Positions 1 through 64,000 of a DNA stretch of 64,000 bases are shown piece by piece; position 1 is the stretch's first letter; each line of letters begins with the position of its first letter. The notes under the pieces are model-generated. The model did not search any database, was not told where the DNA came from, and saw only the letters and a list, made by a program, of their open reading frames with translations. The stretch comes from Leucoraja ocellata (Eukaryota), in the NCBI GenBank assembly GCA_036785375.1, contig JAWMAR010000016.1, positions 8,060,001-8,124,000 of the forward strand, given 5' to 3'. The position numbers and the translations under genes were made by a program.

Positions 1-1300
1 TTTGTAACCATTTGTGACCATTTAGTAGACAGACAGACAGAGGTCATCCAATTAAAAAACAAAATGGAAATTGGCTGTAGAATTTGATTTGGTGTTAAAT
101 TATCAGTTTTTCAGGGAGCTTTTAACAAAAATTATTAAATCAGTTTTAGCAGATCAGAATAAGAACCCTGGTTGTACTTTGACAAAAGCAAGAACATTGA
201 TTTTTCTAAGAGCTTCCACCTTTTTTCATTCCACTCTTCTTTGTTTCTTTTTGATTTTCCTTTCAACATTTTTTTCTGGAGACCTTTCATTTGACTGTAA
301 ATATTCCTTTTAGAGATGAGTTTTCTCCTGTAAACACATTTCAAGAGCATCAAGTATGCACTGGAATCAGCTTCTGTTCCTTGGCATATGGACTTTGCTT
401 CTACAAACAAAAAAATAAGAACATGCAACAGTTTTAAGCAGGTACTTTTTCAATTATTTTTGCATGTTTCAATAGTGTAGTGCAAGTTTCAAATCAGGTT
501 TGTTTTCAAAGCTCACAATTTTGTTTCTAAAATGATGCTTATGCAGCATAAATTGTACTTGTAGACTACTCTGGCAATTAAGTGCAAACCTAAATAGGCA
601 GCACTAAGATAGAAATCACCACTTGTGGCTTCTTGGCTCTTAATATATTTGCGTGTAACACTGTAATAGTAGTCGATTTCTTCCCAATGATTATCAGAGA
701 GGAACAACTTTACACATTTGCCAGTTGACCCTTAATTGTGGCGCTAATTGTGATGTTGGTATGCAAATCATCAGCCACTGTGGCAATTATGAGCCTTGTG
801 TTCTGCAGGAATGCTGAGTTGGTCAATTTGGTAAATATATCTGATTAACTTATTGTGCAGCTACAATCATGGTGTACCACATAACAACATATTGTTTGTG
901 TTTCAACATTATGTGGCAGTGACTGTTTAAATATTGGATAGCAGTGGAAGTATTTTTCAGTTTTTATATTTTACATATGTTCTTGTGAACAATGTTTGTC
1001 ATTCTCATATTTGGTACTTCAAACCTCTGGGTAATTAACAACTTGAAACTTGTTAAAACGTATAAATTTAAATAATGCATGTGACGCTGTATACCTAATT
1101 AGAAGTTCAATCATATGGAGTTAAAATAAAACTTTTATATCAGCTGTGCTGCTCTGTTTACTGTTACAGGAAAGAGATGTAAGTGACAGTTGTGTGTTTG
1201 TACAGTGAAATAAAGCCATGCCTTTGCAAAATATCCTGTTGTTTCCCAACTCTTAAATAAAACCTCTAATAATTCATTTTTGAAGATGATGCTTAATTTT
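1..1300 (+). other. Repeat-free AT-rich tract, possibly the 3'UTR of a gene outside the window
   Basis: No recognisable TE, U-rich, with three AATAAA hexamers near 1126, 1209 and 1256. No coding evidence. Confidence 0.3.
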
Positions 1301-2624
1301 GTTGGCTCTTAGATATATTAAGTGGATTGTCTTTGTTTTCTGACTTTGGGTGTTTCACAAAAAAACACCAATGGAGCAAGGCCGACCAGCCCCTGTGTCT
1401 GCTTCACCACTGTAGATGATCACGGCTGATCTGACCTTGATTTCAGCTTCACTGTCTGGCCCGTTCACATAGCTCCTGATTCTCTCCAGGCATCAAAGAA
1501 ACTGTGATTCAGCATTATATATATTTTAATGATTCAGCTTCCACAAAAAAGTCATGACTTTTTAATGACGAAATTCCCATTGGCCCTTTCAGTTCAGAAG
1601 TCATCCACTTGAACTTCCTCTGGCCTACCTCCCAGTGCAAAGGATATCCTTTACAAATAAGACCAAAACAGTGCTTGGTACTTCACATGTAACCTTGCCA
1701 ACTTCTTGTACAGTCGCTGTAAGCTCATTTATATTTAATCCTCCTTGCAGTAAAGACCGCTTCACTTAATTACCACCTGTGCTTGCTAACTTTTAATGTA
1801 TAAAAGCTGTTAGGAATCATTGTTTATTCGCCTGCATGTAGTCTTTCGTTCTGTGATAATGCATACATTGCACAGGAATTTATCTTGAACAACACTTGGA
1901 AGCTTCAAATTGAAGAGGGGACTGTGGGACACCGCGAAGGCTTTTGATTTTTCTTTTGAGCCACAAAGTGTACCTGATATATGGCAATGTGATTTAAAGG
2001 TAACCCTATGAAATATTTGTTTTCATTCCTACTAATTGGCCGTGTTGATAGTGAGAACAGAAAATTTGCCCTGGGTATAATTAAAAAAAATCAGGGATCC
2101 AGGAACTATCACACTCGCTATAAGTTTTGAAACCCAACACCCTTTCTGCATTTTCTGGAAATGTCTAGAAAGTGTTGTAAATAATCGTTGTGCAATTCTG
2201 GGTGTGTTGAGTTACATTTTCCAAAAATGCAGCTGTATAATTGCCTTGGTTTCACACCTCAAAGTACTGAAGGCCATACAAATGTAGTATTCTTTTGTGT
2301 ACCTTTATCTTTGCATCTGACCCACTCTTTCCAAGTTTGTTTCTAGCAATGTTAAATGTTAAGTCAAGAGTTTATTGTCATGTCTCCCAGATAGGACAAT
2401 GAAATTCTTGCTTCTTGCAGCACTACAGAATATTGTAGGTATCAATACAGAATGATAGCCATTAAATGTAATTGTAGCTCTATGTAATTGTTGCACTATG
2501 TACTCGTATAAACCTGCAACGGGTGAGAGGCTACAGTTAAATGAAAATAGTCACCTCCACTACCAAGAACTATGTTAATAAAGTAACAATGGCAAGATAT
2601 GAAATTAGTGTTATAATTGAAATA

Positions 2625-3110
2625 GAGCCGCAGATACAAGGAACTGCAGGTGCTGGTTTAGTTTTTAAAAAGACCGTACTGGTGGCATCTCTGAAGTCCA
2701 GGTGGAGCACAGGGAAAGGAGTGGGATGGAAGGAAGGGTTTATAGCATAGTTTATAGCTTAGTTAGTTAGCTAAAATTGAAGAATTCAGTGTTCATACCG
2801 TTAGGTTGTAAGCTGCCCAAGCAGAATATGAGGTGCTGTTTCTCCAGTTTGTGTGTGGCTTCACTCCAGCAACGGTGGAGGCCCAGGACGGAAAGGTCAG
2901 TATGGGAATGAAAGTGGTTAGCAACTGGGAGATCCAGCAGGCCTTGGCTGACCGAACACGAGTGTTCAGCAAAACAGTTAGCAAGTCTATTCTTGGTCTC
3001 GCCAATGTAAAGGAGGCCACAGCGGGTACACCAAATGCAGTAGATATGGTTAAGAGGCCTGTCTTAGCTGGGAAGTCTGCTGGGGTCCCTGGATGGATAC
3101 AAGTACAAAC
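2625..3110 (-). mobile_element. Degenerate Penelope-like element, GIY-YIG C-terminal fragment
   Basis: Reverse complement resembles 10268-10594 (KLEKQHLIFCLGSLQPNGMNTEF). Confidence 0.7.
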
Positions 3111-3789
3111 CAGAGGTCGGAAAATAGTAAGAGCATTGGCAAAGTTGAATTTGGAGATAATAAAAGCACGGCTGAGGTTTTCGATAACACGTGTTGAGGC
3201 TCTGTAAAGGCGACTTGCAATGTAGACTTGCTGAGAGGGTTAAAATGTGAGAGCAGATTGGGCATCAAGATTGTGAACAGTCTGGTTGAGCCTGAAATTG
3301 AACTGAAGGCATTTGATTTTAGGCATAAAAACACAATTGTGCTGCAGTCAAACTGGTTTTACCAATATTTTGATGGAGATTTTAGCTTTTCCAATGCTAG
3401 GAGTTGGAAAAACAACAGCAATGTCAGGAGGGGAAAAGAGGGAGCTGATTTTTCACTTGTATGCAATCAATCTTTACAAATGGCCGCTTCCAATTGTGAA
3501 ATGGAGGGCAAGGAGATATCCTTGAATGATTCTAAAGGTTCAGAATTTATTCCTAATGAGCAGACATCATAAAAAATATTTGAATTAATTTAAATCTTAA
3601 GGTATTTAAATCAAATTGATGGATTTAATGGAATAGCATTATGTTCATTAATATTGTAAGTCTGGAAACCCTGTGGGATTCCTGACAATATTCTGAAGTG
3701 TCAGTGAGGCCAAACATAAATTAGAGGAATAGCACCTTGTATTTCACCTGGGCAACTTACAACTCAGTGGCATGAATATTGATTTCTAT

Positions 3790-4177
3790 CAAAGAACCTA
3801 TAGCGGAGCAGGATAGACCACTCCTTCTGAATGCAATGGGCTGACGTGTAGTACGCAACGGAGCAGAACGTGGGCCTTTTTTTCATCCATTTCAGTAACC
3901 CGACCCGACTCGCAGTGTAATCAACATTGCGGGGGGGACAGTGTTAATAAATTATAATTCTGAAAATGAGGAGAAGATTTTTACCATAGAACTTCGAGGA
4001 TGTTTCCGTAACCGACTTCCGTCTCCGCACTAGTTATCGTTGCTCCACTACGGGATCTTTGGTGCAGAGACGGAAGCCGGTTACGGAAATGGGGCCAAAA
4101 CTTACCCATGAATCTGCCCATCACCGTACCACTTCTTTTTTGTCGCGTGATCTATCTTGCTTGCTATAGGATCTTTG
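3790..4177. mobile_element. hAT-like MITE
   Basis: TIRs CAAAGAaCCTATAGC...GCTATAGGATCTTTG with a perfect 8-bp TSD ATTTCTAT (3782-3789 and 4178-4185). Confidence 0.85.
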
Positions 4178-4376
4178 ATTTCTATAACTTCAAATAACCC
4201 TTGCATGCCCTCTCTCTCTGTCCTTCCCTCTCCCTTGTCGTTATACTAGTTTCACTGGCGTTCTGGTGAGTTTCACTGGAGTCCTGGTGAGTATAACTTG
4301 TTCTTACCTAGCCCACAGCTAACAATGAACCGCTTCCTTGATCATCGTTACTTTTTTTGCATATCTTTTCTTTGTT

Positions 4377-4394
4377 CTCTCTCGCTCTCTCTCG

Positions 4395-4430
<36 letters not shown>
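4377..4430. repeat. (CT)n microsatellite
   Basis: Directly visible. Confidence 0.95.
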
Positions 4431-4435
<5 letters not shown>

Positions 4436-4604
4436 CCCCTCTCCCCTGGCTCTCAGTTTTGAAGAAGGGTCTCGACCTGAAGAGTCCTCTCCAAAGATGC
4501 TGCCATTCCTTCTCTCCAAAGATGCTGCCTGTCCTGTTGAGTTGCCCCAGCATTTTGTGTGTATATGTGAGGTAAACCAACATTTGCAGTTCTTTCCTCC
4601 AGCT

Positions 4605-6430
4605 TTCTGAACGGTGCTTGGGAAGCTGAAAGGGCTGAAGGTGAATAAGTCGCCTGGATTGGATTGAGTGCACCCCAAGGTGCTGAAAGAGGTGGCTTTA
4701 GAGATTGTGGAGGCATTTATAGTGATCTTTCAAGAAGTCAGGATTGCTTCCAGATGATTGAACAATTGCCAATATTACCCCACAGTACCATTAAGGGAGC
4801 AAAGCAGAATAGTGGAAACTCTAAGCTGGTTAGTCTGACCAGTGGTTGGTAAGATTTTAATCCATTATAAAGAATGAGGTCACTGAGTGCTTACAAGTTC
4901 ATGATAAAATAGGCCAGTCGACTTTCTGAAGGGGAGGTCTGATGAATGTGCTGGAATTCTTTGAAGAAGTAAATAGGACAGACAAAGGAGAGCCAGTAGA
5001 TGTTGCTTACCTAGATTTTCAGAAAGCCTTTTATAAGGTTCCACACGGGAGGCTGCTCAGGAAGATGAGAGCCCATGGTATGGAAGGGCAGGCATAGGCG
5101 GAAATCCTTGGGTGGGGTGGGGGGGGGGGGGGGGGCACAGGCTCTGTGCCCGGAGCCCTCAAGGTCAATTCCATTTGGACGTCTCTAGCTCCTAGAATCT
5201 AGCAGCCTGGGACTAGCTGCAGTTCCCAGGTCGGCTGGCAGGTCTGGCTGTAGTGCCTAGGTCCACTGCGTGCCTGGGGACTGGCTACAGTTCCATGGTC
5301 ATGAAATGTAATTGAAAAATATTACGCCTGCGGGCCGGATGATTTTGGGTTACGGGTTGGATCCACCCCGTGGGCCGTAGGTTGCCGACCCGTGTCCTAG
5401 ATGGCAGTCCTCATTGTGTCCCCCCCGTCCCCCCGTCCCCGTCCCCCCCTCATGTGATGGCAGGTACTAGCATGGATAGCAGGTTGGCTGCATGACAGAA
5501 GACAAAGAGTGGCAATAAAGGGGGCCTTTTCTGGTTGGCGGCTGGTGACTAGCAACATTCCGCAGAGGTCAGTGCAGGGGCCATTACTTTTCACGTTGTA
5601 TATTAATGATTTGGATGAGGGGAGTGAAGGCTTTGTGGCCAAGTTTGCAGATGACACGAAAATAAGAGGAGGGGCGGGTAGTGTAGAGGAAGCATGGACT
5701 CTGCAGAAGGACCTGGACAGGTTGCGAGAGTGGGCAGAGAAGTGGCAGACGGAATATAGTGTGGCAAAGTGTGGAGTCATGCGTTTTGGTAGTAGGAATA
5801 AAGGCATAGACTATTTTCTAAATGGGAAGAGAATCCAAATATCGGAGATGCAAAGAGTGTTGGTGCAGGATTTCCAGGCGTTAATTTGCAAGTCGTATCG
5901 ATAGTAAGGAAGGCAAATGCAATGCTAGCATTTATTTCAAGAGGGCTAGAATACAAAAACGTGGATGTAATGTTGAGGCTCTATAAGGTGTTGGTCAGGC
6001 CACATTTGGAGTATTGTGAGCAATTTTGGGCAACGTATCTGAGGAAAGATGTGCTGGCTTTGGAGAGGGTCCAGAGGAGGTTTACAAGAATGATCCCAGG
6101 AATGAGTGGGTTAACATATGATGAGCGTTTGACGGCACCGGGCCTGTACTCGAGGGATTTTAGAAGGATGAGGGGCCTCCTCATTGAAAGTTACCGAATA
6201 GTGAAAGGCTTGGATAGAGTGAATGTGGAGAGGATGTTTCCACTAGTGGGAGAGTCCTGAACTAGAGGTCAGAATTAAAAGACGTTCCATTAGGAAGGAG
6301 ATGAGGAGGAGTTTCTTTAGTAAGAGGGTGGTGAATCTGTGGAATTCTTTGTCACAGAAGGCTGTGGAGGCTAGGTCAATGGATATTTTTACAGCCGAGT
6401 TAGATAGATTCTTGATTAGTACGGGTGTCA
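4605..6430 (+). mobile_element. CR1-clade LINE ORF2 fragment, frameshifted, with an insertion at about 5095-5458
   Basis: Motifs YLDFQKAF, LFTLYINDL, KFADDTK and VRPHLEYC. Confidence 0.9.
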
Positions 6431-6442
6431 GATTATGAAAGC

Positions 6443-6790
6443 ACCCAGAGAAACTGCCTCCAGCGCCCTCTGAGGCAGAGAATTCCACAGATTCGCCACT
6501 CTCTGTGAGAAAAAGTGTTTTCTCGTCTCCGTTGTAAATGGCTTACTCCTTATTCTTAAACTGTGGCCCCCGGTTCTGGACTCCCCCAACATTGTGAACA
6601 TGTTTCCTGCCTCTAGTGTGTCGAAGCCCTTAACAATCTGATATGTTTCAATGAGATCTCCTCTCATCCTTCTAAACTCCATTACAAGTGTACAAGCCCA
6701 GCTGCTCCATTCTCTCAGCATATGACAGTCCCGCCATCCCGGGAATTAACCTTGTAAACCTATGCTGCACTCCCTCAATAGCAAGAATGA
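6443..6790 (-). mobile_element. CR1 LINE 3' fragment
   Basis: EFRRMRGDLIETY...FFSQRVANLWNSLPQ. Confidence 0.85.
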
Positions 6791-6939
6791 GTGAACATTG
6801 CTCTCTACAAGAAGACTGCATGGTTATAAATGACCTGCACCGGTCATAGACGGTGCCTAGGAAACGGGTGGTCATGGTAGAAGCTGAAGGGCAAAGGTGT
6901 TGAGGTGTCTCAACAAATATCACCAAAACACTTGGGCCA

Positions 6940-8520
6940 GATGCATTCTAAGGAAAGAAACAGATAGTAGTTCAGGTTGAGAACCCTTCATCAGAACTGG
7001 GAAAAGGAGAATAAGTTGCAGAGAGGATGGTGGTGGTCGGAGAGTGGGGCTGCATGGGACAAAGGAAATATCTCTGGTAGGATGGGGGCCAGGGTTACCA
7101 TGGGCATAAGTTGTAGATCTCATTCTGTCATTGGGTTAATTGGGTGGAAAGACAGACGAAGATAGGGAATGAATGAAAGTTATGAGGTGAGGGCAATTAG
7201 AGAGTGAGAGTACAAAGGAGAGTACAGAATGTAGGACTGTAGTAGATGCCCAGCATGTCAGACTGCCCATGGGAGAAAGAACTGAGCCAATATCACAGAT
7301 GGATGACTTGCAAAATGGACAGCTCCTGTGCAGAGGAATTGGGTTTCCTGACGTTGTAAAATGTGATGTTGAGGCTGCAGTGTGCCCAGGCAGAGGATGA
7401 GATGTAATTCTGCAAGTGGGTCTTGGGCCTTGTGCAACAGGAGGCCACAGATTGGTCAGAGTGGGAGTGAGATGAAACACAAAGGTTCAGCATTGCCCTT
7501 GTGAATTGAACACAGATACTACACAAAGTGGTCACCCAACCCATGTTTGGTTTCTCCATTGTACAGAAGGACACATTGTGAACACCAAATGCAATACATT
7601 GGACTTGAAAAGGGGCCAGGGAATCACTGCTTCACTTGGAAGGACCTTTGTGTTCTTGGTTGGTGAGAAGTGAAGAGATAAAGGGACAGATTAGTCATGG
7701 CCTGCAGGAAGAAAACACCATTAGAATGGAAGTTTTTGGTGAGGCTAGAAGGGCCTTGAAGTACTGAAAGGGGAGGGAGACATTGCTGTGGTTGTGGAAT
7801 GATGTTGGAGGTGGTGGAAGCTGTGAAAGGTGATCTGTTGAATTAAGTCTGGTGGAAAGTGAGGGCCAGGGATACGTTTGTTCAGGAGGAGCGTTGGTGA
7901 TAGCAGAAACGTGGGAAATATTTGAGATGTAGTCGAGGGCTTTGTCAGCAGCGGTAGAGGAGGCAAACCTTGATTCAGAAGCAAGAAAGATAACTCGGCA
8001 GCACCAGATGTAAAGTCTTGTCATTGGAGAAAATGCAAAGAAACGGAAGAACTAGGAGAAAGGAATGCAGTCCTTGCAGGCGGCAGGGTGGGAGGAAGTA
8101 TAGTCAGGGTTTCTAAGGGCTTGTACTGAATGTTTCTCAACAATCTATCCTTTTGAGACTGATTCAAAATGGGACAGGCCGGGTCATGTGAAGGAGGAAG
8201 AGGGAGATTGCAGCAAAAGTCATGAAACATTTGTCTGAATACAGGAAGCAGCATCAGTGCAGGTGTTGATATCCGCAGGGGAAAACAAAGCCGAGGCAGG
8301 GAGTCAAATTAGGACTTAAATAAAGACTGCCTGACAAAAAAGCAGTTGTGCCAATGGTCCATGTGAGTTTCCAGAGCCACATCTTCATTCTGGAAAAAGT
8401 AAGTGGAATTGAAAAACTAGTTAACGTGAGAATTAGTTCAGCCGTGCGAATGACCCTGTTGATAAAGGGGAACTGGTTGGGTTTCTAATTAAGGAAGAAG
8501 CAGAAGGGCCTCAGTACCCC
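6940..8520 (-). mobile_element. Old, heavily decayed Penelope-like RT plus GIY-YIG region
   Basis: Remnants IQYKPLET (YYKPT-like), CIPFS, and YCIWCSQC-LLYNGETK. The terminal repeat carries a CTGATGAAGGG core near 6975-6995. Confidence 0.65.
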
Positions 8521-9624
8521 CGTGCAGTGCAATGGATGTGGATACAGCTATGAAAATGGACACCGTCAAAGTGGCAGAGGGTACCAGAGGTATCACAGAT
8601 GTAAGGGAAGGGACTGGACCAGAGGAGAACAGAGAAATGTTGGAAGGAATATGATTTTTCGAGCAATTGTAGGCATTGGTACTGCCGGGCCAAACATATT
8701 ATTTCTATTTCAGGTTTTCAGCATCTGCAGTGTTTTGATTTTCACTACCAAATGTCATTGCCTTGTGAAGTCTTGGTATCTGCAAACAGACTGACTCTCT
8801 AACATTATAAAGTGATGACATTGCAAAAATGTGGAAATTCGTGATTATTCTCTGGCTGCATTAGTGATGGGAGAAGCAGTTATCATGGAGACCAAGGAAC
8901 TGCAGATGCAGGTATACAAAAAAAGATACAAAGTGCTGGAGTGAAAGAGACAAGAAGGAATGTCTTTAGCTGGAGAGTAATGATCTGTGGAATTCATTGC
9001 CACAGACGCTGTGGAGGCCATCATTGGATATTTTTAATGTGGGGATTGACAGGTAAGATTGACAGATTAGTAAGGGCGTTAAAGGTTACGGGGAGAAGAC
9101 AGGAGAATGGGGTTGAGAGGGTAAGATAGATCAGCCATGATTGAATGGTGGAGTGGACACGATGGGCCGAATGGCCTAACTCTGGTCCTAAATTTATGTC
9201 CTTGTGTTATTCAACAGGTCAAGCAGCATCTCTGGAGAACATGGACCTGTGACCCACTGAGTTACTCCAGTATTTTGTCTTATATTTGAACAGAGTTAAC
9301 ATTTCACATGGATTATCTTTCATCAAAACCTAAAGACCATTGACCTGAAAGGCTTATGCTGTTGCTTTTTTTACGGGTGCTGTTAATTCGTTTGTGAAAT
9401 GTACCAAGTTTCTTCAGATAAATGTTGATACCAATCTTCACAAAGAGATGGTGATTCAGGTGAACTTAATGGAAGGGATAAGATACCATCTTCGAGGAGA
9501 GTGAGGCCATTCTAGATGAGAGACCTCAGGCAGCTGAACATATGCCTGCCAGTGTATGTGAGTTAAGGTAGGGGAAGCACAAAGATAAAAGTGTGTTGTA
9601 TTCCTGAAAGTTAAGGAATGAAGA

Positions 9625-10078
9625 ACATAGAACATTACAGCACAAGAACATGTCCTTCAGCCCAAAATGTCTGCGCTGAACATGATGCCGAGACAAACTC
9701 TTCTCTGGCTGCACATAATCCATATCCCTCCGTTCCCTGCATATCCACGTGCCTATCTAAAACCCTCGTAAATGTCACTTGTATCTACCACCACCACCAA
9801 CCCAGGCAGACATCTCCTTTAAACCTCGCCCTTCTTACCTTAAAGCGATGCCCTCTAGCATTTGATATTTCCATCCTGGAAAAAAGGTTCTGTCTACCTT
9901 ATCTATGCCTGTCATCATTTTATATACTTCTATCAGTTCTCCCCTTAATCTCCAGCGTTCCAGACAAAACAATCCAAGTCTGTCCAATGTCTGCTTGTTG
10001 CTATGCCCTCTTAAACCAAGCATCATTCTGGTAAACCTCCTCTGCACCCTTTCCAAAGCTTCCACATCCTTCCTCTAA
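9625..10078 (-). mobile_element. CR1 LINE 3' fragment
   Basis: ALERVQRRFTRM...RLRGELIEVYK. Confidence 0.8.
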
Positions 10079-10203
10079 TGTGGCTTTACAGTAGCTCTAC
10101 CATGATCCTACATGAAAAGTACTTAACACATGAGAAGCAAGTCACTCCAAGGAGTGTCTTTTTGCATAATATGAATAACGTCTCACAAGATACACAGTAC
10201 TTA

Positions 10204-10838
10204 CAGCAACACTTGTCCCTTTACCTCCCCCCTCGACTCCGTTCAAGGACCCAAGCAATCGTTCCAGGTGCGACAGAGGTTTACCTGCATCTCTTCCAAC
10301 CTCATCTATTGCGTCCGCTGCTCTAGATGTCAGCAGATCTATATCGGTGAGACCAAGCGGAGGTTGGGCGATCGTTTCGCCGAACACCTCCGCTCGGTCC
10401 ACAATAACCAAGCTGACCTCCCGGTGGCTCAGCACTTCAACTCCCCCTCCCACTCCGTCTCCGACCTCTCTGTCCTGGGTCTCCTCCATGGCCACAGCGA
10501 GCAGCACCGTAAATTGGAGGAACAGCACCTCATATTCCGTTTGGGGAGTCTGCATCCCGGGGGCATGAACATCGAATTCTCCCAATTTTGTTAGTCCTTG
10601 CTGTCTTCTCCCCTTCCTCAACCCCCCCTGCTGTCTCCTCCCATCCCCCAGCCTTCGGGCTCCTCCTGCTTTTCCCTTTCTTGTCCCCGCCCACCCCCGC
10701 CCCCGATCAGTCTGAAGAAGGGTTTCGGCCCGAAACGTTGCCTATTTCCTTCGCTCCATAGATGCTGCTGCACCCGCTGAGTTTCTCCAGCTTTTTTGTG
10801 TAACCTTCGATTCTCCAGCATCTGCAGTTCCCTCTTAA
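10204..10838 (+). mobile_element. Young 5'-truncated Penelope-like element with intact GIY-YIG C-terminus and terminal repeat
   Basis: ORF 10268-10594 reads NLIYCVRCSRCQQIYIGETKRRLGDRFAEH (GIY-YIG). 12-bp TSD ACACAGTACTTA at 10192-10203 and 10839-10850. Confidence 0.9.
10708..10743 (+). ncRNA. Minimal (short stem III) hammerhead-ribozyme-like motif in the Penelope terminal repeat
   Basis: CTGAAGA-A-GGGTT-TC-GGCCC-GAAACGTT gives a CUGANGA box, stem II, GAAA box and palindromic AACGTT. Penelope-like elements are known to carry such motifs. Confidence 0.7.
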
Positions 10839-12504
10839 ACACAGTACTTATCCTTTTCTATCCTCTCTGGCACATTTCAAATGCCATACACCATTCCATG
10901 ATACTCCTCATGTGCCACATTTTGATTATGATACAAAATAATCTTAAAGAAACAGAGAATGACGAAGCAGCGCCACAGCCAGACATAAAAACAGCTTTTT
11001 TTTCCACGAGTAGTAGCTCTACTCAACAGCCAAAAGTCTGTAGCCTCTTTTTACTCTGGTACTTTATCTTCACATGTTTAAATTATAATGTTTTATTTTT
11101 AATTGTCTGATTATATATTGCGTTTTTACCATGTGCACTGTGTTTTTACCATGTGTGAGCAAAGCACCACGTCAATATACATCCGTGGCTAATACATTTA
11201 TTCTGATTCTCTGAATCTAAAAGTCCTGGAGGCTAAATGTCAGAAGCACATTCCAACCTGACATGTTCTTGGGCTGATACATAATGAGACTTAATTAACC
11301 TGAAACCTGTTTTGCAACGCGTAGAATGTTTTTGACTATAAAGAGACAGAGCTCCACTCTAACAGAATCCACGGACACAACATGACACAACAAACCATTT
11401 AAGAAGAATACTTATCTTTCCTTGATTAATCTTACAAATCTATTGTGCTCATGAAAAATAATTGACATACACAAACAGCCCAAAAAAGCCCAAATGTTGT
11501 TGAATTACGTCGTAATCCTTTGACACAAGAAATGGTGCTGAACACTTGGTTAATTGTGAATGGATCAGAGAGCAAATAATGGTTAGACAAGAACTGGTTT
11601 GTCTGATGACTACAAGTGAATTTTTTGAAGAAGGTGTGAACCAGAGCTTCCACACCTCAACATTCTTTTCCTTAAATAGAATCCCAATTTCCTGGAAATT
11701 GATGGCTGAGGTGTCGGCTGGTGCTCGGCTTTCGTTGGCGCTGGAGGGATTGGCCGCAGGTGGTTCCCGGCCTGTCGGGGAGCGGGGTTAGGATAGAGTT
11801 GACCAGCTTCTCCATGCTGGCTGTGGGCCTGGGGCTGCTGGCGTCATCGGTCCAGGGTTGGCGGTTGGCCCGGCGAGAGTTGAGCTGCAGTTGCCTGAAG
11901 AATTCCATTCCTTTTCACTATTCTGCTCATTTCAAGGCAATGGAATTCTTCAGCCAAACCCATCTCAACTCCCGCTAACCAGCCAGCAGAGAGACAATAC
12001 ATGATTACAATCCATCCATCCACAGTGCACAGATACATGATAAAGGGAATAATGTGAAGAACGTTTTGTGCAAGATAAAGCCAGTAAAGTCCGATCAAAG
12101 ACAGTCCGAGGGTCTCCAAAGAGTTAGTTAGTAATTCAGCACTGAACACCTCAGCTCAGTCCGCCTAGGCTTATGCGATCTCCAGGTTGCTAAACACTTT
12201 AACTCCCCCTCCCGTACTGACCTTTCTGTCCTGGGCCTCCTCCACTGTCAGAGTGAGGTCCAACGCACATTGGACGAACATAACCTCATATTTCACTTGG
12301 GCATCTTACAATCCAGCGATATGATATTGATTTCTCTAACTTGCTTTCCCTCTGTCTCCGTCCCTCCCCACCCTAGTTCTCTGACTAGCTTCACTGTATT
12401 TCTGATTAATTTTACATTGTATACCTTATCACCTTCCCCTCAGCTAGCAATAAGCCATTCTATATTTCCTTATCGTCTGCTTTGATCTGTTGTTTTCACA
12501 CTTT

Positions 12505-13446
12505 CCGGAAGTGGCGGCGCTGGGAACGGCTGCGGCTCGCCTGCAGTCCGTTTGTCTTTTTCTTTTTTGTGTTGTTTTTTTTTCGTTGTGTCTAGTTATG
12601 TTTTTGGTTTTTAGGCTGTGTTTATGTGGGGAGGGGGGTGGGGGGTGAAACGGGGGCTGCTGTCACTCCCTTCGGGGGAATACGACCTTTTTGTCGTATC
12701 CCCCTTCTTTGCCTCCGTCTACGCTGAAGCCTAGCGGAGCCGGCGACCTCGGGACTCTGGAGGCAGCTGACAGGACTCGTCCTGGGCTCGTTCCCGGCCC
12801 AGCCCGGGATGGAACGGTGCTCCCGTGAGAGCGGCCTGGTGAGGGGCTGGAGTGGCCCAGCCCGAGGGAGGAACGGCACTCCCGTCAGAGTGGCCCAGCC
12901 CGAGGGAGGAACGGCACTCCCGTCGGAGTGGCCCAGCCCGAGGGAGGAATGGCATTCCCGTCGGAGTGGCCCAGCCCGAGGGTGGAACGGTACTCACGTG
13001 AGGGCGATCCGATCCGGGGGCTGGGACGGTGCTCCGGTGGCTGGGACGACGTTCTGGCGGCGGTGTCCAGAGTCCTGGGTTCAGCCGCGGGCCGGCGGCT
13101 GCGTGTGCTGGACTGGAGGTGCGGCGGCTTCGACCACCCCGGGCCGCAGTGTTTGAACCGGCCCGTTCGCGGGGCTCGGTGAGCTGCGGGACTGTTTGTA
13201 CCATCGCCCAGTGGGGAATCGCCTCAGCGCAGAGGGAGAAGAGGGAAGAGACTGCAGCCCTAAGATTTTTGCCTCCACCACAGTGAGGAGGTGTTTGGAG
13301 GACTCACTGTGGTGGATGTTAATTTGTGTTTATTGTTGTTTATTATTGTATCATTGTATGTATGACTGCAGGCACGAAATTTCGTTCAGACCGTAAGGTC
13401 TGAATGACAATAAAGGAATTCAATTCAATTCAATTCAATTCAATTC
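12505..13446 (+). mobile_element. GC/CpG-rich non-autonomous retroelement with (CAATT)n tail
   Basis: Inserted in a Penelope repeat and non-coding. It ends in tgacaataaa plus (CAATT)n, like the Rex1-type 3' end at 16897-16940. Confidence 0.7.
12849..12996 (+). repeat. 38-bp tandem repeat, about 3.8 copies
   Basis: GGAGTGGCCCAGCCCGAGGGAGGAACGGCACTCCCGTC at 12849, 12887, 12925 and 12963. Confidence 0.95.
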
Positions 13447-13577
13447 ACCTTACCCTTCCATATCCCTGGACTCCCTCTCCCCTGACTCTCAGTCTGAAGA
13501 AGTCAAAACGTCACTCATTCCTTATCTCCAGAGATGCTGCCTGTCCCGCTGAGGAATTAAACTCCAGCATTTTGTGT

Positions 13578-13872
13578 TGAACAGCTGGGAAGAAACTATC
13601 CCTGAATCTGGAGGTGTGTGTTTTCACACTTCTATACGTTTTGGCTGATGTGGGGGGGGGGGGGGGGGCGAGAGAGGAGGGAGTGATCAGGGTGTGACTC
13701 GTCCTTGATTATGTTGCTGGCCTTGCCCAGGTATTGTGAGGTGTCAATGGAAGGGAGGTTGATTTGTGTGATGGCCCGGGCTGCATCCACAATTCTCTGC
13801 CATTTCTTGTGGTCTTGGATGGAGCTGTTCCCACACCATGCTGTGATGGATCCTGATAAAACACTGCATGGC
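13578..13872 (-). mobile_element. Rex1/Babar LINE 3' fragment
   Basis: SVLSGSITAWCGNSS...QRIVDAARAIT...IIKDESHP. Confidence 0.75.
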
Positions 13873-15062
13873 ACAGTAGTTTCATTAAAAACTCATTCAA
13901 AACAGTGTCTCAATCTTCTCGCCGTGACCGCTGAAAACCAGCACAGAATCACTCCCTGGAGCTGGAGTAACTCTTGTTTCTTGGTTTCCTGGTCCTCCAA
14001 AAAAATTCCAAATGGAATTTAAACGGGAGTGGACTCACCACCACCAAGCTCCAAACTCTGAAAAATCACAGTTTATTGCACTTTATCTGTTTATTTATTG
14101 TGTATATATATATATGGTTTATGGTATATAGACACACTGAACGTTTATCTCCTGTTCTGTATTATGTTTACATATTCTGTTGTGCTGCAGCAAGCAAGAA
14201 TTTCATTGTCCTGTCTGGGACACATGACAATAAAACTCTCTTGACTCTTGACTTGGACTTAAGCAAAAAAGTGTTCTTGGGAAATAAGAGCTACCTTAAA
14301 TTTAATTGCGTCTGATTGGGTACCTGTGGTAGGGTGAAGACTATTCCATGCTCTAATTGTGCGGGGGAACCCCATGGAGCAGCCAGCGACTCTGGATAGA
14401 AGAAATTGGGTGACGTTTCGGGTAGAGACCCTTCTTTAGATTTCCTCTGGTTTTAATTAGTTTAATTTAAAGATACAGTGTGGAAACAGGCCCTTCGGCC
14501 CACCGAGTCCATGCCGACCACCGATCACCTGCACACTAGCTCTATCCCACAACGCAAGTCAAGAGTGTTTTATTCTCTCACGTCCCAGTTAGAACAATGA
14601 AATCCTTACTTGCAGCAGCACAACAGAATATGTAAACATAGTACTCTGTAAACAATGTTATAAACAAAAAAACAAAACAATGTATATTTATATATGCATA
14701 TAAATTCTGCACCTATTTTCTATTTTCTATGGGTCTGAAAAAGGTTCATGTACACCTTCGGAATGTGGAAGGAAACAAGAGCACCCGGAGAAAGCCCATG
14801 CGAGCAAAGGGAAAAGGAGCAACCTCCATACAGGCAGCACCCATATTCAGGATCAATTCCGGGTCTCTGGCAATTTTAGGCAGCAACTTTATGGCCAATG
14901 TACTGCCCCATAGTCTTGAACTGAATTGAAACATACAGTCGCTGTAAAGGGAGACATAGCATCACTTAGAGATTTAAGACTGAAAATGGATAGTTTCTTT
15001 TTTTTAATCAGTAACCAAAGTTATCAACGTATAATTTTTTTGTGTGTTGGAAAATAAAATAT

Positions 15063-15295
15063 AGTGGCACAGCTAGTGGACTTGGTGCCTCACATGCCAG
15101 AGATCTGTGTTCGATCCTGTCCTCGGGCACTGTCTGTGTTGAATTTACACATTCTCTCTGCAAGCGTGTGGGTTTCCTCCCACATCCCAAAGACGCATTT
15201 GTAGGCTTTGTAGGTTAACTTGTCTCTGTAAAATTGCCCCTAATCTGTAGGGAGTGGGTGAGGAAAGTGGGATAACAGATCTTGTGTGAATGGGT
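15063..15295 (+). mobile_element. tRNA-derived SINE (HE1/V-SINE-like)
   Basis: A-box (GTGGCACAGCTAG) and B-box (GTTCGATCC) followed by the body shared with other copies in the window. Confidence 0.7.
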
Positions 15296-15419
15296 AGGCA
15301 AAAATCCTGGAGAAACTCAGCGAGTGAGGCAGCATCTATGGAGCGAAGGAAATAGGTGAAGTTTCGGGTCGAGACCCTTCTTCAGACTGATGTGGGGTGG
15401 GGGTGGGGGGGGGGGGGGC

Positions 15420-15967
15420 AGAGGCTCAAATCCTTCGATGTGCGCAATGATATGCTGTACATGTTTTACAATACTGTGGTTGCAAGTGTCTTTTTTACGC
15501 TGTTGTCTGCTGGGGCAACAGCATCAGTGCGCAAAACAACAGGAAGCTGGACAAGGTGGTGAAACGGGCTTGCTCAGTGCTGGAGGGGAGAGTGGACTCT
15601 GATGGATGTGCTTGAGAGGTGTATGAGGCGCAAGGTGCAGGCCATCCTTGACAACTCTGGGCATCCACTCCATGTAATTCTGGAGAGTCAAAAGTGCACT
15701 CGGAACAACAACCGGCTCCTCTCCCTGCCCTGTAGAACGGAGCGGTTCAGGAGATCCTTCACCCCTGCAGCCATTAGATTTTATAATACGGGGGATGCTT
15801 TTTGGATTTTTAAAAAATGGTTCATTATTGGTCTTTTTAAGTATTTATTGCTCTCGGGTATTGTCCACATTGTATTTTATGTATTTTCTGTCGGCGTTCA
15901 TTTTGAATGTGTGGGTTTGTTGGTTGGGGGCTTCTGGACCTGAATTTCCCTGAAGGGATCAATAAAG

Positions 15968-16002
<35 letters not shown>
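15420..16002 (+). mobile_element. Rex1/Babar LINE 3' end with (ATT)n tail
   Basis: MFYNTVVASV, ILDNSGHPLH and CRTERFRRSF, then aataaag plus (ATT)n. Confidence 0.8.
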
Positions 16003-16003
<1 letters not shown>

Positions 16004-16425
16004 GGGCAGCGGATGCAATAGATGAGGTTGGAGGAGCTGCAGGTGAACCCGCACCTGGAAAGACCGCTTGGGTCCTTGAATGGAGTCAAGGGGGAGGTAA
16101 AGCAACAAGTGTAGCATTTCCTGCAGTTGCAAGGGAAAGTGCCAGGAGAGGGGGTGGTTTGGGTGGGAAGGGACGAATTGACCAGAGAGTCATGGAGGGA
16201 GCGGTCTCTGTGGAAAGCCGACAGGGGAGGAGATGGGAAGATGTGGCCAGTGGTGGGATCCTGCTGGTAGACAAAGATGGAGAAAATCATCGGGTGAGGC
16301 ATAATCTATGGAGCGAAGGAATAGGCGACGTTTTGGGTCGAGACCCTTCTTCAGACTGATGTTGGGGGGGGGGGGGGTGCGGGAAAAGGAAAGGAAGAGG
16401 CGAGGACAATAAGTTGTGGGAGAGC
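16003..16425 (-). mobile_element. Penelope-like fragments
   Basis: PGTFPCNCRKCYTC...SSNLIYCIRC plus the terminal repeat. Confidence 0.8.
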
Positions 16426-16896
16426 TGGGAATGGAATGGGATTCACCATCGTGGAGTTGGCCGGCTTCGGAGCGTGGAGAGCTGTGGTGGCGCGCGGCTG
16501 CGACCCGACATCGGAGCTTCGGAGGCTCCAGCCACAGGCTCGGTGGACGGTGACATCGGGAGCTCGAGGGTCCCTGGTGAGAGACCGCTTTTTGGAGCTT
16601 CCGCAACGGCAACTTCTCCCGCCCGAATTGCGGGGTTGAAAACGACCCGGAGCGGGGCCTTGCATCGCCTGGCGAGGTTTTAACGGCCGCGAGGCTTGCC
16701 AGCACCTGCCGGGTCTCCAACATCAAGACCCGGAGCAAGGCCTTAAGTCATCCGGTGCGGCCTTAACGGCCACAGGACTTGCCATCGCCCGCCGGGGGCT
16801 TTAACATCGGGAGAAGAATGGAAAACGGGGGAGAGACAATGACTTTGCCTTCCATCACAGTGAGGAGGAGTATCACTGTGATGGATGTTTGTGTTA

Positions 16897-17897
16897 GATT
16901 CAGATTCAGATTCAGATTCAGATTCAATTTTAATTGTCATTGTCAGTGTACAGTACAGAGACAACGAAATGCATTTAGCATCTCCCTTGAAGAGCGACAT
17001 AGCAAACGATTTTGAATAAAAATAAATAAATAATAAGTGTCCGGGGGGGGGGGGGGGTGATTGGCAGTCACCGAGGTACGTTGTTTAGTAGAGTGACAGC
17101 GGCCGGAAAGAAGCTGTTCCTCGACCTGCTGGTTCGGCAACGGAGAGACCTGTAGCGCCTCCCGGATGGTAGGAGGGTAAACAGTCCATGGTTGGGGTGA
17201 GAGCAGTCCATGGCGATGCTGAGCGCCCTCCGCAGACAGCGCTTGCTTTGGACAGACTCAATGGAGGGGAGCGTGGAACCGGTGATGCGTTGGGCAATTT
17301 TCACCACCCTCTGCAATGCCTTCCGGTCGGAGACAGAGCAGTTGCCATACCATACTGTGATGCAGTTGGTAAGGATGCTCTCGATGGTGCAGCGGTAGAA
17401 GTTCACCAGGATCTGAGGAGACAGATGGACCTTCTTCAGTCTCCTCAGGAAGAAGAGACGCTGATGAGCCTTCTTGATCAGAGTAGAGGTATTGTGGGTC
17501 CAAGAGAGGTCATCGGAGATGTTGACTCCCAGGAACCTGAAGCTAGAAACACGTTCCACCTCCGTCCCGTTAATGTGGATGGGGGTGTGCGTGCCGCCTC
17601 TGGACTTCCTGAAGTCTACAATGAGCTCCTTGGTCTTAAGGGCCAGGTTGTTGTCAGCGCACCATGCTGCTAAGTGCTGGACCTCCTCCCTGTAGGCCAG
17701 CTCATCGTTGTTGCTGATGAGGCCAATCACCGTTGTATCATCTGCATACTTGATGATGGTGTTAGTACCATGTACAGGTGTGCAGTCATAGGTGAAGAGG
17801 GAGTAGAGGAGGGGGCTCAGCACACAGCCCTGAGGAACGCCGGTGTTCAGGGTGAGGGTTGAAGAGGTGTGCTTGTCTAACCTCACAGACTGGGGTC
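16897..17897 (-). mobile_element. Young Rex1/Babar LINE, 5'-truncated, with RT C-terminal ORF
   Basis: 272-aa ORF with GVPQGCVLSPLLYSLFT, KYADDT and AHQRLFFLRRLKK. (TGAATC)n tail at 16897-16926. Confidence 0.92.
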
Positions 17898-18349
17898 TGT
17901 TGGTTAATTGTTTGTCTTGGGTTTTTTTCTTGTTGTAAAACTGCAGAAACCAAATTGAACTTCAAATGACAATAAATGGTATTGTATTGTGTTCCTGTCG
18001 TGACTGGGATAACAGCAACACAATTGACTCTGAGCACAAGGTCTGTGGTAGATTGAATCTGGAATTTGTTGTGAACTGACTAAAGAAGGGTCCCGACCTG
18101 AAGCGTCATTTATGCATTCCCTCCGCAGATGCTGCCTGACCCACTGAATTACTCCAGCACTTTTGAGTTTTGCTCAAGAATCCAGCACCTGCTGTTTCTT
18201 GTGTTTGTCACAAACTGTGGTACCACTTGCAGTGTATGAGATACATCACACGAGGGTGGTGTTTCCATGCAGTGTATCCAATTCTGTGACTAATTTGCTG
18301 TTGCACGGAGTGAATGGGCAACATTTTGCTTCATTGCGGCTTTGATTTG

Positions 18350-19600
18350 CTCCTACTCTAATCAACCTGAGCAAGCTCCTGTCTAATACCATCAAAGTAG
18401 GCCATGCCCCAAGTCAGAATTTTAACTTGTGGGCCCACCATGCCTTTATCCATAACTATTTTAAAGCTGATAAACAGTGGTTACTGGTCCCAATGTCATG
18501 AGAGCAGATCAAGCTTGCCCTCCCCTTTGTAGGACCCTCTACATATACCCTGAGGAAACCTCCCTGAACACATTTGACAAATTCCACTCCGTCTAAGCAC
18601 TTGGCACTATGACAAACCCAGTCTATATTGGGAAAGTTAAAATCCCCTACAGTGACAACCTTATTAGTCGTGCAGCTGCCTGCAATCTCCTGGCATATTA
18701 GTTCTTATAATTCCTGTTTACTATTTAGGGGGGTCTGTAGTACACTCCAACAAGGTGAGCATCCCCCTTTTATAGTTCAGCTGCACCCATACAACCTTCA
18801 GTAATGTCATTTTGGACAACCGCCATGGCATTCTCCTTAAAGCAACATTCTCCTCCCCAAATAGACACAAAATGCTGGGGTAGCTCAGCAGGACAAGCAG
18901 CATCTCTGGAGAGAAGGAATGGGTGACGTTTTGGATTGAGACCCTTCTTCAGACCGAGAGTCAGGGGAGAAGGAATCGAGCTATGGAGGGTAAGGTGCGA
19001 AAACGACAGATCAAAGGGGACAAGGTTGAAGGAAAATGTATTTACCACTTCATTCCCTTTGATATCTCGTTTTCACATCCTAGCCTTCCATATCTCTTGT
19101 TTTCCTCTCCCCTGAATCTCAGTCTGAAGAAAGGTCTCGACACGAAACGTCACCCATTCCCTCTATCCAATGCTGCCTGTCCCGCCGAATTACTCCAGCA
19201 TTTTGTGTCTTTCTTCGGTGTAAACCAGCATCTGCAGTTCCTTCCTGCACCTCTTCTCTTCACCTCTCTTACCCCCAGGTCTATCTCTCCTGTAGCACCT
19301 GTACCCTGAAAGATGAAGCTGCCAGTCCTGTCCCTTTCTTAGCCAAGTGTCCATAACATCCACAGTCGCACGTACCTATCCATGCCCTGAGTTCATCTGC
19401 TTTACCCATCAGGCTTCTTGCATTAAAATAAATGCAATCAAATCCGACAATCCTATCTTGCTCCATGCCGTGCTCCCGTCTATTCTATCCACTGGCCATT
19501 CTTTCATCACCTTCCAGCCTCTCACCTGCATCGAAATCGACCCCCACATCCCCTTCCCTCCGCCAATCTAGTTAAAACCCAACCCTGTAGCAATGAAAGG
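18350..19600 (-). mobile_element. Decayed CR1 endonuclease region interrupted by a Penelope fold-back unit (about 18860-19250)
   Basis: CIYFNARSLMGKADELRAWI and a GDFNFPNIDW-like remnant flank an inverted pair of terminal repeats. Confidence 0.7.
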
Positions 19601-19799
19601 TTCCCAGTACTGTCAATGTTGTAGTGCTGTGGAAAGGACATTTTCTTTGTCAAGTTATATTGGGGAAATATTGTTGCATCAGTCACTGCTCTTTCAGTAG
19701 ATGATCAGTAGGAATCTCTATCCTTGTTACTTGTTTTACTGATAGTAAGACAGTAAATCTTACTCTAGTGGTGAGTTTGGGATGTTGCTTTGAGGAATT

Positions 19800-20160
19800 A
19801 ATAAGGTGATGAACCATAAGGTGATGACCTGTTGATGTATATCAGATTCTGAGAGGTATAAATAGGGTGGATAGTTAAAATATTTTTCTTATGGCTGGGC
19901 CATCTAAAACAAGACGGGCATAGGTTTAAAGTGAGTGGCAGGGGATTTAAAGGTGGTCTTAGGGGTAAAGGTTTTTTTTACACGGTGTTTGATATGCGGA
20001 ACTCACTGCCAGAGCAGGTGGTGGAATCAGATACAGTCAATATGTTTAAGAGGCATTTAGACAGACACTTAAATAGATAAAGCATGGAAGGTGATGGTCC
20101 TAATACAGACAAATGGGATTAGTGTAGATTGGCAAAGAGGTTTGGCATGGATGTGGGAGG
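19800..20160 (+). mobile_element. Decayed CR1 3' end
   Basis: Resembles the 3' ends of other CR1 copies (gggcataggtttaaagtgag...ggaactcactgccag). Confidence 0.65.
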
Positions 20161-23100
20161 TCAAATTGGCGTGCGATACTAAATGATCGAATGACACGAA
20201 GATAGTAATCAAGTTCAAGGGGAAAAGATCATCTACTTTGATGGGGATACGTGGGGAATGTTGGTGAGCTGGAAAAGACTCATGGAGTTACTCCATTCCC
20301 TCTGCACATATCATTCACAGAGGACAGTGAACAAAGCAGAACTGTCACATCCAAAATGAAAATACTGATACTATTATTACTGTAGTAGTAAGATCGAGAC
20401 AAATTAGATGCTATTGAGTTTATTAAGGCCAGAACCAGTGATGGAGATGCTTATGTGTTGTAGGATTATTTGATCTGGCACTTTCAGAGATGTTCACAGT
20501 CACTTATTTGATGTAGGTCGGCATAGGCAAGATGGGCTGAAAGGCCTCTTTCTCTGCTACATCACTCTATTTGCAGCCAGGCGCCAAAACAAATGCTTAA
20601 TGACAGTTTAAAGACAGTGGCTGGAAGCAGTAGCTTTCTGACCCTCGTGGACTGGGATTGTTTGGTTTGCAGGCCGGCAAGACAAGCTGCTTGGCATATT
20701 GGAGGGGGTGAGCAGAATAGCCACGGCATGGAAACTCTTTTGAAGAATGTGAAAGCGTTTTGTTCTGGACACAAGCATGAGGTGCAGGCTGGGAGCAAGT
20801 CTTGTGTTGGCAAATGGCAGCACAATCTCCTTTGCAGATGCTTCCTAGAGATGCTACAAGTGATTTTGGTCTCCAGAGATGGGACGTCTGCAAGTCACGT
20901 GGGTACAAAAGTGGCGGACCTTGCTATGGTCACAGCAGAAACCATGCGGCCTGAACGCCTACTCAGAATGTCCCTCTGTTTTAGTTATCACTGAACAGGG
21001 CATATTGCACATGTGCGCCAGTCCCACAAGAAGGTAACTGCATAGGGTGGTCCCCACTTGACCGAGATACCGGCGAGAAAAGGTGAAGAAAAAGTATGGA
21101 TGGTCTGCCTTTGAAAGACCATTCATGCCCTGAAATTGGAAAGCAGTCCGGCAGAGGCAGTCTAAAGGAAGAATATACCATCTGAAGTAGGAAGTGTGGA
21201 AATGTTTCTTGAAATGCAGGGATTTGTAGTGATGACTGTTGCAGTGTTTGATTGCAAAAGTTGTCTATTACTTGTTGCAAGTTTGGACGGACTGATATTG
21301 ATTCAGATATATTGAAGCCAAGATGCAGAAAAGGAAGGTGAGATCCATGGTGGTAAGTGACAGGCACTGCAAACCACTCAGAAAAAACAGCAAACAGTTC
21401 AGTCCGAAGAAGGGTCTCGACCCGAAACGTCACCCATTCCTTTTCATCAGAGATGCCATGCCTGTTCTGCTGAGTTACTCCAGCTTTTTGTGTCTTTCTT
21501 CAGTTTAAACCAGCATCTGCAGTTCCTTCCTACACATTCCTAAACTGTTCAGATCTTGGGTTCAACCCCAGTTTGGTGCCCCATACTCCCAGTTCCCTCT
21601 TCCTTTACTTTCTCCTAGTCCAGGCCTAAAGGTCCCCAGCATGTACGAACTCCATACACACAGAACTCATAGTCAGGATGGAACCCCGGTCTCTGACGCT
21701 GTAAAGCAGCAACTCTACTGCTGCGCCACCCTGATATGGTGCTCCTGTGGTAAATGTGGCTTTCCCTGTAGCTTACACCCAGTGAGAATCCTGCTGCTTC
21801 ATTCTCAGCTGTCGCGTGAAAATTCTTAGACACAGAGCAACTGTAGGGCAATAAAAGCATAATATATGCCGGTGTCTAGCAACCAGCTGAAAGGAAATGT
21901 GGAAGTGACAGTGGAAATGGGTATTTATAGGAGGGGAGATTGATTGTAAATAGTTAACATAGTGCATCCCTGCTGTTCTCCATATCGATGTAAAAAGATA
22001 ATCCATTCGATTCTACTGATCCCTGAGCCAAACAGTGTTGAGTATGGACAACTTGTAGGATCTGATACCCGGCAACAGGGTGATTCACCACACTCAGACT
22101 TTGCAGAAGGTCAGAAGAAGGGTGTGTGGAATGAAAGCAGGGAACATCTTGTCTGCAGCCATAAGCAAATGCCACAGTATTGATGCAGGTATCCCAAAAG
22201 TGCAGAGAACTGGCAGTGCTGAAAGTTAAAAGTCGTTTGTAAACGTAACCAAGATGAATAGTCATGCAGTGGATGTAGGAAAATTGTTAGATTTAGTCCA
22301 ATTCCATACAATAAATAAACACATTTTATTTGCATCTGTCAATTGTTTCAGTAGAAATAAGAGAATAAGGTGTCATTAGGAGTCAAGGCAAGTTGATTTG
22401 ATTGTCATTCGCACAAGTACAGTGAGGTGCAGGTTCAATGAAAACCTTAATAAAAAGGAATTGCAGATGCTGGTTTATACCAAAGATAGACAGAAGACGA
22501 TGGAGTAACTCAGCGGGTCAGGCAGCATCTCTGGAGAAAATGCATGGGTGACATTTCAGGTTGGGACCCTTCTTCAGACCATCTATCCATTTTCTCCAGA
22601 GATGCTGCCTGTCCTGCTGAATTACTCCACCATTTTGTGTCTAACGATGACAATCTTGCTTGTAGCAGCATCGCAGGCACAGAGTCTCAGAGAGCACACA
22701 AAAACATAAATGATACTTACATTTATAAATAAGGCACTGTGCAGTTTGGGGGGACTGGTTGCCAAAGTCCAGAACTGTCTTGTAGCACAATGTGGCCAAT
22801 CTGTAGATTAATAAGTTACTTCAGTTACTCATTTGTCCATTGGTGGGTTACATGCGTATACCTATAGGAAGTCCATTTACTTGCTCAAAGAGTTTCGTAC
22901 TTGATTGTTGGAACCAATTGCAATGCCCAGCTGGCAGGGATTGAACTTGAGATGGCTTGTATAGGTTGTTCATGGAAATGTTAGGCTAGCAGGGATGTGC
23001 TAAACATTACACCAGCAATACTGCCCTAATTGGTGAGTCCCCAGTTATCGGCCACTGTAGTTTAGTTTATTGTCACGTGCATCGCGGTACAGTGAAATTG

Positions 23101-24724
23101 TCGCGTGCTATCCAGTCAGCAGAAAGACGATACACAATTACAATCGAGCCATTTACAGTGTACAGATACATGATTGGGGAATAACTTTCAGTACAATGTA
23201 AAGCCAGCAAAGTCCGATCAAGGAAAGTCTGAGGGTCACGAAAGAGCTAGATAGTAGCTCAGCACTGCTCACTGGTTGCGGTAGGATGATTCAGTTGCCT
23301 GATAACAGCTGGGAAGAAACTGTCCCTGAATCTGGAGGTGTGCGTTTCCACACTTCTCTACCTGTTACCTAATGGGGGAGGGGAGAACAGTCTATAGATG
23401 ATAGATAATAGACCGCTTCCAGCATCTCAGCAGCCGTCTCTCAGTGAAGGCAGACCCTGATGATGAAAGGATGACCAAGGACGGTAGGGCTGTGTGGGAG
23501 GCCTGGCTAGTCCGCTGCACAACCGAGAAACCTGGCTGAAGAGGGAAGCCGCCGAGCCCGGCCCCTGAGCACCAGAGAACCGGAGAGGAGGCTGGAGGGA
23601 GTCGGCCATGACAAAGGGCTGGTGAAAGGAACAGGGCTCTTACCTTCCTCACCCTCAAGGTTGGCTACAAGCGGCGCCCCTGGGGCTCGAAGGCTGAATG
23701 GTGGCCTGGCGAGGAGAGGGCCGATGGCTCGCTGGGTGATCTGGATGGAGATGACGGCTGTAACAAGACAATGTCAGCTGTAGCTTGGACTTTGAAAATT
23801 GCACCAAACCTGGCGAGTCTTGTATATGGTCTCAGTCAGTCAGCTATTTCTATACACGTGGTTTTGATCTGGGATTGTGCTTATGGTATAGTAATAATTT
23901 ATTAACTGTATGCAAAAAATGTCACTGTACCTTGCTACATGTGATAATAAAGTAGCATTGAACCATTGAAATCTACCACCACTTTCAAAGAGCAGTGTGT
24001 GTGTGTATGTGTGTGTGTGCATGCATAGTTAATTTATAGGTGGTAGACAAAAATGCTGTGGGTGCAGCAGCATCTATGGAGAGAAGGAAATAGGCAATGT
24101 TTTAGGCTGAAACCCTTTTTCAGATTGTATGCAATTCATAGTTGATTTAGTTAATTGAGAAAAATGTATTTGAAGATCGAGACCAGATCTGAAATGAAGG
24201 TTTTCTACTGGGCTGCCGTGATCCCTGCCCTGCCCCATGCTTCTGAGACCTGGAATATACACAGCAGGCATCTCAAAACACACATGCTCTGTCATGAATG
24301 AATGAATAAGTTTATTGGCCAACTATTCACATACAAGGAATTTGCCTTGGTGCTCTGCCCGCAAGTGACAAAATGACATGCAGTGACAGTTAGGAATGAA
24401 TTAGCAGGGAATGGGATGGATAACAGTTATGGGAAGGAATTAGCAGGGAAACAGTGAAAAGGATTCAAGATTGTACACAAAGCTTCCTTGAGAATACCTG
24501 AGAATCCCTGGCCCAGAGTGGAAAAGAAACATTAGGGCTGACGTTGAGATCTTGAGGCCATTCATTGGGAGCACATGAATGTCCTGTGTTAGCACGAGCC
24601 CCACAAACTACCCAGTCACTATTTCCCATAGCCACCTCCTGCCCCATCTGGGGAAGAGTCTCTGGCTCTTACATTGACCTCAAAACCTGCAGAACCAGAA
24701 TGGAAGCAAACCAAAGACTTTGAC

Positions 24725-25020
24725 TTGAGATGCAGTGTGGAAACAGGCCCTTCGGCCCACCGAGTCTGCGCTGACCAACGATCACTCGTAATAATTTTTG
24801 CCATACACACCAGGGACAATTTATAATTTACAGAAGCCAATTAACCTACAAATCTGTACGCCTTTGGAGTGTGGGAGGAAACCGGAGCACCCGGAGAAAA
24901 CCCACATGGTCACGAGAAGAACGTACACACTCCATACAGACAGTACCCATAGCCAGGATCGAACCTGGGTATTTGGTGCTGTGAGGCACCAACTCTACTG
25001 CTGTGCCACCGTGCTGCCCT
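24725..25020 (-). mobile_element. Full-length tRNA-derived SINE (HE1/V-SINE-like)
   Basis: Minus strand reads GGGCAGCACGGTGGCACAGCAGTAGAG...GGTTCGATCC and ends in the CR1-like tail gggccgaagggcctgtttcc. Related copies lie near 14460-14910, 21640-21730, 30204-30480, 31765-32045, 35060-35330, 46870-47035, 58285-58580 and 61315-61590. Confidence 0.8.
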
Positions 25021-25685
25021 TCTTGATTCTACTGGACTGCCTGGCATAATGTTCGTTTGCATATCAGTTCAGTTTACATTTCCAAATCTGCTGATTTTAA
25101 CCACAGCTAATTTGTATGTTCGTACAGATGCTCATGGATCAGCTCTTGGTCTCAAGGGTGAAAGAGCAGAGCCTGACTCATTATTACTGAAGGTTGCACT
25201 CTTTCACTTCTGGCTTGTTGCACCGTATTCAGGGCAACTCCTCCCTTTTTTCCAGGCTTTTATGAGCAACCACTTCACAAAAAACTTTACTGGATCCAAA
25301 GTTGGATCACTGTTTTTGTTTCCTTTCCTAATTCAGGAGACCAACAGGACATTATGATAAACTAGATGCTTGATCAGTGTTAAACCTGGGCTCTTGTATT
25401 ATTAGATAGATACAGTCCAATGGTCATTACATTGCTCTGGATGGAATCCTCAATTAGACTTGCCAAATTGAACTCGTATTTCAGTGATGAAGTAGGTCGG
25501 AGATGATTCTCGATAGAGTTTCACTAGCAACGAGCGTTTGCAGTCCCAGCTTGTCACCAACGGCTATAGACAGGGTTTCTAAAATTGGAATTGGATCATA
25601 GACCATACACTCATACACCATGGAAACAGACACTTCAGCCCAACTCTTCCATGGCAACCAAGATACGCCATTTCAGCTAGTCGTA

Positions 25686-25989
25686 TGGCACTGTCCCACT
25701 GTATGAGTTCATTGTAGAGCTCCCGAGTTTGCCCTGATTCGAACTTGGAGATTTACGGTAATGGCCACTCGTAGGTACTCGGGGCTCTCGTGGACATTTT
25801 TCAAAATCTTCACGAGCCTTCGCGAGCTTACCGCGTTTCCCGAGTACCTGCCGTTAGCGTTACGAGCCACTGAGAAACGTCCCGAGCTCTGACGTACCCA
25901 CTACGTACATTCTACGTGCTTCCACGAGTTTGATTTTTTTTTAAACTCGGGAGAGCACTTGAATGAACTCGTACAGTGGGACAGGGCCA
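25686..25989. mobile_element. PIF/Harbinger-like MITE
   Basis: TIR TGGCaCTGTCCCACTGTAtGAGTTCATT...AATGAACTCGTACAGTGGGACAGGGCCA, flanked by GTA/TTA, inserted in a LINE tail. Confidence 0.75.
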
Positions 25990-27936
25990 TTATTCGCCTG
26001 CATTTGTCCCACATCCCACTAAACCGATCCTATCAATGTACCTGTCCAAGTGTCTTTTAAATGCTGTTATTTTATTTGATTTATAATCATCTCAATGATA
26101 AAATAGAAAATAAAATAGTTGGATCTGGTATATGTATCAATATATCACTGGCCAATGTTAAAGGCTTACTGAAAGTATATGTACGCAGAGTAATAAAATG
26201 AGAATTACGATCTGGGCAAAAGGTTTGTTTGCACAACTCCAAAAAGTTTATTGAATGGATAAACTACCGGAATAGTCCAAAAATCACGGCATCACCAGCA
26301 AGCCATGTTCTTTCAGCGATTTATCTCCTATCAGGATCACCTAACTTAGCTTACTGCATCTCAATGGGCCCCATTGTTCAACAATGGAGGATAGAGTTTC
26401 TCCATTGGACTATGGCAGACTATCTTTGATCAGACTTTACTGGACTTTATTTTGCACTAAATGTTAATCCCTTTATCGTGTATTTGGATGACTCGATTGT
26501 AATCACACATTATCTTTCCACTGACTGGTTAACATGCAACAAAGGCTTTTCACTGTACCTCAGTACGTGACAATATCTAAACTAAACTAAACTAAAGATT
26601 GCCACTGTTCTAGACCTACCTGTCCAGGGCCTTCTGATCCCATGGGGGCACTATTCCTCCCTGTCCCCTCCTCATCATTGTTGCTCGCATTCACTCAGTA
26701 GCAATACTCCCCAGTAACCTGCAGAGTGTTGCTTGCATCATGGCCTACGTCTTTACGGTCTTCCCCATGGAGATCCCTCCTGCTGGAGATCATTTCCGCA
26801 GAACCTGCAACATGTCTATTGGGAATGGCAGCCGGAATTGACAATGTTGATCTGCAAACCTTGCTCTTGTAGCATCTGTTCTTCTCACTGCTCATACTAA
26901 CAGCACCCGAGTGAGTCACAGAGCATGGATTGGTGCCAAGGGCGTGATATAGTACTGGGTGTACTGATTTAAAGCTGGGATGAATAAATTACCTGTCAAC
27001 ACCTGTCTTCATTTATCAGTTGGGTTTTGCATGCAGTCGGTGAATTAAAAATGCAATGAGCAAGTAGCAAGAGTGTTTGTGTTTTGCAGTAACTAAGGGG
27101 CAAAACCGAGAGGGAGAAGAGCAAAACTAGAGATGGCATCTCCAGACAGTGATACAAAGACTTCTAGAATATTTCAGAGGCTACATTACAGTTATGTTAC
27201 TCGACTAGCAACCAGAGTTGTGGACCATTCGTACAGGGTCATGAGTTCATGGCAGCTGGGAAAATAAAGTGAAGTAATTAAGTAAATCTGGATTATTTTC
27301 CTTAAGCAACGCCCGACTCAACAATATATGTACGGCATCCATTTTACTGAACTGGATAATAATTTCACTGTACCTTGCTAGATGTGATAATGAAGAACCA
27401 TTAAACCATTGATTAACCATGATTGTGTCATTTTATCTGAAAGATCACTTTGCTTCATGAATGTCCTGGGAAATAAATCTACCATTCTTGTCTGGTAATT
27501 GCTCGTAGAGGCCCATCACATATGACTGACATTTAATTGTTCAGATCAGGGGCAGTTAGTGATGGATAATAAATGTTGGTGTTGCTACAAGTGTCCACAT
27601 CATGCGAATGAATAAATAAAGAACATTGCTCAATGTGGCAGTGATCCAGCACGGTCATATTCAGGGTCAACCCACAGTCCTGACTATTCCCATGTACGGC
27701 ACAATGGATCCTTCTGGCCAGAGAGAGGGGAAATTAAACTGAACCATGGAAGCAAGGAGCCAGGGAATCAATTTGTGATGATCAAGTAGTTCCTGCAGGT
27801 ACATGAGAAATGTAGTTTAGTTTAGTTTAGGGATACAGCGCGGAAACAGGCCCCTCAGCCCACTGAGTCTGCGCAGCCCAGCGATCCCCGTACACTAGCA
27901 TTCCCCCACACAAGCTACATAACCTACAAGCCTGTA

Positions 27937-28149
27937 GGAATGAACTGCAGATGCCTGATTAAACCAAAGATAGACACAAAAAGCTGGAGTATCTCAGCGG
28001 GTCAGACAGCATCTCTGGAGAAAAGGAATAGGCGACTCTTCGGGTGGAGATCCTCTCAGTCTGAAGATGGGTCTCGGCCTGAAACGTCACGCATTTATTT
28101 TCTCCAGAGATGCTGCCTGACATGCTGAGTTACTCCAGCTTTTTGTGTC
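27937..28149. mobile_element. Penelope-derived fold-back unit
   Basis: Inverted terminal-repeat pair. TSD AACCTACAARCCTGTA at 27921-27936 and 28150-28165. Confidence 0.8.
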
Positions 28150-28666
28150 AACCTACAAACCTGTACGTATTTGGAGTGTGGGAGGAACTGGAGCACCCGG
28201 GGAAGACCAACGCCATCCCATTTGTACGTCCGATACAACCCTACATCACACGTCATTCACAACATAACCACACCACATTAAGAGCATTGCTGAAGAAAGT
28301 AGACACAATTAATAGCAATGACCATGACTCGAACCTCTTGAGACAACTAATTTTTAGTTTAATTTAGTTTAGAGATGCAACATTGAAACAGGCCCTTAGG
28401 CCCACCCAGTCCGCACCAACCATCGATCAGCCCTTCACATCGGTTCTATGTAATCATATGCATCATACCTCCAGACTCAGAAACAGCTTCATTCCCAGAG
28501 CTATAGCGGCTCTGAACCGGCCCTGCTGAGTGCCCCCCACCCCCCCTGGACTGTCTCCCTCGGATGGTCACGACACACAGCTTATTTATTTATTTTACTT
28601 TTCTTTTTCATCGGTTGGAGCTGCATACTAAATCTCGTTGCACTGACGTGCAATGACAATAAAATA

Positions 28667-28667
<1 letters not shown>

Positions 28668-28738
<71 letters not shown>
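28668..28738. repeat. (TTA)n microsatellite, tail of a Rex1-type 3' fragment (about 28455-28738)
   Basis: Directly visible after tgacaataaa. Confidence 0.9.
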
Positions 28739-28739
<1 letters not shown>

Positions 28740-29219
28740 ATGTTCTCATCCACAAAGGGCAAATCACAGGCAATTAACCTGCAAGTCTTTGCAGGAAACT
28801 GGAGCACCTGGTAGAAATCCATGGGGTCTCAGGGAGAGCATGCAAACTCCACATAGATAACACCTGAGGTCAGGATTAAACCCGGGCGTCTGGCACTATG
28901 AGACTGTGCCAGAGTGCCACTTTGTCATTGAGAGAGATGCGACACTGAAGTAGGAAGCCTCAGTAATCATCATTGCCGAAGGCTTTATCAATTTTTTGAT
29001 CGCTGTAAATTGCCCTTAGTATGTAGGCGAGCGTTAGAATTGAGAGAAAGTAAGACACAGCTTTTGCATGTGGCTCCCTTTTCGAGTTAAATGAAAATAG
29101 ATGTGTTGGGGAGAAAAGATAAGGTGAGGGTTAGGGAAGGCCATGTGTGATTGATGGGACTACTGGTGATGACTGAGCTGCAGTTTATTTTGGGCTGGTA
29201 GTCCTCTCCTCCCTTGCTC

Positions 29220-29246
29220 CCTTATTTGGCGCCTGAGGTATTTTAA
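29220..29246 (+). promoter_or_regulatory. APOBEC2 proximal promoter: CArG box plus AT-rich TATA-like element
   Basis: CCTTATTTGG (29220-29229) is an exact CC(A/T)6GG match, followed by TATTTTAA (29239-29246), 75-100 bp upstream of the ATG. APOBEC2 is known to be expressed in striated muscle. Confidence 0.6.
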
Positions 29247-29321
29247 TGCGGCGGGGATTCCTCCCTCACTCAGTACCGAGCTGCCATCAGTCTGTGCACA
29301 ACACACTGACCTTGTCAAGCA

Positions 29322-29434
29322 ATGGCCGAGAAGAAGGCTGAAGAAGCGACCTCGCAGATTAACAATGAGGAAACAGCAGAGGGACAAGAAAATGTTGAAG
29401 AAACTGACCTGGGGCCTTTTGTAATAATCATTGG
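29322..29434 (+). CDS. APOBEC2: APOBEC2 coding exon 1 (MAEKKAEEATSQINNEETAEGQENVEETDLGPFVIIIG)
   Basis: ATG at 29322 (GCAATGG context). The acidic N-terminus ends in PFVIIIG, resembling human PPFEIVTG. The GG|GTAAGT donor at 29435 is phase 2 and joins exon 2 in frame (GG+A = Gly). Not in the ORF track because it is short. Confidence 0.92.
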
Positions 29435-29539
29435 GTAAGTGTTAAACTCTTTACACTTGGTGCACTGCACCCTAACCTTGAGATTCTAATGCTGACTAAC
29501 TACATGTTTGTGAAAAGCGTTAAAAGCTGTAAAACCTAA

Positions 29540-29894
29540 TCTGTAGGAAGGAACTGCAGATGCTGGTTTACACCGAAGATAGACACAAAATGCTGGAGCA
29601 ACTTAGCGGGACAGGCAGCATCTCTGGATAAAAGGAATGGGTGATGCTTTGGGTCAAGACCCATCTTCAGGCTGAGAATTAGGGGTCAGGGAAACGAGAG
29701 ATATGGAAGGTAAAGTGTGAAAATGAGGCACCAAAGGAGACGAAGGGGAAAAGACTCTACATTTTCCTTGATCTTCGTCCCCCTTTGATCTCTCAGTCTG
29801 AAGAAGGGTCTCGACCCGAAACATCACTCATACCTTCTATCCAGAGATGTTGCCTGTCCCGCTGAGTTACTCCAGCTTTTTGTCTCTATCTCCC
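29540..29894. mobile_element. Penelope-derived fold-back unit in APOBEC2 intron 1
   Basis: Inverted pair with TSD GTAAAACCTAA at 29529-29539 and 29895-29905. Confidence 0.8.
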
Positions 29895-31653
29895 GTAAAA
29901 CCTAAGCTGCGCTCCGCAGGTTAAGATTCTTGCAAAGGTAATCCACCGCTACCACATTGCCAACTCGACTATCATCCTTCTTTCCTATCTCAATATCAAC
30001 TGCACCTATACCCTCACGATCAGCCTCATGGGTTGGATTGCCCCACTCGCTTCTTCCCTCAACAACTACAGTACTGGTGTCTACATTGTGTCGGCATGTT
30101 GGGAAAGAGGTACAAATCAGACCAAAAACAGCTATAGGTTGAATGACCAATGCTACAGTATTGATAAAGGGATGATGGAAATAGTTGATATTTAGCCAGG
30201 ATGTCACAGTGGTGCAGTTGGAAGAGCTACTGCCTCACAGCTGGTAGAGACTGGGCTCGATCCTGACCTTGTGTGGAGTTTACATCTTCTCCCTGCATGG
30301 GATTTCTTCAGGTGCTCCAGTTTCCTCCTGCATCCTAAAGATGTACGGATTTGTAGGTTGATAGGTTTCCGTAACTTTCTCCTAGTGTGAAGGGAGTGGG
30401 ATAGCACGGAAATAGTATGAGCAGGTGATTGATTGATGGACAGCGTGGACCCAGTGGGCTGTTTCCGTGCTGCATCTTATGATTCAATCAATTATCACGG
30501 TCACAGCTTCACCCAGGAGGATAAATGATCCGATGGTCCATTGCATCCGTGCTGACATCAACACCCATTTACAGTAATCCTATGTTATTCTTCCCACATT
30601 CCAATCAATTCCGCCCGCGCTACACACAATCTATAGAGGCAAATCAGTCGACTAACCTGCACGTTTTAGGAAGGTGGGAGGAAACTAGACCATCTTCTGG
30701 TACACTGCAGGGAGCGTACAGTATGTTAACTCCACATAGGCAGCATCAGAGGTCAGGATTGAACCTGGGTTTCATGGAGTTGTGAGTGAGCTGTGTTACC
30801 AGCTGTGTTGCTTAGCCATTCCTATATTCTATAATAGATGGAAAAAAAATATGATCTAAGATCATGAAGCTACAGGGAAAGTTTATCACCGACAAGCAGA
30901 AAAAAATAATTCAGATTGCATGTGATACATGTATTAAATCTGAACCATAAAGCCCAGCTTTATTTAGGTAATATAAGTGAGTGAATTTCGATCAGTCGAA
31001 TTTGGCTTCATTTCATAATGGGTAGTAACTGCATTAAAACAAACACCATCGATTTGTTCTCTAATAGCACCAATCTTGAAGTATCTTTGTATGTCTGTAT
31101 GATGGACCTTCTGTTATTATTTATTGTCTAAGTATGGCATAGGTCAGTTTAGTGAGCACGCACAGCTCGCCTGCCAAAAGCTCTTATAAGGACACGCTGC
31201 CTCAGAATTCATCAGTCTGTGATGGGCATGTTCTGTGATGTTCTGACACATGTTGCCATTTGGAGAAACTCACAGCAGGAGCATTTATTTAGGAAAAATG
31301 GCCTCACAGAGTATATCAGAGTATGTAGTGTTACATGTGTTGAATGTACACAGCCACCAGTGACCTAAATATATACACACATATATATTGTATACGTCTC
31401 CAATGATTAATTTTATCTTAAGTATTCTGAAAGATGTCATCACTGCTATGAAAGGGCTATCTTTCTGTAATGCAATACATGTTTGAGCAGGTATAAATAT
31501 ATATATATACTGAGGGAAATTTAGCTCACAGCCTTTTTGGACAATTGCCATAATGTTAGATTACAGCAATACAGGTTTCAGGCTTTCACTCACTTGCACA
31601 TCCTGAGCAATATTGTTCATTGTGTGTGTTGGAGAGTTCATATGAATGTGTGT

Positions 31654-31654
<1 letters not shown>

Positions 31655-31689
<35 letters not shown>

Positions 31690-31740
31690 AAGAGAGGGAG
31701 GGGGAGGGGGAGATGGAGGGAGAGAGAAAGAAAGAGAGAG
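31655..31740. repeat. (GA)n-rich polypurine tract
   Basis: Directly visible. Confidence 0.9.
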
Positions 31741-32526
31741 ACTGAGTATTTATTGGATTGAGTGTCAGTTCTACAGCTGGTGGAGCTGCTGCCTGACGGC
31801 ATCAAACACCCAGGTTCAATCCTGACCTTGGTTGCTCTGTGTGAAGTTGCACGTTCTCCGTGACTGCGCGGGTTTCCTGAGTGTGATCTGGTTTCCCCAC
31901 ATCCCAAAATGTGCAGATTGTAGGTTAATTGTCCTCTATAAAATTGTCCCTAGTATGTAGGGAGTGGATGCCAAAATGAGATAATATGGAACTAGTGTGT
32001 ACGTTTGATCCATAGTCGGCATGGACTCGGTAGGCCAAAGGGCTTAGAGTCATAGATTCATAGAGTGATACAATGTGGAAACAGGCCTTTCAGCCCAACC
32101 TGCCCTCACCGGCCAACATGTCCCAGCTACATTAGTCCCACCTGCCCACATTTGGTCTATATCCCTCCAAACCTGCCCTATCCATAAACCTGTTTCTTAA
32201 ATGTTGGGATAGTCCCTGCCTCAACTACCTAGCTTTGTCTGAAAAAGTTATCCCTCAGGTTGCTATTAAATTTTTTCCACTTCACCTTAAATCTATGTCC
32301 TCTGGCTTGTTTCCTGGCATGCTGCATCTTTCAACCAATCAATGTGTCAGTATGTTCAAATAAATATTGAATATTAAATTAATATTTGAATATTAAATAG
32401 GGACACAAGATGCTGGAAGTTTGAGCATAAAACAAAATTCTGGAGGAAAGGAGTGTGTCAGGAAGCATCTGTGGAGCGAATGAAAAGATGACGCTTTGGG
32501 TCAGGACACTCCTAGACTGGTTGAGT

Positions 32527-33467
32527 TATATATTAATGATTTAGAAGATGGGATTAAAAGTAACACTAGCAAATTTGCAGGTGACACAAAGCTGGGTGGC
32601 AATGTGAACTCCGAAGAGGATACAAGGAGGTTGCAGGGTGACTTGGACAGGTTGAGTGAGTGGGCAGATGCATGGCAGACGCAGTATAATGTAGATAAAT
32701 GTGAGGTTATCCACTTTGGCAGCAAGAACAAGGAGGCAGATTATTATCTCAATGGTGTCAGATTAGGAAAAAGACAAGTGCAACAAGACCTGGGTGTCCT
32801 TGTACCGGTCACTGAAAGTAAACATGCAGGTAAAGCGCGCAGTGAACACAGCTTCATAACGAGAGAATGTTAGTGTCGGAGTAAAGAGGTCCTTCTGCAG
32901 TTGTACCGAGCCCTGGTGAGACCACATCTGGAGTATTGTGTGCAGTTTTGGGCTCTTAATTTGTGGAAGGACATTCTTGCTATTGAGGCAGTGCAGCGCA
33001 GGTTCACAAGGTTAATCCCCTGGAATGCAGGACTGTTATATGAGGAAAGATTGGAAAGACTGGGCTCGTATTTACTTGAATATAGAAGGATGAGAGGGAA
33101 TCTTATAAAATTATAAAAGGACTGGACAAGCAAGATGCAGGATAAATGTTCCCAATGTTGGGAGAGTCCAGAACCAGGGCCACAGTCTAAAAATAAAGGG
33201 GAGGCCATTTAAAACTGAGATAAGAAAATTCTTTTTCACCCAGAGAGTTGTGAATTTGTGGAATTCTCTGCCACAGAAGGCAGTAGAGGCCAATTCGATG
33301 GATGAATTAAAAAGAGAGTTAGATAGAGCTCTTGGGGCCAGCGGAATCAAGGGATATGGGGAGAAGGCAGGCACGGGTTATTGATTGTGGATGATCAGCC
33401 ATGATCACAATGAATGGCGGTGCTGGCTTGGACAAATGGCCTCCTCCTGCACCTACTTTCTATGTTT
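32527..33467 (+). mobile_element. CR1 LINE RT and 3' fragment
   Basis: YINDL...[23 protein letters not shown], and the 3' tail. Confidence 0.9.
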
Positions 33468-34611
33468 TCGAGGAAAACAAAACTGCATATGCTGGAAATT
33501 CTAATTAAAGGCCTTTTAAATCTCAGTTTCAGCATTGTTTTCCTACCTGTCTCCTCTTTATATTCATCTCCTATTTATACTTAATGCAGACAAATCAACT
33601 AACGAGGCAGACCTTCAACACCCTGAGCCAGCCTGCAGCATCACCAGTTGTGCATTCAGTATCTCTTTGTTCACGTCCTCGCACAGATATTCCCTCTGCT
33701 CTCTCCACCCCTCTCCTTCTCTGTGATTGAAAGCATTTCAACCCCTTCCATTGATGGAAGATGCTTTGGCCTGAAAATTTAAGACGGTTTTCCCTCCACA
33801 AAGGATATCTGAACGCCATGGTCTTTTGGCAATTTCTCATTCTCCATTTTCCCTGCTAGTCATCAGGTTTACTGTCTCCTCCTTCATCTACAGGAAGAGA
33901 TACCAATGAATCTACCATCTATAGATATGCAAGGGTGTCAATTCAGCTTCAGGAGTCTGGAGCGAGGATGTTTGTAAATTAAACTGGAAAGATATTTAAA
34001 AACAAGTATTTAATGAAACCATGAACATTTATTTCCCAAATTGTTTCTATGTGTTTATCATAAACTAGGATGTTTAATGAGTACTGTGGACATTTTGATT
34101 TTCCAACTAGTTCAGAAGACTGAATTATTAACATTAGTAAACTGATTTATGTCAAATGAGTTTTATAGTTAATGAAATAAATAAATAAACATACAACACT
34201 ATTCCATAAAAGTTTGTGAGCATTTTCTTTAATAATAATGAACCATTTTGTCCAGGGAGATTTTACAAAACGATTTAAAACCGTCTTCAAATCAATTAAA
34301 AGTGACTTTCCCGGTTTGCACCTGAAAAAAATCTAGTGTGATTTTCCTGCAGTTTGTAATGTTATTTAATCATTTAACTCTATCATCTAACACTGGGCCC
34401 ACTTCCACCATGAACAGTGAATTCCACAAAAATGGCAGACCAAGTATCCTTCACCAATTCCGTATAAATGAATTAAAGGCAAATGGAAACAACACATAAA
34501 GTAATAGTGTGGAAAGAAGCCCTTCAGCCCAACTTGCCCACACTGGCTAACATGTCCCAGCTACACTAGTCCCACCTGCCTGTGTTTGGTCCATATCCCT
34601 CCAAACCTTTT

Positions 34612-34817
34612 GTTTAAGAAGGAACTGCAGATGCTGGAAAATCGAAGGTACACAAAAATGCTGGAGAAACTCAGTGAGTGCAGCAGCATCTATGGAGCGA
34701 AGGAAATAGGCAACGTTTTGGGTCTGAAGAAGGGTTTCGGCACAAAACGTTGCCTATTTCCTTCGCTCCATAGATGCTGCTGCACCCGCTGAGTTTCTCC
34801 AGCATTTTTGTGTACCT
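34612..34817. mobile_element. Penelope-derived fold-back unit
   Basis: Near-perfect inverted arms with a 16-bp TSD TCCCTCCAAACCTTTT at 34596-34611 and 34818-34833. Confidence 0.85.
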
Positions 34818-35655
34818 TCCCTCCAAACCTTTTTTAGACTGAGATGTAGTCTGTGGTCATTCTTGGCAAATGTCAGTTTGGGTCCATTACTCATTTTTAA
34901 TTTTATAAATTGAGGTTTTCAGGATTATGAGATGGTTGACAGGGTAGATAAAGAAAAACCATACCTTCTGGGAATTGGTCAGCTACTTGAGATCATAGAT
35001 TCTAAAACCTTGGGAAAAGATCTTCTTGAGAACAGGATTTTACTTTTTAGCTGCTTCAGAGACCCTGAGAAACATGGTTGATCCTAATCTTAGGTGTTGT
35101 GTCAGGTTCACCTTGTGACAATGTTGGTTTCCCACAGGGGCTCTGCTTTCCCCAGCCCAGATCCCAAATACATGGGGATTGGTGGGTTGATTGTCTCTAT
35201 TATGTATGTGAGTGTCAGAACCCGAGGGAGTTTGTGGGAATGTAGAGATAATGCAAAGGGAATAGTGTAGGTAGTGCAAGTTGATGGTTGGCATGGATTT
35301 TGGGGGCTGAAGGGCCTGTTGTGCTGTTCCATTCTGTAATTCCTAGTATAAACATACTGGAAAGTATTTTAAAAGTGTGATTAAAATGCTGTTCAGAATG
35401 AGAAGTTTACAGGCAAGGGGGAAGTGGGGATGTTGAACTAAATATTATTGTTTATCCAAAGGGCCAACACAGGCACATTGGGTAAAATAGACTCCGCTGT
35501 GAGATTTTTGATCTTAGTAATTCAGTGTTGTCTTTCAGTTTTGTTCAACGTAAATGCTACAAAATTCAGTGTTCTGGAAATTGGAGTGTGGTGCTGGTTA
35601 TCTGTGTCCTCCTCAATTCCACACATGAACAAAAAGATATCATTGTAAATTGGTG

Positions 35656-36229
35656 ACAATAGGCAATAGGTGCAGGAGTAGGCCATTCGGTCCTTCGAGC
35701 CTGCACCGCCATTCAATGTGATCATGGCTGATCCCCAATCAGTACCTCGTTCCTGCCTTCTCCCCATATCCCGACTGCGCTATCTTCAAGAGCCCTATCT
35801 AGCTCTCTCTTGATAGCATCCAGAGAACCCCCCTCCACTGCCCTCTGAGGCAGAGAATTCCACAGACTCACCACTCTCTGTGAAAAAAAGTGTTTCCTCG
35901 TCTCCGTTCTAAATGGCTTACTCCTTATTCTAAAACTGTGGTCCCTGGTTCTAGACTACCCCAACATCGGGAACATGTTTCCTGCCTCTAGTGTGTCCAA
36001 ACCCTTAACAATCTTATATGTTTCAATGAGATACCCTCTCATCCTTCTAAACTCCAGAGTGTACAAGCCCAGCTGCCCCATTCTCTCAGCATATGACAGT
36101 CCTGCCATTCCGGGAATTAACCTTGTAAACCCATGCTGCACTCTCTCAATAGCAATAATGTCCTTCCTCAAATTAGGGGACCAAAACTGCACACAATACT
36201 CCAGGTGTGGTCTCACTAGGGCTCTGTAC
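35656..36229 (-). mobile_element. CR1 LINE 3' fragment
   Basis: [24 protein letters not shown]. Confidence 0.9.
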
Positions 36230-36394
36230 CACGTGATTTGTACCACTGCCATTTTCATTCATCTTGATGCACCAATGCAAGGAGGAACAAGGATAAGAGC
36301 AGTTGCATTTAATGAAATGTACATCGTTGCCCTAATTTCCCTTGGAATATCTATGACCTGCACCATCCATGGCCATTCTTGGAATAACAGGATT

Positions 36395-36690
36395 CCACCA
36401 GCCCTGTGAAGCCCTGATGCTGTTCTAGACCTGTGATAACTCTCCATGCTTGCGGCACTGCTCCATGCATGTGATGTTTCTCCAGATGCCTGCCACTTCT
36501 CCAGGCCTGTAACATTGCTCCTGGCATGTGGTGTTTCTCCACATGCATGGCACTTCCCCAGGCCCATGAGGTTGCTCAAGGCTTGTGAGGTTGCTCCAGA
36601 TGCATGCCACTTCTCCAGGCTCATAAGCTTGCTGTGATGCTTCTCCAGGTCTGTGATATTGCAGACCCATGAGAATGCTCAAGGCACATC
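36395..36690. repeat. Degenerate 57-bp minisatellite
   Basis: GcCACTTCtCCAGG anchors at 36492, 36549 and 36606. Confidence 0.75.
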
Positions 36691-38528
36691 CCAGACCACT
36701 GCTGAAAAACGACCTCAGGATCCTTCATAACAATTTAATTCCCGCATGGCCCACACCACCATCCCACTGCCCACAGTTCCATAATGTATCCTACCCTTTC
36801 GCAACCTCTCCACCAATACTCACCTGACCAAAGCTCCTCCAATTCCAAATCCTCCCATCGATTGCCCACCACTGATCCTCCTGCTTACCTACCAACCTAA
36901 ACCTTTCTTACTGATGGACATTGGCCACTACCGTTCCAAACCTTGATCCTCTCCCCATCTCCTGCCTTGGGCCAGAGCTACCCTCAGATTTTCATGTCCA
37001 CTGAAGTGTGTGCAAAGACTGCCTTCTTGTGCCATTGTGCAAGGCTCATTCAAAAGAGTGCAATTGGGATGTCAGTGAGGGGTTGGAGAAGGGGGGATGA
37101 AAGGAGGTTAACAAAACGTATGCTGGGCCACCATAACCCAACTAATGTGTCTTTGCAGGCGCCGGGCAATGCCTTCGCAGACACCACTGAGCAAATTGAT
37201 CTTCTTCTGAACCTGTGTTATGTGCGGGGGGAAAGGCCGGGCAGATTTCCCCTTTAATTCTGCCCTTCTTCCCTGTGTAGGCCAGGTGGTGAAGGGCGAC
37301 ATCAGTGCCTCCTCCTGTTGAGATAAGGGAAGTTAAAAATATATTTGAAATTCCATTTCTTTCAGCTGTGGCAATGAACACTGGAAAAACAGTCACAGGC
37401 TTCACTGGGGAAACATGTAGGGAGCGGCAGGGATCTGAAACAAGTACAACTGACTCTTGATCTGTCGGTGACACTAGAGTCATTGGGCTCATCTCACTGA
37501 TGTCATCTGAGCTGTTATATTATAATAAAGCCTTCAGAGTTGCCATTTGATCCTTTCATTCTTGCCACAGTACATAGTAGACAGTACATGTGCCAGAGGT
37601 TATGGGGAGAAGGCTGGAGAATGGGGTTAGGAGGTAGAGATAGATCAGCCATGAATGAATGGCGGAGTAGACTTGATGGGCCGAATTACCTAATTCTACT
37701 CGTTTCACTTATGAGTACTCTGACCACACGTGACAGGAATATTTGATGTATCAAAAAAAAATTATAGGTAATTATTTATCTGTCCATCACAAAGTGTACC
37801 ATTTATAAATTACATTAAAGCTCACTTGTTGTTTCTCATGTAGATACGCCAATCTCTTTCTCAGCCCCATCTCATAATTAGCATTGAGATAAATGCTAGT
37901 CAATGTGGGTTTGGTGATACTGGTTGTTTTCCAGGGCTATACTATTGCATGGAACATTTATCTTTGCTCATGTCAGAGACTCCCTTTCCTCACAGAAGAT
38001 TTCTGAAGTTAAAATATATCAGCAAAGAGAAATTATTGGATACATTTATTGGAGGACTTTTGATCAAAGGCTTCCAAAGGGCTTGCTCCTGTGTTGATTG
38101 ATGCTGTCGATGACTACAAAGTAAAAATGCCTTAGGCTTGTTAGCACTATATTGCAGGATTTTTAAAATAATGAACTGCTGAGGAACCAGATTGATGATT
38201 CTGGTGCCACATCAGCAGATTGATGGGTAGAAAATGTAACCTTTATTTAAAGGATGAAGGGGATTAGAGAATGATGAACCTGTTAGCCTTACACCTCTTA
38301 GTGGTAAAATGCTTGAATACGTCATTATGGTCATGTTCTAAGATCATTCCCAAGCTCTAAGTATGACGAGACAGAATCCACAGGGTTTTGAGGGGGTGGG
38401 GAATCAGGTTTGAGAAATCTAATAAAAATTTTAGAAGATTTATCAGACAGGGTAGATAAGAAAAAAAATCTGGATTTTTGAAAGACATTTGATAAGCTTG
38501 TAACATAAAATAGCTCAGAGAACAGTAA

Positions 38529-38980
38529 AGGGCCTGTCCCACGAGCATGCGACTGCATGTGGCAAGCGCGACCTAACGTGGTCGCTTGCGGCTTGCGGCC
38601 TCGCGGGGCCGGTCCCACTTCGATCGCCGGAGCCGTATGGAGTTGTGCGGAGATGGTCCCGACATCGCCCGGGGCTCTGAAAAACTGACTGTCCAAAAAT
38701 TCCGCGCGGCAACGGCCTGCCGGCCCGCAGCCGCATTGAGGCTGTACGCACCTCCTCGTACGGCCTCAATGCCGTACTTCCTTACGGACTTCGCTCGAAC
38801 TTCACGTCAACTCGTACGGGATCACTCGACCTCCGCGCGGCCTCCGCTTCTGGTTTGGTCGCGCTCGCCGCTTGCTCGTGGGACAGGCCCTGTACGGGGA
38901 TCACTCGATGTCCGCGCAACCCCCGCTTCCGGTTTGGTGGCGCTTGCCGCATGCAGTCGCATGCTCGTGGGACAGGCATT
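38529..38980. mobile_element. PIF/Harbinger-like MITE with duplicated right end
   Basis: TIR AGGGCCTGTCCCACGAGCATGCGACTGCATG...CATGCAGTCGCATGCTCGTGGGACAGGCATT with TAA/TAG flanks. An extra internal terminus ends near 38891. Confidence 0.8.
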
Positions 38981-39119
38981 TAGAAGATATTGGATTAATT
39001 AACTTATAGGAAAGAGGAGTCATTTTTTTATTGGCAAGCATTTAGCATTTAAATTGGTTGTTTGATTAAGCCATCTTATTTTGTTCATGCCAATAACATA
39101 TGCACCTTCTAATTTCCAG

Positions 39120-39654
39120 ACGGCAGATGCCTTCTTCTTTCTTCATGTTCCAGTTTAAAAATGTAGAATATTCATCCGGGAGGAATAAAACATTTTTGTG
39201 CTATTCAGTGGAAGAAGAGGGTGCGGAGTGTCGGAAAACTGAAGGATATGTGGAGGATGAGCACACAACTATGCATGCTGAAGAGGCCTTCTTCACAGAC
39301 GTCTTCAAGGAGTGTGATGGCAAGCTGAAGTATTCCATCATTTGGTACATGTCCTCCAGCCCCTGTGCGCCCTGTGCTTCCAAAATTGTAGCGTACCTGA
39401 AGAAGAGTCCCAACGTCTGTCTCACCATTTTCATTGCCCGCTTATTCATGTGGGAAGAGCCCGAGATCCAACAAGGCCTGAAGCTGCTGAAAGCCGCTGG
39501 TTGCCGATTGAGGATCATGAAGGCTCCCGAGTACAACTACTGCTGGAACACCTACGTCGAAAATGAGGGGGAATCGTTTGCACCGTGGGAAGACCTACCA
39601 ACCAGTAGCTCGGCTTATGAAGTGATTCTTAATGACATTCTACAACATGCCTAG
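39120..39654 (+). CDS. APOBEC2: APOBEC2 coding exon 2, zinc-dependent deaminase-fold domain
   Basis: TTTCCAG acceptor ends at 39119. The translation contains FQFKNVEYSSGRNKTFLCY, HAEEAFF, WYMSSSPCAPCA and RLFMWEEPEIQ, which are APOBEC2 signatures with an intact HxE/PCxxC motif. Stop TAG at 39652-39654. Spliced CDS is 648 nt. Confidence 0.97.
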
Positions 39655-40601
39655 AAGGGTGAGGCATTTTGGCTTGTACCCAAATAATAGGGGTTGCCAC
39701 AGTCTGATGCTTCTCCTCCATCCACCCCCCTCCCCCCCCTCCCCCACTCCCATGTATATTTGCCGTGAGCACTCTTGTTTGTTGTGATTGATTTATACAA
39801 GGAACGGCAAGAGCAATGTTGTCAATATTGGACATTTGGTTAACATTTTATTGATTTATGCCAATAAAATTAGGGGTGAGCAGGAATGAGCCTTGTGGTA
39901 CCAATCCCCACGTTTTAAAGTGTTTCCAGAGAGTTTCTACGAGAGGAGACAGGCACTCCAACTCTGAACACCCTACCTCTGTATACAGCTTGAGGGAATC
40001 TGTAATACTCTCTGGTACTGATGAATGCAAGCTGGTGCAAAGATTGCTATGCCAATGAAGGTGGTATTGGCTTTGCGGTCTGCCAGACTGTATCTCTACA
40101 TTATTCTCTCAGTGAACAAACATAGGAAACAGAAGAAAAATCTTCCTTTGATTCATGGCAAAAATCAATAATTTTTTCACCAAATAACCAATGTTAAAAT
40201 GCTTGCGTTAAAAACAGGTTTGACACCAGAGAGCCTGCAGTGTTTTTGTTAGATGGTTGGAATAGTGTGACGATGTGTATGTCAAGTTTCACCAACCCTG
40301 CTCCCGATCATGGTTTGCATCAACAGACAGGCAGAACAGGACAATTTTCAGTACGGTACCATAAAAGGGATAAACATTACTAAATAATAACAACAGGAAA
40401 AGATAGGAAAGCTTACAGCTGAGAATCTCAAATTATTTTCAATGGTGTACAACCTGCAATTAAAGTAGGATTTGCAGGTGTGGGATGATTGGAGCAGAGT
40501 GGAACAAACTAAGCGCTATTTTAAGGTTATATTTGTATTTTCAGGTGCAATCATTTTATGCTGTGTGAAAAGGTTACCCCTCAGATTCCTATTAAACCTT
40601 A

Positions 40602-41131
40602 GAAACATAGAAATTAGGTGCAGGAGTAGGCCATTCGGCCCTTCGAGCCTGCACCGCCATTCAATATGATCATGGCTGATCATCCAACTCAGTATCCCGT
40701 ACCTGCCTTCTCTCCATACCCCCTGATCCCCTTAGCCACAAGGGCCACATCTAACTCCCTCTTAAATATAGCCAATGAAGTGGCCTCAACTACCCTCTGT
40801 GGCAGAGAGTTCCAGAGATTCACCACTCTCTGTGTGAAAAAAGTTCTTCTCATCTCGGTTTTAAAGGATTTCCCCTTTATCCTTAAGCTGTGACCCCTTG
40901 TCCTGGACTTCCCTAACATCGGGAACAATCTTCCTGCATCTAGCCTGTCCAACCCCTTAAGAATTTTGTAAGTTTCTATAAGATCCCCTCTCAATCTTCT
41001 AAATTCTAGAGAGTATAAACCAAGTCTATCCAGTCTTTCTTCATAAGACAGTCCTGACATCCCAGGAATCAGTCTGGTGAACCGTCTCTGCACTCCCTCT
41101 ATGGCAATAATGTCCTTCCTCAGAAGGACAT
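40602..41131 (-). mobile_element. Young CR1 3' fragment nested in an older CR1 (about 40560-41350)
   Basis: Nearly identical to 50706-51233. 12-bp duplication TATTAAACCTTA at 40590-40601 and 41132-41143. Confidence 0.92.
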
Positions 41132-41910
41132 TATTAAACCTTAAACCTATGATTAAGTTAATTATGATTAAACCTCTAGTCCTCGATTCCCCAATCTGGG
41201 CAAGAGATCTACCCGATCTATTCCTCTCATGATCTTATACATCTTTATTAGATCACCCCTCAACCTCCTGCACTCCAAGGAATAGAGCCCCAGCTGACTC
41301 AACCTCTCCCTATAGCTCAGAACCTCTAGTCCTGGCAACATCCTCGTAAATCTAAGTTTTGTTTAGTTGCAAATCTTGGGACACGTAAAATAAAGTTAGA
41401 AAATACAAGAATTATTCAGGTCAGGCAGCATCCGTGGAACGAGAAACAGTTAGCCATTCAGAATAAAGAATATTCTTTGATTTTAAATTGCTATTAAGAT
41501 ATGTGATGGGAATTGCAAGACTGAGGTGCTACAGCACCATTGGTGGGAGGGTGTAACTATGACAACTTCATGCAGGCAGCAATGGAGTCATAGAATTTAA
41601 AATGGAGAGCAATGAAACTGAAAATGTTACAACACCAAGCTGGAGTATTTTTGAAGAGCATATGTACAGACCTAGGATTTTTAATTTATTTCACGGAGAG
41701 TTGCATATTTACATTGTGAAAACATAGTGGTACAATTACTGATTTGTCCTACTAGAAAATTAAAGTATTTTGAGTTGCATATGCCAGGGTGTAATATCGA
41801 TGCATGCAGTTTTATCACAGGTGCAAGTGTGATGGATTAAAGGCATCATTTGCTAACATAATGAAGAACTTTAAACTGCATTGACTCAAGTGTGATTTTT
41901 TTTCTAACAG

Positions 41911-42450
41911 GCTGAAACTCCCCAGTGTGCATTTTTTCCAGGGGATATTATAATTTTATAACATCAGAGATGCTCATAACAATATTGAGAGCAGCCTCCA
42001 TGATCTCCAGCTCTGTGAGGGAGAAGCTGAATGCTTCTATGGGAGGGAACTGGGAGAAAACAGTCCCTCGGCTGAGGTAAATATCCAACATAAAAAGTTA
42101 CGGAATATTACAAAGCAACCATATTTTGCAAGTATATTTTAAAAACCCATATCAAATAGTGGCTGTGAAAGCCTGGAAATAATCCCTACCCTAGGTGCAA
42201 CAGTGTCACAATGGCTTCATCACTAACAAAAGGTGATGTGAAAATGGAACAAAATGGCATGGTGAATTTACACCTCGGGTATCTCTACACGCATAATGCT
42301 GTTCAAATGTCGAATGTAAAAAAATTATACCTTCTGATAACTGGATAGAGCAGCCATTTTATATTATTACATCAGCCTAGCTAGTCATTGTCCTCATTAC
42401 AACCCAAGTCTTTGGTGTTGTAAAACTCTCCCTCCATTTCAAATGCACTT
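41911..42450 (+). other. Candidate non-coding 3'UTR exon of APOBEC2 (end uncertain)
   Basis: Donor AAGG|GTGAGG at 39659, 4 nt after the stop. Strong acceptor TTTTTTTTCTAACAG ends at 41910 and is followed by repeat-poor sequence. No clear polyA signal found. Confidence 0.4.
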
Positions 42451-42529
42451 TTAAAATTCCACACTGCTGTGGAGGCCAAGTCAATGGATATTTTTTTAAG
42501 GAGGAGATTGACAGATTCTTGATTAGTAA

Positions 42530-43011
42530 AGGGGCCGTCTCACTTGGGCGACCTAATTGCCGAGTTTAGGAGTTTGAAAAAAAAATGTCATGTTGAAGAC
42601 CTCCTTCGACTATGTTGAAGACTGGCTTCGACTAGCTACAACTAACTTCTGGAAAATTGGACACCGAATAGTGGAGAGCGAAGGCAACCTCCTTCGACTA
42701 TGTTGAAGACTACCTTCGACTATCCTTGATTACTTACGACTAACATGACGACGTACTACGACTAAACCTACCAGTAAAAAAAGCATTGATTTTTTCCATG
42801 GCGACTTTTTTTTACTCGCGGGCATTTTTTAACATATTGAAAAAATCGCCGCGACCTAGCTGAGGCCTCGAGTATGCGGAGACCACACTCGAGCATGAAG
42901 GAGAGATACGAAGACCTCCTACGACCTCGTGTTGACCATGCTGCGAGTATGAGTTGAGGGCAAACTCGCCTGAACTCGCGGATTAGGTCGCCCAAGTTTG
43001 ACACAGGCCCT
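42530..43011. mobile_element. PIF/Harbinger-like MITE inside a CR1 3' end
   Basis: AGGGGCCGTCTCACTTGGGCGACCTAAT...ATTAGGTCGCCCAAGTTTGACACAGGCCCT with TAA/GAA flanks. Internal short cgacta-type repeats. Confidence 0.75.
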
Positions 43012-44627
43012 GAAGGATGTCAGGGGTTATGGGGCGAAGGCAGGAGAATGGGGCTGAAAGGGAAAGATAGATCAGCCACAATTGAATGGCGGGTGAGACC
43101 TGATGGGCCAAATGGCCTTATTCTGTTCCTAGAATGTATGAACATGTTTCCCTCAAATAATCAGTCTTTTAGATCTTTTTCCATTTTTACAATTTGGAAA
43201 TTCTGATTTTTTTAAATTATGTTTCACTTATTTAAATTTACATTGTCTACTTTTCTAGTTTACTAAAAGCAACAATTTAAAACACCATTTAATGTTTGAC
43301 ATTATTCAAATACATCCTGTTTCTTATGTTGATAGGTAGAGAAGGTGACACTTCAAGGAAACTTGGATTCCATGTAAATTGATCATAACTATGTCATGGA
43401 GATATGGAAACAATTGAAAAGACTAAATAGATTCCTGCCATCCCATATAGATGGGCTAGAGGATGGTGTGATCTTGAAGAAGTGCTGAATAGATTTACCA
43501 TAGTAATACATTGATTTCAAATTTTAAATTGAAAGGGGATTTTACACAAAGATTACATTCCATTGAATTTAAAAGATTCCAGAATGATTATAGTACTCTG
43601 CAAGATCTTAAGGGAAACTGATAAGGATAAACTATTTTTGATGGTTCTAGGGATCTCTGACAAAGAACATTGCTAAGAGTTAGAACATGGTTTTTCAGAT
43701 TTACCGTGGGAGAGATTCAACGGACTGACAAATATGGACTTCTCAGTACATGTATTTTCACACATGTATCAATTACTAAATTCAAATCTTTGACAGATTT
43801 TTATGGGGTGGTATTAAGGAACATAAGTCAATGGTGGGTATATGGAGTTAGTTTGCAGGCGAGGTTAAATAGAAAAGCTGCCTTGAGAGGAAAAGCACCC
43901 AATTCTGTTTCTCCCCTTCTGAATGAAGTATGCAGTAATTGGATTGAAATGTTCTATTCAGGACATTCAACAAGCAGGGGAAAGCTTTTAGTACTCGCTT
44001 GCAAACAAAATGGTTAATATATAGAGGACAATTTGCAGCCCTGTTGAGAGAGATTTCTGTCCATACTGCAGTATCACAATCATATACGAGGGAACTCGAT
44101 ACGTAGCATCAGCTGTTCCTTTCAAGTTCAGTTTTCATTCCATCAGATTGTCTCTGGCAACAGCAGCTATTTTTGTTTCATTTCAACTTTGGAAGATTTA
44201 CGGTTTCATTGAACCAAGGTTATAATTGTTTGGTGGTTTGAAATCGTGTTTCTTTCAAGAGCCATCTTAGCAAAATATTTTAAGCAGTTGTTTTTCGCAA
44301 ATACAGAAAACATGCACATATCAGACTTTGAAATCAAAGTGACGTGAAGCGATACAACAATGCATATACCCCTCGTTATAATGAACCATAGTGGGGGTGG
44401 GGCGAGGAAATGGTAGCAGTTATTGGTGATTGTCCGCTATAACCAAAGGGGGTAAATATGTACATTATTGGAAAAACGACCAATAAACACACTAAACAAT
44501 CAATAAATAGGAAAGGCCACAAATTACATAACACTTTAAACATTGTAAATAAAAGTTTGCATACTGTAAGATTTGCTCCAACCATCTCGTGGTCGCTCTG
44601 TAAAACAACAAACTCAGTCAATGGACA

Positions 44628-46240
44628 ATAATCAATAGACACTCGGTGCAGGAGTAGGCCATTCGTCCCTTCGAGCTAGCACCGCCATTCACTGTGATCA
44701 TGGCTAATCATCCACAATCAGCACCCCAGTTCCTGCCTTCTCCCCATTTCCCTTCACTCCTCTATCTTTAAGAGATCTATCTAACTCGCTCTTGAAAGCC
44801 TCCAAAGAATTGGCCTCCAATGCCTTCTGAGGCAGAGAATGACACAGATTCACAACTCTCTGTGTGAAAAAGTTTTCCCTCATCTCCGTTCTAATTGGCT
44901 TACCACTGATCCTTAAACTGTGGCCCCTGGTTATAAAAAATAGACAATAGGTGCAGGGGTAGGCCATTCAGTCCTTCGAGCCAGCACCACCATTCAATGT
45001 GATCATGGCTGATCATCCCCAATCAGTACCCCGTTCCTGCCTTCTCCCATATCCCCTGACTCCGCTATCTTTAAGAGCCCTATCTAGCTCTCTCTTGAAA
45101 GTATCCAGAGAACCGGCCTTCACCGCCCTCTGAGGCAGAGAATTCCGCAGACTCACAACTCTGTGTGAAAGTGTTTCTGCATCCGCGTTCTAAATGGCTT
45201 ACCCCTTATTCTTAAACAGTGGCTCCTGGTTCTGGACTCCCCCAACATCGGGAACATGTTTCCTGCCTCTAGAGTGTCTAAACCCTTAATAATCTTATAT
45301 GTTTCAATAAAATTCCCTCTCATCCTTCCAAACTCCAGAGTATACAAGCCCAGGCGCTCCATTCTCTCAGCATATGATAGTCCCGCCATCCCGGGAATTA
45401 ACCTTGTAGACCTACGCTGCACTCCCTCAATAGCAATAATGTCCTTCCTCAAATTAGGGGATCAAAACTGCACACAATACTCCAGGTGTAGTCTCACTAG
45501 GGCCCTGTACAACTGCAGAGGGCCCTGTACAACTCTTTGCTCCTATACTCAACTCCTCTTGTTATGAAGGCCGACATGCCATTTGCTTTCTTCACTGCCT
45601 GCTGTACCTGCATGCTTACTTTCAGTGACTGATGAACAAGGACCCCCAGATCTCGCTGTACGTCCCCTTTTCCCAACGTGACACCATTCAGATAATAATC
45701 TGCCTTCCTGGTTTTGCCACCAAAGTGGATAACCTCACATTTATCCACATTAAACTGCATCTGCCCACTCACCCAACCTGTCCAGCTCACCCTGGATCCT
45801 CGTAGCATCCTCCTCACAGTTCATCCTGCCACCCAGCTTTGCGTCATCTGCAAAGTTGCTAATGTTACTTTGAATCCCTTCACCTAAATCATTATTGTAT
45901 ATTGTAAATAACTGCGGTCCCAGCACCGAGCCTTGCGGTACCCCACTAGTCACTGTCTGCCATTCTGAAAGGGACCCGTTTATCCCTACTCTTTGTTTCC
46001 TGTCTGCCAACCAATTTTCTATCCATGTCAGTACCCTACCCCCATTACCACGTGCTCTAATTGTTCCCACTAATCTCCTATGTGGGATCTTATCAAATGC
46101 TTTCTGAAAGTTCAGGTACACTACACCCACTGGCTCTCCCATGTCCATTTTCCTAGTTACATCCTCAAAGAATTCCAGAAGATTAGTCAAGCATGATTTC
46201 CCCTTCGTAAATCCATGCTGACTAGGACCAATCCTGCTTC
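44628..46240 (-). mobile_element. Two tandem CR1 LINE fragments (RT and 3' ends)
   Basis: TNLLEFFEDVT, YLNFQKAFDK, SGVPQGSVLGP and FADD. Two 3' tails near 44630 and 44940. Confidence 0.92.
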
Positions 46241-49200
46241 TGTTACCCTAATGTGCCAAATGTCCTTTGTTCCTGTACGAATGGATGCCTCAGTTCCAAC
46301 AGATTTTGTCCACTGTAATAAAATATGTTTTAAAGAGGTCTGTAATAACGAGGATTAACTGTAGTCTCAAGGCCTGCAGTTAGTTACTATTTCAAGATCA
46401 CAGTTTGAAAAGTAATTTCATTTCATCGAAAACTTAGATTTAAGATAGTCTGCTTTATTTCCCCCCCTGTAAATGTTTTTCTTGCTCATCATTTTTATTA
46501 AAAAAGGCAAAATACATAATAAAAATTGGTAGTAAAAAGTATTAAATGCAACAATTATTTTGTATGTAGACAAAAGTGCTGGAGAAACTCAGCAGGTGTG
46601 GCAGCATCTAAGTAGCGAAGGGAATAGGCAACGTTTCGAGCCAAAACCCTTCTTTAGATGATAATTCTTCATAACCCTTATCATGATATTGCATGAAACA
46701 ATTTCATAAAGTTGAGGCCAACAAATGATTTCACCTGTTGTTGGTGCGCTCAAAAAAAATTTGTATTTTGTGCTCCAACCACATAAGGTTCCCCTCATAA
46801 TAGGGAACTGGGAATAGCTCAAGCAAAGCCATGAACCTATGCTACGTACCAGTGTTTTCCCACATGAGGTTTCTCCGAGATCTTCGGTTTCCTCCCACAC
46901 TCCAAGATGTACAGGTTTGTAGGTTAATTGACCTGGTATGTGTAAATTGTCCCTAGTGTTTGCTAATGGCATTAATGTGGAGGGGTCGCTGGTCAGTGCA
47001 GACTCGGTGGGCCGAAAGGCCTGTTTCTCTAAACTAAACAAGTCTTGATTTTCTTTGAAAAAATCAGCTGTGTCAGCTTTTGCAGGGTGAAGAGTCCAAG
47101 GAATGAAATACTGCACACCAGGGCAATCCAGGCAGCACTACAATGAGGATGGAAGCTGTTTCAATTATGCGGGAGGAAAGAGCTGTCTGCAATCGGCACC
47201 AATTTAATCCACGTATAACTATCTGGCCAGGAACATTTAGCAAATAAGTGTGTGATTCTGCACCTAGAAATTAATCTGCTCGCAAACAAACAAAGACTAA
47301 TTTCACCCATCATGGATAATGTGCTAAGGCACTGCTGCTTGTCTGAGCCTGGATGTCACATGTTCAAACCTCATTTCAGAGACTTCAGCACTTCAAATTT
47401 TAGTGCAATCCGAAGAACATTTCTGCATTGTCAAAATTTAAACAACTCTATTTGTGCTCTCATGTGACCATAACTCAATGCAAGTTCAACGAACAGCAAG
47501 GGACTTGGAGTCCTGACGGATATTCACACTAATAATCACAATCAGAATTAGTCCACAGAACATAAGTCAAAAGCCCTGCTTGCTAAACTCTACCAACATT
47601 GTCTATTAACTGTTATATGTAAATAACTGCGTATTACTTCTCTTTATTATAGAGTATTCAGTGCTTTCAAAGCCAAATACTTCAACTCCATTTGGCGCAG
47701 TGGGACCGGGGAAGAGAAACCAAACTCATATATTTTATTTCACTTGGACTGAACTGAGAGAGTTGCTTTCGCTTCTCATCGTGCATCACAAGTTTATTGA
47801 ACATGTTCTGATCGTCTTCTACTTCAGTTCATAGATGGTAGCTAAAGTGATATGTTCCAATGAAGAGAAAGTTCTAAGCTATCCAATAATGAGCGGAACA
47901 TTTCATAGTGTAGGTTTGTAATAAGGTAATAAAAAGTTGTTTCAGACATAGAATGCCAATGTAGTGAATCTTATTGCGCTTATTTTAGTATCCAAAATAC
48001 ATCCTGCTACTTTGTGCCGTACAATAAAACATTGGCTGTATTTTTGTGCTGCTCATTTCTTTCATTTGAAGTGCAAATGTCTCTGCAGGCATCTCATCTC
48101 CAAAGACCAATCATAACTAAAATTTTAGAACCCTGATTTCAGGATTCCCAATAGGATAGAAATGAAAATCCTATGATCTACAAAAAAGTGAATTTCACAC
48201 CTGATCGATAACCAACCTGTTCAGATGATTAACTTTATACCGCCTGTACAACATCCAAGGTGGACGTAAAAAGCTGGAACAGCTCAGTGGGTCAGGCTAC
48301 ATCTCTGGAGGAAAGGAAAAGGTAATATTTCAAGTCGAGATCCTTCTTGAGACTGAGTCATGCAGAGGGAATCGAGAGATACGAAAAGTTACAGGGAACA
48401 AATGAATGAAAGGTATGCAAAAGGACAAATCAAAGCTAGCAACAATGTTCAAAGAAAGGTGGAGCCGCATTGCTCCATCGTTGGCTGTGGAGGTGATAGC
48501 GAGTGATACAGTGAAATTAAGCAGGACAACAGTGAGTTATAGTATAACGCCTGTAATTATTATGTTAAAATTTTTTCAGATTATAACGTAATAATAAGGA
48601 CAATAATATTGCAAGGATAACCAAGATTATGGGTAGTGATATTTGCTCTTTGTTACTCTGTTATGGACCTGTGAGGTTCACTATGCTGGTCCAGTTGCCT
48701 TGGAATAAATACGTTACAAATTAAAAATATTTGATTGATTTCGGGTGGCCTGTTGTGTATCCCAACAACCAGATGAAACAGAAACAGCTGTTGTTAAGGA
48801 GGTTCACCAGGGCACACATCCATGACTGTCAAATAAGATTTCAATCAAGAATTTTGTCATCGGAGCACATTAAGAGTGTTTCTTAACCTACAAAAAATAA
48901 AGATACAGTTGATTTGTTCTCTTGCAAAGAACAAAGGATGAGTGATCAAGCATGTTAATATCAAAAACCCTGGTTGGCAGAGAATGATGTGTGGATGTAG
49001 AGGCAGGTGTCTTCCTCCGTCACCCTAGTGAGACAAAAGACAAACTGGGGAACCTTGTATTCTGCTTGGGTAGCTTGCAATTCAATGGCATGAATATTCT
49101 CCTACACCACCTTTCCCTTGCACACAAAAAAAAATGCTTAAGAGGGACAGGCCCATAAGCATTCAAGTCTGGAAAGGAATAATATATATAGGCAGATACA

Positions 49201-50093
49201 AAAATAATTTGAGGTGTCAACAATATTTCCACACAAGTTTTGATGGGAAGACCGATCTTCAGATGCACTATAACACCACATCAAATGTATCTGAACAAGA
49301 CCATATTAGATTGATAATCAATCAAGAGTTCTCTATATTCAGCGGCAAGACAAAATTGCAGCTTAATCATACCATACTTTATAAAACAAGAAACTACCAG
49401 TCCTTATAAATGTAAAATTCACACAATGAAAAATATTCTAAAACATCTAGAATTCTAGCTTGCTGTCATTTTCTAGACCAATTTGCTGATGCAATTTTCA
49501 TTTGCTTCAAGGCCCATCATTTTGTCATTCAATGGCTCCTGCCATCAAATGCTTCTTAGACTAGTTTCAGTCTCCTCCTAATGTGCTATATTGAAGAGAA
49601 CGTGTTTCCACTCATTAAATTTAATTTTGATTGCAATTCTACTGTTTTACCTTGCATATTCAAACTTTGATCTGTAGTCAGATTTTGGCAATGTATTTAG
49701 TGAGCATTGATGGTGTACTGAGTGACCTTACCTGTGGGGTTAGCAAGTTGTAATGGGCAGACAGCCGAACAAATGCTGAATCATTCCATGTCTATTAGTA
49801 GCAGTATCAGTTTACCAGACTAGCTGGCAACTCCTTCAAGCCTGCAGCATGCTGTCAATATTTTAAATAGAACTGAAAAACATTGAGATGAAAGAGATAG
49901 TAGTTACATGGAAGCTGTATGGCTAACGGTCAAAGCAGACATTAGTGGTCAGGAAATGTTTTCAGACTCAGGGAAAATAGTGACGTTTCCTAATGGCCAC
50001 TATTGGAACTACTGTTGTATTTAATACATTTTTAATTTGCAAACAGACATTAATTTCAAACTCTGCAGGCAAGACAAAACTCAAATGCAGTAC

Positions 50094-51233
50094 ATTAAAG
50101 CACAAGGCATTGGGGGTTCAGTATTGATGTGGATAGAGAACTGGCTGGCAAACAGGAAGCAAAGAGTAGGAGTAAACGGGTCCTTTTCACAATGGCAGGC
50201 AGTGACTAGTGGGGTACCCCAAGGCTCAGTACTGGGACCCCAGCTATTTACAATATATATTAATGATCTGGATGAGGGAATTGAAGGCAATATCTCCAAG
50301 TTTGCGGATGACACTAAGCTGGGGGGCAGTGTTAGCTGTGAGGAGGATGCTAGGAGACTGCAGGGCGACTTGGATAGGCTGGGTGAGTGGGCAAATGTTT
50401 GGCAGATGCAGTATAATGTGGATAAATGTGAGGTTATCCATTTTGGTGGCAAAAACAGGAAAGCAGACTATTATCTAAATGGTGGCCGATTGGGAAAGGA
50501 GGAGATGCAGCGAGACCTGGGTGTCATGGTACACCAGTCATTGAAGGTAGGCATGCAGGTGCAGCAGGCAGTAAAGAAAGCGAATGGTATGTTAGCTTTC
50601 ATTGCAAAAGGATTTGAGTATAGGAGCAGAGAGGTTCTACTGCAGTTGTACAGGGTCTTGGTGAGACCACACCTGGAGTATTGCGTACAGTTTTGGTCTC
50701 CAAATCTGAGGAAGGACATTATTGCCATAGAGGGAGTGCAGAGACGGTTCACCAGACTGATTCCTGGGATGTCAGGACTGTCTTATGAAGAAAGACTGGA
50801 TAGACTTGGTTTATACTCTCTAGAATTTAGAAGATTGAGAGGGGATCTTATAGAAACTTACAAAATTCTTAAGGGGTTGGACAGGCTAGATGCAGGAAGA
50901 TTGTTCCCGATGTTAGGGAAGTCCAGGACAAGGGGTCACAGCTTAAGGATAAAGGGGAAATCCTTTAAAACCGAGATGAGGAGAACTTTTTTCACACAGA
51001 GAGTGGTGAATCTCTGGAACTCTCTGCCACAGAGGGTAGTTGAGGCCAGTTCATTGGCTATATTTAAGAGGGAGTTAGATGTAGCCCTTGTGGCTAAGGG
51101 GATCAGGGGGTATGGAGAGAAGGCAGGTACGGGATACTGAGTTGGATGATCAGCCATGATCATATTGAATGGCGGTGCAGGCTCGAAGGGCCGAAGGGCC
51201 TACTCCTGCACCTAATTTCTATGTTTCTATGTT
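50094..51233 (+). mobile_element. Young CR1 LINE, 5'-truncated, with uninterrupted RT C-terminal frame
   Basis: About 348 open codons with SGVPQGSVLGP, YINDL and KFADDTK. (TTTCTATG)n tail. Confidence 0.95.
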
Positions 51234-51798
51234 TACATTGAATATACTAAGATCTTCAGACGGAAGTGATGGGCTTGGGAAGGGGAGGGATTAAGTTTCA
51301 CAGCAATGTTTAGTAATTTATTTGTATATTGCCTCATCTATTTCAACAATACAAAACAATTTTGAATGATAAGTAGGAACAGGGGTCTTAGACACAGATA
51401 AATAAGTCACTGAAGTTGGCAAGCAAAACATCAGGCTGTTGTAAAAATGGCAGAGTCCCTCCTTACTGAAAGTTACATGCTATATAAAAATATATTCAAC
51501 TTATGAAATACTGGTGCTGGCAGATTCTTTAGACCAGTTCAGGAAAGTATAAAAGTTTTATGAGGTGCGAGGGCTGTATTAAAGTGGAGAAAGAAAATTG
51601 AGCCATTTTTATTATCAAAGTATTAAAGTGAGATGGATAGAGCTTCAAATCATGTGGTTGTGAACGAGCCTGCGAGATGTTTCCAATTGCAAAAAGATTG
51701 ATATTTAAGGTGCAGCTCTTATATATGTTTAAGTAAATTGATGAAAATAAGTATAGGTAGATACCTTTATGCAGAATTTTGATTTTGTGCACCACATA

Positions 51799-53387
51799 CA
51801 GTGCCCTCCATAATGTTTGGGACAAAGACACATTATTTATTTATTTGCCTCTGTACTCCACAATTTGATATTTATAATAGGAAAAAAAATCACATATGGT
51901 TAAAGTACACATTGTTAGATTTTAATAAAGGCCATTTTTATACAGTTTGGTTTCACCATGTAGACATTACAGCAGTGTGTATACATAGTCCTCCCCATTT
52001 CAGGGCGCCATAATGTTTGGGACACAGCAATGTCATGTAAATGAAAGTAGTCATGTTTAGTATTTTGTTGCATATCCTTTGCATGCAATGACTGCTTGAA
52101 GTCTACGATTCATGGACATCACCAGTTGCTTGGTGTCTTCTCTGGTGATGCTCTGCCAGGCCTGTATTGCAGCCATCTTTAGCTGATCCTTGTTTTGGCG
52201 GCTAGTCCACTTCAGTTTTCTCTTCAGCATATAAAAGGCAAGCTCAATTGGGTTCAGATCAGGTGATTTACTTGGCCACTCAAGAATTGGCCATTTTTTA
52301 GCTTTGAAAAACTCCTTTGTTGGGATCATTGTCTTGCTGTAGAATGAACTGCCGGCCATTGAGTTTTGAGGCATTTGTTTGAACTTGAACAGAAATCATT
52401 ATGCTACTACCATCAGCTGTTCTATCATCAATGTAGACAAGCGAGCCAGTACCTTCAGCAGCCATACATGCCCAGGCCATAACACCCCCACCATCGTGTT
52501 TCACAGGTGAGGTGGTATGCTTTGGATCTTGGGCAATTCCTTCTCCTCCATACTTTGCCCTTGCCATCACTCTGATATAGGTTAATCTTCGTCTCATCTG
52601 TCCACAAGACCTTTTTCCAGAACTGTGGTTGCTCTTTTAAGTACTTCTTCGCAAACTGTAACCTGACCATCCTATTTTTGAAGCTAACCAGTGGTTTGCA
52701 CCTTGCAATGTAGCCTCTATATATCTCTGCAAGAAGTCTTCTGTGGACAGTGGTCGTTGACAAATCCACACCTGAAGAATGTTTCTGATCAGTCGGACAG
52801 GTGTTTGGGGATTTTTCTTTATTATAGTTAGAATTCTTCTGTCATCAGCTGTGGAGGTCTTCCTTGGCCTGCCAGTCCCTTTGCGATTAATAAGGTCACC
52901 AGTGCTCTCTTTCTTCTTAATGATGTTCCAAACAATTGAATTTGGTAAGCCTAAGGTTTGGCTCATGTCTCTAACAGTTTTATTCTTGTTTCTCAGTCTC
53001 ATAATGGCGTATTTGACTTTCATTGACACAACTTTGGTCCTCATGTTGATAAACAGCAATAAAAGTTTCCAAAGGTGATGGAAAGACTTGAGGAAAGACT
53101 AGGTGCTGAGAGCTTTCTTATACCTGCATTAAGGAGGCAATTACAAACACCTGTGAAGCCACGTGTCCCAAACATTATGGTGACCTGAAATGGGGGGACT
53201 ATGTATAAACACAGCTGTAATTTCTACATGGTGAAACCAAAATGTATAAAAATGGCCTTTATTAAAATCTGACAATGTGCACTTTAACCACATGTGATTT
53301 CTTTCTATTACAAATCTCAAAATTGTGTAGTACAGAGGCAAATAAATAAATGATGGGTCTTTGTCACAAACATTATGGAGGCCACTG
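51799..53387 (-). mobile_element. Full-length, inactivated Tc1-family transposon with long IR/DR-type TIRs
   Basis: TA flanks at 51797-51798 and 53388-53389, with CAGTG...CACTG ends. TIRs of about 230 bp carry the internal direct repeat CCATAATGTTTGGGACA. The frameshifted transposase retains GRPRKT, WTDETK, QQDNDP and SPDLNPIE. Confidence 0.95.
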
Positions 53388-53698
53388 TAAAAGAGTCCAC
53401 TCAGGTTTAATGAAGTGATCAGACTGCACTAGAATAGAGTACACCCTAGGTCTGGCATTCAATGTAATTATGGTCAACATTTCACATCAGCACCATCTTG
53501 GCTGCATTCCAACTTACCTCTTGAAAACACAACGAACAGTATAACATTCACTGGGTAGAGAACAAATATTTACAACTCTGTGAAGAAATGTTTCTTATGT
53601 TGAGATTATGACCTCCAGCTCTCGCATTGAAAACTCTAAAAAGAGACAATGCTATAATTCCCCTCACTTCAAACTCTTCACTCAAACTTTCCAAATTC

Positions 53699-53704
53699 TT
53701 TATT
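53699..53704 (-). other. Candidate OARD1 polyadenylation signal
   Basis: AATAAA on the minus strand about 550 nt downstream of the stop, before the Tc1 element. Confidence 0.35.
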
Positions 53705-54253
53705 TAGTATTATGTACACGCATCTTATTACATGCAGTTTGCAACAGAATCACACTCTTTGATGTGGTTCCATCACTGAATGCATACATTCATTTACATA
53801 GCATGTATTGCTAGGGATGGGTGGGGGGAGGGGTGGGGGAAGGATGGGGAGAGGAGAAAGGACATCACATAATCACCAATTAACTAATAATAAAAACTGG
53901 AGCTTTGAGCTTGCAACTCATCTCCCCCAAGCAAAATGATTCATTAGAGTTTACAGAATAAATTGACTATCAATCTGTGCTGTTCATCCATCCCACTGAC
54001 ATGACTGTGGAATACCGATTCCCGGATCCAAGGCCAGAGCATCTTGCACTTGCCCCAATTCCAGCTCGTATCAATCCCTTGTTGCTTAATATGTAGATAG
54101 AAATACAACCGTCTATTTGTTAATGTACATTGAGAAAGCTGGCTCAGATACTCCTCCTTTACAAATGAAAGATAAACATAACTCTTCAGATACCTACCTT
54201 CATTCCATAATCCAACATTTCAGGACCTGTTAACACCAATGTCTACTTGGTAT

Positions 54254-54542
54254 TTATGGCACTTTTAAAAGATTATTGAATTGCGTTTGCAAGCCCTGAA
54301 CGGCGGTGGGGGGTGGCTTTAGGGGGGAAAAACGGTGGCCCGTTCGCACCCTCCGCACCCCCCCTTCGGACGGCCATGGTTTCTCATTAAAAGCACCCTT
54401 TGTCCTTTTACAGGTTTGCGGCAACCCTACAGCAGGATTCTCTAGAGAGTACACAGTGATGACAATATTCGTGTCCTTAAAAACATCTTGAATTCTCGCA
54501 GCAACTGCGTTCCAATTCAGTTTGTCTAATCCACAACCAATC
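54254..54542 (-). CDS. OARD1: OARD1 last coding exon (IGCGLDKLNW...ITVYSL plus 62-aa extension)
   Basis: Poly-T acceptor ending TTTAAAG. GCGLD carries the catalytic Asp (human D125 equivalent). The frame stays open to TAA at 54254. Total spliced CDS is 660 nt. Confidence 0.9.
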
Positions 54543-55426
54543 CTTTAAAGAAAAAAAAAAGCCACTTATGTTAGAAATATATCAGTCCATTCAGGGCCTT
54601 CAGTGAAAATAGGAGACAGAGACAGTAAATGCATGCTGAAATCTTCAGTAAACAATGCAGACTGCAGTAGAAAGTTAGTGGGTCAGGCAGCACAATCCAG
54701 AGTTCTTCCTGCATTCATTTGCTCAATATTTCAGCATATGGCTCTCCTGCCCTTCAACCATTTCTCACCCAGACTTGTTCTTGCCGACATGCTCCCTTCC
54801 TCAAATTGATCCAAACCATTGTCTATCCATTTTCCTCCACAATATTGCCAATTTCCTCCATGTTGCTACAACTGCCGAGTTCCTCCAGTAGTTTGTTTTT
54901 TACTTCAGTGATGCAGAATGCTTTGGCTTCAGATATAATTTGTGTACCATTCTAACTATACATCTAAACTCCAAAGGATGACACAGATAATGCCTTTAGC
55001 CAATTAATCATTATCAAAGAAAGTAGATGCTGGCACCATCTGCAAAATTAATGTTCTAACAATTTCACATTATCATGCAACCACACCCAGCATACATTCT
55101 TGTTCCCACCCACCCCCATCCCATTATAACCTTATAGATCCTTCCCAGGTTATGAACCCCTGACTTATATATATAGATTATACATACAGGCTATCAGGTC
55201 GGGAGCTTGGGGAAACCATGGGATGGATTTGCCTGCTGCTAAGGGGCTGCAGGCACCTTCCGTTGGTTGGGAATTCTGTATGCAGCAATATTCAAATGGT
55301 TGAGTTAAAAGCCCTCGACAGTTCTCAGCAAACGGAACCTTCTCATAATCTAGGGTGGATCTGTAGTTTTTTTAAATTAAATACATTATTTTAAATAAAC
55401 AAATTAAATAAATTAATTATTAATAC

Positions 55427-55539
55427 CTGGGCATTGAGATGCATGTGACTCCATTACTGATGCAGTGTTTCTTCATTGCCTCCAGACTGTTCTGTAAGCT
55501 TTCGTAAGTTGGCTTTTGAAAGGCTCTATTTTTAGTAAT
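55427..55539 (-). CDS. OARD1: OARD1 exon ([38 protein letters not shown])
   Basis: Matches human [38 protein letters not shown] and contains the catalytic Lys (human K84 equivalent). AG/GT boundaries with a phase 2 donor. Confidence 0.95.
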
Positions 55540-55789
55540 CTGCGCAAGAAAAGCCACTAACTATTAATCAATCAGACAATTTCATTAACTCTAATAGTAA
55601 TGCTAATAGCAAGTGACATTAAAGAAAGCGGAGACACAAGAAACTGCAGATGCTGGAATCTTGGCCGAAATCATTCTGGAGGAACTCAGTGGGTTAGGTA
55701 TCATCTGTAGAGGAATGGCTGGACAATGTTGAGTCAGGACCCTTCATCAAACTTCAGGTCTGACAAGGGGTATTGACCCATTGCAAAAC

Positions 55790-56495
55790 CAGGGCAAGAT
55801 CTTTAGAGTGAATAGTTGGGCCCTAGGGAGTAGGGAGCAGAAAAAGTCCCTGAACGTGGCATCACTGATAAAGATGGCTTTTGATACATTTGTCTTCATC
55901 AGTCAGCCTATTGAGTATAGAAGTTGGAACATTATGTTACAGTGTGCAAGGCATTGAGACTGCATTTGTAGTACTGTGTTCAGTATTGACCCTGCTATAG
56001 GAAGGATGTCATGAAGCTGGCAAGAGTGAAGAGATGATCTATGAGGAAGTTGCCAGGACTTGAGAGGCCTGAACTATAGGAAGAGGATGGGCAGGGCAGG
56101 ACTTTATTCTTTGCAGTGCAGGAGGCGGAGGGGGTGATATTATAAAGGTGTATAAAGTTATGAGAGGAATAGATAGGGTCAATGGACATAATCTTTTATT
56201 TAGAGTAGGGGAAATCAAGAACCAGAAGTCATAGGTTGAAGCCAAGAGAGGAAAGATTGGAACCAGAGGGAGCATCTATTTTCACTGAGGGTGGTGGGTA
56301 TATGGAACAAGCTACCAGAGGAGATAGTCAAGGCAGGTACTATAACAGCATTTAAGAGACACCTGGACAGGTACATGGATAGGAAGGATATAGCGTGATA
56401 TGGACTTTATGCTAGCAAATGGGACCAGATTAAATTGGGCATTTTGTTCAGCATGGACTAATTAGACTAGAGAATGTGTTTCAGTGCTATATGAC
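55790..56495 (+). mobile_element. Decayed CR1 3' fragment in an OARD1 intron
   Basis: ttgagtatagaagttgg...gtactgtgttcagt...tatggaacaagctaccagagg. Confidence 0.75.
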
Positions 56496-57020
56496 CAAGA
56501 TCAAAAGCCAAACTGATAACTTAATCACACGGTAGCAGTGAAGATATTTTTATAATGCTTCTTTTAAATTCTTGAAATTGCTCAAGGCTGAAGACTGAAA
56601 TTAGATCTTGAAGTGCTGTCAGAGTAGCCTTGGTGAGTAACTGGAGTAGTGGAGGACTGGCCAAATTTTGTACCTTCCACCACAGTGATGAATGCTGTGG
56701 TGGATGTTTGTGTTCAATTTTTATTGTGTTTTGTGTTTTCTTTATCATTGTACCGCTGCTGGCGAATTCATTTCACTTGCACTTTATGTGCAATGTGACA
56801 AATAAAACTGCTAAACATAATGCAGCCAGTGCGCAGCAGTGATGGAGGGAATTAGTGTTTGCGGACAACAGACAGTAATCTTCAGTAGGAAGAAACTGCA
56901 TTTGCAGGTTTAAACCAAAGATAGACACAAAAAGCTGGAGTAACTCAGCAGGACAGGCAGCGTCTCTGGAGAGAAGGAAACGGTGATGTTTCGGGTCGAG
57001 ACCCTTCTTCAGACTGGATT

Positions 57021-57625
57021 CTGCAGTGAAGAAAGCTAATGGCATGCTGGTCATGGCGAGATGATTTGAGTTTAGGAGCAAGGAGGTCCTACTGCAGTTG
57101 TACAGGGCCCTGGTGAGACCGCACCTGGAGTATTGTGTGCAATTTTGGTCTCCTTATTTGAGGAAGGACATTATTGCTATTGAGGGAGTGCAGGTTAACC
57201 TGGTGAAAGAATGGGTCGACTGGGCTTGTATTCACTAGAATTTAGAAGGATGAGAGGGGATCTTATAGAAACATGTAAAATTTTTAAAGGATTGGATAGG
57301 CTAGATGCAGGAACAATGCTCCCCGATGTTGGGGGAGTCCAGAAACAGGGGTCACAGTTTAAGAATAAGGGGTAGGCCATTTAGAACTGAGATGAGGAAA
57401 AATTTCTCCACCCAGAGAGTTGTGAATCTGTGGAATTCTCTGCCACAGAAGGAAGTGGAGGCCAATTCACTGGATGTTTTGAAGAGTGAGTTAGCTTTAG
57501 CTCTTAGGACTAAAGTAATCAAGGGATACGGGAAATAAAGCAGGAACGGGTAACTGATTTTAGATGATCAGCTGGCTCGAAGGGCCGAATGGCCTACTGC
57601 TGCACTTATTTGCTATGTTTCTACT
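57021..57625 (+). mobile_element. CR1 3' fragment in an OARD1 intron
   Basis: [14 protein letters not shown] and RVVNLWNSLPQK. Confidence 0.9.
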
Positions 57626-58985
57626 CTTTTTGTGTCTATCTTTGTGTGGATCTTCAGTGCTGCTGGAGGGGCCCTCATCCAGGCAAGGAGGTTTTGGGGT
57701 AGCAGAGGCGAGTCATTCACAGGATATCTAGCCTTTGAACTCCTGTCGTAGAGACAGCATTATGTGGCTGCTGTGTTGGATCTCTAGTCAAGGGCAATAT
57801 CTTCAACATTGATGATGGAAGACTTGGCAATGACAATGCCTTTGAATGTCAAGGGGGCGTGACTACAGTGCAGTCAACATTTCCATTTCATCAGCATCTG
57901 AATGCCACCTTGATCACTCTGACAAGAATAGTTTCAACTTCTGAAGAATTAGAAATGCAATTGAACATTGGAGAATTAACATCCCTAAATTTGATCTAAT
58001 AATGTCATGAAAGTCTGCGGGAGAAGGTTAAGCCTAGGACACTGGCCCTAAAAGAATTACTGCAGCAATGTCAAAATCATAGAAAGATTGCAGACTGTAG
58101 CAGAAGATTATGTAGCTCATTTAGCCAGTGAGTGATTTAGCTAGCTAAATTTGGTCACTGCAAGTGACGTTTACAGTCTTTTAGCTAAAAGCGTCACTTA
58201 CAAAGCTCAAATTAGGATCTTTGGTATTCAATGCAATTTAGCCTCCATTAAAATGAATCCACATTGCAAACTTTTCCAAAAGAATGTGGTTGCAACACAG
58301 TGTGTGGAGTTGCTGTCACACAATCCTGACCTCTGGTGCCATGTATGTGGAGCTGCAGCTTCTCACAGTAACCACTTGGGTTTTCCGCAGATGTGTCCTT
58401 TTCTTCTACATCACAAAGACATGCTGGATGACAGGTTAATTGGCCACTAAATGATGCCCAATGTAGAAATGAGTGGCAGAATTCAGAAATTGACGGGAAA
58501 TCAATCGCACAAAATATTAGTGGACGAAGATGAGTCTGCTCTGTGAGCCGGCATAGACTAAATGGGCCAAATGGCTCATGGTGTAAGGGTATATAAAGAG
58601 AAAGGGAAACAATCTTTCCAAATGCAATCTGCGTGTTTTTGTCTACTTATAAAATAGCATTTTTTTTTATTGGAGACAAGATATACAAGGGTACTCTAGC
58701 TTTAAAATAAAGATTTGATTTACATAACAATCTAAATCAGATCACAAAAAAACTGTTGAATCAAACATTGCTGTCAACCATTGAGCTTCATCATTTGAGT
58801 TTAGCCATGCATCGGTTTATGATGGGGTTACATTGTCCATGGGACTGTGTTAAACCAAAAGGATACCATGCAACATGAATTCTATAGTAGTGTACTGTAT
58901 TTTGAAAAACCAAAGTTTAACCTTTATCTTGTGAATTTTAAAAAGCATTCAAATAATGAACAATAATACTCAAACTAAAAGTTAC

Positions 58986-59044
58986 CAGATAGTAAATGTA
59001 TCGTTGGGGTCTTTTCAGTACTGCTACTTCCCCAGTTTTCTTTT
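58986..59044 (-). CDS. OARD1: OARD1 exon ([20 protein letters not shown])
   Basis: Matches human [26 protein letters not shown] acceptor and GTAAC donor; 59 nt with consistent phases. Confidence 0.93.
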
Positions 59045-59564
59045 CTGTGAAGCAACAAAAACAATTATTGTATTTTTTTTCTTGGTCTGCTTACGAACAC
59101 AAGAAACAGAAGCAGGATTAGGCTATTTGGCCCATTGTGCTTGCTCTGCATTCAAGATCCTTTACTTCAGCACTGCTTTCCTGCACTATACTAAAACATC
59201 TACAATTCTTGAATAGTCTTTAAGACGCTCAGTAACTGAGCCTTCATGGTCCTCTTGAATAGTGAATGCCAAACGATTAGCTATCCTCCGAGTGAAGAAC
59301 TTCCTCATTTGAATGGCTGATCCCTTAGTGTGAGGTTCCTCAGATGCTGAGGAATATCACGATTTACCTCATTGTTCTAAACTCAAGTCTAGGCTTGGTC
59401 ATTTTATTCAACTCATCCAACTTTGGAAATAAAGATGGGCAAGTCAGAATAGATCCATAATTGATTTGAGTACAGTCTGAACACCGATTTTCCGGCACCC
59501 TCGGTTCCAAAGCCTTCCTGGATTATCCTTTTTTCTGAATCAACAGGGGTCACATGATAATGAG

Positions 59565-59940
59565 AGGAAGGAACTGCAGATGCTGGTTTACACCGAAGAT
59601 AGACATAAAATGCTGGAGTAACTCAGCGGGACAGGCAGCATCTCTGGAGAGAAGGAATGGGTTTTGAGTCAGACTGAGAGGCAGGCGAGAGGGAAACTAG
59701 AGATATGGAAGGGTACAAAGAGCAGGTAAGGTGTGAAAAGGACAGAACCAAGAATGATCAAGGAAATATACAAAGGTTCAACATTGGCTGAGGAGAAGCC
59801 GACAACGAGGCAAACAGTAAAATTAATCAGGAGGACAATGAATCTGGTAGGATAACTAGGGTGGGAGAGGGACAGAGAGAGGGGGAAAGCAAGGGTTACA
59901 AAGTTATAGAGAAATCAATATTCATACTGTTGGATTGTCA
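59565..59940 (-). mobile_element. Penelope-derived terminal repeat
   Basis: ggaactgcagatgctggtttacaccgaagatagac... shared with other copies. The ribozyme-like core is deleted. Confidence 0.75.
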
Positions 59941-60214
59941 GGTATGTACGAATTTTCCGGTTGCGAAACACTATCTCCCCCTGCTATTCTGATATTTCAT
60001 TCCTGGGTCCCTTCTACTGTATATTTTACAGATTTTAATAACAAAATGTTCCTCTGGAGCTCGTGTCTCTTTTCTGGAAGAGTAATATTAACACAACTTA
60101 TTTTAACTTAATGTCTTTGCTTATTTTTCTTGGGATGACAACACCCACAAACATGCAGCCATGGCCCACACTGAAATAACTTTACCAAATTTTCCTTCAG
60201 ATACAAGAATTTGG

Positions 60215-60418
60215 TTTAAGAACTGCAGAAGCTGGAAAAATCGAGGGCAGACAAAAATGCTGGAGAAACTCAGCGGATGAGGAGCGAAGGAATAGGTGAT
60301 GTTTTGGGTCGAGACCCTTCTTCAGATTGAAGAAGGGCCTCGACCTGAAACGTCACCTATTCCTTCGTACTATAGATGCTGCCTCACCCTCTGAGTTTCT
60401 CCAGCATTTTTGTCTACC
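60215..60418. mobile_element. Penelope-derived fold-back unit in an OARD1 intron
   Basis: Inverted pair with TSD CAAGAATTTGG at 60204-60214 and 60419-60429. Confidence 0.85.
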
Positions 60419-60499
60419 CAAGAATTTGGATTGACGTTTTAATGCCAAAACAACATGCACATTCAAGCGGTGAAAAGTAATTATGCTTTAGTTTCTTAC

Positions 60500-60653
60500 T
60501 TTGGTCTAGCAGCGCCGGAACAGATCCAAACCGTTTCTTGAATAAAACAGCTATCCCCTTCCCCATGCGGCAGTCTGCACTGATGCAGTGCGCCAGCGAT
60601 TCTTGTGCTGGACATTCAAACAGATCACCAGTCATGTAACAGATTTTAAAGCC
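60500..60653 (-). CDS. OARD1: OARD1 exon ([51 protein letters not shown])
   Basis: Matches human [41 protein letters not shown] acceptor; GTAAG donor, phase 1. Confidence 0.95.
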
Positions 60654-60779
60654 CTACAGTGGCAAAGAAACAGTTATGTATTGATAGCAATCTTTCCATC
60701 CTCAATCTTCTTCCTCCTTGTCCAGAAATCACTCAGTGCTCATTATTTTCACCTGCTTACTTCAGGAAGCATGGTAGAG

Positions 60780-61040
60780 AACATGCCCCAATCAGCATCA
60801 ATTGTCCAGAAGTGGAAATAGTTGAGAGCTTCAAATTCTTTGGTGTTAATATTATCAATGATCTGTTGTGGACCAACCACATTGATGTGATGTGGGAGGA
60901 AGGAGGAAAGGAAAAGCAGCCAATATAATCAGAGACTTGTCCCACACTGTCATTCCTTCCCTCTGCCCCGTCTGGCACAGGTACTTGAAAGTGAGTGCCA
61001 CCAGCAGGAACAGCTTCTTCCCCTTTGTTATCAGAAAAGT
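60780..61040 (+). mobile_element. Decayed Rex1/Babar fragment
   Basis: PISINCPEVEIVESFKFFGVNIINDLLWTNH. Confidence 0.7.
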
Positions 61041-61879
61041 CCTTCCATAAGCTAGGGTTCTATGCATTTTACACCTGCCCCATCGTGGACATTGGAGTGT
61101 TTATGGAAGAAATACTCTGCAATACCAAGCCCTAATGCAAATCTTGACCCAATTTGCACATTGGTTAAAAAGGCCAATTCCCAATTGAAAGTAAACAATG
61201 AAAAGGCATTTCCAATCATCAAACGAAGAATCTCTCTAAATCTAAAAAGTTGTTTAACACGTGTTAAGATTCTTTATAGAAGCATTAACACATTTTGCAC
61301 TGACCCGGCAATATCATGGTACAGACTAATAGAACTGTGCCTCACAGTTCCAGCAACCCAGGTTCAAATGTGTCGTCTTGTGCATGTTCTATGATTGTGG
61401 TGATTTTCTCCAGGTACTCCAATTTCTTCCCACATCCTCAAATACGTGCTAGTTGATAGATTAATAAATTGGCCATGGTAAATTGTCCTGGCGTACATGT
61501 AGTGAGTGGTAAAATCTGGGAGAAATTGATGGGATTGGGGGTTTGATAGTTGGCAGACTTAGTGAACAAAAGACTAATTTCCATGCTGTCTCTCTGACAA
61601 ATGAGCACATGAAGACAGGTGCCAATAGCTTGATCAACAATGGGTTTTAGGGCTCCTCTTAAGAGGGAGATTTCAAGGAATGTTTAAAGCCTGAGCAACT
61701 GCTGAAGGGATGAATAGAATGGTGAAACAAATGTTGTTGCTCATCATATCATCCAAACTTTATTGATCTGACGCACCCATAGATCAATACTGTTTGTTTC
61801 CAGTAAAGAAAAACAAACTTCTGTAGGTATCTTACTCTTATGATCCAAATAGACAGCACACAATATTCATTATACTCAC

Positions 61880-61924
61880 ATTGCCTCCTAGTGGTTTCTC
61901 CATACATTTCATCGTTTTGTGCAT
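61880..61924 (-). CDS. OARD1: OARD1 probable first coding exon (MHKTMKCMEKPLGGN)
   Basis: Minus-strand acceptor TTCTTGTTATCTTCAATAG gives an exon start at 61929. ATG at 61924; phase-0 donor GTGAGT at 61879 matches the phase of the next exon. The two downstream in-frame ATGs are alternative starts. Confidence 0.65.
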
Positions 61925-63049
61925 CCAACCTATTGAAGATAACAAGAATGTAGTTGTAATTACCAAATTGCTTCTTTCCCCATTTCTAGCTAATACCTGT
62001 ACTAATATACTGCTAGTGTTAGAAAGGCTGAAAAGTGCTGTTCTCCATCAAAGACAGCCTGACCTTACTGCTCTCAATTCAGAACTTCTCTTCCTACAAA
62101 TTCTCTTTCCTCCCCAGTTCAGAATATTAAGAAAATGCTCCATCTATGATCAAGGTTCTAATAACGTCATTGAAATTTTTATTCTGCAATCGTGTCAAAT
62201 TTTACATGCTATATAATCCTGCAAAATTATTTGGCACATTTTACCATGTTAAATGCAATGTACTGAAGATGCCTTCCATTTAGCCTTATCTGTTAAAGGA
62301 AAAATGTTTTAAGAAGCGCCCCCTTCAAAACATTTACAATGCTCACTCCTGTGCAAACAATTCTATACAAAAACTGATCACAAATCAATCTATTGACATA
62401 GTATCTTTTTAATAAGCATTTTTGATCAGGTAATTGTTAGTCAATTTTAGTCCAGTGAGATCTCTCAGATAGATAAATGAGCTAGATTATCTTTTTATTA
62501 TTTTAATTAGTGGACAACATTCAGTAGGATAGCAATCTTAGTTGTTTTGTTTGTGTCATGTGAGGCTAAAGAGAAGATGAAAGACCAATGAGAAGTCTAA
62601 ACTACATTATAGTATTTTGGCTAGGATAAGGAAAATAATACCAGCTGATACTATTAAATGATAGAAAGAGCAAAAAGAGACCAAACACACACCAAACTTT
62701 TTTTTCTTGTTTATTACATTATTTATAGTGTACTATGTTTACATGTGTTGCAAATAAGAATTTCATTGTTCCATCTGGGACATGACAATAAAACACTCTT
62801 GACAGTGAAACAAAGTAATGTTAAACTTGGCAAACGGAATTGCTGTCAGGGGAATTTAAGAAAATCCAAAAATCTTCCTTAAGTATGGCAATGAAAATGA
62901 ACGTTTAATTTTAAACAGAATTTCAATTATGCAACAATTTATTAAATCCCACGCTAAATCTCCCAGTTTATTCCTACACAATTCCAGTGGACTTTCCCTA
63001 ACCCTGTAATTATACATTGGTAGGTCAGATTACAGAACTGGCTCCTGGA

Positions 63050-63520
63050 ACATCGACACCGACCGATTTATTGAGTTAGATCAAGGGCGGAACTAGGATC
63101 TTTGGGCGGAACTGAGGCGCAGCGGTAGAATCAAAGATCTTGGTAGAATTGCTGCCCAACAACTCAAGAGACATGGGTTATAGGATCTTTGGTTTCGGTT
63201 AGAATTGCCCCCCCCCCCAAGTTGTGTGTAGGATCGTGTCTGCTCTTGTAAGAAGAAATAAGGTTGATAGTTTTGATTGCCGGTTGAGAGTTTGTGCGTA
63301 CTATTTAAATAAAGGCACTTTTTTTTAAATAAAGGAAAATGAAGCGTGCCCACCAAATGAACAGAGCGGTTTTCCGGAGCTGACGAACCGACTGCTGAGC
63401 AGAAACATTGTGAGGACGCGGTTGGGTTTAATGTCGGCGGATAATCAACGCCTTCGCGCTGTTCACAAGGGTGGGATGGATGGCGGACAACCCGCCCCGG
63501 TCGGCGTGGTCCATCTTCTG
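63050..63520. promoter_or_regulatory. CpG-enriched segment, candidate OARD1 promoter or non-coding exon 1 region
   Basis: Locally high CpG density with GGGCGG boxes (63085, 63104) and CGGAA motifs, about 1.2 kb upstream of an exon that requires an upstream donor. Part of it may be repeat-derived. Confidence 0.35.
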
Positions 63521-63549
63521 CCACATCTACTCTATGACAAGCAAAGATT

Positions 63550-63805
63550 GTAGGAAGGAACTGCAGGTTCTGGTTTTCACCGAAGATAGACACAAAATGG
63601 TGGAGTAACGCAGCGGGACAGGCAGCATCTCTGGAGAGAAGGAACGGGTGATGTTTCAGGTCGAGACCCTTCTTCAGACATATCTCTCGTTTCCCTGTCC
63701 CCTGACGCTCAGTCTGAAGAAGGGTTGCGACCCGAAACACCACCCATCCCTTCTGTCCAGAGATGCTGCTGTCCCACTGAGTTACTCCACCATTTTGTAT
63801 CTTCA
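63550..63805. mobile_element. Penelope-derived fold-back unit
   Basis: Inverted pair of terminal repeats with cores at about 63650-63677 (-) and 63714-63741 (+). Confidence 0.8.
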
Positions 63806-64000
63806 TCTTCTTGATCCGCGGCGACGGGGTCACTACTTCGTGGAGCCAGGGAACGGGCTCCATCCATCTTGCCCACAGTTATCGTGTGAGAGCTAACTTT
63901 GTTGTATTTTTTTAATTTCGTTCACTTAGTTTTTTTTTTGTTTTTTAAACGCGTCGATTATTCCCGACCGAAGATAAGACGCAAAACATGCTGGAGTAAC

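Follow-up and report, generated by a model that had tools for sequence, protein, structure and literature searches.

Minimal hammerhead ribozyme motifs in the pseudo-LTR of an abundant, likely Neptune-type Penelope-like element family in a skate genome window

Minimal hammerhead motifs are known from metazoan Penelope-like elements (PLEs), and massive dispersed sets of them have already been published; descriptor searches counted about 4,000 for the coelacanth and about 9,000 for Xenopus tropicalis (PMC4209133). The consensus described there consists of CUGANGAH, G10.1-C11.1, GAAA, a palindrome, UH and a pyrimidine-rich 5' side, and a helix I of 2 bp is also tabulated for Drosophila virilis, Culex and Oikopleura (PMC4209133). 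The motifs in the 64-kb stretch of skate DNA analysed here (the window) share with these hammerheads the type I topology, an extra base after A9, G10.1-C11.1, the lack of a loop 3, a palindromic 15.2-16.2 and the location in a pseudo-LTR, as well as the occurrence mostly as dispersed singles from truncated elements, as nearby opposite-strand pairs and in thousands per genome (PMC4209133). With a helix II of 4-5 bp and a helix I of 2 bp, the skate motif lies at the short end of the range in PMC4209133, and its raw density in this one window, about one core per 2.3 kb, includes decayed copies, unlike the descriptor counts of that study.

Multiple related systems have been described. The Poseidon element PAc of the green anole shares the pseudo-LTR hammerhead, the two 3' ends that define a tail and the uncut RNA template, and its priming on both strands would explain the skate pairs (PMC11167929). 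PAc differs from the skate element in belonging to the Poseidon clade, which lacks the zinc-finger linker, and in having an ORF that begins at stem II (PMC11167929); in the skate family, no conserved ORF start could be located. Neptune and Nematis elements share the C-terminal GIY-YIG domain with CCHH, the CX2-5CxxC linker, partial tandems and an inverted 5'-truncated copy with a 30-40 bp tail on one end; in contrast to the published elements, the window is without a full-length ORF (PMC8557442). In Penelope of D. virilis, the promoter and start site lie in the pseudo-LTR, the start site 46 nt before a 75-nt intron (PMC2377424) that ends at the 5' edge of helix I (PMC4209133). The skate motif has a polypyrimidine tract and CAG at that position, a counterpart recognised by its sequence pattern. 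Non-LTR retrozymes also carry type I hammerheads in PLE-related non-coding repeats, as tandem units of 170-400 nt with typically canonical motifs (PMC7229834, bioRxiv 10.64898/2026.07.22.740005), and have been reported in one chondrichthyan (bioRxiv 10.64898/2026.07.22.740005). The skate units, unlike these, are dispersed, minimal and tied to PLE coding ends. No account of PLE hammerheads in sharks or skates was found in a literature search that lay outside subscription papers, Repbase, Dfam and some supplements, and a term search found no shark or skate names in the supplements of PMC4209133, as far as these were accessible. The kind is already known, and the find mainly extends PLE hammerheads to skates.

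It is highly probable that the motifs are minimal type I hammerheads in the pseudo-LTR of an abundant Neptune-type PLE family of a skate-like batoid, and that the copies are mostly truncated, neutrally decayed insertions from uncut RNA, the ribozyme having been selected in master elements. Homology, anatomy and decay were read from the window, while the transposition steps are modelled on published work on other PLEs. The motif at 10712 lies in an insertion in which the endonuclease end, the 3' UTR, the hammerhead, the pseudo-LTR remainder and the tail follow in this order:

10204..10838, plus strand: 5'-truncated, likely Neptune-type Penelope-like insertion, by target duplication and tblastn (E ~1e-50)
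10204..10594, plus strand: C-terminal GIY-YIG endonuclease coding piece, stop at 10592-10594
10595..10709, plus strand: pyrimidine-rich 3' UTR ending in a short palindrome, function presumed
10742..10805, plus strand: pseudo-LTR remainder to the short 3' end, by alignment of 35 copies
10806..10838, plus strand: optional tail of about 33 nt, in 16/35 copies

The insertion is flanked by an exact 12-bp target duplication (10192-10203 and 10839-10850) and matches proteins with a reverse transcriptase (RT) and a GIY-YIG domain at the above E value. The translation of 10204-10594 contains the CxxC and two His of the PLE CCHH motif, and the ORF 10175-10594 matches PF01541 with an E value of 8.5e-4 and 20 bits, under the cut-off of 22.6. 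The relatives of this ORF include 26 longer proteins at E <1e-10, several of which have an RT and then a GIY-YIG domain. The top relatives are from Leucoraja erinacea, with 74% identity (over 99%) and 86% identity; others come from Rhinoraja, Mobula, Hypanus and sharks, with ray and shark PLE proteins at 60-70% identity. The nearest named relatives thus belong to skates, and a skate is the probable host on this evidence as well. The Penelope origin proposed in the initial annotation is supported by this protein homology and by the Penelope-specific insertion anatomy. The motif does lie downstream of the GIY-YIG ORF, not directly behind it as had been stated, but after a pyrimidine-rich spacer of 117 nt that follows the ORF end at 10594.

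The PLE coding pieces within the window, such as an RT piece at 8529-8312 (minus), are partial; no full-length element or ORF, and no RT-endonuclease continuity with the motif, was found in the 64 kb. PLE endonuclease or RT relics are located at 2773-3051 (minus), 3703-3897 (plus), 7369-8529 (minus) and 12141-12371 (plus), with no recognised intact motif adjoining them. A further relic lies at 16002-16302, and CNCRKCYTC, a CX4CX2C linker, is present in the ORF piece 16266-16006. A related linker was observed in seven of the eight named relatives checked, the eighth having CxxCxxxF. A CX2-5CxxC linker before the endonuclease marks Neptune and Nematis (PMC8557442), and Neptune is preferred over Nematis because the sampled vertebrates are reported to hold Neptune and Poseidon PLEs. 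On the linker motif and these clade occurrences, Neptune is the likely clade of the element.

In subfamily A, one ATG-less frame runs open across the entire pseudo-LTR and the tail; this frame is shifted in subfamily B:

29542-29673, 56884-57015 and 63549-63680, minus strand: open frame across pseudo-LTR and tail, subfamily A

A search for the ORF start with the read-through peptide found 15 proteins, two of them named from Rhinoraja longicauda, and none matched the partial PLE ORFs of the window. The skate gene models P0033, P0041, P0001 and P0002 read through the repeat or its endonuclease piece, probably as annotation artefacts or exonisation. In the zebra shark protein P0009, one of the 26 proteins searched, a related motif is read through after the GIY-YIG domain, which indicates that the arrangement is not restricted to skates.

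The hammerhead of this insertion can be divided as follows:

10710..10741, plus strand: minimal type I hammerhead, by sequence, feature table and published consensus
10710-10711 with 10740-10741, plus strand: helix I, 2 bp
10712-10718, plus strand: CUGAAGA
10719, plus strand: extra A
10720-10723 with 10728-10731, plus strand: stem II, 4 bp
10732-10735, plus strand: GAAA
10735-10738, plus strand: ACGU palindrome
10739, plus strand: U after which the cut is predicted

Judged by their sequence features, the motifs are minimal PLE hammerheads, and the identity first assigned to them agrees with the published consensus of these elements. The fit of the 10712 copy to the metazoan consensus extends to the extra base, to G10.1-C11.1, to the palindrome and to the pyrimidine-rich sequence on the 5' side. 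The CUGANGA and GAAA core and the UH triplet are found in 10712 and in all four subfamily majorities, and every copy with an intact first core has the extra base after A9. Among 21 copies, helix II is paired in 94% of cells and the 2-bp helix I, as short as the shortest published cases, in 83%. Stem II, previously drawn with 5 bp and a 2-nt loop, is better described as 4 bp with a 4-nt loop. The 10712 motif has the ACGU palindrome and no loop 3, so that helix III can form only between two molecules. ACGU self-pairing is kept in 13 of 21 copies and broken in 8, mainly through CpG loss. No match to the Rfam hammerhead families was found window-wide, nor on 10650-10850 at E <=10.

All 27 motif positions listed in the initial annotation (11 plus, 16 minus) coincide with a copy, 26 of them within 3 nt and the one at 6975 within 8 nt. 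When the 28-nt core of 10712 was scanned without gaps along the window, 22 copies matched at <=8 mismatches, compared to a mean of 0.01 and a maximum of 1 in 100 dinucleotide shuffles. A profile built from these 22 copies gave 47 matches at E <=10 and 35 at E <0.05 in the window, 27 of the 35 with the core, and nothing better than E 3.2 in the reversed window. The 35 family pieces make up 5.7% of the window. A covariance model from 21 copies gave 28 matches, 21 of them by construction, and added a core-deleted copy near 59670. A fixed-spacing pattern search, which had a wrong spacer, gave a single match unrelated to the motif and was discarded. The motif opens a repeat of 95-135 nt (pseudo-LTR and tail), which extends 65-105 nt past it. 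The other copies are the following:

15293..16394, minus strand: direct-repeat arrangement around a PLE ORF piece, both hammerheads damaged
18860..19250: head-to-head pair, cores 18952 (minus) and 19124 (plus), tail on the plus arm
22452..22646: head-to-head pair, core 22577 (minus) with tail, plus arm from about the cleavage site
27939..28149: head-to-head pair, cores 28059 (minus) and 28061 (plus), 16-18 bp target duplication
29544..29892: head-to-head pair, cores 29670 (minus) and 29798 (plus), 15-17 bp target duplication
34614..34817: youngest head-to-head pair, core 34724 (plus), exact 16-bp target duplication
60220..60418: head-to-head pair, cores 60325 (minus) and 60327 (plus), 14-bp target duplication
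63549..63807: head-to-head pair, cores 63677 (minus) and 63714 (plus)
9209..9280: short head-to-head remnant without cores or tails
4426..4595, plus strand: solo copy, core 4459 damaged, adjoins a (TC)n run
6948..7002, minus strand: old solo copy, core 6994, CUGAUGA form
13444..13588, plus strand: solo copy, core 13494, stem II deleted
14333..14440, minus strand: solo copy, core 14439, begins 1 nt ahead of the core
18080..18204, plus strand: solo tailed copy, begins at the core
21399..21535, plus strand: solo tailed copy, core 21404, 11-bp target duplication
24038..24124, minus strand: solo short copy, core 24123, 13-16 bp target duplication
32400..32520, minus strand: old solo tailed copy, damaged core near 32517
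46566..46658, minus strand: solo short copy, core 46657, begins 1 nt ahead of the core
48250..48381, minus strand: solo short copy, core 48351
55634..55753, minus strand: old solo tailed copy, core 55750
56884..57016, minus strand: solo tailed copy, core 57012
59562..59740, minus strand: solo tailed copy with internal core deletion, upstream boundary approximate, beyond the 27 listed

The arrangement at 15293..16394 consists of a pseudo-LTR (core 16354), the ORF piece 16266-16002, which is interrupted at a (TAA)n run by a foreign insert, the insert itself and a second pseudo-LTR (core 15385) on the same strand, 969 nt apart from the first. The arms of the pair at 34614..34817 are 77 nt long and 97% complementary, and those at 60220..60418 are joined at the palindrome just before the core. 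Copy 14439 is enclosed by an 88-nt inverted repeat, 85% complementary, at 14159-14644.

The family has two 3' ends, and the tail of about 33 nt was called by a strict probe, as a looser local alignment had over-called three copies. In seven of the eight head-to-head pairs the tail is on exactly one arm (P ~0.007 for the seven under independence); the eighth, the remnant pair, has none. Target duplications of 11-18 bp above the 99th percentile of the background were observed in 7 of 14 insertions tested, namely in four of seven pairs and three of seven solos. An inverted copy with a one-sided tail of 30-40 bp is a published PLE signature (PMC8557442), and the protein of the anole element extends both strands and initiates at two internal sites that define the tail (PMC11167929). 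We infer twin priming, with one strand per initiation site and the cDNAs joined head to head. In such a mechanism, the element protein would nick both target strands, and reverse transcription would be initiated within the RNA, at one of two sites that lie about 95 and 130 nt beyond the core. Early termination of most cDNAs would yield pieces of 100-250 nt, and the priming of both strands, one per start site, would result in a head-to-head pair with a tail on one arm and a target duplication of 11-18 bp. In active masters, the hammerhead would be under selection; its fold would require a dimer formed through ACGU, and cleavage would probably be slow and assisted by protein. Integrated copies would derive from uncut RNA and then decay neutrally, largely through CpG loss at G12 and the palindrome.

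Long hairpins of -100 to -225 kcal/mol are predicted for the head-to-head pairs. The near-perfect 77-bp hairpin at 34614-34817 scores 61 bits against mir-559, with a cut-off of 95; it is a likely source of false microRNA calls and possibly of double-stranded RNA if transcribed. The microRNA matches at 34.7 kb were rejected as the inverted pair, at 30 bits or more below the gathering cut-offs.

The decay of the copies is extensive. All hammerhead features together are present in one of the 27 copies, 28061 failing only by a G-U closing pair; the views that most copies are mutated and that 10712 is the best preserved were both borne out. Pairing is found in 87.5% of 168 cells in 21 copies, compared to 8-48% for slid partners. 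Covariation of the stems, a test suggested in the initial annotation, was not recovered, the score of 0.220 being reached by 385 of 500 shuffles and a two-sided change occurring in one of eight pairs, in a test to which one window of closely related subfamilies gives little power. The stem changes are one-sided and G-U only. At CpG positions of the core, 7 of 19 cells differ, compared to 12 of 234 elsewhere, and G12 and the palindrome, which sit in CpGs, are the fastest-decaying positions. Excess conservation of the core, which had also been predicted, did not reach significance among the copies of subfamily A, where the core had 3 non-CpG changes (6.9 expected, P 0.09) and the stems had 6 changes (5.6 expected; 8 copies, 14439 left out). 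Between subfamilies, the four hand-sorted majorities differ at 0 of 11 core positions and at 12 of 54 flank positions (P ~0.06), and where they differ within the motif, the change either preserves pairing as G-U or still conforms to UH. Two earlier comparisons of core and flank, one across 23 copies (5.1% against 11.1%, P 0.005) and one across 9 copies (6 against 15.7), were set aside as confounded by subfamily mixing, selection of copies on the core and one non-homologous flank; with 14439 left out, significance is lost. The integrated copies show no clear selection and are, nearly all of them, dead relics of a ribozyme that was probably once selected. Of the large ribozyme-derived population proposed earlier, the derivation stands, but not a population of working ribozymes. 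Selection on the hammerhead in master elements is probable, with modest confidence, from the sequence comparisons.

It is also conceivable, though rather unlikely, that the hammerhead is vestigial even in the masters, and that its sequence is retained for a role other than cleavage, as a signal for a promoter, for splicing or for protein binding. The shrinkage of helix I to 2 bp, the lack of covariation and the derivation of copies from uncut RNA would fit such a role, as would the finding that ribozyme mutants had no effect on the insertion of the anole element in vitro (PMC11167929). The folding is also poor, with competing folds: the hammerhead dimer of 10712 has -7.1 kcal/mol against -25.0 for the best dimer, and its monomer fold, not a hammerhead, has -6.7 kcal/mol, in a nearest-neighbour model that ignores the tertiary core. 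A full hammerhead was absent from seven longer monomer folds, and a conserved downstream structure was unsupported, with a consensus energy of -0.11 kcal/mol (13 tailed copies). The active dimer is thus predicted to be energetically disfavoured. This is in line with the weak activity of PLE hammerhead motifs as dimers (PMC4209133) and with the protein-assisted cleavage in the anole element (PMC11167929), and such weak-fold motifs do cut elsewhere, with protein help or as dimers. Moreover, none of the four subfamily majorities has lost a catalytic position, G10.1-C11.1, the palindrome or UH, which speaks against a vestige and for a ribozyme selected in the masters.

The 5' ends of the copies were compared in 25 core-bearing copies (28059 and 32517 left out). 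Thirteen have no family sequence past about 8 nt upstream of the core, with an upstream matching run of 0-8 nt (median 2), eleven extend at least 30 nt upstream of the core and one is ambiguous. This clustering has P values of 6e-6 (12/24 copies) and 6e-4 (7/14 solos), calculated with a background of 0.12 per 8 nt that is a hand estimate from longer copies, with an 8-nt window picked after viewing the data and with copies found by their cores. It provides a lead to a 5'-end hot spot at the hammerhead edge, not at the cleavage site: at most one of 35 pieces begins at the predicted cleavage site, which indicates that the templates were uncut, as in the anole element (PMC11167929). The hot spot falls on a palindrome of 9 nt whose sequence is also compatible with an initiator and with a splice acceptor (polypyrimidine plus CAG); among the long copies, 7 of 12 have the initiator pattern and 9 of 12 have YAG. 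The aligned copies were inspected by eye for a common spliced first exon preceding the short copies, and none was seen; a narrow literature check found no description of such a hot spot. Annealing at the palindrome would explain the pairs, not the solos. If a start site were located at the hot spot, the short copies would be run-off products. As a tentative proposal, which we regard as possible but doubtful, the 5' edge of the hammerhead may be a defined RNA end, either because transcription starts at the initiator-like palindrome or because a splice acceptor is processed there. As reverse transcription by the Penelope protein begins inside the RNA, the first pseudo-LTR of the transcript would then give a strong-stop-like run-off cDNA of 100-135 nt, integrated alone or as the second twin-primed arm. 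If this is true, skate genomes would contain some 10^5 to 10^6 hammerhead units with precise boundaries, a fossil archive from which the start site, the two initiation sites and the priming of both strands in Penelope transposition could be mapped.

The same 13 of 25 copies that begin within about 8 nt of the core, 7 of the 14 solos among them, and the target duplications in three of seven solos tested could also be read as an independent non-autonomous element, SINE-like or retrozyme-like, of 100-135 nt with its own 5' end, mobilised in trans by the Penelope protein. This is improbable, as short and long copies share subfamilies and even one pair, and the long copies continue into PLE coding sequence. 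Furthermore, retrozymes are tandem, whereas no tandem array of the unit was found among 17 tandem-repeat rows (periods up to 500) and same-strand spacings of the motif are 946 nt or more. It is very unlikely that the host uses many of the genomic copies as functional ribozymes or that they are hairpin RNA genes: the high density, the one intact copy, the long hairpins of the pairs and the one pair that scores against microRNA models point in this direction, but only one of 27 copies is intact, the core and stem counts of subfamily A given above do not depart significantly from expectation, and the microRNA scores fall well short of their cut-offs. In addition, the nearest same-strand neighbours are about 0.95 kb apart with both partners damaged, and opposite-strand cores are unable to pair as two ribozymes in one transcript. 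An unrelated repeat that resembles a hammerhead by chance, to which the missing Rfam match and the short stems might point, is scarcely credible, given that the motif sits in the pseudo-LTR of a PLE, a location in which hammerheads are regularly found, and has every feature of the published consensus.

For truncated PLE insertions in a skate genome, whose size we take to be about 2 Gb, the density in this one window would correspond to about a million relics, of which some tens of thousands would be intact at 1 in 27. The skate genome would be a very large sample for the one-sided tails, the 5'-end hot spot and the question of cut RNA as a template, and copy 10712 could serve directly as a natural substrate in a cleavage assay. 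The roles of PLE hammerheads and the mechanism of PLE integration are described as open (PMC11167929, PMC8557442).

The window is vertebrate DNA and also contains LINE pieces, CR1-like ones among them, one piece of a Tc1-like transposase and an exon resembling APOBEC2; the LINE classes were named from our own reading of the translations. The LINE piece at 17 kb also matches the ALKBH8_N profile, probably spuriously. These further features are:

39120-39654, plus strand: APOBEC2-like coding exon with a splice acceptor just ahead, APOBEC-2 being the best solved-structure match (E 6e-63)
50025-51140 (plus), 45750-46247 (minus), 17068-17961 (minus) and 5458-5904 (plus): open LINE reverse transcriptase pieces
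52455-53098, minus strand: Tc1/mariner-like transposase fragments in two frames
38525-38977, 25685-25990 and 4003-4089: inverted-repeat elements, MITE-like by shape
12849-12999 (38 nt, 4 copies) and 36459-36633 (57 nt, 3 copies): minisatellites
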